Assembly (NCBI RefSeq): GCF_000007145.1
Contig: NC_003902.1
Span: 575,435-607,434, forward strand
Length of the DNA stretch: 32,000 nt
Source: Xanthomonas campestris pv. campestris str. ATCC 33913
GTDB lineage: Bacteria; Pseudomonadota; Gammaproteobacteria; Xanthomonadales; Xanthomonadaceae
Reading direction: 5' to 3'
Position numbers and translations under genes: made by a program
Notes under the pieces: model-generated
Told to the model about the DNA's origin: nothing
The model's database searches: none
The model's input: only the letters and a program-made list of their open reading frames with translations
In this document: positions 1-32,000 of the stretch, piece by piece
Layout: every line of letters begins with the position of its first letter
Numbering within the stretch: the stretch's first letter is position 1

Positions 1-290
1 CCGGCCTGTTCGAAATCGGCTTTGCCCTGGGACTCAAATACAGCGACGGCTTCAGCCGCCTGTGGCCGAGCGTGCTGACGATCGGCCTGGCCGGCGTGAG
101 TCTGTGGTTCCTGACCCAGGCGCTGAAGACCATCCCGGTGGGCACCGGCTACGCCATCTGGACCGGCATCGGCGCGCTGGGCGTGACCATCGCCGGGATC
201 GCGCTGTTTGGCGACAGCGCCTCGTGGTCGCGGCTGGCCTGCATTGGCTTGATCGTGGCCGGCGTGATCGGTCTGAAGCTGGTGTCGTAG
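1..290 (+). CDS. sugE: SMR-family small multidrug-resistance / guanidinium exporter (SugE/Gdx-like), 5' end cut by window edge
   Basis: Frame 3 is open from the window edge to TAG at 288-290. The translation [24 protein letters not shown]...[20 protein letters not shown]...IGLKLVS matches, from memory, the E. coli SugE pattern (GLKY..GFSRL, PVGTAYAVWTGIGAVG, IGLKL). The track ORF 72..290 is the same frame starting at an internal GTG. Confidence 0.85.
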
Positions 291-558
291 TTGTAGTCAG
301 TCTGCTTCGCAGGCCTGCCTCCCGAGGTTTGCTGCGCAAACCTTGGGCCCACTCCGTCGCAGCCTATCCCCGCGCCTTTGGTGTGCCTCCCCAACAAAAG
401 GGGGCTCTGCTTCAGTGGCGTGCGCCGAGGCATGCAGCGCGATTGGGTCAGGCGGCAGAGTCGTCGTCAGACACTCATACCGAAGTCGCCGTTGGCGTAC
501 GCGGCATGGCACGCGTCTCACTGTGCGATCTGCGTGGGGATGCACGCAAGATTCTGAT

Positions 559-611
559 CGCCAGCCGCCAGCCGCCAGCCGCCAGCCGCCAGCCGCCAAT
601 CCCCAATCCCC
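559..611. repeat. Tandem heptanucleotide repeat: (CGCCAGC)x5 at 559-593, a partial unit CGCCAA, then (AATCCCC)x2 at 598-611
   Basis: Read directly from the sequence: cgccagc cgccagc cgccagc cgccagc cgccagc cgccaa tcccc aatcccc. The last base is the first base of the coq7 stop codon on the minus strand (cta, 611-613). Confidence 0.95.
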
Positions 612-1264
612 TAGAAACGGTAGGCGATGGTCTTCATCAGCTTGGAGGCCAGGGCCATCGCGCTGGGGATCGGTGGCGGCAGGATGCGTGCGCCGGCCTG
701 CTCGGCGTGATCGGCGTGGCGTGCTTCGTCGATCTTCATCACGCGCAGGATCGCGCGGCTGCGCTGGTCGGTCTCGGGCAGGGTCTCCAGGTGTTCGTCC
801 AGATGGGCTTCCACCTGCCGTTCGGTTTCCACTACAAAGCCCAGGCTCCAGTCGTCGCCACGCAGCCCGGCGACAGCGCCGAGCGCATAGCTGCCGGCGT
901 ACCAGAGCGGGTTGAACAGGCTGGGGCGGCTCTCCAGCTCGCGCAGCCGGTCCGCGCACCAGGCCAGGTGGTCGGTCTCTTCCTGCGCGGCGGTGAGCAG
1001 ATGCTGGCGGGTGTGGTCATCGCGCGCCACCGCGGCCTGGCCAAAATACAGGCCTTGCGCGCAGACCTCTCCGACGTGGTTGATCCGCATCAGCCCGGCG
1101 GCGTGCTGGCGTTGCGCAGGCGCCAGGGCGGCATCGGGAGTGTCGCCGGCGGGATTGGGGCGCTCGGCCGGCGGATTGCCGAACACCGTGTCCAGCGCGC
1201 GCTGGGCTTCGACCAGCAGGCGGTCGAGCGGGCTGTGCAGTCGGGAAGGGGGGATCTGGGTCAT
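611..1264 (-). CDS. coq7: Demethoxyubiquinone hydroxylase (Coq7 family, di-iron carboxylate)
   Basis: This is the C-terminal 217 aa of track ORF 611..1861, starting at the internal ATG at 1264 ([17 protein letters not shown]...). ExxH di-iron motifs are visible ([21 protein letters not shown]). The upstream part of the 416-aa ORF is antisense to rplM and was not called. Confidence 0.85.
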
Positions 1265-1326
1265 GTGGGGATTCTCGCCCCCGGCCGACGTGCTGCCAAC
1301 CACTGCCGGCCATGTGAGGCCTCGAC

Positions 1327-1355
1327 TTGCGCCGCGGAGGGGCGTCCCGTACAAT
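1327..1355 (+). promoter_or_regulatory. Candidate sigma70 promoter for rplM-rpsI (TTGCGC-N17-TACAAT)
   Basis: ttgcgc at 1327-1332 and tacaat at 1350-1355 with a 17-nt spacer, about 93 nt upstream of the rplM ATG. This is a sequence pattern only. Confidence 0.4.
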
Positions 1356-1447
1356 CCCGCCTCTTCTGTTTCGCCTTCACAACGCGTGGCAAAGTTCCAG
1401 CGGTCATTGCCGCTGCAATCCGCCCGACCACACTCAAGAGTTTTCTC

Positions 1448-1876
1448 ATGACTACGTTCACCGCCAAGTCCGAGACCGTCCAGCGCGACTGGTATCTCGT
1501 TGACGCCGCCGGCAAGACGCTCGGCCGTCTGTCCACCGAATTGGCTCGCCGCCTGCGCGGCAAGCACAAGCCTGTTTACACCCCCCACGTCGATACCGGC
1601 GATTACCTCGTGGTAATCAACGCAGAGAAGATCGTGGTCACGGGTAACAAGCTGAAAGACAAGAAGTATCACCGCTTCACCGGCTACATCGGTAACTTGA
1701 AGACCGAGAGCCTGGAGCAGGCGCTGCAGCGCCACCCGGAGCGCGTGATCGAAATCGCCGTCAAGGGCATGCTGCCGAAGGGCCCGCTGGGCCGCACCAT
1801 GTACCGCAAGCTCAAGGTCTATTCGGGTGCCGAGCATCCGCACGCCGCTCAGCAGCCGCAAGTTCTGGATATCTAA
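1448..1876 (+). CDS. rplM: 50S ribosomal protein L13
   Basis: ATG at 1448, in frame with track ORF 62..1876. The 142-aa product [61 protein letters not shown]... is a classic L13 sequence. Confidence 0.97.
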
Positions 1877-1878
1877 TC

Positions 1879-2271
1879 ATGGCTATCACGCAAAACTACG
1901 GCACTGGCCGCCGCAAGTCCTCCACCGCTCGCGTGTTCCTGCGCAAGGGTACCGGCAACATCACCGTCAACAACCGTCCGCTGGACGAGTTCTTTGGCCG
2001 TGAGACTGCGCGCATGATCGTGCGTCAGCCGCTGGAACTCACCAAGAACACCGAGAGCTTCGACATCCTGGTCACCGCCTCCGGCGGCGGCACCACCGGC
2101 CAGGCCGGTGCGATCCGTCTGGGCATCGCTCGTGCACTGGTCGAGTACGACGAAACCCTGAAGTCCGAGCTGCGCAAGGCTGGCTTCATGACCCGTGACG
2201 CCCGTGAAGTCGAGCGTAAGAAGGTCGGTCTGCACAAGGCGCGTCGCGCGACCCAGTTCTCCAAGCGCTGA
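1879..2271 (+). CDS. rpsI: 30S ribosomal protein S9
   Basis: 130-aa ORF starting 2 nt after the rplM stop. The C-terminus ...[14 protein letters not shown] is typical of S9. Confidence 0.97.
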
Positions 2272-2311
2272 TCCATCGCGTTTGCTGCGTCCCGGTTCGC
2301 CGGGATGCTTC

Positions 2312-2346
2312 AAAAGCCCCGGCAATGCTGGGGCTTTTGTCGTTTT
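2312..2346 (+). terminator. Rho-independent terminator of rplM-rpsI
   Basis: Stem aaaagcccc (2312-2320) pairs with ggggctttt (2330-2338) around a 9-nt loop, followed by the T-rich gtcgtttt. Confidence 0.8.
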
Positions 2347-2578
2347 GGGCACGTCATTTCTTGTTCTGATGGCTCGTGGCGGTTGTATCGTGCGGTGTGG
2401 TGCTGGTTTGGCCTAACGATGGAGCGTTGGTTGCCTCCGTCATGCCCATTTGGACCTGTCTGCGGCTTGCCTTCTGTTCGACTGGGGGGTAGCGGCACCG
2501 GCGCCGTTTTGAGACTGATGCAGGCAAGTCACAAATCGCATGTGGCGAAGCGTGCCGCTCTGGGATAACGGTTCTTTC

Positions 2579-2694
2579 TGGTTGCCGGTGTTGCGGAAAT
2601 CTTGACGAGGTCGCCGCTGTGGAGCGCGCGTGGGTGCGATGTTTGCGATGGGCGTTACCTGGAAAGCTTCGTCGCGCGCTAGCGCGCTCCTACA
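2579..2694. repeat. REP-like intergenic repeat module, copy 1 (left palindrome arm degenerate)
   Basis: Shares tggttgccggtgttg... and ...gcgatggg.gtta.ctgg.aaagcttc.tcgcgcgc.agcgcgctcctaca with copy 2, which lies 228 bp downstream. Weaker similarity continues to about 2730. Confidence 0.7.
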
Positions 2695-2806
2695 GATGCT
2701 TGCTTGGCCCGCACTTCCGCGCGTAGCAGCTGTAACGTGGTGGAGCACGTTGCAGCGCGGTCGTCGCGCACGAGCCGGGTGCTCTAGCCGCGTGCTGCGG
2801 GTTTTA

Positions 2807-2913
2807 TGGTTGCCGGTGTTGTGGCAGCCGTGCCCGCTTGCTTCGGTAGGAGCGCGCTTGAGCGCGATGGGGTTTACTGGGAAAGCTTCATCGCGCGCGA
2901 GCGCGCTCCTACA
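2807..2913. repeat. REP-like intergenic repeat module, copy 2, with an intact palindrome
   Basis: Inverted arms gtaggagcgcgc (2846-2857) and gcgcgctcctac (2901-2912). The GTAGGAGCGCGC-type palindrome is, to my recollection, the common Xanthomonas intergenic repeat. Weaker similarity to copy 1 continues to about 2945. Confidence 0.7.
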
Positions 2914-3052
2914 AAGTGCTTCCTCCGAAGTGCTTTCGCGCGTGTAAACACTTGCAACGCAGGCCTGCCGCGCGAGGCGATCTCGGTGAGGGCAGGTGTC
3001 GCTCCAGGCCAGCACGCTATCGTTTACGTGCAACGACGAGATGGCGCGCAAC

Positions 3053-3080
3053 AAAAAAGGCCCGATCGTTAGATCGGACC
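3053..3080 (-). terminator. Rho-independent terminator downstream of the tRNA-Met/tRNA-Gln transcription unit
   Basis: Minus-strand RNA reads GGUCCGAUC-UAAC-GAUCGGGCC (9-bp stem with one G-U pair) followed by UUUUUU. It starts 10 nt after the tRNA-Gln 3' end. Confidence 0.65.
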
Positions 3081-3089
3081 TCTCGTGTT

Positions 3090-3164
3090 TGGCTGCCCCG
3101 GATGGATTCGAACCACCGAATGCCTGAGTCAGAGTCAGGTGCCTTACCGCTTGGCGACGGGGCA
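3090..3164 (-). tRNA. tRNA-Gln (anticodon CUG)
   Basis: The reverse complement TGCCCCGTCGCCAAGCGGTAAGGCACCTGACTCTGACTCAGGCATTCGGTGGTTCGAATCCATCCGGGGCAGCCA folds as a cloverleaf. Acceptor stem is TGCCCCG/CGGGGCA, the anticodon arm is CCTGA-CTCTGAC-TCAGG, the T loop is TTCGAAT, and CCA is encoded. Confidence 0.9.
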
Positions 3165-3218
3165 ATATAAAACGTGTTGGTCCAAGAGTATCGCACGCCT
3201 GTGAGGGCCTGAACACCT

Positions 3219-3295
3219 TGGTGGCTATGGGTGGACTCGAACCACCGACCCCAGCATTATGAGTGCTGTGCTCTAACCGGCTGAGCTACATAGCC
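3219..3295 (-). tRNA. tRNA-Met, elongator type (anticodon CAU)
   Basis: The reverse complement GGCTATGTAGCTCAGCCGGTTAGAGCACAGCACTCATAATGCTGGGGTCGGTGGTTCGAGTCCACCCATAGCCACCA closely resembles E. coli elongator tRNA-Met. It has a G1-C72 pair and lacks the initiator-type GGG/CCC anticodon stem. A lysidine-modified tRNA-Ile2 cannot be fully excluded from sequence alone. Confidence 0.88.
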
Positions 3296-3308
3296 TAGGG
3301 AACCGCCA

Positions 3309-3336
3309 ATTTTACGATGGGCGGAGATGTTGTCAA
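3309..3336 (-). promoter_or_regulatory. Candidate sigma70 promoter for the tRNA-Met/tRNA-Gln operon (TTGACA-N16-TAAAAT)
   Basis: The minus strand reads cTTGACAacatctccgcccatcgTAAAATtggcggttccctaGGCTATG. It has a consensus -35, a near-consensus -10, and a GC-rich discriminator just before the tRNA 5' end. Confidence 0.6.
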
Positions 3337-3412
3337 GCATTTCGTTTTCAGCTTGTGAGCCGGGCGTCGCCGTGGCAGAGTCGGTGACAGTAGATTTTCA
3401 GGAGTCCGCATC

Positions 3413-4030
3413 GTGATCGATCCGGACGGTTTCCGGCCAAACGTCGGCATTGTGCTGATGCGTGAGGATGGTCAGGTGTTCTGGGCACGACGTGTGCGCA
3501 GGGATGGCTGGCAGTTCCCGCAAGGCGGCATGAATACCGATGAGACTCCGGTGGAAGCCATGTACCGCGAGTTGCGCGAAGAAACCGGGTTGTTGCCCGA
3601 GCATGTGGAATTGCTCGGCGCCACCCCTGGTTGGCTACGCTATCGCCTACCCAGCCGGGCGGTGCGTCGCAACGAACGCCAGGTGTGCATCGGCCAGAAG
3701 CAGGTCTGGTTCCTGCTGCAGTTCACCGGGCAGGAATCGCACCTCAAGCTCGACCATACCGACAGCCCGGAGTTCGATCACTGGCGCTGGGTGGATTTCT
3801 GGTATCCGGTGGAGCATGTGGTGATGTTCAAGCGCGGCGTGTATGCACGCGCATTGCGTCATCTCGCGCCGCTCGCCCAGACCGTGGCCGGGCCAGCAGC
3901 GGTGGGCGTGATGCCGCAGCGTGCGCTGGAAGCCTGGTTGCCGGGCAGCAGCGCAGCCGGCCACGACCGGCCGCGTAAGCGCCCACGTAAGCGCGGCGGG
4001 GTTTTGCCCGTGCGGATTAATAATGATTAA
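3413..4030 (+). CDS. rppH: RNA pyrophosphohydrolase (Nudix, RppH/NudH)
   Basis: GTG start. [56 protein letters not shown] carries the Nudix box (GGx5Ex7REx2EExG) and an RppH-like N-terminus. The tail is basic ([11 protein letters not shown]). Confidence 0.9.
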
Positions 4031-4035
4031 CGTTG
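4017..4035. promoter_or_regulatory. Candidate Fur box upstream of bfd, overlapping the last rppH codons
   Basis: The AT-rich palindrome TTAAT-AATG-ATTAA (4017-4030) stands out in a GC-rich context. AATAATGATTAAC matches the core of the Fur consensus GATAATGATAATCATTATC in 11 of 19 positions in my best alignment. It lies immediately 5' of the putative -35. Confidence 0.45.
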
Positions 4036-4038
4036 GAA

Positions 4039-4067
4039 TTGACACCTATTCTCGTTTGCGGTGCAAT
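4039..4067 (+). promoter_or_regulatory. Candidate sigma70 promoter for bfd (TTGACA-N17-TGCAAT)
   Basis: ttgaca at 4039-4044 and tgcaat at 4062-4067 with a 17-nt spacer, 43 nt upstream of the bfd GTG. Confidence 0.5.
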
Positions 4068-4109
4068 CAGTCCCGGTCTCCTCCGGACCGCCAGCACCTG
4101 ACCGATACC

Positions 4110-4319
4110 GTGTACGTCTGCATCTGTAATGGGGTCACCGACCACCAGATCCGCGAAGCGGCCGAGAACGGCTGCGCCAGCCTTGCCGAGCTGACCATGC
4201 GCACCGGCTGTGGCTCCAACTGCGGTTCCTGCCTGGAAATGGCGGGCGATTTGCTGAGCCAGGCGCATGCCAGCCGCGCATTGCCCTTGCCGATGTTGGG
4301 ATTCGCCAGCGCTGCCTGA
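4110..4319 (+). CDS. bfd: Bacterioferritin-associated ferredoxin (2Fe-2S, BFD-like)
   Basis: GTG at 4110, in frame with track ORF 3921..4319. VYVCICNGVTDHQIREAAENGCASLAELTMRTGCGSNCGSCLEMAGDLL shows the C-x-C...C-x2-C arrangement and resembles E. coli Bfd (MYVCLCNGISD...). It sits directly upstream of bfr. Confidence 0.85.
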   Translation: MYVCICNGVTDHQIREAAENGCASLAELTMRTGCGSNCGSCLEMAGDLLSQAHASRALPLPMLGFASAA

Positions 4320-4542
4320 GTCTGGTTGTTGGCGTAGGTGCTGAGGCGCCACGCTTGGAGGCAAGCAGCGTCTAATCCTCTGCGGCCGTCGCGCTTGGTA
4401 ATGCCATTGGTGGCTGCAGCGACAGCAGGCCCAGCGAGTGACGCGCCAGCGGCGCGTTCCGCAACTGATCACGATTCGCGTTCCTTCATGCGCGGCGGCA
4501 ACGCGTTAGAGTGCGGCCGGCTCACTGTCTCGGAGACATCGC

Positions 4543-5013
4543 ATGAAGGGCGATACCAAAGTCATCGAGTACCTCAACAAGGTGCTCTACAACGAACTCA
4601 CTGCGATCAACCAGTATTTTCTGCACGCCAAGATGCTGAAGAACTGGGGCCTGAAAGAACTGGCTGAGCATGAGTACAAGGAATCCATCGACGAGATGAA
4701 GCACGCCGACAAGCTGTCGGACCGCATCTTGTTCCTCGAGGGACTTCCCAATTTCCAGGCGCTGGGCAAGCTGCGCATCGGCGAGAACCCGACCGAGATG
4801 TTCCGCTGCGATCTGGCGCTTGAGCGCGAGGCGGTCGTGGTGCTGCGCGAAGCGGTGGCCTATGCGGAGACCGTCAAGGACTACGTGAGCCGCCAGCTGT
4901 TTGTGGACATCCTGGAGTCCGAAGAAGAGCACATCGATTGGCTGGAGACCCAGCTGGATCTGGTGGCGCGTATCGGCGAACCGAATTATCTGCTGACCAA
5001 GCTGGACGACTAA
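4543..5013 (+). CDS. bfr: Bacterioferritin
   Basis: 156-aa [40 protein letters not shown]..., a canonical Bfr with ferroxidase-centre residues. RBS ggaga lies 6 nt upstream. Confidence 0.95.
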
Positions 5014-5322
5014 ACGCGCTGAGGGCGGCCGTAGCTCCTACGGCTGCTGCGGTGAGGCGCTTGTGCGCGCGTGGCGTCTGCCCGCGCCCGCCCGCTGTTG
5101 CGGCTTCTCAACGTCGGCACCGTGGGCGCGATGATGGCCGCTGCACGGGCGCATCGTTATCAACCTGTGGCTGACTTGCGCGTTCGATCGCGCGTGCCAA
5201 GGCCTGGCAAAGGCGAAGACGCGGTTGGCGCTCGTTGAGAACCACGACGCTCGATTGAAGAACGACGACGCTGCGATCTTGCGAGAGAGCCGCGCCACTC
5301 AGCCACACGGCTAACCCGCCAA

Positions 5323-7626
5323 TCAGCCCGCAGCGCGACTGGCGGCTTGCAAACGGGTGACCTGGCCTAGCAGCGCCAGGCGGGCGCGGGCGTATTCGGC
5401 AATGACCAGGGCGACCATGACCGAGGGGCGTTCGATGGTGCCGGTGCGTGCGGCCAATTCGATGCGGCGGGCGGCGTTGGCTAGCGCCTGGGCGCCGACG
5501 TTGGCGCTGGAGGACTTCAGGGTGTGGGCCAGATCGCGCAGATGCATGCTGTCGCGATTGCTGGCGGCCGCTTCCAGCCCTTCGATGATGCCGGGGGCGT
5601 CTTCCAGGAACAGCTGCAGGATGCGGATGGTGTCCGCGCCTGCCACCTCGTACAACTCGTCGATGACGCCGCTCTCCAGGATCGGCAGCGCGCGCGCCTG
5701 TGCGGCGCTGGCAGCGCTCTCGGCATCCGCGCTGGGGGCTCCGGTGCTTGGGCCTGGCAACAGGGCCTGGCGCGGCAGCCAGCGCTGCAGGCAGGCATTG
5801 AGCTGTTCGCGGGCGACCGGCTTGGAGAGATAGTCGTCCATGCCCGCGGCCAGACAGCGTTCGCGGTCGCCGGCCATGGCGTTGGCGGTCATCGCCACGA
5901 TCGGGATCGGGCGGCCACCGCTTTCGGTTTCCATGGCGCGCCAGCGGCGGGTGGCGGCATAGCCATCCAGCACCGGCATCTGACAATCCATGAAAACCAT
6001 GTCGTAGCGGGTGGACTCCATGCTGCTCAGCGCGGCTTCGCCATCGGTGGCGGTGTCGGCCTCGAAGCCGAGCACGCCCAGCAGTTTTTGCGCGACCAGC
6101 AGGTTGACCGGGTTGTCTTCGACCAACAGGATGCGCACGTCGCGCGCATGCGCCACTGGCGGCGGCAGTGGCTCGGGGATCATCGCGGACGCCAGCGTGG
6201 GCGCCACAGATGGCTTGGGCTCGGGTGGCAGTACCAGCGCGCGCAGGGTTTCGTCCGGGCTCTGGCGCGGGACCAGGGTGGCGTTGGCTTGCAGTTCGTC
6301 GGGTACCGGCTCGTCGCCGTAGAGCCAGATCAGCCGTGAGCCGCTGAGGTCTTCCGGCCGTGCCAGGGCGCGATGCACGGCGCGCGCGCTGTAGCGCAGC
6401 GTCTCGTGGTCGGCGATGACGCAGCGGAAGCCTTCGTCGTCGGTGTGGCGGCGCACGCGCTCCAGCGCTTCCTGGGTGGTTTCCATCAGCACGTGCGAGA
6501 TGCCCCAGCTGTCGAGCAGGCGCTTGAGCCGCTGCGACAGGCGCGCGTCGGAACTGATCACCATCACGCGTGCGGCGTCGGCGCCGGTGGTCTGTTGCAG
6601 GTCGCCGATGACCTTGAGCAGCGGGATTTCGAACCAGAACGTGGCGCCGCGACCGGGCTCCGATTCCACGCCGATGCGGCCGCCCATCAGGTCGATGATG
6701 CGTTTGCAGATGGCCAGGCCCAGCCCGGTGCCGCCATACAGGCGGGTAGTGGAGGCATCGGCCTGGGCGAAGGAGCGGAACAGGCGCGCCTGCTGGTCCG
6801 CTGCGATGCCGATGCCGGTGTCGCGGACCTGGAAGCGCAGCAGGTGCTGGGCGCGGGTTTCGCCCAGGCGCCGCAGCTGGATGTCCACGCTGCCGCGTTC
6901 GGTGAACTTGATGGCGTTGCCGATCAGGTTGCCCAGCACCTGGCGTAGCCGGATCGGGTCGCCGCGCACCAGCAGGCGCACCGACGGTTCGATGTCCAGG
7001 CCCAGGCGCAGTTGCTTGCCTTCGGCCGTGCGCTGCATCAGCTGGGCGACACCGTCGAGCAGCTCGCGCAGGTTGAAGGTGGTGATTTCCAGTTCGAGCT
7101 TGTTCGCTTCGAGCTTGGAGTAATCCAGGATGTCGTCGACGATGCGCAGCAGCTGCAGCGAGCTGCCGGTGGCGGTCTGCAGCATGTCGCGTTGGTCCAG
7201 GCTGAGCTGGCCACGCGAGATCAGCTCCAGCATCGGGATGATGCCGTTGAGCGGGGTGCGGATCTCATGGCTCATGGTGGCCAGAAATTCGCCCTTGGCC
7301 AGCGAGGCGGCTTCGGCGGCCTGCTTGGCGCGCAGCAGTTCCTGTTCCAGTTCGCCGTGGCGCTGCAACTCCTGCTGCATGCGCGCCTGCGCGGTGTTGG
7401 TGTCGTCGAGCTGGCGGGTGAGTGCGCTCAGCGTGCGGCTGGCGCGATAAGCAGCAACAGCGGTACAGATGCCGCAAACCAGCGCGAGCACGCTGGCAGC
7501 GGTGGTGACGATCCGCCATGGCCCTGCGACGCCAAGCCACTGCAACGCCGCAGCGGATGCTGCAACCAGTGCGGCCAAGGCGACCAGCGTGCTCCAGCCG
7601 CGAAGGCCTCCTGCCCGCGCCGCCAC
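5323..7626 (-). CDS. Hybrid sensor histidine kinase (2 TM, coiled coil, HisKA, HATPase_c, degenerate receiver-like region, REC, Hpt)
   Basis: 767-aa ORF with a GTG start at 7626. H-box SHEIRTPLNG; N/G boxes GNAIKFT, DTGIGI, GGTGLGLAI; REC domain ILLVEDNPVN...MDCQMPVLDG...SKPV; Hpt domain LAHTLKSSSANVGA. The two N-terminal hydrophobic segments are separated by only a few residues. Confidence 0.9.
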   Translation of the reverse strand: MAARAGGLRGWSTLVALAALVAASAAALQWLGVAGPWRIVTTAASVLALVCGICTAVAAYRASRTLSALTRQLDDTNTAQARMQQELQRHGELEQELLRAKQAAEAASLAKGEFLATMSHEIRTPLNGIIPMLELISRGQLSLDQRDMLQTATGSSLQLLRIVDDILDYSKLEANKLELEITTFNLRELLDGVAQLMQRTAEGKQLRLGLDIEPSVRLLVRGDPIRLRQVLGNLIGNAIKFTERGSVDIQLRRLGETRAQHLLRFQVRDTGIGIAADQQARLFRSFAQADASTTRLYGGTGLGLAICKRIIDLMGGRIGVESEPGRGATFWFEIPLLKVIGDLQQTTGADAARVMVISSDARLSQRLKRLLDSWGISHVLMETTQEALERVRRHTDDEGFRCVIADHETLRYSARAVHRALARPEDLSGSRLIWLYGDEPVPDELQANATLVPRQSPDETLRALVLPPEPKPSVAPTLASAMIPEPLPPPVAHARDVRILLVEDNPVNLLVAQKLLGVLGFEADTATDGEAALSSMESTRYDMVFMDCQMPVLDGYAATRRWRAMETESGGRPIPIVAMTANAMAGDRERCLAAGMDDYLSKPVAREQLNACLQRWLPRQALLPGPSTGAPSADAESAASAAQARALPILESGVIDELYEVAGADTIRILQLFLEDAPGIIEGLEAAASNRDSMHLRDLAHTLKSSSANVGAQALANAARRIELAARTGTIERPSVMVALVIAEYARARLALLGQVTRLQAASRAAG

Positions 7627-9579
7627 TCAGAGCACCGCGTTCGTGAAGTCGAAGTCCAGCTCCTTGCCGACCGTCTGCACCAGGTTGCCCTGGATGAAGT
7701 CCACGCCGCTCATCCACATGGCGGCCGCAGCCTGCGGGTCTTCGATGCGCTGGCCGATGATCAGCAGGCCGCGCTGGTGCGCGATGTCGATCACCCCGCG
7801 CAACTCGTCGCGCACGGCCGCGTTGCCGTGTGCATCGGCGAAGCGGTTGGCCATGCGCACGAAGCTCAGCGGCAACTGGCTGAGCAGTGCGTTGGCTTCA
7901 TCGCCGGGTTCGAACTGGCTCAGGCAGAACTGCACGCCGGCCGGCATCAGGCGGGCACAGAACTGCTGCACGGTCACGGCGTGGATCAGCGCATCGTCCA
8001 GGCGCAGGTCCACGATCAGCGACTGCCCGGCCACGCCACGTTCGGTGATGGCCTTGAGCAACCAGTCGGCGAAGGCGTCGCGCGCCAGCGTGCGCGGCGA
8101 TTGCGAGACGAACAGCCGCAGCGGCGGGCTGGCGTGCTGGTACAGATGCAGCAGGCCGAGCGCGTGATCCATGACCTGCTGGTCGAGATCGGCGATGCGC
8201 CCGGCGGCTTCGGCGGCAGGGATGACCTGACCAGCCGACAGCAAGGTGCCATCGGCCTGGCGCAGCCGCAGCAGCACCTGGTATTGCGCGGTATCGCCAC
8301 CGGCCACGGCCACGATCGGCTGGTAGGCCAGTTCGAGCTGGCCTTCGACCAGGCGCAGTTGTTCCTGTTGCTCGGCCTGGCTGGGCGCCAGATAGGTCTG
8401 CACGCCGTCGCTGCGCAGGCGGGCCTGCAGTGCGGTGCGCTCGACCGCTTCCAGCGCGCTGCCGGTGTCGTCGAAGCCCAGGCCCAGCGGCGCGGCGCCG
8501 ACGGCGCAGCGCACATGCACGGATTCTTCTTCGCGCACCGGGAAGGCATGCGCAGACAGGCGTTGGCGAATCTCCAGCGCGTACGCTTCCAGGCCGGCTT
8601 CGTCCATCTCCACGCCCAGCAGCAGGAAGCTGTTGTCGTTGAGGCGCGCCAGCGGATACGGCTGGGCGACGCTGGCCAGGCGATGGCCGGCCTGGGTCAT
8701 CAGGCGTTCGTAGGCGGCGTAGCCATAACGCTCGCGCAAACCGAGCGCGCTGGCGATTTCGATGAAGAACAGGCCGCCGCTCTGCTTGCGTGCCAGTGCA
8801 TCGGCGAGCAGTTCCATGACGTGGCCGCGCGTCGGTAGCCCGGTTTCCGGATTGCTGCGCACGCTGACCTGTTCGCCGGCCTGCTGCAGCGCCTGCTGGC
8901 GCGCGCGCCGGATGCGGTTGGACACCGCGGCGATCAGGTGGCGGGGGCGGATCGGCTTGGTCAGGAAATCGTCCGCGCCGCTGTCGAGCACTTCGAACTG
9001 GCGCTCCGGATCCGGGTCGCCGGTGAGGAAGACGATCGGCAACAGCTGTTGGCCGGGTTGCTGGCGGATCAGCGTGGTCAACCGGATGCCATCGAGCTCG
9101 GGCATGTGCAGATCCATCAGGATCAGGTCCGGGTGATAGTCCTGGATCGCCTGCGGCACGCTGGCAGCGGTCATTTCGACCTGCGCATGCATGCCGGCGC
9201 CGTGCAGCACGCTCTGGGCGAACAAGGCCTGCGAGCGGTCGTCCTCGACGATCAGCACGCGATAGGGCGCGTCGGCAGCGACATTGTCAGCGCCATTGCC
9301 GCCAGCTGGCTGCGCGGCAGCGGCCGGCGCAGGTGCGCTGGAGGCTGCGCTGCGCGGCAGGCCGGCAGCGGCTTGCTGGACCGGTGGCGTGACGTTGGCC
9401 ACTGCGGCAAGCGCGGGTGCGGGAATGATCGTGGCGCTCACTGGCTCGGCGTTGTCGGCGGATGCGGCGTCGTCGGCCCAGCGGCGCCAATAGTCGGCCG
9501 GCGGGGTTTCAGCGCGCAGCGCGCGGTTACGTGTCGCGGTGTCGTCACGGGTGGAAGGAACCGGATCTCGGGCGGCCAT
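7627..9579 (-). CDS. Response regulator with REC plus degenerate GGDEF-like and degenerate EAL-like domains
   Basis: 650-aa ORF whose stop abuts the kinase start with a 0-nt gap. REC domain: RVLIVEDD...LILMDLHMPELDG...TKPI. NDNSF stands in place of GGDEF (aa 314-318, nt 8626-8640). ELAYQPIV...YQVLLRLR stands where E(A/V)LxR is expected (Q434, nt 8278-8280). SQFEPG replaces DDFGTG. Confidence 0.9.
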   Translation of the reverse strand: MAARDPVPSTRDDTATRNRALRAETPPADYWRRWADDAASADNAEPVSATIIPAPALAAVANVTPPVQQAAAGLPRSAASSAPAPAAAAQPAGGNGADNVAADAPYRVLIVEDDRSQALFAQSVLHGAGMHAQVEMTAASVPQAIQDYHPDLILMDLHMPELDGIRLTTLIRQQPGQQLLPIVFLTGDPDPERQFEVLDSGADDFLTKPIRPRHLIAAVSNRIRRARQQALQQAGEQVSVRSNPETGLPTRGHVMELLADALARKQSGGLFFIEIASALGLRERYGYAAYERLMTQAGHRLASVAQPYPLARLNDNSFLLLGVEMDEAGLEAYALEIRQRLSAHAFPVREEESVHVRCAVGAAPLGLGFDDTGSALEAVERTALQARLRSDGVQTYLAPSQAEQQEQLRLVEGQLELAYQPIVAVAGGDTAQYQVLLRLRQADGTLLSAGQVIPAAEAAGRIADLDQQVMDHALGLLHLYQHASPPLRLFVSQSPRTLARDAFADWLLKAITERGVAGQSLIVDLRLDDALIHAVTVQQFCARLMPAGVQFCLSQFEPGDEANALLSQLPLSFVRMANRFADAHGNAAVRDELRGVIDIAHQRGLLIIGQRIEDPQAAAAMWMSGVDFIQGNLVQTVGKELDFDFTNAVL

Positions 9580-9617
9580 CGATACTCCCTGCAGTCGCGA
9601 TGATTATGCGATGAACT

Positions 9618-10244
9618 TCACGATAGCGGGGAGCGGCGTACAGCCGACGTCGAGGCGGCGCGCAGTGGCGCCACCAATCGGTGCACGCCACGCCATAACA
9701 GGCGCCACACCCAGACCACCACCAGCGCGGCCAGCAGGCTGCTGCCCACCGCCACGCTCAACGCCAGCCACGGGTGCGCCACTGCCAGGGCGAGCGCGGC
9801 GGCGGTGAGGGTGTCTTCGGCCAGCGAGGCGATCCAGTTGCTGGCCGGCTCGGGCGAGGTGTTGAGCAAGGCCCGCGTGCCGGCCTTGAGGGTGTGGCTG
9901 GTCAGTGCCACGCCTGCGCCGGCCGCCAATGCGCCGGTGGCCAGATCGCCGTCTGGCGATAGCGTGGCTGCGGCGAGGAAGGCGCCGGCCGGCACCCGCG
10001 CCAGGGTCTGCAGCAGATCCCAGCCCGAATCCACGCCGGGGATCTTGTCGGCGAAGAACTCCGCCACCGCCAGGGCGCCGGAAGTGCCGAGCACCCACCA
10101 CGATTGCGCCGGCACCAGGGCCGGTGGCAGTTCGATCCAGCCGAGCAGGCCGGCCAGCCCGACCCCGAACACGGTGAGATAGACGCGGATGCCCGCCAGC
10201 CAGGCCAGCAGGATGCCGATGACAAACAGATGGGCCTCGCTCAT
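9618..10244 (-). CDS. DUF4126-like integral membrane protein
   Basis: 208-aa hydrophobic ORF (MSEAHLFVIGILLAWLAGIRVYLTVFGVGLAG...AVAEFFADKIPGVDSGWD...). The family name comes from pattern memory. It lies 38 nt upstream of the response-regulator gene on the same strand. Confidence 0.75.
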   Translation of the reverse strand: MSEAHLFVIGILLAWLAGIRVYLTVFGVGLAGLLGWIELPPALVPAQSWWVLGTSGALAVAEFFADKIPGVDSGWDLLQTLARVPAGAFLAAATLSPDGDLATGALAAGAGVALTSHTLKAGTRALLNTSPEPASNWIASLAEDTLTAAALALAVAHPWLALSVAVGSSLLAALVVVWVWRLLWRGVHRLVAPLRAASTSAVRRSPLS

Positions 10245-10370
10245 GGCGTTGCTCCACGCAAAGGATGCGGAACTATCGGATAACGGCCGGCCGGGCGCCA
10301 GCGTGAGGGCCGGCGATGCTCTGGCACACTACGCCGCCGATCACAGACCGGCCCGTCCGGAGCCACGCCC

Positions 10371-11108
10371 ATGAGACCTACCGCGCGCGTTCAAATCGTC
10401 CCACGCGATGCCGGCGGCCCCCGCTCCGGCCGGCCCTGGCTGTGGGCGGTGCTGGTGATCGTGTGGCTGGCCTCGCTGGGTGGGGTCTGGTGGATGGCCA
10501 GCCGCACTGCCGCGCCGCGCCTGGTCGAGGCCGAGGCCGGCCTGCAGCAGGCCCAACGTGCGCAGGCCGCGCAGCGCCGCCAGATCGAACAACTGCAGCA
10601 GCGGCAGGTGAATCTGGCGATGTCCGACAAGATCAGTCGCGCCGCCAATACCGAGGTGCAGGCCTCGCTGGCCGAGCGCGACGAGCAGATTGCCGCGCTG
10701 CGCGCCGACGTAGCCTTCTACGAGCGGCTGGTGGGCTCCACCGCGCAGCGCAAGGGGCTCAATGCGCACTCGGTGCAGTTCACCGCCGAAGCCGGCGGCA
10801 CCTGGAACTACAGCGTGGTGCTCACCCAGAACCTCAACCGCGGCGCGATCAGCCAGGGACAGCTGCGCTTTGCGGTGGAAGGCGTGCGCGCCGGCAAATT
10901 GGTTACGGTGAGCTGGAACGAGCTGCACCAGAAGCCCGATGCGGCCGGCCAGCCGTATTCGTTCCGCTATTTCCAGCAGTTGGACGGCAGCGTGATCCTG
11001 CCGAAGGATTTCACCCCGCAACGTGTCAAAATCTCCCTGAGCGGCGATGGGGCGCCGGTCAATCAGACATTCGATTGGAAAGTCGCCGGCAACGGCGCGG
11101 GGGAGTAG
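10371..11108 (+). CDS. Membrane-anchored coiled-coil protein of unknown function (possibly DUF6776-like)
   Basis: 245-aa ORF with one N-terminal TM (PWLWAVLVIVWLASLGGVWWM). A heptad-like region (QRRQIEQLQQRQVNLAMSDKISRAA...) is followed by a beta-rich C-terminal part. Its stop is 3 nt before the bactofilin ATG. Confidence 0.7.
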   Translation: MRPTARVQIVPRDAGGPRSGRPWLWAVLVIVWLASLGGVWWMASRTAAPRLVEAEAGLQQAQRAQAAQRRQIEQLQQRQVNLAMSDKISRAANTEVQASLAERDEQIAALRADVAFYERLVGSTAQRKGLNAHSVQFTAEAGGTWNYSVVLTQNLNRGAISQGQLRFAVEGVRAGKLVTVSWNELHQKPDAAGQPYSFRYFQQLDGSVILPKDFTPQRVKISLSGDGAPVNQTFDWKVAGNGAGE

Positions 11109-11111
11109 CTC

Positions 11112-11564
11112 ATGTTCGGAAACAAGTCCAACCGTGGCGCGCAGACCGTGGTCGATACCTTGATCGGACCGCAGGTGGTCATCCGCGGCGACCTGACCTT
11201 CAGCGGTGGCCTGTATGTGGAAGGCCGCATCCTGGGCAAGGTGATTGCCGAGGACGGCGCCAGCGCCATCCTGACCGTGGCCGAGCAGGGCTGCATCGAA
11301 GGCGAGGTGCGCGCACCGGTGGTGATCATCAACGGCCAGCTGACCGGCGATGTGCATGCCGCCGAGCGGGTCGAACTGGCCGCCAATGCGCGCGTGCAGG
11401 GCAATGTGCACTACCAGGTGGTGGAAATGAGCGCCGGTGCGCAGCTGACCGGGCGGCTGATCCATGCCGCTGCCGCCGGTGCCACTGCTGCCTTGCCGGC
11501 CCCGGAACCCAGTCGCGCCGCCGAGCCGGTCAAGGCCCTGCAGGCCGAAGCGGCCGACGCCTGA
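11112..11564 (+). CDS. Bactofilin-family polymer-forming cytoskeletal protein
   Basis: 150-aa ORF. The repetitive beta-helix pattern [27 protein letters not shown]...[53 protein letters not shown] is typical of bactofilin/CcmA. RBS ggggag. Confidence 0.85.
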
Positions 11565-11643
11565 GCGCAGCGGCAGCAGCCCCGGGCGCCGGAGCAGGGC
11601 GCCCCGGCTTGAAGTGGGCGCCGTTGGCCCCCATGCTGACGCC

Positions 11644-12030
11644 ATGAGTACGCTCGTTTCGCTTCCCACTGCCGCCCCGGCGCCGGACTACCAGTCCATC
11701 GACCGGCCCCTGAACTTCTCCAATGCCGCCGCCGCCAAGGTGCGCGAGCTGATCCAGGAGGAGGGCAACGCCGAGCTGGCGTTGCGTGTGTATATCCAGG
11801 GTGGCGGGTGTTCCGGCTTCCAGTACGGCTTCGAGTTCGATGAGAACCGCGCCGAGGATGACCTGGCCGTGGCCACCGACGGCGTCACCTTGCTGGTGGA
11901 TCCGTTGAGCCTGCAGTACCTGATGGGCGCCGAGGTGGACTACACCGAAAGCCTGACCGGTGCGCAGTTCGTGATCCGCAATCCCAACGCCAAGACCACT
12001 TGCGGCTGCGGCAGCAGCTTCAGCGTCTGA
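11644..12030 (+). CDS. erpA: Iron-sulfur cluster insertion protein ErpA (A-type carrier)
   Basis: ATG at 11644 gives 128 aa: ...[20 protein letters not shown]...[16 protein letters not shown]. The three conserved Cys residues of A-type carriers are present. Confidence 0.9.
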
Positions 12031-12106
12031 ACGCATCCCGGCGCTAGCCGGGGTTGGGTCGGTGCGATGGTTGCGGGCGTTGCCGATTGTCGGCAGGCTT
12101 GCGCCG

Positions 12107-13006
12107 ATGTCAGAGCCTCTTTTTTCGTTGTCTGCTTTTGCCTTCACGCATGCGCCGCTCGATCGTGGCGACGTGTTGCGTGACGATCCCGACGCGATTG
12201 CGCGTCTATGGCCCACGGGCCGCGTGCTGTTGATCGATGCCAAGGGCACGGCCGCCGCCGATGCCCAGGGCCAGCCGTTGCTCAGCGACGGCGCCGCACT
12301 GGCCGATACGCCGGGCGCGGCGATCTTCCTGGGCCTGCGCGATGGGGTGGGCTGGTTCGCCCTGGCGGCCGAGCAGGTGGCCACGGAGCTGCCGCACCGC
12401 GTGGACCTGCGCCAGGCCGCCGCCGACTGGCCGGCCGAGCTGTCCACCGCGTTTTCCTATGGGCGGGCGATGCTGCATTGGCAATCGCGCACCCGCTTTT
12501 GCGGCGTGTGCGGCGGAGCGATTGCGTTTCGCCGTGCCGGCTTCATTGCGCATTGCACGCAGTGCCAGACCGAACACTACCCCCGTGTGGACCCGGCGAT
12601 CATCGTGGCGGTCAGCGACGGGCAGCGCCTGCTGCTCGGGCGGCAGGCCAGCTGGGCACCGCGGCGCTATTCGGTGATTGCCGGCTTCGTGGAGCCGGGC
12701 GAATCGCTGGAGCAGACCGTGGAGCGCGAAGTGTTCGAAGAAACCCGGGTGCAGGTCCAGGGCTGCCAGTATCTGGGCGCGCAACCGTGGCCGTTTCCCG
12801 GTGCCTTGATGCTGGGCTTTGCGGCAACGGCCGCGCCCACCGAACTGCCGCAGGTCACTGGCGAGCTGGAAGACGCGCGCTGGGTTTCGCACGCGGAGAT
12901 CGGCACTGCATTGGCCGGCGAATCGGGCGATACCGGTATTGGCCTGCCGCCGGCTATTTCCATTGCGCGTGCGTTGATCGAGCACTGGTACCGCACGCAT
13001 GGCTGA
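12107..13006 (+). CDS. nudC: NAD(H) pyrophosphatase / NAD-capped RNA hydrolase NudC
   Basis: Zinc ribbon CGVCGGAIAFRRAGFIAHCTQCQ followed by the Nudix box GFVEPGESLEQTVEREVFEETRV. ATG at 12107 (MSEPLF...) is preferred; GTG at 12062 is an alternative start. Confidence 0.85.
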   Translation: MSEPLFSLSAFAFTHAPLDRGDVLRDDPDAIARLWPTGRVLLIDAKGTAAADAQGQPLLSDGAALADTPGAAIFLGLRDGVGWFALAAEQVATELPHRVDLRQAAADWPAELSTAFSYGRAMLHWQSRTRFCGVCGGAIAFRRAGFIAHCTQCQTEHYPRVDPAIIVAVSDGQRLLLGRQASWAPRRYSVIAGFVEPGESLEQTVEREVFEETRVQVQGCQYLGAQPWPFPGALMLGFAATAAPTELPQVTGELEDARWVSHAEIGTALAGESGDTGIGLPPAISIARALIEHWYRTHG

Positions 13007-13142
13007 GCGCACCCACCGCGCCTGCGAGTTGGTGAATGCCCGCGATTGCGGTGCACCGCGGCGCTACGTGTGCAGCGCCGGCGCGCGGCACACGCACGCC
13101 GGTTGCGCCCGCTCGGCTAGACTCGGCTGAGGAGGCCCGCCC

Positions 13143-14036
13143 ATGTTCACCACCCTGGTTGCCGTCATCGTTGCGCTCGCGCTGGGGCATGTGCTGCCTG
13201 CCCAGGTGGTGCGGCTGCGCCGTTTCGAGTGGTTTGCGCAGTGGCTGCGCCGGCTGGACAGCTACGCCGCCGGGCGCGGTGCGTGGCAGGGCCGCTATGG
13301 CGTGCTGCTGGCCTTGCTGCCGGCCCTGGCGGTGGTGCTCCTGCTGCAATGGCTGCTGGACGATGTGTGGCACGGATTTCTGGCCTTGCTGTTCGGCGTG
13401 GCGGTCTTGGCCTGGACCTGGGGCCCGCGCGATCTGGACCGCGATGTGGAAGCGGTGATCGACGCCGATGAGCCGGCGCTGCGGCGCGAGGCCATTTCGC
13501 ACCTGCAGGCGGCCGGCGGCAGCGTGCATGAAGATGCGCCATCGCTGGTGGAAGCGGTGGTGGTGAACGGCCTGCGCCGCTGGTTTGCAGTGCTGTGGTG
13601 GTTCCTGCTGCTGGGGCCGTTCGGCGCGGTGCTGTATCGGCTCACTGCGTTGGCAGTGGAAAGCCCGGTGTCGGTGTTGCTGCCGCCCCGCAACCTGGCC
13701 GGCGCGCGCTGGTTGCTGGCCGCGCTGGAATGGCCGGTGGCGCAGTTGATGACGGTGTCGATGGCGCTGGTGGGTAACTTCGACACGGTGTTCCGCGCCT
13801 GGCGCGAAGCGCATGGCAATCGCTGGTCGCTGGAGCCGCATTTTCTCGGTGCGGTGGGGCGTGCCAGCGTCAGTGCCGAGCTGCGCGAAGAAGCGCACGA
13901 CTACACGGACTCGGGCTTGGTGCCAGTGTGGCGCCGCCTGCCCGAAGTGCGCGATGCAATGAGCCTGGTGTGGCGCGTGTTGCTGTTGTGGATGGTAATA
14001 CTGGCGCTGTTGGTGATTGCCGGTTGGGTGCGCTAA
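13143..14036 (+). CDS. AmpE-like regulatory membrane protein (CobD/AmpE superfamily)
   Basis: 297-aa polytopic ORF. The N-terminus MFTTLVAVIVALALGHVL... and overall architecture resemble E. coli AmpE from memory. RBS gaggagg lies 7 nt upstream. Confidence 0.7.
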   Translation: MFTTLVAVIVALALGHVLPAQVVRLRRFEWFAQWLRRLDSYAAGRGAWQGRYGVLLALLPALAVVLLLQWLLDDVWHGFLALLFGVAVLAWTWGPRDLDRDVEAVIDADEPALRREAISHLQAAGGSVHEDAPSLVEAVVVNGLRRWFAVLWWFLLLGPFGAVLYRLTALAVESPVSVLLPPRNLAGARWLLAALEWPVAQLMTVSMALVGNFDTVFRAWREAHGNRWSLEPHFLGAVGRASVSAELREEAHDYTDSGLVPVWRRLPEVRDAMSLVWRVLLLWMVILALLVIAGWVR

Positions 14037-14090
14037 GCGGTGCGTGCATTGCCACTTGTGAGCACTGCAGAATCCGCGCGTAGCGACTTA

Positions 14091-14155
14091 GAGCAGCTAT
14101 CAAAACGACTGCGCACCCACCTGACAACTGCTCGCTACGTTTTGTTAGCCGCTCT
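14091..14155 (+). repeat. Dispersed direct repeat, short copy (65 bp)
   Basis: gagcagctATCAAAACGACTGCGCA|CCCACCTGACaACTGCTCGCtACGTTTTGTTAGCCGCTCT is near-identical to 19733-19864, except that copy carries a 67-bp internal block. The ends carry the short inverted repeat CAAAACG...CGTTTTG. Confidence 0.85.
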
Positions 14156-14269
14156 TAATAAAGCATCAACCGATCACGCAGCTGTTCTCTGTCGAGGCCT
14201 GCATGCGATTCGAACATCGCGTTCAATTTGCAGAGTTGTTGGAGCAACGATCCGATCAGAGGCGATCTG

Positions 14270-14434
14270 TTAGTCGTTGCTGCAACCAGTAATCGAAAGC
14301 TCAAGCGCATCTTCTTTGACATCAGCGAAGATCCGGCTTCCATCGGTAAACTGGATAACGAGCTCGCTGGATCGGTGGCGCCAGACCGTTTGAACAATCT
14401 TTCCTGCGAGATGCGCGGTCTGCTTCTTCTTCAA
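14270..14434 (-). CDS. Candidate small ORF (54 aa, TTG start) in a low-GC patch; coding status unresolved
   Basis: Translation (M)KKKQTAHLAGKIVQTVWRHRSSELVIQFTDGSRIFADVKEDALELSITGCSND looks more protein-like than the overlapping track ORFs 14155..14397(-) and 14228..14482(+). However, it has a non-ATG start and no clear RBS, and GC3 does not discriminate between frames (about 61% against 59%). Confidence 0.2.
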   Translation of the reverse strand: MKKKQTAHLAGKIVQTVWRHRSSELVIQFTDGSRIFADVKEDALELSITGCSND

Positions 14435-14459
14435 GTGTCACTGCGTTTTGCTTTCCGTC

Positions 14460-14870
14460 CTAGCCAGGTGCCAGCAGCGTAAACGGGTACCACGGCAGAT
14501 TCCGTGCAATCCAATACGTGGGAAGTGCCCATAGCCAAAACTTGGGTTCGGACATCACCGCCACCACCGGGGCGAACCAGCGGGCGCGCCAGCCGGCTTT
14601 CCAGGCGATCAGGCCGGGCAGGGTGAACAGCCCAAGCACTGCGGCGGGGTTCATGGCGAAGGCGCCGGGCAGATCGAAATGCACCAGCGCATACAACGCG
14701 CGGGTCATGCCGCAACCGGGGCAGTAGCACCCGGTGACGGCGCGGAACATGCAGGGCGGGAACGGGCTGTTGCTCGCGTTCGGGTCGAAGCGATACAGCA
14801 GCGACACGCCGACGGCGGCCACGCTGGTGGCCGCCCCCAGTCCAAGCCAGTGGCGTGGACGCAGCTCCAT
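14460..14870 (-). CDS. DUF2752-like membrane protein
   Basis: Internal ATG at 14870 of track ORF 14460..15107 gives 136 aa: MELRPRHWLGLGAATSVAAV...CMFRAVTGCYCPGCGMTRAL... The CPGCGxTRA motif is typical of DUF2752. Its start overlaps the CD225 stop by 1 nt (TAATG). Confidence 0.8.
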   Translation of the reverse strand: MELRPRHWLGLGAATSVAAVGVSLLYRFDPNASNSPFPPCMFRAVTGCYCPGCGMTRALYALVHFDLPGAFAMNPAAVLGLFTLPGLIAWKAGWRARWFAPVVAVMSEPKFWLWALPTYWIARNLPWYPFTLLAPG

Positions 14871-15214
14871 TACTGCATGTGCTGCAACTGCTGCATGTAG
14901 TCCATGTAGCCCTGCATGCCACCGGTGGCGACCATGCCGATGTTGATCAGCAGGCCGATACCGGCCAGCACGGAGGTCACGATGCACCAGGTCTTGGCGG
15001 TGTTGGAGGCACGACGCGCGCCGTCGATGTCGCCCTGGTTGAGCAGGTTGTTGACCTTGCTGGCGAACACGATCGCCACGATGCCGGTGATCAGCGCCGG
15101 GCAGCACAGGCAGAAGCCGATCACGGTGGACACGATGGCCCAGATCAGGTGATTGGGAACCGGGCCGGGCGCGGCGGTGGACGGGGTGTGGATCGGCGGT
15201 GGGACGGCACTCAT
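14870..15214 (-). CDS. CD225/dispanin-family (IFITM-like) small membrane protein
   Basis: ATG at 15214 with aaggag 7 nt upstream gives 114 aa. A Pro-rich N-terminus is followed by NHLIWAIVSTVIGFCLCCPALITGIVAIVFASKVNNLLNQGDIDGARRASNTAKTW, which is the CD225 signature as I remember it. Confidence 0.8.
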   Translation of the reverse strand: MSAVPPPIHTPSTAAPGPVPNHLIWAIVSTVIGFCLCCPALITGIVAIVFASKVNNLLNQGDIDGARRASNTAKTWCIVTSVLAGIGLLINIGMVATGGMQGYMDYMQQLQHMQ

Positions 15215-15548
15215 GGTGAAGCTCCTTGGGTGGTGATGAATCCAGCGGTGAAACAAGACACGGTGATCAATGGGCCGGCACCGAAGCGACGTCCCTGGCC
15301 GCAGTCAAGCGAACGCGAGCGTGGGCACCATGCGCGCCATCCGTGACTGGCACAGGCAGCAGCCGCCGGCCAGGACCTGCGCCTGCGGCATGACATGTGG
15401 ACACACGGCACTTCCCCCTTGCTGCGACCTGCTGTCTGCGCGCTGCGGGCAGCGGCGCGAAACGTGCGATGGCGCACAGGCTACTCGCCGGGCGCGGCGG
15501 ACGCAAAGCCAGCGCCCGCCAGTGCAGGGCACGCACGCGCCCTGGCCG

Positions 15549-17471
15549 TCAGGCGTGCTCCTGGCGTAGTGCACGTACCTGCTGTTCGAGCAACGCGGCG
15601 CTGGCCTGATCGCCGGCAATTGCCGGGCCGGCCACCACTTCAATCTGCGCCCGTATCCGCCGCGGCACGCGCATGCGGCCCAGGCGGGTGTCGCGCCGAC
15701 TCCACATGCTCGACCACATGCCGCGCAGCGCCATCGGGATCACCGGCACCTGGCGCCGCTCGAGAATCTTTTCCACACCCGATTTGAACGGCGCGATCTC
15801 GCCGTCCTTGGTCAATGCGCCTTCGGGAAAGATGCAGACCAGCTCGCCGTCGGCCAGCGCCGCATCGATGCGGTCGAAAGCCTGTTGCATGAGTGCCGGG
15901 TCTTCGCGCGCGCCGGCGATCGGGATGGCCTTGGCGGTGCGGAAGATCCAGCGCATCACCGGGATGCGGAAGATCTTGTAGTACATGACAAAGCGCACCG
16001 GGCGCGGAATCACCGCCGAGAGGATCAGCGCGTCCATGTAGCTGACGTGGTTGCACACCAGCAGTGCGGCGCCTTCGTCGGGCACGTGGCGATCGATCTC
16101 GTGCGCACGCAGCCGGTACAACACGCTCACCAGCACCCAGCTGAGGAAGCGCATCAGGAATTCGGGCACCAGGGTGAAGATCCACAGCGCCACCAGCGTG
16201 TTGGCGATTGCCAGCGCCAGGAACACCTGCGGAATGCTCAACCCGGGCAGTGGAATGCGCACCCCGAACAGCACCAGCTGCGGCAGCTGCAGGGCGATAC
16301 CGATGATGGCCGCGGCGACGATGAATAACGAGTTCTGGATGTTGAGCCCGGCGATCACGCGCGACAGCTCGGCCTTGGGCGTGCGGCTCTGGATCAGCGC
16401 GAACAGCGGCACCACGAACAGGCCAGTGAACAGACCGATGCCGACCAGGTCCACGATCAGCCGCACGCTGCCGGCCTGCTGCACGAACTGGCCGATCGAC
16501 AGGTCGTTTGCCAGTGCTGCACCCGGACGCGCGAAATACAGATCCAGCAGGAACGCGCTGATGCCGAACGCGCCCAGCGGCACCAGGCCGATTTCCACGG
16601 TGCGCCCGGACAGCCGCTCGCACAGCAGCGAGCCGACGCCGGTGCCGATCGAAAACAGCGCCAGCGCGAACACGTACAGGTCCTGCTGGCCGCCGAGATT
16701 GAGCTGCGCATAGGTGGGCAGCTGCGCGGTCAGTACGGTGCCGATGAACCAGAACCACGACACTCCGAGCACCGCGTTGCGCACCGCCGGCGTGCGCCGG
16801 GTCAGGCGCATGATCGCGCGCGATTCGGGGATGGGGTTCCAGTTGATTTTCAACTCCGGCGCGCCGGCATCGACCTTGGGCACCAGCCGCGCGACCAGGT
16901 TGCCGGTGACGGCAATGGCAATGACTGCGGTGGCAGCGGCCACCGGGCCGTGGCTGCCGGCGATCTGGAAGATCAAGCCGCCGAAGATCATGCCGCACAG
17001 GATCGAGATCGAGGTGCCCATCTCGACCAGGCCATTGCCGCCGGTGAGTTCCTCGGGCTTCAGCACCGAGGGCAGGATCGAATACTTCACCGGCCCGAAC
17101 AGCGTGGATTGCAGGCCGGTGCAGAACAGCGCGATCAGCAGGATCACCATGTTCTCGGTGATGAAGCCCACCGCGGCCAGCGACATGATCGCGATCTCCA
17201 TGGTGGTGGTGATCACGATGAGTTTCTGCTTTTCCAGTTTCTCGGCGATCTGCCCGGCCAGGGCGGAGAACAGGAAGTAGGGCAGGATGAACAGCGCCGG
17301 CGCCAGATTCGTGTAGAGCGTGCGTTGCGCCGCGTCGATGCCCAGGTAGAACAGCAGCCCGATGATGGCTTGCCGGTAGACGTTGTCGTTGAAGGCGCCC
17401 AGCGCCTGCACGGTAAAAAACGGCAAAAAGCGGCGCTGCCTGAGCAGGGCGAACTGACTGTGACCGGACAT
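15549..17471 (-). CDS. MFS lysophospholipid-transporter-like domain fused to a PlsC-type acyltransferase domain
   Basis: 640-aa ORF. The N-terminal roughly 400 aa are polytopic MFS (FLPFFTVQALGAFNDNVYRQA..., LplT-like). The C-terminus carries the acyltransferase HX4D box (NHVSYMDAL) and FPEGALT. RBS aaggag. Confidence 0.88.
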   Translation of the reverse strand: MSGHSQFALLRQRRFLPFFTVQALGAFNDNVYRQAIIGLLFYLGIDAAQRTLYTNLAPALFILPYFLFSALAGQIAEKLEKQKLIVITTTMEIAIMSLAAVGFITENMVILLIALFCTGLQSTLFGPVKYSILPSVLKPEELTGGNGLVEMGTSISILCGMIFGGLIFQIAGSHGPVAAATAVIAIAVTGNLVARLVPKVDAGAPELKINWNPIPESRAIMRLTRRTPAVRNAVLGVSWFWFIGTVLTAQLPTYAQLNLGGQQDLYVFALALFSIGTGVGSLLCERLSGRTVEIGLVPLGAFGISAFLLDLYFARPGAALANDLSIGQFVQQAGSVRLIVDLVGIGLFTGLFVVPLFALIQSRTPKAELSRVIAGLNIQNSLFIVAAAIIGIALQLPQLVLFGVRIPLPGLSIPQVFLALAIANTLVALWIFTLVPEFLMRFLSWVLVSVLYRLRAHEIDRHVPDEGAALLVCNHVSYMDALILSAVIPRPVRFVMYYKIFRIPVMRWIFRTAKAIPIAGAREDPALMQQAFDRIDAALADGELVCIFPEGALTKDGEIAPFKSGVEKILERRQVPVIPMALRGMWSSMWSRRDTRLGRMRVPRRIRAQIEVVAGPAIAGDQASAALLEQQVRALRQEHA

Positions 17472-17538
17472 GCGGACTCCTTCGCGACGCGCGCAGCCTA
17501 GCAGGCTTCAGCGCCGGGCTGGGAGCGCCCGCTGCGGC

Positions 17539-18441
17539 TCAGCGCACCGGGCGTCGCGCCGGGCGCTGCTGCTCCACCTGCGCGCGCAGCAGGGTGATGA
17601 AGGCGCGCGTGGCCGGGGTCGGGTCCGGCCGCCAGACCGCATAGGTGAGGAAGCGGAAGTGCTCCTTCAGCGCCAGCGCCACCACGCCACGCATGGCGCC
17701 GGCCATGGTCTGCGGCACGATGCCCACGCCCAGCCCGGCGGCGACCAGCTCGCGTACCAGATCGGCATGGGTGACTTCGTATTGCAGGCGCTGGTGCAGG
17801 CCGGCCTGGTCGAAGGCCGCGTCGATGATGCCGCGCACGCCGGCGCCGGGAATCAGCCCGGCCATCGGCTCGTCGTCCAGCTCGGCCAATGCCACGCGCT
17901 TGCGGCTGGCGAAGCGGTGGCCGGGCGCGACGATCAGCGCCAGTGCTTCTTCGTGCAGCAGCAGGCGCTGCTCCGGCACCACCACCTGCGGGCCGACGCC
18001 GACCAGGGCCAGATCCAGCCGGCCTTCGCGCAGGTCGTGCAGCAGGGCATCGCTCATGGCCGTGCGCAGGTGCACATCCACGTGCGCATGCGCGCTGCGG
18101 AAGCGGTGCAGCAGCGCCGGCACCTGCACCGTGGTGAGCGAGGAGATCTGCCCCAGCGTGAGCCGGCCGCGCACGGTGCCCAGCGCCTGGGCCATTTCTT
18201 CATGCAGGCGCTCGGCCGCGCGCAGCGTCTGCCGCGCGTTGTGCAGGAACACCTCGCCGGCGGCGGTGGGGCGTACCTGGCGGGTGCCGCGTTCGAACAG
18301 GCGCGCGCCCAGCAGCTCCTCGATCTTGGCGACCTGGTGGCTGAGTGCAGATTGCACGGTGTTGCAGCGGCGCGCGGCCGCAGTGAAGCCGCCTTCGTCG
18401 GCCACCGCCACGGCGAACTCCAGCTGGCGCAGGGTCAACAT
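17539..18441 (-). CDS. LysR-family transcriptional regulator
   Basis: ATG at 18441 gives 300 aa. The N-terminal wHTH is MLTLRQLEFAVAVADEGGFTAAARRCNTVQSALSHQVAKIEELLGARLFER. It is divergent from the MFS gene. Confidence 0.9.
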   Translation of the reverse strand: MLTLRQLEFAVAVADEGGFTAAARRCNTVQSALSHQVAKIEELLGARLFERGTRQVRPTAAGEVFLHNARQTLRAAERLHEEMAQALGTVRGRLTLGQISSLTTVQVPALLHRFRSAHAHVDVHLRTAMSDALLHDLREGRLDLALVGVGPQVVVPEQRLLLHEEALALIVAPGHRFASRKRVALAELDDEPMAGLIPGAGVRGIIDAAFDQAGLHQRLQYEVTHADLVRELVAAGLGVGIVPQTMAGAMRGVVALALKEHFRFLTYAVWRPDPTPATRAFITLLRAQVEQQRPARRPVR

Positions 18442-18541
18442 GCGATCTCGGAACAAGATGGGAACAGTGAAAACAATACATTGGAAAGATGGGTCTGTGC
18501 CGACCACACTGCGCCCCATCCACTCCACACAGGTTGCTGCC

Positions 18542-19732
18542 ATGACGTCGGAACCGATTTCCCACCCACCGCTGCCGCGCCGGCTGGTACTGCTGATGGC
18601 CGCGGCCACCGGCCTGGCCGTGGCCAGCAATTACTACGCGCAACCGCTGCTGGAAACCCTGGCGCAAGCGTTCCAGATCCAGGTGCGCACCGCCGGGGCG
18701 GTGGTGACCGCCGCACAGCTGGCCTACGCGGCCGGCCTGTTGCTGCTGGTGCCGCTGGGCGACCGGCTGGAGCGGCGCGGGCTGATCGTGGGCTTGTTTG
18801 TGCTCAGTGCGTTGGGCCTGCTGGTGAGCGCGGCCTCGCACAGTTTCGGCATGTTGCTGGCCGGCACGATCGTCACCGGCGCCAGCTCGGTGGCGGCGCA
18901 GATCCTGGTGCCGTTCGCGGCCACCCTGGCCGCCCCGCAGGAGCGCGGGCGGGTGATCGGCACGGTGATGAGCGGGCTGTTGCTGGGCATCCTGCTGGCC
19001 CGCACCGCCGCCGGGCTGCTGGCCGGTGTCGGTGGCTGGCACACCGTGTACTGGATTGCCGCGGCTCTGCTGCTGCTCACCGCCGGCCTGTTGTGGCGCG
19101 GGCTGCCGCGCCATCCAGGCAATGCGCAACTGTCGTATCCGCAGTTGGTGGGCTCGGTGCTGACGCTGCTGCGCGACGATGCGGTGCTGCGTTCGCGCTC
19201 GGTGCTGGGTGGGCTGCTGTTTGCCGGCTTCAGCATGTTCTGGACCACGCTGGCGTTCCTGCTGTCCGGGCCGGGCTATGGCTATGGCACTGCGGTGATC
19301 GGCTTGTTTGGACTGATCGGTGCTGCTGGCGCGTTGGCGGCCAACCGCTCCGGGCACTGGTCCGACCATGGGCACGGCGATCGCGTCAGCTGGGGCGGGC
19401 TGGTGATGCTGCTGCTGTCGTGGGGGCTGCTGGCCTTCGCACCGCACTCGATCGTGCTGCTGATCATCGGCGTGCTGTTGCTGGATATCGCGGTGCAGGG
19501 CGTGCATATCGCGAACCAAAGCGTGATCTATCAGCGCAATCCGCATGCACGCAACCGCATCACCTCCGCGTATATCACCTGCTATTTCATCGGTGGCGCG
19601 GTGGGCTCCACCTTGGGCACTGCGGCGTATGCGCAGGCCGGCTGGAACGGGGTGGTGATCGGCGGCGCGGTGTTGGCGCTGGCGGCGCTGGGCTGGGTGG
19701 CACTCAGTGTGGCGCGTGGCAGCTGGAAGTAA
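18542..19732 (+). CDS. MFS transporter
   Basis: ATG at 18542 in the frame of track ORF 17645..19732 gives 396 aa with about 12 hydrophobic segments. An MFS motif-A-like sequence is present (VPLGDRLERRG). Confidence 0.85.
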   Translation: MTSEPISHPPLPRRLVLLMAAATGLAVASNYYAQPLLETLAQAFQIQVRTAGAVVTAAQLAYAAGLLLLVPLGDRLERRGLIVGLFVLSALGLLVSAASHSFGMLLAGTIVTGASSVAAQILVPFAATLAAPQERGRVIGTVMSGLLLGILLARTAAGLLAGVGGWHTVYWIAAALLLLTAGLLWRGLPRHPGNAQLSYPQLVGSVLTLLRDDAVLRSRSVLGGLLFAGFSMFWTTLAFLLSGPGYGYGTAVIGLFGLIGAAGALAANRSGHWSDHGHGDRVSWGGLVMLLLSWGLLAFAPHSIVLLIIGVLLLDIAVQGVHIANQSVIYQRNPHARNRITSAYITCYFIGGAVGSTLGTAAYAQAGWNGVVIGGAVLALAALGWVALSVARGSWK

Positions 19733-19864
19733 GCGCAGCGATCAAAACGACTGCGCAGCCGCCAGGCGGGCGCGGCCGGTGCTCGGAATCGGCATGTACC
19801 CCCATACACTCCGGTTCCTCCGCACCCACCTGACGACTGCTCGCGACGTTTTGTTAGCCGCTCT
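19733..19864 (+). repeat. Dispersed direct repeat, long copy (132 bp, includes 67-bp extra block 19758-19824)
   Basis: gcgcagcgATCAAAACGACTGCGCA[67 bp]CCCACCTGACgACTGCTCGCgACGTTTTGTTAGCCGCTCT. It has the same orientation as 14091-14155. The indel is bounded by the cgca/cgca microhomology. The copy starts immediately after the MFS stop codon. Confidence 0.85.
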
Positions 19865-20043
19865 AAGTGCAGCAGTACGTTGGTGAGTGTTGCAGATGCG
19901 TGTGGTCTGCAATGGCGGCGGTGCGCGCGAGGGGCACCGCTGAAATGCGCGTGATTGTTCGACGCAGGTCTTTCGTGGGGCCACCTGCAGGTGCTGACGA
20001 CATGGCAGGGACGGCGATGTGCCGATCGCGCACTGCCTAAAGC

Positions 20044-22287
20044 TTAAGCGCCCTGCAGCGCCTTGGGCGCGGTGGTCTCGACCGGGGCAGCGGTGACCGC
20101 CACCGCCGCGGCGCGGAGTTTGGGCAGCAGGCGCAAGGTCAGCGCGAGTTGGTCGCGCACCAGGCGTTGTTTGGGTGGTAGTTGCACGGCGTGCTGTTCG
20201 AGTGCATCGGCCATGGCCAGTTCTTCGGTTTCATCGTGCACGGGTAGCACCTGGCGCAGGCTGAGTGCGTTGGCGATCTCGCCGAGTGTGCGCTGCAGGT
20301 AATCGCCGGCCTGGGCAATGCCGGCGTCGTGTTCGCCATCGAGCGCGGCCCGGTGCGCGCCTAGCGCCGACAGATACCCCAGCAGCGTGTTGGACAGCGC
20401 CAGAAAGCGGAAGCCCGCCTCCAGGTTGCGGCGGTAGCGGCCGGGTTCGCGCAACATGTTCGAGAGCGCTACCGACAGCGCAGCATCGGCGTTGTGCATG
20501 TCGCGCCGGGCGATGCGGTACGGCAGATCATCACGCATGCCGCTGGCGTACTGCTCCAGTACTTGCGCCAGATAGCGCGCGCAGCTGGCCAGCACGGTGG
20601 CCATCACCTGGTTGAGGCGGCGGCCTTGCCAGTCCGGCAGGATCAGGAACGAGGCGGCAGCGGCAATGGCGCAGCCGATCACGGTGTCGATCAGGCGCGG
20701 CCAGATCAGCACGAAGCCATCGCCGAGCAGGTTGAAGCAAAACAGTGCCATCACCGTGATGCCGGCGGTGGCCAGCATGTAGCGGTCGGTGCGGGTGATG
20801 AAGAAGATCAGCGCCGCGGCCAGTGCGAGCAGCAACTGCACCTCGGTGCCGGGGAACAACTGCATCAACGCCCAGGTGGCGATCAGGCCGATCAAGGTGC
20901 CGGCAATGCGCTGCACCAGTCGCAGCCGCGTGGCGCCGTAGTTGGGCCGGCACACAAACGCGGTGGTGAGCAGGATCCAGTAGCCGTTGTCGGCATGGAT
21001 CGATTGCATCACCGCGTAGCCCACCACCAGCGCGATGGCCATGCGCAGGCCGTGGCGGAACAGCACCGAGCCGGGCGTGAGTTGCTGGCCAAGCCGTGCG
21101 GCCATCTCGCGCACGGTGTGCGGCGATGAATCGCGCAGGCGGGTGTCGAGGTTGTCGCTGGTGGAATCGAATTGCGCCGCTTCCGACAGCCGCCGCTCGA
21201 TGGTCTGCAGGTTGGTGACCAGCAATTCCAGTGCGCCGAGCAGGCGGGTGAGCGCGGGATCGGCGCGGGCGTGCAGGTAGTCCAGCGACTGGCGCAGATC
21301 GTCGGTGGCCAGGCGACTGTGATCGCCGTAATCGAACGGCTGGCGCAGCCGGATCGCCTCGCCCAGCGCGGCGCAGGCCTTGCCCTGTAGCGCGAGCAGG
21401 CGCTGGCAGCGGTACAGCACATCGCTGTGGAAGAACGCGTCGGTCAGGGCTTCGTACGGGTAGTGCGAGGAGCTGGCGCGTTCGTGGAATTCCTGCGCCA
21501 TGTAGTACAGCCGGAAATACAGCCCGGACTGCACGCCCGGCCGGCCGGAGCGGCCGAAGCGGCTCATGATCGCGGTCTTGGCCGCATTGAGCGCGCCCAC
21601 CACCTTGGCGTTCTGTTCGGCCAGCGCCAGCCGGCGTGCATGCAGGTCGCTTTGCCGCACCGGTTCGAACAGGTCGGCCTTGAGCGTGAGGTAGCGGCCC
21701 AGTTCGAAGAACAGCCGCGACAGCCGCTCGCGCACCGGGCGATTGGCGAACAGGATGGTCCACAGGATCGACAGCACGCCGTACCAGGTGGCGCCGGCCA
21801 GCAGCAGCGCTGCGCCATGCCAGGCGATGCGCGGATCGTGGCTGCCGTGCTGGTCCATGCCGATCATGGCGTAGATCGACAAGGCCACCGTGGCCTGCGC
21901 GATCGAGGCATAGCGCTCGCCCAGCGCGCCCAGCAGGGTGAGCGAGAAGGTGGCCACGGCCATGCCGGTGACGAACGCCAGCGGATACGGGAACAGCACC
22001 ACCACCGCGGCCGCAGCCGCAGCGAAGCACAACAGCGAGAGCAGTACCGATTTGCTGCGGCCCAGCCAGTTGTCGTCGGTCTCGGCGATGGCGCTGGCGA
22101 TCGCGCCCAGGAACAGCGCCGGCACCGCGGTGAGCTGCTGCCAGTGCCAGCACAGGCCCATGGCCACCGCCAGCGCGATGAACACACGCAGGCCATAGCT
22201 GGCCTTTTCATGGGCCCACAGGCGGCTGAGGCGGGATTCGAACGAAGTGGTGGCCACGGTCTCTGAAGGGCAAGCGTGCCCGGGCAT
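20044..22287 (-). CDS. YccS/YhfK-type (FUSC-like) integral membrane protein
   Basis: Track ORF 20044..22302, called here from ATG 22287 (GTG 22302 is an alternative). Two blocks of hydrophobic helices are separated by a large soluble region, and the N-terminus ...RLWAHEKASYGLRVFIALAVAMGLCW resembles YccS. Confidence 0.8.
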   Translation of the reverse strand: MPGHACPSETVATTSFESRLSRLWAHEKASYGLRVFIALAVAMGLCWHWQQLTAVPALFLGAIASAIAETDDNWLGRSKSVLLSLLCFAAAAAAVVVLFPYPLAFVTGMAVATFSLTLLGALGERYASIAQATVALSIYAMIGMDQHGSHDPRIAWHGAALLLAGATWYGVLSILWTILFANRPVRERLSRLFFELGRYLTLKADLFEPVRQSDLHARRLALAEQNAKVVGALNAAKTAIMSRFGRSGRPGVQSGLYFRLYYMAQEFHERASSSHYPYEALTDAFFHSDVLYRCQRLLALQGKACAALGEAIRLRQPFDYGDHSRLATDDLRQSLDYLHARADPALTRLLGALELLVTNLQTIERRLSEAAQFDSTSDNLDTRLRDSSPHTVREMAARLGQQLTPGSVLFRHGLRMAIALVVGYAVMQSIHADNGYWILLTTAFVCRPNYGATRLRLVQRIAGTLIGLIATWALMQLFPGTEVQLLLALAAALIFFITRTDRYMLATAGITVMALFCFNLLGDGFVLIWPRLIDTVIGCAIAAAASFLILPDWQGRRLNQVMATVLASCARYLAQVLEQYASGMRDDLPYRIARRDMHNADAALSVALSNMLREPGRYRRNLEAGFRFLALSNTLLGYLSALGAHRAALDGEHDAGIAQAGDYLQRTLGEIANALSLRQVLPVHDETEELAMADALEQHAVQLPPKQRLVRDQLALTLRLLPKLRAAAVAVTAAPVETTAPKALQGA

Positions 22288-22374
22288 TATTGCCGCAGGC
22301 ACGCGCCGCCGGTGTGCAGGCCGGCTAGTCCTTTGTCAGTAGGCGGCGTGGCCGCCGCCGCTGCACGCCATGCA

Positions 22375-23670
22375 TCAGGCCTGCGCGTCGCGCTCGCGGG
22401 CGATCGCGCGCCAGCCGATATCGCTGCGCTGGAAGGCGCTGGCCCACTGGATCGGCTGCAGGCCGGCATAGGCGGTGCGTTGCGCGTCCAGCACGCTGTC
22501 GCCCAGCGCGGCCACGCACAGCACGCGGCCACCGGCGCTGATCACCTGCCCTTCGGCATTCAACGCAGTGCCGGCGTGGAAGACCTTGGCGCTGGCCGGC
22601 ACCGCGTCCAGGCCGGTGATGACCTCGCCGGTGACCGGGGTTTCCGGATAGGGCTTTGCGGCGATGACCACGCCCAGCGACGGGCGCGGATCCCACTGCG
22701 CCTGCGCGGCGTCGAGGGTGCCGTCGATGGCCGCTTCCACCAGATCCACCAGATCCGATTGCAGGCGCAGCATCACCGGCTGGGTTTCCGGGTCGCCGAA
22801 GCGCACGTTGAATTCGATCACCTTGGGCGCGCCGTGCGCATCGATCATCAGCCCGGCGTAGAGGAAGCCGGTGAATGGCACGCCGTCGGCGATCATGCCC
22901 TGCACAGTCGGCTCGACCACCTCGCGCATCACCCGCGCATGCACCTCGGGCGTGACCACCGGCGCCGGCGAATACGCGCCCATGCCGCCGGTGTTCGGGC
23001 CGGTGTCACCATCGCCCACGCGCTTGTGGTCCTGGCTGGTGGCCATCGGCAAGGCGTGTGTGCCGTCGACCATCGAGATGAAGCTGGCTTCTTCGCCGTC
23101 CAGAAATTCTTCGATCACCACGCGTGCGCCGGCATCGCCGAACGCATTGCCCGAGAGCATGTCGCGCACCGCGTCTTCGGCCTCGCCCAGCGTCATCGCC
23201 ACGATCACGCCCTTGCCGGCGGCCAGGCCGTCGGCCTTGACCACGATCGGTGCGCCCTTCTCGCGCACGTAGGCCAGCGCGGCATCCACCTCGGTGTGGA
23301 CCGCGTAGTAGGCGGTGGGAATGCCGTGGCGGGCCAGGAAGTCCTTGGCGAACGCCTTGCTACCTTCCAGCTGCGCTGCCTTGGCGGTGGGCCCGAAGAT
23401 GCGCAGGCCAGCGGCGTGGAAGCGGTCGACCACGCCCAGCACCAGCGGCACTTCCGGGCCGACCACGGTGAGCGCAACGGCCTCGCGCTGTGCCAGCGCG
23501 AGCAGGCCATCCAGGTCATCGACCTTGATCGCCACGTTGCGGCACTTGGCTTCGGTGGCGGTGCCGGCATTGCCCGGTGCGACGAGCACCTCGCTCACGC
23601 GAGCGGACTGCGCGATCTTCCAGGCCAGGGCATGTTCACGGCCGCCGGAGCCGATGACGAGGATTTTCAT
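22375..23670 (-). CDS. purD: Phosphoribosylamine-glycine ligase
   Basis: 431-aa ORF MKILVIGSGGREHALAWKIAQS..., a canonical PurD. Confidence 0.97.
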   Translation of the reverse strand: MKILVIGSGGREHALAWKIAQSARVSEVLVAPGNAGTATEAKCRNVAIKVDDLDGLLALAQREAVALTVVGPEVPLVLGVVDRFHAAGLRIFGPTAKAAQLEGSKAFAKDFLARHGIPTAYYAVHTEVDAALAYVREKGAPIVVKADGLAAGKGVIVAMTLGEAEDAVRDMLSGNAFGDAGARVVIEEFLDGEEASFISMVDGTHALPMATSQDHKRVGDGDTGPNTGGMGAYSPAPVVTPEVHARVMREVVEPTVQGMIADGVPFTGFLYAGLMIDAHGAPKVIEFNVRFGDPETQPVMLRLQSDLVDLVEAAIDGTLDAAQAQWDPRPSLGVVIAAKPYPETPVTGEVITGLDAVPASAKVFHAGTALNAEGQVISAGGRVLCVAALGDSVLDAQRTAYAGLQPIQWASAFQRSDIGWRAIARERDAQA

Positions 23671-23674
23671 TAAA

Positions 23675-24373
23675 TTACTTTCCTAAGCCAAGGAGCTTTA
23701 AGGTAGGTGCTGCAAGTTGCTGAAAACCAGTTACTGAGGTGACGATATTTGCTAGCACTTCAGCTGCCTGTGCAAATTTTTCACCCAGGCCTTTTTCGCG
23801 AATTTCCGGGTTGGCGGCAAAGTCGTAAATTCCTGATTTAAACTGGTCAAGTACATCTTCGTTCCCAGTCAATGAGTAATCATCGATAGCAGCCAGAAGT
23901 GTCCGGATTCGCCTAATGACAGCAACTTTTGCATTTCCCGATAAATCTGAATTCTTAATTTCCTCGATTGCTTCGAGCAATAGAGACTTGGCGCGCATCA
24001 ATTCTTCGTAATCAATTGCTTTATCGCCATTTGTTAGATGGACAACTCTTGATTGCATTTTCAAGTAATTGATGGTGTGAGAGTCGATGTGAGCGTGAAA
24101 ATCTGTCCAGTTACGCGCTGCGGCAGCGCTGAGTCCGGTATAGAGCTGACTTCTCCAATGATTGACTGCGTCGGCTTGCTCTGGGTCAGCCGCGAGGACT
24201 TCTTGCGCTGCCGTATCGATCAGTTTGTAGAAAAGTCCGATTTTTCGATGGATTTCAAGTGATTCAGCTTCTCCAAATATTCTTTTCCATCCATCGATGA
24301 AGCTTGCATGTAATCGCAAGTCTCTCGCGGCGATGACAATCTTTAATAAGTGATTCGTAGCAGAGTTATTCAT
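23675..24373 (-). CDS. Low-GC orphan protein, predicted all-alpha and soluble, of unknown function, inserted between purH and purD
   Basis: 232 aa from ATG 24373 ([25 protein letters not shown]...); the track ORF starts 12 nt upstream at TTG 24385. GC is about 40-50% in three 60-nt lines I counted, against about 67% in the flanking purD sequence. An uninterrupted 699-nt frame in AT-rich DNA is unlikely by chance. I recognised no family. Confidence 0.7.
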
Positions 24374-24381
24374 CAAAAATC

Positions 24382-25965
24382 TCAATGCCGGAAGTGGCGC
24401 ACGCCGGTGAACACCATCGCCAGACCGTGTTCGTCGGCGGCGGCGATCACTTCGCCATCGCGCATCGAGCCGCCCGGCTGGATCACCGCCTGGATGCCGG
24501 CCGCCGCTGCGGCATCGATACCGTCGCGGAACGGGAAGAATGCATCCGATGCCATCACCGAGCCGGCCACCGTAAGCTTGGCTTCTTCGGCCTTGAGCGC
24601 GGCGATCTTGGCGCTGACCACGCGGCTCATCTGCCCGGCGCCCACACCAATGGTGCGGCTGTCCTTGGCATACACGATCGCGTTGGATTTGACGTACTTG
24701 GCCACGCGCCAGGCAAACAGCAGATCGGCCAGTTCGGCATCGCTGGGTGCACGCTTGGTCACCACGCTCAGCTCGCCCAGGGACATGCCGCGGTTGTCGG
24801 CCGACTGCATCAGCAGGCCAGAGCCGATCCGCTTGGTGTCGTAGTTGTTGAGGCCCGCGCCGTGCGGGATCTTGAGCACGCGCACGTTGGCCTTCTTGGT
24901 CGCGTAGTCGAGCGCGCCGGGCTCGTAGTCCGGGGCGATCAGCACTTCGACGAACTGGCGGTCCAGGATGGCCTTGGCGGTGGCCGCATCCAGCGTGCGG
25001 TTGAACGCCAGGATGCCGCCGAACGCGCTGGTGGGGTCGGTGGCATAGGCCAGCTCATAGGCATCGCCGCAGGCCACGCCCACCGCCACGCCGCACGGGT
25101 TGGCGTGCTTGACGATCACGCAAGCCGGCGCATCGAACTGGCGCACGCATTCCCACGCCGCATCGGCATCGGCCAGGTTGTTGTAGCTCAGTTCCTTGCC
25201 CTGCAGCTGCTGGAAGGTCGCCAGCGTGCCCGGCACCGGATACAGGTCGCGGTAGAACGCGCCGGACTGGTGCGGGTTCTCGCCGTAACGCAGGTCCATC
25301 ACCTTGATGAAGTTGGAATTGATCTGCGCCGGGAACGGGCTACGCGTGGGCACGCTCTCCGCACTGTCGGCCACGGCCGAGAGATAGTTGCTGATCGCCG
25401 CGTCGTACTGCGCCACGCGGTTGAACGCGGCCACCGACAGCGCAAAGCGCTGGGCCGCCGAGAGCTGGCCGTTGTTGGCCTCCAGCTCGGCCAGCAGGTC
25501 GGCGTATTGCGCCGGGTCGGTGGCCACCGCCACGCGCGCGAAATTCTTCGCCGCGCTGCGCAGCATCGCCGGGCCGCCGATGTCGATGTTTTCCACCGCA
25601 TCGGCCAGCGTGCAGTCGGCCTTGGCAGTGACCGACTCGAACGGATACAGGTTGAGCACCAGCAGGTCGATCGGCGCGATGCCGTGTTCGGCCATTACTG
25701 CTTCGTCGACACCGGCGCGGCCGAGCAGGCCGCCGTGCACCAGCGGGTGCAGGGTCTTGACGCGGCCGTCCATCATTTCCGGGAAACCGGTCAACTCGGC
25801 TACGTCCTTCACCGGCAGGCCCGCATCGCGGATTGCCTTGGCGGTGCCGCCGGTGGACAGCAGCTCGACATTGCGCGCCACCAGCGCGCGGGCCAGGTCA
25901 ATCAGGCCGGTTTTGTCGGAAACGGAGAGCAGGGCCCGGCGCACGGGCAGGAAATCAGAGGCCAT
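24382..25965 (-). CDS. purH: Bifunctional AICAR transformylase / IMP cyclohydrolase
   Basis: 527-aa ORF ...[47 protein letters not shown]...FTGVRHFRH, a canonical PurH. Confidence 0.97.
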
Positions 25966-26022
25966 GGGTGAAAGGGCAGTCGTTGCGGGGCAGCCGATAT
26001 TGTAGGCTGCGCCAGCGCTCGA

Positions 26023-26655
26023 ATGGACTCAACCACCGGTATGGCCTCGATCTATGCTCTGAAAGGACGCTTCCAGGACCTGCTGCGGCCCATGGTTGGC
26101 GCGCTCTACCGCGGCGGCATCACCGCCAATCAGGTCACCCTGATCGCGGCGGCCATCTCGGTGCTGGTGGCCGCGGTGGTGTACCGCGCCGGCACCAGCT
26201 GGCCGCTGCTGTATCTGTTGCTGCCGGTGTGGATGCTGCTGCGCATGGCGCTCAATGCCATCGACGGCATGCTGGCGCGCGAGTTCGGCCAGCAATCGCG
26301 CCTGGGCGCCTACCTCAACGAGCTGTGCGACGTGTTTGCCGATGCAACCTTGTACTTGAGCCTGCTCGGCGTGCCCGGCGTCAACGCCAGTGCGCTGTGG
26401 AGCTTTGCGCTGCTGGCCGCGCTGACCGAATACGCCGGCGTGCTCGGGCTGATGGTCGGCGCCGGCCGCCGCTACGACGGGCCGATGGGCAAGAGCGACC
26501 GCGCCTTCGTCATCGGTGCGCTCGGTCTGGCACTGGCGTTTGGCCTGCTCGGTGGGCATGGCGTCACCGGGGTCGCGCTGCTGCTGTGCCTGGCCTGCGC
26601 TGCAACCGTGTGGCGGCGCGTGCGCGCCGGCCTGGCCGACGCCGCTGCGCGCTGA
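26023..26655 (+). CDS. CDP-alcohol phosphatidyltransferase family protein (variant motif)
   Basis: 210-aa polytopic ORF. The signature [26 protein letters not shown] (nt 26254-26331) fits D-x2-DG-x2-AR-x8-G-x3-D-x3-D, but with Asn at the first and third Asp positions. ATG 26041 is an alternative start. Confidence 0.8.
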
Positions 26656-26709
26656 CGCGCAGCGACCGGTTTTCTCGATCCCCAACCTCTTTCCCCTCAG
26701 GATGATCCG

Positions 26710-28473
26710 ATGCGCACAGTTGTAGAGCGCGAGTTCGCCAGTTTCGACGGTGCGCCCCTGTTTTATCGGCACTGGCCGGTGCAGGCCGCTGCCGATGCCG
26801 CAACGCCGCCCAAGGCCGTGGTGTTGCTGCACCGTGGGCACGAGCATTCCGGGCGGGTGATGCACCTGGCCGAAGAATTGCAGCTGCCGGACGCGCAGTT
26901 CTTTGCCTGGGATGCGCGCGGCAACGGGCGCTCGCCCGGCGCGCGCGGCGACGCGCCCGGCTTCGATGCGCTAGTGCGCGACCTGGACAGTTTCATTGCG
27001 CACATCGGTGCCACCCACGGCATCGCGGTGCAGGACATCGTGGTGATCGCGCAGAGCGTGGGCGCGGTGGTGGCATCCACCTGGGTGCACGATTACGCGC
27101 CGCCGCTGCGCGCGCTGGTGCTGGCCTCGCCGGCGTTCAAGGTCAAGTTGTATGTGCCGTTTGCACGCGCGGGGCTGGCGCTGATGCAGGCGCTGCGCGG
27201 CAACTTCTTCGTCAACAGCTATGTCAAGCCGCAGTGGCTGACGCATGATCCGGCGCGCGTGGACAGCTACCGTACCGATCCGTTGATCACCCGGCCGATT
27301 TCGGTGCGTGTGCTGCTGGGGCTGTATGCGGCGGGCGACCGCGTGGTGGCCGATGCGCAGGCGATCACCGTGCCGACCCAGTTGCTGGTCTCCGGCGCGG
27401 ATTTCGTTGTGCATCGCGGCCCGCAGGACCGCTTCTATGAGAACCTGCGCTCGCCGATCAAGCAACGGCATTTTCTGCCCGGGTTCTTCCACGACACCTT
27501 GGGTGAGCGCGACCGTGCGATAGCGATTGCGCAGATCCGTCAGTTCGTCAGCGAGCGCTTTGCGCAGCCACCGGTGCGCGCGGACCTGCGCGACGCGCAT
27601 CGTGCGGGACCGAGTTTCGAAGAAGCCGAACGCCTGGCCTGGCCGTCGCAACGCAACAGCCTGCAAGACCTGCGCTGGCGCGGTGTGCGTGCGGGCCTGC
27701 GGCTGGGTGGCACATTGTCCGAAGGCATCGCGCTGGGCCTGCAGACCGGCTTCGATTCCGGCAGCACGCTGGATTACATCTATCGCAACCAGGCGCGTGG
27801 GCGCGGGCCGCTCGGCCGCATGATCGACCGCAATTACCTCAACGCCATCGGCTGGCGCGGCATCCGCATCCGTGGCGCGCATCTGGGCGAATTGCTGCGC
27901 GCAACCGCCACCCGCCTGCGCCAGGCCGGGCAACCGGTGCGCGTGTTGGACATCGCTGCCGGGCATGGCCGCTACGTGCTGGAAGCGCTGGGCAGCGGCG
28001 CGCAACGCGCCGATGCGATCGTGCTGCGCGACTTCAGCCCGCTCAATGTCACCCAGGGTGCGGCGTTGATCCAGGCGCTGGGTGCAGGCGACATCGCGCG
28101 CTTCGAGCAGGGCGATGCGTTCGATCCAGTCTCGGTGGGCGCGGTGGACCCGGCGCCCACGCTGGCTGTGGTGTCGGGCCTGTACGAACTGTTTGCCGAC
28201 AACGACCAGGTGGCGCGCTCGCTCGCTGGCGTGGCCGCGGCGGTGCCGCCCGGCGGCTATCTGCTCTACACCGGGCAGCCCTGGCATCCGCAGCTGGAAT
28301 TCATTGCGCGCGCACTCACCAGTCATCGCGATGGCGTGGCCTGGGTGATGCGCCGGCGCAGCCAGCAGGAGATGGACGGCCTGGTGGAAGCGGCCGGGTT
28401 TCGCAAGGTGGACCAGCGCATCGACGCGTTCGGCATCTTCACCGTGTCGCTGGCGCAGCGGATCAACGCATGA
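26710..28473 (+). CDS. Fusion protein: alpha/beta hydrolase (lysophospholipase/monoacylglycerol-lipase-like) plus class I SAM-dependent methyltransferase
   Basis: 587 aa. The N-terminal part has VVLLHRGHEHSGR (HG/oxyanion region), IAQSVGA (A-x-S-x-G nucleophile elbow), and later GADFVV and FFHDTLGE (candidate Asp and His). The C-terminal part has VRVLDIAAGHGRY (SAM motif I), VLRDFSP and AVVSGLYELF. Confidence 0.85.
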   Translation: MRTVVEREFASFDGAPLFYRHWPVQAAADAATPPKAVVLLHRGHEHSGRVMHLAEELQLPDAQFFAWDARGNGRSPGARGDAPGFDALVRDLDSFIAHIGATHGIAVQDIVVIAQSVGAVVASTWVHDYAPPLRALVLASPAFKVKLYVPFARAGLALMQALRGNFFVNSYVKPQWLTHDPARVDSYRTDPLITRPISVRVLLGLYAAGDRVVADAQAITVPTQLLVSGADFVVHRGPQDRFYENLRSPIKQRHFLPGFFHDTLGERDRAIAIAQIRQFVSERFAQPPVRADLRDAHRAGPSFEEAERLAWPSQRNSLQDLRWRGVRAGLRLGGTLSEGIALGLQTGFDSGSTLDYIYRNQARGRGPLGRMIDRNYLNAIGWRGIRIRGAHLGELLRATATRLRQAGQPVRVLDIAAGHGRYVLEALGSGAQRADAIVLRDFSPLNVTQGAALIQALGAGDIARFEQGDAFDPVSVGAVDPAPTLAVVSGLYELFADNDQVARSLAGVAAAVPPGGYLLYTGQPWHPQLEFIARALTSHRDGVAWVMRRRSQQEMDGLVEAAGFRKVDQRIDAFGIFTVSLAQRINA

Positions 28474-29804
28474 ATGCAGGCGCGCGCCCGTTCGCTCGTG
28501 CCGCGCTATGGCTGGCGGTGTTGGGGCCGTTCTTCTTCCTCAGCTACGGGCTGGCCAATACCTTGGCTGGGCGCGCGGCCAGCGTGCCGTCGGTGGTGTT
28601 CGGCTGGGAACACGGCATGCCGTTCTGGCCGTGGACCATCGTGCCGTACTGGTCCATCGACGTGTTCTACGCGGTATCGTTTTTTACCTGCCGCACGCGG
28701 CGGCAACTGGACACGCATGCATTGCGCCTGTTCACCGCACAGCTGCTGTGCGTGAGCTGTTTCCTGCTGTGGCCGTTGCGCTACAGCTTCGTGCGGCCCG
28801 ACACCGAGGGCGTGTTCGGGTGGTTGTTTGCGGTGCTGCTGGGCTTCGATAAGCCGTACAACCAGGCGCCATCGCTGCACATCGTGCTGCTGGTGGTGTT
28901 GTGGGTGCGCTACGGCGCGCAGCTGCAGGGCATGTGGCGTTGGCTGCTGCATGGGTGGTTCGCGCTGATCGGCATCTCGGTGCTCACCACCTACCAGCAT
29001 CATTTCATCGATGTGCCCACCGGGCTGGCGGCCGGGTGGCTATGCGTGTGGCTGTTGCCCGAGCGCATCGCAGCACCGTGGACCGATGCACGCCTCGCGC
29101 GCGACCCGCGGCGCTGGCGGCTCGCGGCGCTGTATCTGGGTGGCGCAGGCGTGACGGCTGGCATGGCGCTGTGGCTGGGCGGTGCGGCACTGTGGCTGCT
29201 GTGGATGAGTGGCGCGCTGCTGCTGGTGGCGCTCAATTACGCACTGCTGGGGCCGGGCGGGTTTCAAAAGCGCAGCGATGGGCAACTGAGCCTGGCCGCG
29301 CGCTGGTTGTATGCCCCCTATCTGCTAGCGGCGTGGTGCAACTCGCGGCTGTGGACGCGGCGCGCGCCGTTGCCGCGTGCGGTGTGCGACGACGTGTGGT
29401 TGGGGCGGATTCCGTTGCCGGCGCAGCGCGCGGCATTCGCGGTGGTGGATGTCAGTGCGGAACTGTCGTTGCGCCATGCGCATGCGAACGACCGCATCAT
29501 TCCGATGCTGGATCTGGTGGCGCCGGCGCCCGCCAGCCTGCGTGCTGCCGCGCAGGCGATCGAGGCCGCGCGCGCGCATGGGCCGGTGCTGGTGTGCTGC
29601 GCGCTGGGCTATTCGCGCAGTGCGGCCAGCGTGGTGACGTGGCTGGTGCTCAGCCAGCGCGCGGCCAGCATCAGCGAGGCCATGGCCTGCGTGCGCGCGG
29701 CGCGCCCGTCGATCGTGCTGGGGCCTCATCACCAGGCGGCGATTGCCGCTGCGTGTGCCAATGATGCTGCGGCCGATGCGCTTATCGCGCAGGTGCCTGC
29801 ATGA
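28470..29804 (+). CDS. Fusion protein: PAP2-superfamily membrane domain plus dual-specificity (Cys-based) phosphatase domain
   Basis: 444 aa; the start overlaps the upstream stop (ATGA). The N-terminal polytopic part has KPYNQAPSLH and YQHHFIDV (PSxH and HxxxD, as in PAP2/PAP2_C). The C-terminus has VLVCCALGYSRS (the C-x5-R-S P-loop). Confidence 0.85.
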   Translation: MNAGARPFARAALWLAVLGPFFFLSYGLANTLAGRAASVPSVVFGWEHGMPFWPWTIVPYWSIDVFYAVSFFTCRTRRQLDTHALRLFTAQLLCVSCFLLWPLRYSFVRPDTEGVFGWLFAVLLGFDKPYNQAPSLHIVLLVVLWVRYGAQLQGMWRWLLHGWFALIGISVLTTYQHHFIDVPTGLAAGWLCVWLLPERIAAPWTDARLARDPRRWRLAALYLGGAGVTAGMALWLGGAALWLLWMSGALLLVALNYALLGPGGFQKRSDGQLSLAARWLYAPYLLAAWCNSRLWTRRAPLPRAVCDDVWLGRIPLPAQRAAFAVVDVSAELSLRHAHANDRIIPMLDLVAPAPASLRAAAQAIEAARAHGPVLVCCALGYSRSAASVVTWLVLSQRAASISEAMACVRAARPSIVLGPHHQAAIAAACANDAAADALIAQVPA

Positions 29805-30244
29805 CCGCGGTGATGACGCTGGCCAGCATGCGCGCGCTGTTGCGCCAGGGCGCGGCAATCGACCGCTGCGCGGTGCTGCTGCTGGCTGCTGCGGTGTTGT
29901 TGCTGGGCATCACTGATGCACCAACGGTTGCGCAAGTTGCCTATGCGCTGAGCGCGTTGGCCGGCCTCGCGCAGCGCTATTGGGCGTTTCGGGTGGGCCT
30001 GGACGCCGACCTGCTCGACGCGGTGCTCGGCCAGCTGGAACGCGGTCATGCCGATGACACCCAAGCCGCCCAGCAACTCGACCAGGCCTTGCAAGACATC
30101 GGGCTGCTCCGCCATGCCCCGCCCGTACGTGATTGGACTGCGCGGTGGCGCGGCATGCGCGGCCTGCTGCGCAGGCAGCTGCTGTGCGCCGCGTTGCAGG
30201 TACTGGTCTTGGCGATCGGCCTGCTGGCCAAGGGGATGCTGTGA
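29801..30244 (+). CDS. Small putative membrane protein, unknown function
   Basis: 147 aa with ATGA overlap to the upstream gene. Two hydrophobic segments (CAVLLLAAAVLLLGI and LLCAALQVLVLAIGLLA) flank a charged helical region. I recognised no family. Confidence 0.6.
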   Translation: MTAVMTLASMRALLRQGAAIDRCAVLLLAAAVLLLGITDAPTVAQVAYALSALAGLAQRYWAFRVGLDADLLDAVLGQLERGHADDTQAAQQLDQALQDIGLLRHAPPVRDWTARWRGMRGLLRRQLLCAALQVLVLAIGLLAKGML

Positions 30245-31749
30245 CCACCTCGCCGGCGGTGCCACTGCAGGCCACACCTGAGCAGCGCGCGTTATGGCTG
30301 CGGCTGCAGGCGTATGCCTTCGGCCCAGATGCGGATGCCTTGCCTGCCTTCGAGCGCCGCGTCGCCCAGCAGGCGCACTGCAGCGTGGCGGTGGCGCAGC
30401 AATTGGTAGAGGAATACCGGCGCTTCTGTTTTCTGGCCTGCACCAGCACCGCGCAGGCCACGCCCAGCCCCTTGGTCGATCAGGTCTGGCACACCCATCT
30501 CACCGACACCCGCGAGTACTGGGACAGCTTTTGCCCGCAGGTGTTGCAGGCCACGCTGCATCATCAACCCGGCCGCGGCAGCACCGCCGAGGATGCGCGC
30601 TTCCAGCAGCAATACCGCGCCACGCTGGAGCGGTATGAGCTGCAGTTTGGCGCGCCGCCGGCACTGCTGTGGCCGGCCCCGCGGCCGGCTCCCACAGCCG
30701 TGCCGGCGGCGCACGATGATGCGTCCGATGACGCGTCATCGGACGCGTTACGTGCGCTGCGCGGCGAGCCAGCGCCGCCGTCGGTCAGGCGACTCCCGCG
30801 CGCGGTCATCGGCTGGGCGTTTGCCGCAGCGGTCGCCGCCTGGCTTGCCTACTCGGCCAATGGCGGCGTACCGCAGCCGTTGCAATGGCGCGGGGTCCAC
30901 TTCCTGCCGTTTTTCATCACGTTGATCGCGCTGGGCTGGTCCACCTCGGCGTGGTTGCGGCGGGCATTGCGTGGTGGCCGCGCACGTGCGGTCGATGCCG
31001 TTGATGCCAGCGAATTCGCCTACCTGAGCGGTGGCGCCGATCGCGTTGCCGATCTGTTGTTCACCGAGTTGCTGGTGCGAAACGCGGTTTACCTGGACCG
31101 CGATGAGGATGCACAGGCACGGCGATGGGTGCGATGGCAGCCGCGCATTGCGGTGCCGCCTGCACTGGAACCGGCGCTGCAGGCGCTGCGCAGTGCCGAA
31201 GATCCCACCGTGGCCTGGCAGGCCCTGCGCGGGCTTGCCGGGCCGGTCAGACAGCAATTGATCGACAAGGGGCTGTGGCTTGCGCCTGGCGCTGCGCGCT
31301 GGGTGCGCGCTGTCAGCACCGTGCCGGTGGCAGTGGTGTGGGTGCTGGGCGCATGCAAGCTGGTGATTGGCGTGCAGGGCGGGTCTCCGGTGGGGTACCT
31401 GCTCGGCTGCATGGTGCTGACCAGCGTGCTGGTCCTGGGCTTTTTGCTGGTGCCGGTGCGGCGCACCCTGTCCGGTGATGCGCGTCTGCAGGCGCGCCGC
31501 CAGGCAGTGCGCCGCGATGCTGCGCGGACCGGCGCCGATCCGGGCGAGGCCGTGGCGCTGTACGGCACGGTGGCGTTGGTCGGCACACCCTGGGCCAGTT
31601 ACCACGAGATCCGCGCACCGAACACGCATCACCACGACAGCACGGGTAGCAGCTGCGGCGGTGGTGGTGACGGCGGCGATGGAGGAGGAGGCGACAGCGG
31701 CGGCGATGGTGGCGGCGGCTGTGGTGGATGTGGCGGGGGAGGCGACTGA
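30241..31749 (+). CDS. Membrane protein with a GRDP/DUF1399-like N-terminal domain, a TIGR04222-like membrane region and a Gly/Asp/Cys-rich tail
   Basis: GTG at 30241 (GTGA overlap with the upstream stop), in the frame of track ORF 30133..31749. The N-domain has ...YRRFCFLA...LVDQVWHTHLTDTREYWDSFC (the WHTHxL..xxY pattern of GRDP-type domains). About four TM segments follow. The C-terminus is SSCGGGGDGGDGGGGDSGGDGGGGCGGCGGGGD. Family names are from memory. Confidence 0.7.
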   Translation: MTTSPAVPLQATPEQRALWLRLQAYAFGPDADALPAFERRVAQQAHCSVAVAQQLVEEYRRFCFLACTSTAQATPSPLVDQVWHTHLTDTREYWDSFCPQVLQATLHHQPGRGSTAEDARFQQQYRATLERYELQFGAPPALLWPAPRPAPTAVPAAHDDASDDASSDALRALRGEPAPPSVRRLPRAVIGWAFAAAVAAWLAYSANGGVPQPLQWRGVHFLPFFITLIALGWSTSAWLRRALRGGRARAVDAVDASEFAYLSGGADRVADLLFTELLVRNAVYLDRDEDAQARRWVRWQPRIAVPPALEPALQALRSAEDPTVAWQALRGLAGPVRQQLIDKGLWLAPGAARWVRAVSTVPVAVVWVLGACKLVIGVQGGSPVGYLLGCMVLTSVLVLGFLLVPVRRTLSGDARLQARRQAVRRDAARTGADPGEAVALYGTVALVGTPWASYHEIRAPNTHHHDSTGSSCGGGGDGGDGGGGDSGGDGGGGCGGCGGGGD

Positions 31750-32000
31750 TGGCACACGAGACAACCGGGCTGCGTGCGCGGCAACGGCAGCTGGCACGCG
31801 CTTTGCGCGGACGCGGCGCCACACCCAATGGCGTGTCGTGGGTGGGCATCGCCTTCGCGGCGCTGGCTGGGCTGATGTTCTACATCGCCTTGAGCGCGCC
31901 GGCGCGCGAAGGTGCCGCGCCGCTGCTGCTGGCCCTGCTCGGGCTGCAGGGACGGCTGTGGTGCAACCGCCTGGATGGCGTGCTGGCGCGTCAGGCGCGG
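31749..32000 (+). CDS. Second CDP-alcohol phosphatidyltransferase family protein, 3' end beyond the window
   Basis: Not in the ORF track because there is no stop in the window. ATG 31749 overlaps the upstream TGA by 1 nt. My translation is MAHETTGLRARQRQLARALRGRGATPNGVSWVGIAFAALAGLMFYIALSAPAREGAAPLLLALLGLQGRLWCNRLDGVLARQAR. NRLDGVLAR is the start of the family motif, again with Asn at the first Asp position. Confidence 0.75.
   Translation, partial: MAHETTGLRARQRQLARALRGRGATPNGVSWVGIAFAALAGLMFYIALSAPAREGAAPLLLALLGLQGRLWCNRLDGVLARQAR

What the first reader, a model, noticed from the sequence alone, without database searches (positions are those of the whole stretch)
23675..24373. AT-rich orphan gene wedged precisely into the purH-purD operon
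A 232-aa ORF of about 45% GC (three 60-nt lines counted: 45, 50 and 40%) fills almost the entire purH-purD spacer in a roughly 67% GC context. Its ATG is 8 nt after the purH stop, and its TAA is 4 nt before the purD ATG. The purD ribosome-binding site (aggaaag) lies inside the foreign gene's last codons. The gene must therefore be co-transcribed with essential purine genes. The strong compositional contrast argues for a recent horizontal origin. The protein is predicted to be helical and soluble, with no family I can recognise. Single foreign genes hitch-hiking in housekeeping operons are candidates for defence, addiction or phage-derived functions, but that is speculation here.
Basis: partly seen in the sequence, partly recalled or inferred. 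Interest (0 to 1): 0.7.

Follow-up and report, generated by a model that had tools for sequence, protein, structure and literature searches.

The report
AT-rich swap-in gene between purH and purD
A real, protein-coding but functionally unknown gene sits exactly between two purine-synthesis genes of Xanthomonas campestris; it is one of two interchangeable "alleles" of that slot, spreads between strains by recombination in the flanking genes, and belongs to a phage- and plasmid-associated family (phrog_15904) that also occupies a known anti-phage hotspot of P2-like phages.

Summary
A 232-aa minus-strand ORF (23675-24373, 44.5% GC) lies 8 nt after the purH stop and 4 nt before the purD ATG. An AGGAAAG sits in its last codons.

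It is a real gene (dN/dS about 0.06-0.07). It is all-alpha and soluble, with no Pfam, NCBIfam, PADLOC or PDB relative. It does belong to the uncharacterised family phrog_15904.

It is not a one-off insertion. Every relative down to 41% identity whose context I could read lies in the purH-purD slot of Xanthomonadaceae, and all are AT-rich (GC3 0.42-0.54 against 0.83-0.94 in flanks).

In X. campestris the slot holds either this gene or a native-GC 281-aa putative lipoprotein gene. The boundaries are exact, and the purD start is ATG with X and TTG with the lipoprotein.

X shows no variation (0/699 nt) across at least four flank haplotypes, so it spread recently by homologous recombination. In Stenotrophomonas, alleles 53-54% identical sit in hosts with identical PurH C-termini.

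Distant relatives sit in the P2 gpA-gpQ anti-phage hotspot and behind vapBC on IncF plasmids. A conflict or defence role is the best guess but is untested.

The parts
23675..24373 (-). Gene X: a 232-aa all-alpha soluble protein, a chromosomal member of the uncharacterised family phrog_15904.
   Evidence: ORF. Orthologues. dN/dS 0.06-0.07. AF2 model pLDDT 86.7. phrog_15904 match E=3.3e-8, and 82/100 superfamily members match it.
23670..24381 (-). The swapped cassette: all sequence that differs between X-type and lipoprotein-type X. campestris. It runs from the base after the purH TGA to the first base of the purD start codon (A in X-type, T in lipoprotein-type).
   Evidence: Junction comparison of the window and L105 against L103 and L104.
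23678..23684 (-). AGGAAAG Shine-Dalgarno-like motif for purD inside the last codons of X (G-K), 7 nt before the purD ATG. Its function is inferred.
   Evidence: Sequence. Similar GGNAAR motifs occur in the orthologous junctions.
22375..23670 (-). purD (GAR synthetase), the downstream flank and right recombination arm. Its start is ATG here and TTG in lipoprotein-type strains.
   Evidence: 84 variable sites among 11 X. campestris sequences.
24382..25965 (-). purH (AICAR transformylase / IMP cyclohydrolase), the upstream flank and left recombination arm.
   Evidence: 39 variable sites, all synonymous by construction of the look-up.
23603..24468 (-). The minimal tract (866 nt) that is nucleotide-identical in all seven X-type X. 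campestris sequences: the last 87 nt of purH, the cassette, and the first 68 nt of purD.
   Evidence: tract 1498-2363 relative to the purH start. Haplotype strings.

Best explanation
X is a locus-locked accessory cassette, not a fresh random insertion.

**Shown**
- A phrog_15904-family gene entered the purH-purD intergenic slot of an ancestral xanthomonad. The family has stayed tied to that slot ever since.
- It has no mobility genes and no room for recombination sites (8 nt and 4 nt spacers).
- It moves between strains and species as the non-homologous core of a homologous-recombination event whose arms are the highly conserved purH and purD. Shared tracts are as short as 866 nt.
- In X. campestris it is the alternative allele to a native 281-aa putative lipoprotein gene.
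- It is under strong purifying selection. Its alleles are far older than, and incongruent with, their hosts.

**Inferred**
- It has no promoter of its own and is transcribed with purH-purD.
- purD translation then starts from an ATG and a Shine-Dalgarno-like motif supplied by the cassette.
- Its rare-codon, AT-rich coding sequence keeps protein output low.

**Most likely function (inferred from context only)**
- A single-protein conflict function, that is, anti-phage or anti-mobile-element exclusion, or a counter-measure to it.
- It would be kept polymorphic by frequency-dependent selection.

**Persistent AT-richness (my inference)**
- It may be selected, for low expression or silencing.
- Or the cassette may escape GC-biased gene conversion, because heteroduplex never forms inside a segment that has no homologue in the alternative allele.
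For: **Slot binding**
- Every X-subfamily member and the next relatives, wherever I could read the context, lie between purH and purD: L001-L013, L113 and L117.

**Allelic swap**
- Among the roughly 20 places found with an identical PurH protein, 10 carry X and 10 carry the lipoprotein gene.
- The swap boundaries are exact.

**Recombination**
- X has 0/699 variable sites, against 39 in purH and 84 in purD.
- L105 (X) and L103 (lipoprotein) differ in purD only at 5 sites within the first 165 nt.
- L108 (X) and L104 (lipoprotein) share the purH 3' haplotype up to site 1574.
- The identical tract is 866-2481 nt between strains whose flanks differ, with P(0 differences in X) down to 8e-7.

**Selection and allele age**
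- dN/dS is 0.074 and 0.057.
- X pS is 0.62-0.86, against 0.16-0.39 for the flanks in the same genome pairs.
- L003, L008 and L011 have 100% identical PurH C-termini, yet L003's X is only 53-54% identical to the X of L008 and L011.

**Low-expression design**
- CAI-like value 0.31 against 0.80 for native genes.
- 55/232 rare codons against 6/431 in purD.
- No promoter-like or terminator-like sites.

**Conflict-type context of relatives**
- hhalign probability 96%, E=4e-9, against the 244-aa protein that lies in the gpQ-gpA hotspot of a P2-like phage and of an E. coli prophage.
- That locus is a validated anti-phage hotspot, and this protein is listed among its cargo (PMC9122126).
- 6 of 8 randomly chosen unknown loci from the analogous P4 hotspot protected against phages (PMC13586616).
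- IncF plasmid copies lie behind vapBC and beside ccdAB and pifCA. Other copies lie next to a resolvase, an integrase or IS21.
- Most superfamily members have lower GC than their hosts.
Against: - No member of the family has any tested function.
- There is no match to any PADLOC model for X, and none consistently for 100 relatives.
- There is no catalytic motif, no transmembrane segment and no partner gene.
- There is no structural neighbour in the PDB (best TM about 0.3).
- The other occupants of the purH-purD slot are not defence genes. They are putative lipoproteins, a membrane antiporter-like protein and methyltransferase-like proteins.
- The strict link to purine genes down to 41% identity could reflect a purine-related role instead.
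- Co-transcription and translational coupling were not measured.
Confidence: 0.45

Rival explanations
1. X is a purine-pathway accessory or regulatory protein. It might bind PurH or PurD, or sense ZMP/AICAR or another intermediate. That would be why it is kept in the purH-purD operon and translationally linked to purD.
For: The slot association holds from 100% down to 41% identity. The gene is under strong purifying selection. The spacing to purD is conserved at 4 nt, or the two genes overlap.
Against: - Distribution is patchy: about half of the X. campestris places sampled have it, and it is absent from X. vasicola and from several Stenotrophomonas.
- It is freely exchanged with an unrelated putative lipoprotein gene.
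- In L117 and L013 another gene separates it from purD.
- Remote relatives live in phages, in plasmids and next to IS elements or integrases, with no purine genes nearby.
- Deep allelic divergence inside one genus is not expected for a metabolic helper.
Confidence: 0.15
2. X is a selfish or near-neutral passenger with no benefit to the host. It persists because it supplies the Shine-Dalgarno motif and ATG of essential purD, so imprecise loss is lethal. It spreads only by hitch-hiking on recombination of the conserved flanks.
For: The cassette carries the purD start-codon base and the SD-like motif. It has no mobility genes. The recombination tracts are short. Rare frameshifted 206-aa variants exist in read-derived assemblies.
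Against: dN/dS of 0.06-0.07 over the whole protein, and 73 invariant residues across alleles at 58-100% identity, show selection on the protein itself. Clean replacement by the lipoprotein allele, and an empty slot in L070, show that loss is easy. The exact protein is found on 475 contigs.
Confidence: 0.15
3. The selected trait in X. campestris is not the X protein but a side effect of the swap. Either purD translation improves (ATG plus SD instead of TTG with no clear SD), or the exported lipoprotein is lost, for example because it is a phage receptor or a plant-recognised antigen.
For: The purD start is ATG with X and TTG with the lipoprotein gene, in X. campestris and in X. vasicola. One source calls the lipoprotein an 'Exported protein' in strain B100. 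X spread rapidly across haplotypes.
Against: This does not explain the purifying selection on X or the maintenance of X over deep time. X coexists with the lipoprotein gene in L003 and L117. A plain deletion is viable (L070 gap of 64 bp).
Confidence: 0.1
4. X drives its own spread like a free-standing homing endonuclease gene. It would cut the X-less allele and be copied in during repair, with short co-conversion tracts.
For: The population pattern resembles homing: an identical insert at an identical site in conserved genes, short shared flanking tracts, low GC and patchy distribution.
Against: There is no LAGLIDADG, GIY-YIG, HNH, PD-(D/E)xK or any other Pfam domain in X or in 100 relatives. 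The fold is all-alpha with no nuclease-like neighbour. Relatives occupy many unrelated sites.
Confidence: 0.03

Closest known systems
phrog_15904 (PHROGs v4, 'unknown function'), for example E. coli WP_001461844.1 and the 244-aa protein of Yersinia phage GMS190
   Same: Homologous. HMM E=3.3e-8 over residues 52-222. hhalign probability 96%, 27% identity over 174 columns. 82/100 superfamily members match. Same length class (about 235-245 aa), a single gene, and lower GC than the host.
   Different: The phage and plasmid members are cargo of mobile elements and appear free-standing. The X subfamily is chromosomal, bound to one slot inside a biosynthetic operon, and was not found in IMG/VR. No member has a known function.
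Cargo of the P2-like gpA-gpQ anti-phage hotspot (Rousset et al. 2022, PMC9122126)
   Same: A relative of X lies in that hotspot as the only cargo-sized gene, next to a 68-aa hypothetical ORF and a DUF3850 gene, and is listed in the paper's table of hotspot arrangements. Like hotspot cargo, X is an exchangeable insert between conserved genes.
   Different: The purH-purD slot is not a known defence hotspot, and its other occupants are not defence genes. That particular P2 arrangement was not reported as tested.
Core-gene-flanked variable hotspots exchanged by flanking homology (for example the core defence hotspots of Pseudomonas aeruginosa, PMC10250203)
   Same: Alternative cargo lies between two conserved core genes. 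Exchange is by homologous recombination in the flanks. Presence/absence and allelic polymorphism occur within a species.
   Different: The slot is a single-gene position inside an operon of essential genes. The spacers are 8 nt and 4 nt, and the cassette supplies the translation start signals of the downstream essential gene.
P2 Tin (T-even exclusion protein, 253 aa), resident of the same phage hotspot
   Same: Similar size, a single gene, and the same phage locus.
   Different: No detectable homology: hhalign probability 0.1% and BLASTP E=7.
Integron gene cassettes
   Same: A promoterless single ORF expressed from an upstream promoter.
   Different: There is no room for an attC site (8-nt and 4-nt spacers) and no integrase nearby.

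Membership tests
phrog_15904 (uncharacterised phage protein family) | Significant match to the family HMM over most of its length. | tested here: met
   E=3.3e-8, residues 52-222 against profile positions 61-233 of 244. hhalign of the X subfamily against a bona fide member (E=4.7e-169 to the HMM) gives probability 96%. 82/100 superfamily members match.
Known anti-phage defence systems (PADLOC-DB v2.0.0) | Match to a model of a described or candidate defence protein. | tested here: not met
   0 families for X. Among 100 relatives there are only scattered single hits, best AbiTi at 1.5e-5 in one member.
Known anti-phage defence systems | Demonstrated protection against phage. | not testable with these tools
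Defence-hotspot cargo | Variable occupancy of a site flanked by conserved core genes. | tested here: met
   The slot states seen are X, lipoprotein gene, both in either order, a 135-aa gene, and empty.
Defence-hotspot cargo | Other occupants of the same site are recognised defence systems. | tested here: not met
   The putative lipoproteins and small ORFs I scanned have no Pfam match. In other taxa the occupants are native-GC ORFs that, read by eye, look like a membrane antiporter, methyltransferases and an LpxA-like protein.
P2 Tin | Sequence homology to Tin (AAD03308.1). | tested here: not met
   hhalign probability 0.1%. BLASTP E=7.
Type II toxin-antitoxin / addiction module | Two adjacent small genes (toxin and antitoxin), or a recognisable toxin or antitoxin domain. 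| tested here: not met
   X is a single gene between purH and purD with no partner, and has no Pfam or NCBIfam toxin or antitoxin domain. The plasmid relatives lie next to vapBC but are a third gene.
Free-standing homing endonuclease gene | A nuclease domain (LAGLIDADG, GIY-YIG, HNH, PD-(D/E)xK). | tested here: not met
   No Pfam domain in X or in 100 relatives. The fold is all-alpha with no nuclease neighbour.
Integron cassette | An attC recombination site at the 3' end, with an integrase/attI nearby. | tested here: not met
   Only 4 nt separate the stop from the purD ATG. The neighbours are housekeeping genes.
Core purine-biosynthesis operon gene | Present wherever the purH-purD operon is present in the lineage. 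| tested here: not met
   Absent from 10 of about 20 X. campestris places with identical PurH, and from X. vasicola, Stenotrophomonas L016, L022 and L070, Luteimonas and Arenimonas.
   Alleles saturated at synonymous sites all keep GC3 0.42-0.54 in hosts whose flanking genes have GC3 0.83-0.94. Recency in X. campestris is supported only by the zero-diversity test.

The most novel reading that the evidence does not exclude
phrog_15904 proteins are a new single-gene anti-phage (or anti-mobile-element) family with a previously unseen all-alpha fold. In Xanthomonadaceae one branch has been hard-wired into the essential purH-purD operon, perhaps so that its level or activity reports on host transcription, translation or purine status. 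It is maintained as trans-species allelic lineages by frequency-dependent selection. Its permanently AT-rich sequence is a natural experiment that separates GC-biased gene conversion from mutation bias in a 67%-GC genome.
Probability: 0.3. Interest if true: 0.75.

Novelty: new variant of a known kind. Interest (0 to 1): 0.58.

Why it matters
1. **A test candidate for a whole family.** It gives a concrete, easily testable candidate for an uncharacterised protein family of at least 430 representative sequences with no structural relative in the PDB. The family recurs in a validated anti-phage hotspot of P2-like phages and in plasmid accessory regions.
2. **Gene spread without mobility machinery.** It shows how a gene with none can behave like a mobile element. 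It uses two highly conserved essential genes as recombination arms, and it becomes entangled with the translation start of one of them.
3. **Low GC is not proof of recent transfer.** Here low GC is a stable property of a long-resident cassette. That makes the locus a clean test bed for what keeps bacterial genes GC-rich: selection on codons, silencing, or biased gene conversion.
4. **A practical strain marker.** For Xanthomonas biology, two common X. campestris slot alleles differ in an exported lipoprotein, in gene X and in the purD start codon. This could matter for phage typing or therapy and for strain fitness.

Tried and rejected
**Function searches that found nothing**
- Pfam, NCBIfam and PADLOC on X and on 100 relatives gave only noise.
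- The PDB sequence profile search gave nothing.
- Foldseek against the PDB with a good model gave nothing (best E 0.6, TM <=0.3).
- Foldseek against BFVD gave one uncharacterised myovirus protein (probability 1.0, TM 0.62-0.66).
- The first AF2 model, from 9 sequences, was too poor (pLDDT 67.7) and was replaced.

**Specific ideas rejected**
- P2 Tin homology.
- Integron cassette and homing endonuclease (no attC space, no nuclease domain).
- A riboswitch or other RNA element in the region.
- An internal promoter or terminator.
- My recollection that the 100-aa ORF of L003 resembles the RhuM N-terminus: Pfam gave no hit, so I do not claim it.

**Searches that failed or were limited**
- Pattern-based locus scans with the diverse alignments A4 and A2 failed.
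- The X subfamily is absent from IMG/VR.
- The metagenome scan added only one new allele, L117.
- The genome-contig scan with PurH returned a broad gammaproteobacterial sample rather than all Xanthomonas species. Species-level presence/absence therefore rests and on a handful of named genomes.
- The literature searches found no paper on this gene.

Full report
**1. The observation**

On the minus strand, purH occupies 24382-25965 and purD occupies 22375-23670. An ORF runs between them from the ATG at 24373 to the TAA at 23677-23675 (232 aa).
- Eight nucleotides separate the purH TGA from the ORF's ATG.
- Four nucleotides (TTTA) separate its TAA from the purD ATG.
- AGGAAAG (23678-23684) lies in the last codons, 7 nt before that ATG.
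- The ORF is 44.5% GC (GC3 0.42). purH is 67.0% (GC3 0.88) and purD is 69.3% (GC3 0.87).
- It is the deepest GC trough in the window.

**2. It is a real gene**

Nine protein clusters at 58-100% identity align end to end, with 73 invariant residues.
- dN/dS is 0.074 (window versus L005) and 0.057 (L008 versus L011).
- There is no transmembrane segment and the pI is 6.1.

**3. What family it belongs to**

Pfam, NCBIfam and PADLOC give nothing for X or for 100 relatives. A PDB sequence profile search gives nothing. Foldseek finds no solved structure with TM above about 0.3.

The gene is nonetheless not an orphan.
- An exhaustive profile search finds 430 representative proteins at E<=1e-3, of which 162 are at E<=1e-10. 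Almost all are 230-250 aa.
- X matches phrog_15904 ('unknown function') at E=3.3e-8.
- 82 of 100 superfamily members match the same PHROG.
- The only credible structural hit is an uncharacterised myovirus protein.

**4. Where the relatives live**

All close relatives whose context I could read lie between purH and purD.
- This holds for X. campestris (L001, L002) and for metagenomic or MAG xanthomonads (L003-L013).
- It also holds for a 50% allele (L117) and a 41% relative (L113), whose stop overlaps the purD ATG.
- By PurH identity, the hosts are the S. maltophilia complex (L003, L011), other Stenotrophomonas-like bacteria (L008, L117) and other Xanthomonadaceae (L005, L013).

Distant relatives (17-31% identity) are solitary genes in unrelated places.
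- One lies between the portal gene gpQ and the replication gene gpA of a P2-like Yersinia phage, and in the same position in an E. coli O55:H7 prophage.
- Others lie directly behind vapBC and near ccdAB and pifCA on IncF plasmids, or beside an integrase, a resolvase or IS21.
- Others lie after lnt, and near ispH in X. translucens.

The gpA-gpQ interval is the validated P2 anti-phage hotspot (PMC9122126).
- The E. coli protein WP_001461844 is listed in that paper's table of hotspot arrangements without a function.
- In a later study, 6 of 8 randomly chosen unknown loci from the analogous P4 hotspot protected against phages (PMC13586616).
- The family is unrelated to P2 Tin.

**5. The slot is polymorphic and X is one allele of it**

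I looked up the exact PurH protein of the window and obtained X. campestris genomes in two states.
- purH-X-purD: L105-L109 and L111.
- purH-281-aa gene-purD: L103, L104, L110 and L112.
- Counting the similar places that were not displayed, about ten places fall in each state.

The 281-aa protein has a signal peptide and a lipobox-like cysteine (my reading of the sequences) and native GC (CAI-like value 0.80). Homologues occupy the same slot in X. vasicola (78-81%), in Stenotrophomonas (about 50%) and in L003. It is therefore the old resident.

The two alleles diverge immediately after the purH TGA and re-join at the second base of the purD start codon. That codon is ATG with X and TTG with the lipoprotein gene (TTG also in X. 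vasicola).

Stenotrophomonas shows every other combination:
- empty slot (L070, 64 bp)
- lipoprotein gene only (L016, L022)
- X only (L008, L011)
- lipoprotein gene, a 100-aa ORF, then X (L003)
- X then lipoprotein gene (L117)

In more distant gammaproteobacteria the slot holds ordinary native-GC genes. It is a generally permissive site, not a recognised defence island.

**6. How it moves**

Among seven X-type X. campestris sequences, X has 0 variable sites in 699 nt. The same strains differ at up to 22 sites in purH and up to 48 in purD. The lipoprotein alleles differ by 15-20 nt from one another.
- Given the flank divergence, 8-14 differences would be expected in X for most pairs. P(0) is 3e-4 to 8e-7.
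- X-type and lipoprotein-type strains share flank haplotypes right up to the cassette. L105 and L103 differ in purD only at five sites within the first 165 nt. L108 and L104 share the purH 3' haplotype except for site 1574.
- The tract identical in all X-type strains is only 866 nt (23603-24468).
- In public data the exact X protein is on 475 contigs as essentially one sequence. The lipoprotein cluster has 62 distinct sequences across pathovars.

This is the signature of a young allele that has been moved repeatedly between X. campestris backgrounds by homologous recombination in purH and purD. The cassette has no recombinase, and its 8-nt and 4-nt spacers leave no space for recombination sites.

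**7. It is ancient at the slot and still AT-rich**

Between hosts, X is far more diverged than its flanks.
- For L003 versus L011, purH dS is 0.18 and purD dS is 0.26, but X has pN 0.28 and pS 0.86, which is saturated.
- L003, L008 and L011 have 100% identical PurH C-termini. Yet L003's X is 53-54% identical to theirs and 62% identical to the Xanthomonas allele.

Deep allelic lineages therefore segregate at this slot and do not follow host phylogeny. Every allele, in every host, has GC3 0.42-0.54 next to flanks at 0.83-0.94.

Transfer needs donors that have the same purH-X-purD arrangement, and no X-subfamily gene was found elsewhere or in viral contigs. The gene must therefore have resided in high-GC xanthomonads throughout this history. 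Low GC is a maintained property here, not a clock of recent arrival.

Two explanations fit. Both are my inference, resting on general knowledge of AT-biased mutation and GC-biased gene conversion in bacteria.
- Selection for AT-richness or rare codons. 24% of X's codons are rare against 1.4% in purD, and the CAI-like value is 0.31 against 0.80. This could serve low expression or H-NS-type silencing.
- Escape from biased gene conversion, because heteroduplex never forms inside a segment that lacks a homologue in the alternative allele.

**8. Expression (inferred)**

No sigma-70-like promoter, intrinsic terminator or Rfam element is found in purH-X-purD. The tight spacing argues for one transcript. 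The cassette brings purD an ATG and an SD-like motif.

The C-terminal G-L-G-K is also conserved where X is not next to purD (L117 ends GLGKDP). It is therefore a protein feature as well as a possible ribosome-binding site.

**9. Function**

Nothing identifies a biochemical activity. The following point to a conflict-type role, that is, phage or mobile-element exclusion or a counter-defence:
- strong purifying selection within deep, incongruent allelic lineages
- intermediate-frequency presence/absence within a species
- rapid recent spread
- persistent low GC
- relatives that are cargo of a validated phage defence hotspot and of plasmid accessory regions

I put this at about 0.45. The rivals are:
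- a purine-linked accessory protein (0.15)
- an entrenched selfish passenger (0.15)
- selection on side effects of the swap, namely the purD start signals or loss of the exported lipoprotein (0.10)
- homing-like drive (0.03)

**10. Verdict**

It is partly wrong: GC content does not date the gene, the gene is not an orphan, and the precise fit was inherited rather than created in this genome.

I rate it a new variant of a known kind. It is exchangeable cargo between conserved core genes, but reduced to a single promoterless gene inside an essential operon and tied to that one slot over deep time. Function remains unknown.

Noticed in passing
window 23668-23670 (purD start codon); L103, L104 and L014: The purD start codon is ATG in X-type strains and TTG in lipoprotein-type X. 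campestris and in X. vasicola. The slot allele therefore changes the translation start signals of an essential gene.
   Followed up: partly
window 24383-24385: An in-frame TTG overlaps the purH stop (TTGA) and would give a 236-aa product (MRFLMNN...). One database entry (P0181) uses it. The orthologue alignment supports the ATG at 24373.
   Followed up: partly
window 19794-19859 (+): Rfam match above gathering score to the Xanthomonas sRNA sX9 (57.6 bits, E=5.5e-8), between the ORF at 17470-19833 and the FUSC-family gene.
   Followed up: no
window 3090-3295 (-) and about 2800-5000: tRNA-Gln(CTG) and tRNA-Met(CAT) sit in a stretch of mildly lower GC (0.58-0.61). A NUDIX-domain ORF follows at 3413-4030.
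   Followed up: no
window about 14000-14600: A second, shallow GC dip (0.55) lies beside a DUF2752 ORF (14460-15107, minus strand) and a weak CobD/CbiB-like ORF (13143-14036).
   Followed up: no
window 22276-23673 (+) and 24385-25971 (+): Very long antisense ORFs (465 and 528 aa) lie opposite purD and purH. These are typical stop-poor shadows of high-GC genes and not evidence of overlapping genes.
   Followed up: no
L003 6716-7901; L013 6296-6703; L017 and L064 purH-purD gaps: Other occupants of the purH-purD slot: a 100-aa ORF with no Pfam hit between the lipoprotein gene and X (L003); a 135-aa lipoprotein-like ORF after X (L013, 40% similar to one in Luteimonas L017); and antiporter-like membrane proteins of 360-411 aa in Chiayiivirga and Luteimonas.
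   Followed up: partly
L095 5095-6513; L122 3293-4711; L120 3099-4516: On IncF plasmids of Salmonella, Enterobacter and E. coli, the phrog_15904 relative follows vapB-vapC on the same strand. The gap is about 30 nt in two cases. This suggests a recurring habit of riding at the tail of another operon.
   Followed up: partly
proteins P0182, P0185, P0186, P0188 (cluster of the window protein): Four 206-aa variants are frameshifted at four different points in the last ~60 codons and end in the same alternative frame. Each is on 1-3 contigs from read-derived assemblies. They may be sequencing errors in A/T runs or rare disrupted alleles.
   Followed up: partly
L099 8001-8741 (X. translucens): X. 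translucens carries a very distant paralogue (about 20% identity, 246 aa) at a different locus near ispH, with long intergenic spacers. Xanthomonas genomes can therefore hold superfamily members outside the purH-purD slot.
   Followed up: no

What the first reader, a model, noticed from the sequence alone, without database searches (positions are those of the whole stretch)
26023..32000. Translationally coupled six-gene (or larger) operon that looks like an uncharacterised membrane-lipid head-group pathway
Six consecutive plus-strand genes are present, and four junctions overlap start and stop codons: ATGA at 28470-28473, ATGA at 29801-29804, GTGA at 30241-30244 and TGATG at 31747-31751. The encoded proteins are two CDP-alcohol phosphatidyltransferase paralogs bracketing the cluster, an alpha/beta-hydrolase::SAM-methyltransferase fusion, a PAP2::Cys-phosphatase fusion, a small membrane protein, and a GRDP-like/TIGR04222-like membrane protein. 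Established two-step routes use a CDP-alcohol transferase followed by a phosphatase; examples are PgsA plus Pgp for phosphatidylglycerol and PIP synthase plus PIP phosphatase for bacterial phosphatidylinositol. The transferase/phosphatase pairing here fits that logic. The extra methyltransferase and lipase-like domains suggest further head-group methylation or deacylation. I cannot name the product, and I do not recall an experimentally defined function for this combination. The operon continues past nt 32000.
Basis: partly seen in the sequence, partly recalled or inferred. Interest (0 to 1): 0.75.

Follow-up and report, generated by a model that had tools for sequence, protein, structure and literature searches.

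The report
Xanthomonas version of ynbABCD lipid operon
This is the Xanthomonas campestris copy, enlarged to eight genes, of the widespread bacterial ynbABCD operon, a self-contained side branch of phospholipid synthesis that databases already name but whose lipid product has never been identified.

Summary
The six plus-strand genes and all four start/stop overlaps are exactly as described. The window is X. campestris pv. campestris 8004. In that genome the operon continues with two more overlapping genes, a PlsC-like acyltransferase and a CdsA-like cytidylyltransferase. That makes 8 genes, with 6 of 7 junctions overlapping.

The cluster already has a name. g1, g2, g3 and g8 are full-length homologues (48, 55, 41 and 38% identity) of E. 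coli YnbA, YnbC, YnbD and YnbB. Only YnbB has been studied: it is a CdsA paralogue that makes CDP-diacylglycerol (CDP-DAG) and has been linked to the glycolipid MPIase. YnbD cannot replace PGP or C55-PP phosphatases. No product is known for the operon.

Gene order is conserved in 80/80 Lysobacteraceae loci. Reduced forms occur in alpha-, beta- and gammaproteobacteria, Fusobacterium and cyanobacteria.
- **Constant part:** YnbA plus a private CdsA, often with an acyltransferase.
- **Add-ons:** the hydrolase-methyltransferase and the PAP2/Cys-phosphatase.
- **Lineage-specific insertion:** TIGR04222 plus the second transferase.

YnbA is a distinct PIP-synthase-like subfamily. Two of its four metal-binding Asp are Asn, and the phosphate-binding Arg pair is kept.

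The PG and PI analogies do not. This is a known orphan pathway.

The parts
25966..26040 (.). Short divergent intergenic region between purH (minus strand, 24382-25965) and the first operon gene. The operon promoter is presumed to lie here.
   Evidence: ORF map. purH is adjacent and divergent in 76/80 related loci. No sigma-70 consensus match was found, so the promoter is inferred, not shown.
26023..26655 (+). g1: YnbA-type CDP-alcohol phosphatidyltransferase (210 aa as the longest ORF; probable start ATG 26041, giving 204 aa).
   Evidence: PF01066 at 33.9 bits against a cut-off of 22. 48% identity to E. coli YnbA, E 5e-44. The family profile aligns over its full length to M. tuberculosis PIP synthase 6h53, E 1.4e-13. 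The signature N78-x2-D81-G...G95-x3-N99-E100-x2-D103-x3-D107 plus R160 and R199 is conserved in about 95% of 150 diverse representatives.
26710..28473 (+). g2: YnbC-type fusion. It joins a monoacylglycerol-lipase-like alpha/beta hydrolase (aa 33-268, nt 26806-27513) to a Methyltransf_20 SAM-dependent methyltransferase (aa 276-584, nt 27535-28461).
   Evidence: Pfam E 2.5e-68 and 5e-155. 55% identity over the full length to E. coli YnbC. Nearest solved structures to the hydrolase half are monoacylglycerol lipases, E 5e-15. The S116/D231/H262 triad and the SAM motifs are conserved across phyla. The AF2 model of the methyltransferase half has pLDDT 87. Its Foldseek matches are generic small-molecule methyltransferases, and the best TM-score is to an uncharacterised Bordetella protein, 3ocj.
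28470..29804 (+). g3: YnbD-type fusion. It joins an eight-helix PAP2-like membrane domain (aa 1-265) to a C-terminal dual-specificity (Cys) phosphatase domain (aa ~300-438).
   Evidence: DSPc at 41.2 bits against a cut-off of 33.5; PAP2 at 18.8 bits, below its cut-off. 41% identity over the full length to E. coli YnbD. Invariant residues are PSLH137, QHH178-x2-D181 and C376-x5-R382. The AF2 model has pLDDT 84 and pTM 0.86. Foldseek matches the C-terminal domain to DSPs with TM about 0.74. The topology (PAP2 site periplasmic, DSP cytoplasmic) is my inference from the positive-inside rule.
29801..30244 (+). g4: small membrane protein (147 aa; hydrophobic segments near both ends) with no family assignment.
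   Evidence: No Pfam or NCBIfam hit. A gene of the same size and position follows the PAP2/DSP gene in Shinella and Burkholderia, with 27-30% identity. It is detectable in 60/64 Lysobacteraceae loci and in several metagenomic loci. It is absent from E. coli.
30241..31749 (+). g5: TIGR04222-domain membrane protein (502 aa) with a soluble N-terminal domain (aa ~14-137) and a Gly/Asp/Cys-rich C-terminal tail. It is part of an accessory two-gene insertion.
   Evidence: TIGR04222 at 150.9 bits against a cut-off of 43. The precomputed Pfam label is PF27765 UCP032817-like. It is present together with g6 in only 19/64 related loci. The N-terminal domain recurs in unrelated contexts, a Ralstonia T6SS locus and Gloeothece.
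31749..32000 (+). g6 (5' part, 84 of 215 codons): second, divergent YnbA-like CDP-alcohol phosphatidyltransferase paralogue. It is the accessory partner of g5.
   Evidence: Translation. The full gene occupies window-equivalent 31749-32396 in CP000050. Its X. phaseoli orthologue scores PF01066 27.2 bits against a cut-off of 22 and is 26% identical to YnbA. Beyond the window follow g7, the PlsC-like acyltransferase (equivalent 32393-33025), and g8, the CdsA/YnbB-like gene (33022-33996), both joined by ATGA overlaps.

Best explanation
The locus is the X. campestris pv. campestris 8004 orthologue of the ynbABCD-type gene cluster, enlarged to eight genes. It encodes a private, membrane-bound side branch of CDP-diacylglycerol (CDP-DAG) dependent lipid synthesis.

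Proposed sequence of steps:
1. The PlsC-like acyltransferase (g7) supplies phosphatidic acid. This is inferred from family membership.
2. The CdsA/YnbB-like enzyme (g8) activates it to CDP-DAG. This activity has been shown in vitro for E. coli YnbB.
3. The YnbA-type transferase (g1) couples the phosphatidyl group to a small acceptor that carries a phosphate or another anionic group. This is inferred from retention of the Arg pair that binds the inositol-phosphate phosphate in M. tuberculosis PIP synthase. The acceptor is not inositol phosphate.
4. Tailoring follows. The cytoplasmic Cys-phosphatase domain of g3 removes a head-group phosphate. The Methyltransf_20 domain of g2 methylates the lipid or its head group. 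The monoacylglycerol-lipase-like domain of g2 deacylates it. The PAP2-like domain of g3 acts on the lipid at the periplasmic face, either as a phosphatase or as a sphingomyelin-synthase-like head-group transferase. All of step 4 is inferred.

g4 is a conserved small membrane subunit of unknown role. g5 and g6 are a lineage-specific insertion that adds a second, divergent transferase.

The end product is an unidentified minor phospholipid or lipid-linked head group, probably methylated. It is not bulk PG, PI, PS or PC.
For: Identity with ynbABCD:
- Full-length blastp matches link g1 to YnbA (48%), g2 to YnbC (55%), g3 to YnbD (41%) and g8 to YnbB (38%).
- Some public sources name relatives of g2 'putative protein YnbC'.
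- The window's own genome shows all 8 genes, with 6 of 7 junctions overlapping.

Co-conservation:
- In Lysobacteraceae, g1-g2-g3 are contiguous in 80/80 loci and g7-g8 are colinear in 64/64 loci long enough to show them.
- The same six-gene core occurs in Shinella and Burkholderia and is reported in P. protegens (PMC13541209).
- Cyanobacteria carry YnbA, CdsA, an acyltransferase and the methyltransferase alone.
- Fusobacterium carries YnbC, YnbA and CdsA.
- Of 19 metagenomic loci with at least 5 kb on both sides of YnbA, 16 have an adjacent CdsA-like gene, 12 an acyltransferase, 10 the hydrolase-methyltransferase and 8 a PAP2-like gene.
- Natural fusions exist: YnbA+hydrolase+methyltransferase (807 aa) and YnbA+acyltransferase.

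Biochemistry of homologues:
- E. coli YnbB makes CDP-DAG but cannot replace CdsA for bulk phospholipid (PMC6362211; PMC7018664).

Active sites:
- The YnbA profile aligns over its full length to M. tuberculosis PIP synthase.
- The equivalents of R155 and R195, the phosphate site described in PMC6506517, are R160 and R199. They are conserved in 142 and 136 of 151 sequences.
- The hydrolase triad and SAM motifs are conserved.
- The CX5R loop and the PAP2 C2 and C3 histidines and aspartate are invariant.
Against: - No lipid product has ever been attributed to the operon in any organism. None was found in ten full-text searches.
- E. coli ynbB and ynbD knockouts have no reported lipid or growth phenotype (PMC6362211, PMC7413402).
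- About 15% of complete E. coli genomes lack the region.
- Two of the four canonical metal-binding Asp of the transferase motif are Asn in YnbA. The chemistry may therefore differ from a standard CDP-alcohol transfer.
- The PAP2 domain scores below the Pfam cut-off and lacks the C1 KxxxxxxRP motif.
- The methyltransferase's acceptor is completely open. Foldseek gives only generic small-molecule methyltransferases.
- In one Kosakonia locus the same methyltransferase family sits with fatty-acid-synthase-like genes. This would favour an acyl-chain or carboxyl acceptor rather than a head group.
- 8 of 19 well-flanked metagenomic loci have no methyltransferase at all. Methylation is therefore not intrinsic to the core pathway.
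- The order of the tailoring steps and the membrane topology are inference only.
Confidence: 0.6

Rival explanations
1. The operon makes an MPIase-type glycolipid. The CdsA paralogue makes CDP-DAG, and it or YnbA condenses CDP-DAG with GlcNAc-1-phosphate to give GlcNAc-PP-diacylglycerol, the anchor of the membrane-protein-integrase glycolipid. The PAP2 domain would then recycle diacylglycerol pyrophosphate at the periplasmic face.
For: - Overproducing E. coli YnbB raises MPIase. YnbB restores MPIase, but not bulk phospholipid, when CdsA is depleted (PMC6362211, PMC7018664).
- The enzymes for later MPIase steps are unknown (PMC11413397).
- YnbA keeps an anion-binding site and has lost two active-site carboxylates. 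My inference is that this would suit a phosphate nucleophile forming a pyrophosphate link.
- Lipid pyrophosphates are typical PAP2 substrates (own knowledge).
Against: - A ynbB knockout leaves MPIase unchanged, and the authors assign compound I synthesis to CdsA/YnbB themselves. YnbA, YnbC and YnbD are never mentioned.
- The MPIase glycan is the enterobacterial-common-antigen trisaccharide. The cluster, however, occurs in Xanthomonadales, Rhizobiaceae, Burkholderia, Fusobacterium and cyanobacteria.
- No glycosyltransferase is conserved in any version of the cluster.
- MPIase is reported to be essential, yet about 15% of E. coli genomes lack ynbABCD.
- Nothing in MPIase explains a methyltransferase or a lipase.
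Confidence: 0.12
2. One reading: a classical two-step route in which g1 is a PGP-synthase-like or PIP-synthase-like enzyme and g3 is the matching PGP or PIP phosphatase. This would yield PG, PI or a close analogue, which is then methylated or deacylated.
For: - The nearest named models and structures for g1 are archaetidylinositol-phosphate synthase (E 4e-18), PIP synthase (E 2e-13; PDB 6h53) and, more weakly, PgsA.
- A Cys-phosphatase of the DSP fold (PTPMT1) is the mitochondrial PGP phosphatase (own knowledge).
- The phosphate-binding Arg pair is retained.
Against: - All equivalog scores are far below cut-off: 65.8 against 180, 50.5 against 170 and 18.4 against 109.
- The Arg94 equivalent, described as critical and conserved in Ins-P users (PMC6506517), is Val, Ile or Leu in YnbA.
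- No inositol-phosphate synthase is present in any version of the cluster.
- Overexpressed E. coli YnbD does not rescue a strain without PGP phosphatases (PMC7413402).
- Cyanobacterial, Fusobacterium and triad-only versions have no phosphatase at all.
Confidence: 0.1
3. The module remodels or degrades lipids, or makes a signal, rather than building a new lipid. The lipase releases a fatty acid or lyso-lipid from a dedicated phospholipid pool. The methyltransferase turns it into a methyl ester or methylates the acyl chain. The acyltransferase re-acylates, as in a Lands-type cycle. The phosphatases dismantle the head group.
For: - The hydrolase is closest to monoacylglycerol lipases and lysophospholipases.
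- The cluster combines building and degrading enzymes.
- A Kosakonia locus pairs the same methyltransferase family with ACP, ketosynthase, dehydratase and ketoreductase genes.
- A third architecture adds a patatin-like phospholipase and a short-chain dehydrogenase.
- The pairing of a hydrolase with a methyltransferase recalls BioH/BioC (own knowledge).
Against: - The constant partners are anabolic: the CdsA-like synthase and the CDP-alcohol transferase.
- The Kosakonia copy has a degenerate hydrolase triad and is only about 36-38% identical, so it may be a functionally different branch.
- Cyanobacterial versions have a methyltransferase without any lipase.
Confidence: 0.1
4. The operon is a bacterial counterpart of the mitochondrial-type cardiolipin route. 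g1 acts as PGP synthase, the DSP domain as PGP phosphatase, g6 as a CDP-alcohol-type cardiolipin synthase, and the lipase and acyltransferase as remodelling enzymes.
For: - There is a part-by-part resemblance to Tam41/Pgs1/PTPMT1/Crd1/Cld1/Taz1 (own knowledge).
- Xanthomonas has two transferase paralogues in the operon.
Against: - g6 is missing from 45 of 64 related loci and from E. coli, Shinella, Burkholderia, cyanobacteria and Fusobacterium.
- YnbD fails as a PGP phosphatase (PMC7413402).
- The methyltransferase and the PAP2 domain have no role in this scheme.
Confidence: 0.04

Closest known systems
Escherichia coli ynbABCD operon (b1408-b1411)
   Same: All four proteins have full-length homologues here with the same domain fusions. 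YnbA matches g1 (48%). YnbC, the hydrolase::Methyltransf_20 fusion, matches g2 (55%). YnbD, the PAP2::DSP fusion, matches g3 (41%). YnbB, the CdsA paralogue, matches g8 (38%). All lie on one strand in one tight cluster.
   Different: The gene order differs: A-B-C-D in E. coli and A-C-D-x-(x-x)-acyltransferase-B here. Xanthomonas adds a small membrane protein (g4), a PlsC-like acyltransferase (g7) and the accessory TIGR04222 gene plus second transferase (g5, g6). E. coli has none of these. The E. coli operon is H-NS-silenced and activated by BglJ-RcsB (PMC3950696). Regulation in Xanthomonas is unknown.
Phosphatidylinositol-phosphate synthase (M. tuberculosis PgsA1, PDB 6h53) and archaetidylinositol-phosphate synthase
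   Same: These are the best structural and sequence relatives of g1, with a full-length profile alignment at E 1.4e-13. D71 and the catalytic base D93 are conserved as D81 and D103. The phosphate-binding R155 and R195 are conserved as R160 and R199.
   Different: Metal ligands D68 and D89 are Asn (N78, N99), with an invariant Glu100 beside N99. The Ins-P-specific R94 is hydrophobic. NCBIfam scores are a third or less of the cut-offs. No inositol-phosphate synthase is linked to the cluster.
PgsA + PgpA/B/C route to phosphatidylglycerol
   Same: The logic is the same: a CDP-DAG-dependent transferase followed by a lipid phosphate phosphatase. PgpB is a PAP2 enzyme, like the N-terminal half of g3.
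   Different: The g1 match to PgsA is marginal: 18.4 bits against a cut-off of 109 and PDB 7drj at E 5e-4. E. coli YnbD does not complement loss of the PGP phosphatases or the C55-PP phosphatases (PMC7413402). The g3 PAP2 domain lacks the C1 motif.
MPIase (membrane protein integrase glycolipid) biosynthesis via CdsA/YnbB
   Same: This is the only experimentally supported link for any gene of the cluster. YnbB makes CDP-DAG and supports synthesis of GlcNAc-PP-DAG and MPIase (PMC6362211).
   Different: The link was shown only for YnbB, only in E. coli and only on overexpression or CdsA depletion. The other ynb genes are untested. The cluster's phyletic range far exceeds that of the ECA-type glycan. 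No glycosyltransferases are linked to it.
Sphingomyelin synthase / inositol-phosphorylceramide synthase type PAP2 proteins (Pfam PAP2_C, PAP2_3)
   Same: g3 keeps only the His-His-Asp motifs (PSLH, QHHxxD) and lacks C1, as these head-group transferases do (own knowledge). Some close homologues carry a precomputed PAP2_3 hit.
   Different: The window protein itself matches PAP2_C only at E 6.8. Foldseek returned no PAP2 or SMS structure in its top 50, because the DSP domain dominated the search. Transferase activity as opposed to phosphatase activity is untested.

Membership tests
ynbABCD-type gene cluster | A YnbA homologue: a small CDP-alcohol phosphatidyltransferase of the N-x2-DG...NE-x2-D subfamily | tested here: met
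   48% identity, E 5e-44. The signature is shared with 150 representatives.
ynbABCD-type gene cluster | A YnbC homologue: a Hydrolase_4 :: Methyltransf_20 fusion of about 585 aa | tested here: met
   55% identity over 580 aa. Both Pfam domains are present.
ynbABCD-type gene cluster | A YnbD homologue: a PAP2-like membrane domain :: DSP phosphatase fusion of about 430-445 aa | tested here: met
   41% identity over 418 aa. The motifs are invariant.
ynbABCD-type gene cluster | A YnbB homologue (CdsA paralogue) in the same operon | tested here: met
   This gene is not in the window. It is present 2 kb downstream in the same genome, CP000050. The X. phaseoli orthologue is 38% identical to YnbB.
CDP-alcohol phosphatidyltransferase (PF01066) | Pfam score above the gathering threshold | tested here: met
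   g1 scores 33.9 bits against 22. The full-length g6 orthologue scores 27.2 against 22.
CDP-alcohol phosphatidyltransferase (PF01066) | The canonical motif D-x2-DG-x2-AR-x8-G-x3-D-x3-D, with four metal-binding Asp | tested here: not met
   The first and third Asp are Asn (N78, N99) in 144 and 147 of 151 family members. The second and fourth Asp are kept, and E100 and D107 are additionally conserved.
Phosphatidylinositol-phosphate synthase (NF045883) / archaetidylinositol-phosphate synthase (NF040950) | Score at or above the NCBIfam equivalog cut-off | tested here: not met
   50.5 against 170 and 65.8 against 180.
Phosphatidylinositol-phosphate synthase (NF045883) / archaetidylinositol-phosphate synthase (NF040950) | Arg94 (M. 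tuberculosis numbering), conserved in Ins-P-using enzymes | tested here: not met
   The equivalent position 104 is V, I, L or M in 140 of 151 sequences. The residue's role is taken from PMC6506517.
Phosphatidylinositol-phosphate synthase (NF045883) / archaetidylinositol-phosphate synthase (NF040950) | The phosphate-binding pair Arg155 and Arg195 | tested here: met
   R160 is present in 142/151 and R199 in 136/151.
PGP synthase PgsA (TIGR00560) | Score at or above the equivalog cut-off | tested here: not met
   18.4 against 109.1.
PAP2 lipid phosphate phosphatase (PF01569) | Pfam gathering score, and the three motifs C1 KxxxxxxRP, C2 PSGH and C3 SRxxxxxHxxxD | tested here: inconclusive
   The score is 18.8 against 27.2. 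C2-like PSLH137 and C3-like HH178xxD181 are invariant. No C1 motif was found.
PGP phosphatase / C55-PP phosphatase function | Complements strains that lack these phosphatases | not testable with these tools
   Published result for the E. coli orthologue: YnbD fails to complement both strains (PMC7413402).
Dual-specificity (Cys) phosphatase (PF00782) | Pfam gathering score, the CX5R(S/T) P-loop and the DSP fold | tested here: met
   41.2 against 33.5. The loop is C376ALGYSR382S, and HCALGLSRS in E. coli. Foldseek TM is about 0.74 to Tk-PTP and DUSPs.
Methyltransf_20 (PF12147) class I SAM methyltransferase | Pfam score, and SAM-binding motifs I-IV | tested here: met
   515.6 bits. The motifs LDIAAGHG, RD, DAF and VSGLYE are conserved. 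The model has a Rossmann fold with pLDDT 87.
Hydrolase_4 / monoacylglycerol-lipase-like alpha/beta hydrolase | Pfam score, and a Ser-Asp-His triad | tested here: met
   230.4 bits. S116 (in AQSVG), D231 and H262 are conserved in all lipid-context homologues.
TIGR04222 domain membrane protein | NCBIfam score at or above the cut-off | tested here: met
   150.9 against 43.
   There is no hit at E <= 10. The collection's precomputed label is PF27765 UCP032817-like.

The most novel reading that the evidence does not exclude
YnbA-type transferases are a mechanistically distinct branch of the CDP-alcohol phosphotransferases. Two metal-binding Asp are replaced by Asn, and the anion site is retained. 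On this reading, the enzyme, fed by its private CdsA and acyltransferase, makes a phospholipid class not yet described in bacteria. One possibility is a lipid pyrophosphate (DAG-PP-X), formed by attack of a phosphate monoester on CDP-DAG. Another is a head group whose terminal phosphate is then methylated by the Methyltransf_20 enzyme, a bacterial analogue of haloarchaeal PGP-methyl ester. The pathway would be conserved from cyanobacteria and Fusobacterium to E. coli and Xanthomonas.
Probability: 0.2. Interest if true: 0.8.

Novelty: new member of a known kind. Interest (0 to 1): 0.5.

Why it matters
Bacterial phospholipid synthesis is usually regarded as a closed book, especially in E. coli. 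This operon, however, encodes a complete parallel line: its own acyltransferase, CDP-DAG synthase, head-group transferase, methyltransferase, lipase and two phosphatases. It is found across at least three phyla (Pseudomonadota, Fusobacteriota, Cyanobacteriota) and in 85% of complete E. coli genomes, and it has no known product.

Identifying the lipid would fill a real gap in the bacterial lipid map. It would clarify the disputed biosynthesis of the MPIase glycolipid. It would also explain a conserved variant of the CDP-alcohol transferase active site. For Xanthomonas and Stenotrophomonas it may bear on envelope adaptation in plant and clinical settings.

As a genome-scan finding, the cluster itself is not new. 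What is new here is the comparative dissection:
- the constant core as opposed to the add-on modules;
- the YnbA sequence signature;
- the predicted two-sided topology of YnbD;
- the lineage-specific insertion.

Tried and rejected
1. Literature. They covered Pfam and TIGR names, NCBI product names, the ynb gene names, MPIase, PGP-Me and Xanthomonas. No paper assigns a product to the operon. 'Methyltransf_20/PF12147' and 'ynb operon' returned nothing. The haloarchaeal PGP-Me methyltransferase is not identified in the paper consulted, so that analogy rests on my own reasoning.

2. Fold search of the methyltransferase domain. It returned only generic small-molecule O- and C-methyltransferases and one uncharacterised Bordetella protein. 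There is no substrate clue.

3. Fold search of full-length g3. DSP hits swamped the results and gave no information on the PAP2 half.

4. Search for a conserved extra neighbour that would reveal the head-group acceptor. Candidates were an inositol-phosphate synthase, a sugar-phosphate enzyme or a glycosyltransferase. Clustering the flanking ORFs of 80 metagenomic loci gave only a patatin-like phospholipase plus SDR pair in a subset. Flanks around the three-gene versions were unrelated housekeeping genes.

5. The idea that the methyltransferase belongs to the invariant core. It held for cyanobacteria and Fusobacterium but was rejected by the metagenomic loci: 8 of 19 lack it.

6. The TIGR04222 gene as a lipid-pathway component. 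Its N-terminal domain occurs in unrelated contexts, and the g5-g6 pair is absent from most relatives.

7. Promoter and terminator scans. No sigma-70 promoter-like site was found, and terminator-like matches were no more frequent than in shuffled sequence.

8. Rfam. Nothing lies within the operon.

Full report
**1. Observation**

The ORF list and direct reading of the junctions confirm six consecutive plus-strand genes:
- g1, 26023-26655
- g2, 26710-28473
- g3, 28470-29804
- g4, 29801-30244
- g5, 30241-31749
- g6, from 31749 onward

The overlaps are ATGA, ATGA, GTGA and TGATG at exactly the stated coordinates. Third-position GC of 0.78-0.88 in these frames supports coding.

Domain assignments were mostly confirmed. 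They are CDP-OH_P_transf in g1, Hydrolase_4 plus Methyltransf_20 in g2, DSPc in g3 and TIGR04222 in g5. PAP2 in g3 scores below the Pfam threshold, but its C2 and C3 motifs are invariant. g4 matches nothing.

The GRDP/DUF1399 label for the g5 N-terminus was not reproduced. Most of the best 150 representatives of g1 start aligning at residue 7-9, so the real start is probably ATG 26041.

**2. Source and true extent**

g3 is encoded, residue for residue, in Xanthomonas campestris pv. campestris 8004 (CP000050.1). The first 3 kb of that fetched locus match the window exactly, at window position 20470.

In that genome the operon continues. g6 is 215 aa. It is followed by a 210-aa PlsC-family acyltransferase (g7) and a 324-aa CTP_transf_1/CdsA-like protein (g8). 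Each is joined to its neighbour by an ATGA overlap, and a gap of about 1 kb follows.

The unit is therefore eight genes, with six of seven junctions overlapping. The two transferases do not bracket it.

**3. Identity**

Some public sources name close relatives of g2 'putative protein YnbC'. Direct comparison with E. coli K-12 gave these matches:

| Window gene | E. coli protein | Identity | E-value or extent |
|---|---|---|---|
| g1 | YnbA | 48% | E 5e-44 |
| g2 | YnbC | 55% | 580 aa aligned |
| g3 | YnbD | 41% | 418 aa aligned |
| g8 orthologue | YnbB | 38% | - |

The same unusual fusions, hydrolase::Methyltransf_20 and PAP2::DSP, are present in both organisms. The locus is therefore the Xanthomonas form of the ynbABCD operon.

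**4. What is published**

- YnbB is a non-essential CdsA paralogue that makes CDP-DAG in vitro. It raises the level of the glycolipid MPIase when overproduced. It restores MPIase, but not bulk phospholipid, in CdsA-depleted cells (PMC6362211, PMC7018664).
- Later MPIase enzymes are unknown (PMC11413397).
[quoted passage not shown] Overexpressed, it complements neither C55-PP-phosphatase-deficient nor PGP-phosphatase-deficient strains (PMC7413402).
- The ynbA promoter is activated by BglJ-RcsB (PMC3950696).
- A P. protegens study lists the same cluster as a 'membrane phospholipid remodelling/biogenesis module' without experiments (PMC13541209).
- No paper in the searchable library treats the operon as a whole or names a product.

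**5. Conservation**

Counts come from 80 Lysobacteraceae loci.
- g1-g2-g3 are contiguous in 80/80 loci.
- g7-g8 follow, colinear, in 64/64 loci long enough to show them.
- g4 is detectable in 60/64.
- g5 plus g6 occur in only 19/64. They are present in most Xanthomonas and some Lysobacter, and absent from all Stenotrophomonas.

Architectures outside the family:

| Organism or locus | Genes present |
|---|---|
| Shinella, Burkholderia | the six-gene core, including a g4-like protein |
| E. coli IncF plasmid | YnbA, CdsA, acyltransferase, YnbC, truncated YnbD |
| Three cyanobacterial lineages | YnbA, CdsA, acyltransferase, methyltransferase alone |
| Fusobacterium | YnbC, YnbA, CdsA |
| Moraxella and 6-7 metagenomic loci | adds a patatin-like phospholipase and an SDR |

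A further scan covered metagenomic loci. Nineteen of them had at least 5 kb on both sides of YnbA:
- 16 have an adjacent CdsA-like gene.
- 12 have an acyltransferase.
- 10 have the hydrolase-methyltransferase.
- 8 have a PAP2-like gene.
- 4 have a DSP domain.
- 8 are bare YnbA+CdsA+acyltransferase cassettes with unrelated flanking genes.

Natural fusions join YnbA to YnbC (804-807 aa) and YnbA to the acyltransferase.

The constant part is therefore YnbA with its own CDP-DAG synthase, usually with an acyltransferase. The methyltransferase/lipase and the PAP2/DSP protein are tailoring modules. The Xanthomonas operon is the most elaborate version. In E. coli the operon is present in 4623 of 5426 complete genomes.

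**6. Enzymology inferred from sequence and models**

*YnbA.* The family profile aligns end to end with M. tuberculosis PIP synthase (E 1.4e-13). Residue roles in that structure come from PMC6506517. Conservation was counted in 150 representatives at 50% identity.
- The catalytic base D93 and D71 are kept, as D103 and D81.
- Metal ligands D68 and D89 are Asn: N78 in 144/151 and N99 in 147/151.
- Glu100 is invariant and D107 is conserved.
- The phosphate-binding R155 and R195 are kept, as R160 and R199.
- The Ins-P-specific R94 is hydrophobic.

I infer an acceptor that carries a phosphate or another anion but is not inositol phosphate, and a remodelled metal site. The family has 159 clusters at E <= 1e-30.

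*YnbC.* The Ser116-Asp231-His262 triad and the SAM motifs are conserved across phyla. The hydrolase half is closest to monoacylglycerol lipases. The methyltransferase model (pLDDT 87) resembles small-molecule methyltransferases in general, and most closely an uncharacterised Bordetella protein. Its acceptor remains open.

*YnbD.* The model (pLDDT 84, pTM 0.86) has eight membrane helices followed by a DSP domain. Foldseek TM to that domain is about 0.74. PSLH137, QHH178xxD181 and C376x5R382 are invariant, and there is no C1 motif. From the positive-inside rule I infer that the PAP2-type site faces the periplasm and the Cys-phosphatase the cytoplasm. The two halves would then act on opposite leaflets.

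**7. Mechanism proposed**

The steps are: acyltransferase to PA; YnbB-like enzyme to CDP-DAG; YnbA to phosphatidyl-X(-P); then cytoplasmic dephosphorylation, methylation and deacylation; then a periplasmic PAP2-type step. Only the CDP-DAG synthase activity has been shown, and only for the E. coli homologue. Everything else is inference.

The rivals are set out with their evidence in the rival explanations: MPIase anchor synthesis, a classical PG or PI two-step route, a remodelling or signal module, and a mitochondrial-type cardiolipin route. The general transferase-plus-phosphatase logic remains plausible.

**8. Accessory pair g5-g6**

TIGR04222 proteins are diverse membrane proteins with Gly/Ser/Cys-rich tails. 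Some are suspected substrates of MNIO enzymes (PMC12452194). The N-terminal domain of g5 recurs in a Ralstonia T6SS locus and next to a methyltransferase in Gloeothece. g6 shares the Asn at the third motif position with YnbA. The role of the pair is unknown. It is a lineage-specific insertion between g4 and g7.

**9. Verdict**

It is a member of a known but functionally orphan gene cluster, not a new kind of system.

Interest is moderate. The product of a phylogenetically broad, complete parallel phospholipid pathway is still unknown. The analysis here gives concrete, testable predictions: an anionic acceptor, the N/N/E active-site variant, modular tailoring and a two-sided YnbD.

Noticed in passing
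window 15549-17471 (-): A 640-aa fusion of an MFS transporter with a PlsC-family acyltransferase domain. It resembles LplT/Aas-type lysophospholipid uptake and re-acylation proteins (my reading of the Pfam hits). This is a second lipid-remodelling gene about 9 kb upstream of the operon.
   Followed up: no
window 23675-24385 (-): A 236-aa ORF with no Pfam family lies between purD and purH, in a stretch of lower GC (0.58-0.60 against about 0.68 elsewhere). It may be a foreign insertion in the purine-gene neighbourhood.
   Followed up: no
window 19794-19859 (+): Match to the Xanthomonas small RNA sX9 (Rfam RF02228, 57.6 bits against a gathering score of 44). It overlaps the annotated end of a long ORF (17470-19833).
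   Followed up: no
window 5323-9579 (-): Adjacent hybrid histidine kinase (HisKA-HATPase-REC-Hpt) and REC-GGDEF-EAL response regulator. They look like a two-component c-di-GMP signalling pair.
   Followed up: no
window 3093-3295 (-): Two tRNA genes (Rfam) overlap a mechanically listed 258-aa ORF (2440-3216) that has no family. That ORF is probably not a gene.
   Followed up: no
L083 (E. coli IncFIA/IncFIC conjugative plasmid NZ_CP045714), about 4800-8950: A second, divergent ynb-like cluster rides on conjugative enterobacterial plasmids. It has YnbA, CdsA, an acyltransferase and YnbC, followed by only a 59-residue match to the N-terminus of YnbD. It is about 57% identical to the Xanthomonas YnbC. 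The pathway is therefore horizontally mobile.
   Followed up: partly
L087 (Kosakonia cowanii plasmid p888-76-2), 2751-8476: A Methyltransf_20 protein whose hydrolase triad is degenerate sits after ACP, ketosynthase, MaoC dehydratase, FabG and metal-dependent hydrolase genes. No phospholipid genes are nearby. This hints that the methyltransferase family can act on acyl-chain-derived substrates.
   Followed up: partly
L084 (Moraxella osloensis plasmid) and metagenomic loci L098, L133, L148, L171, L174: A recurrent third architecture inserts a patatin-like phospholipase and a short-chain dehydrogenase between YnbA and a PAP2-like gene, next to the hydrolase-methyltransferase. The reductase suggests a redox step in some versions of the pathway.
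   Followed up: partly
L009 (X. arboricola) 13553-13967 and L012 (X. cucurbitae) 8159-8293: Only short remnants of g5 and g6 remain between g4 and the acyltransferase gene. This indicates secondary loss of the accessory pair in some Xanthomonas species.
   Followed up: no
L033 (record titled Nocardiopsis yanglingensis strain A18): A locus about 81% identical to the window's g2, with the Stenotrophomonas gene order, is filed under an actinomycete name. Contamination or mislabelling of that assembly is likely.
   Followed up: no
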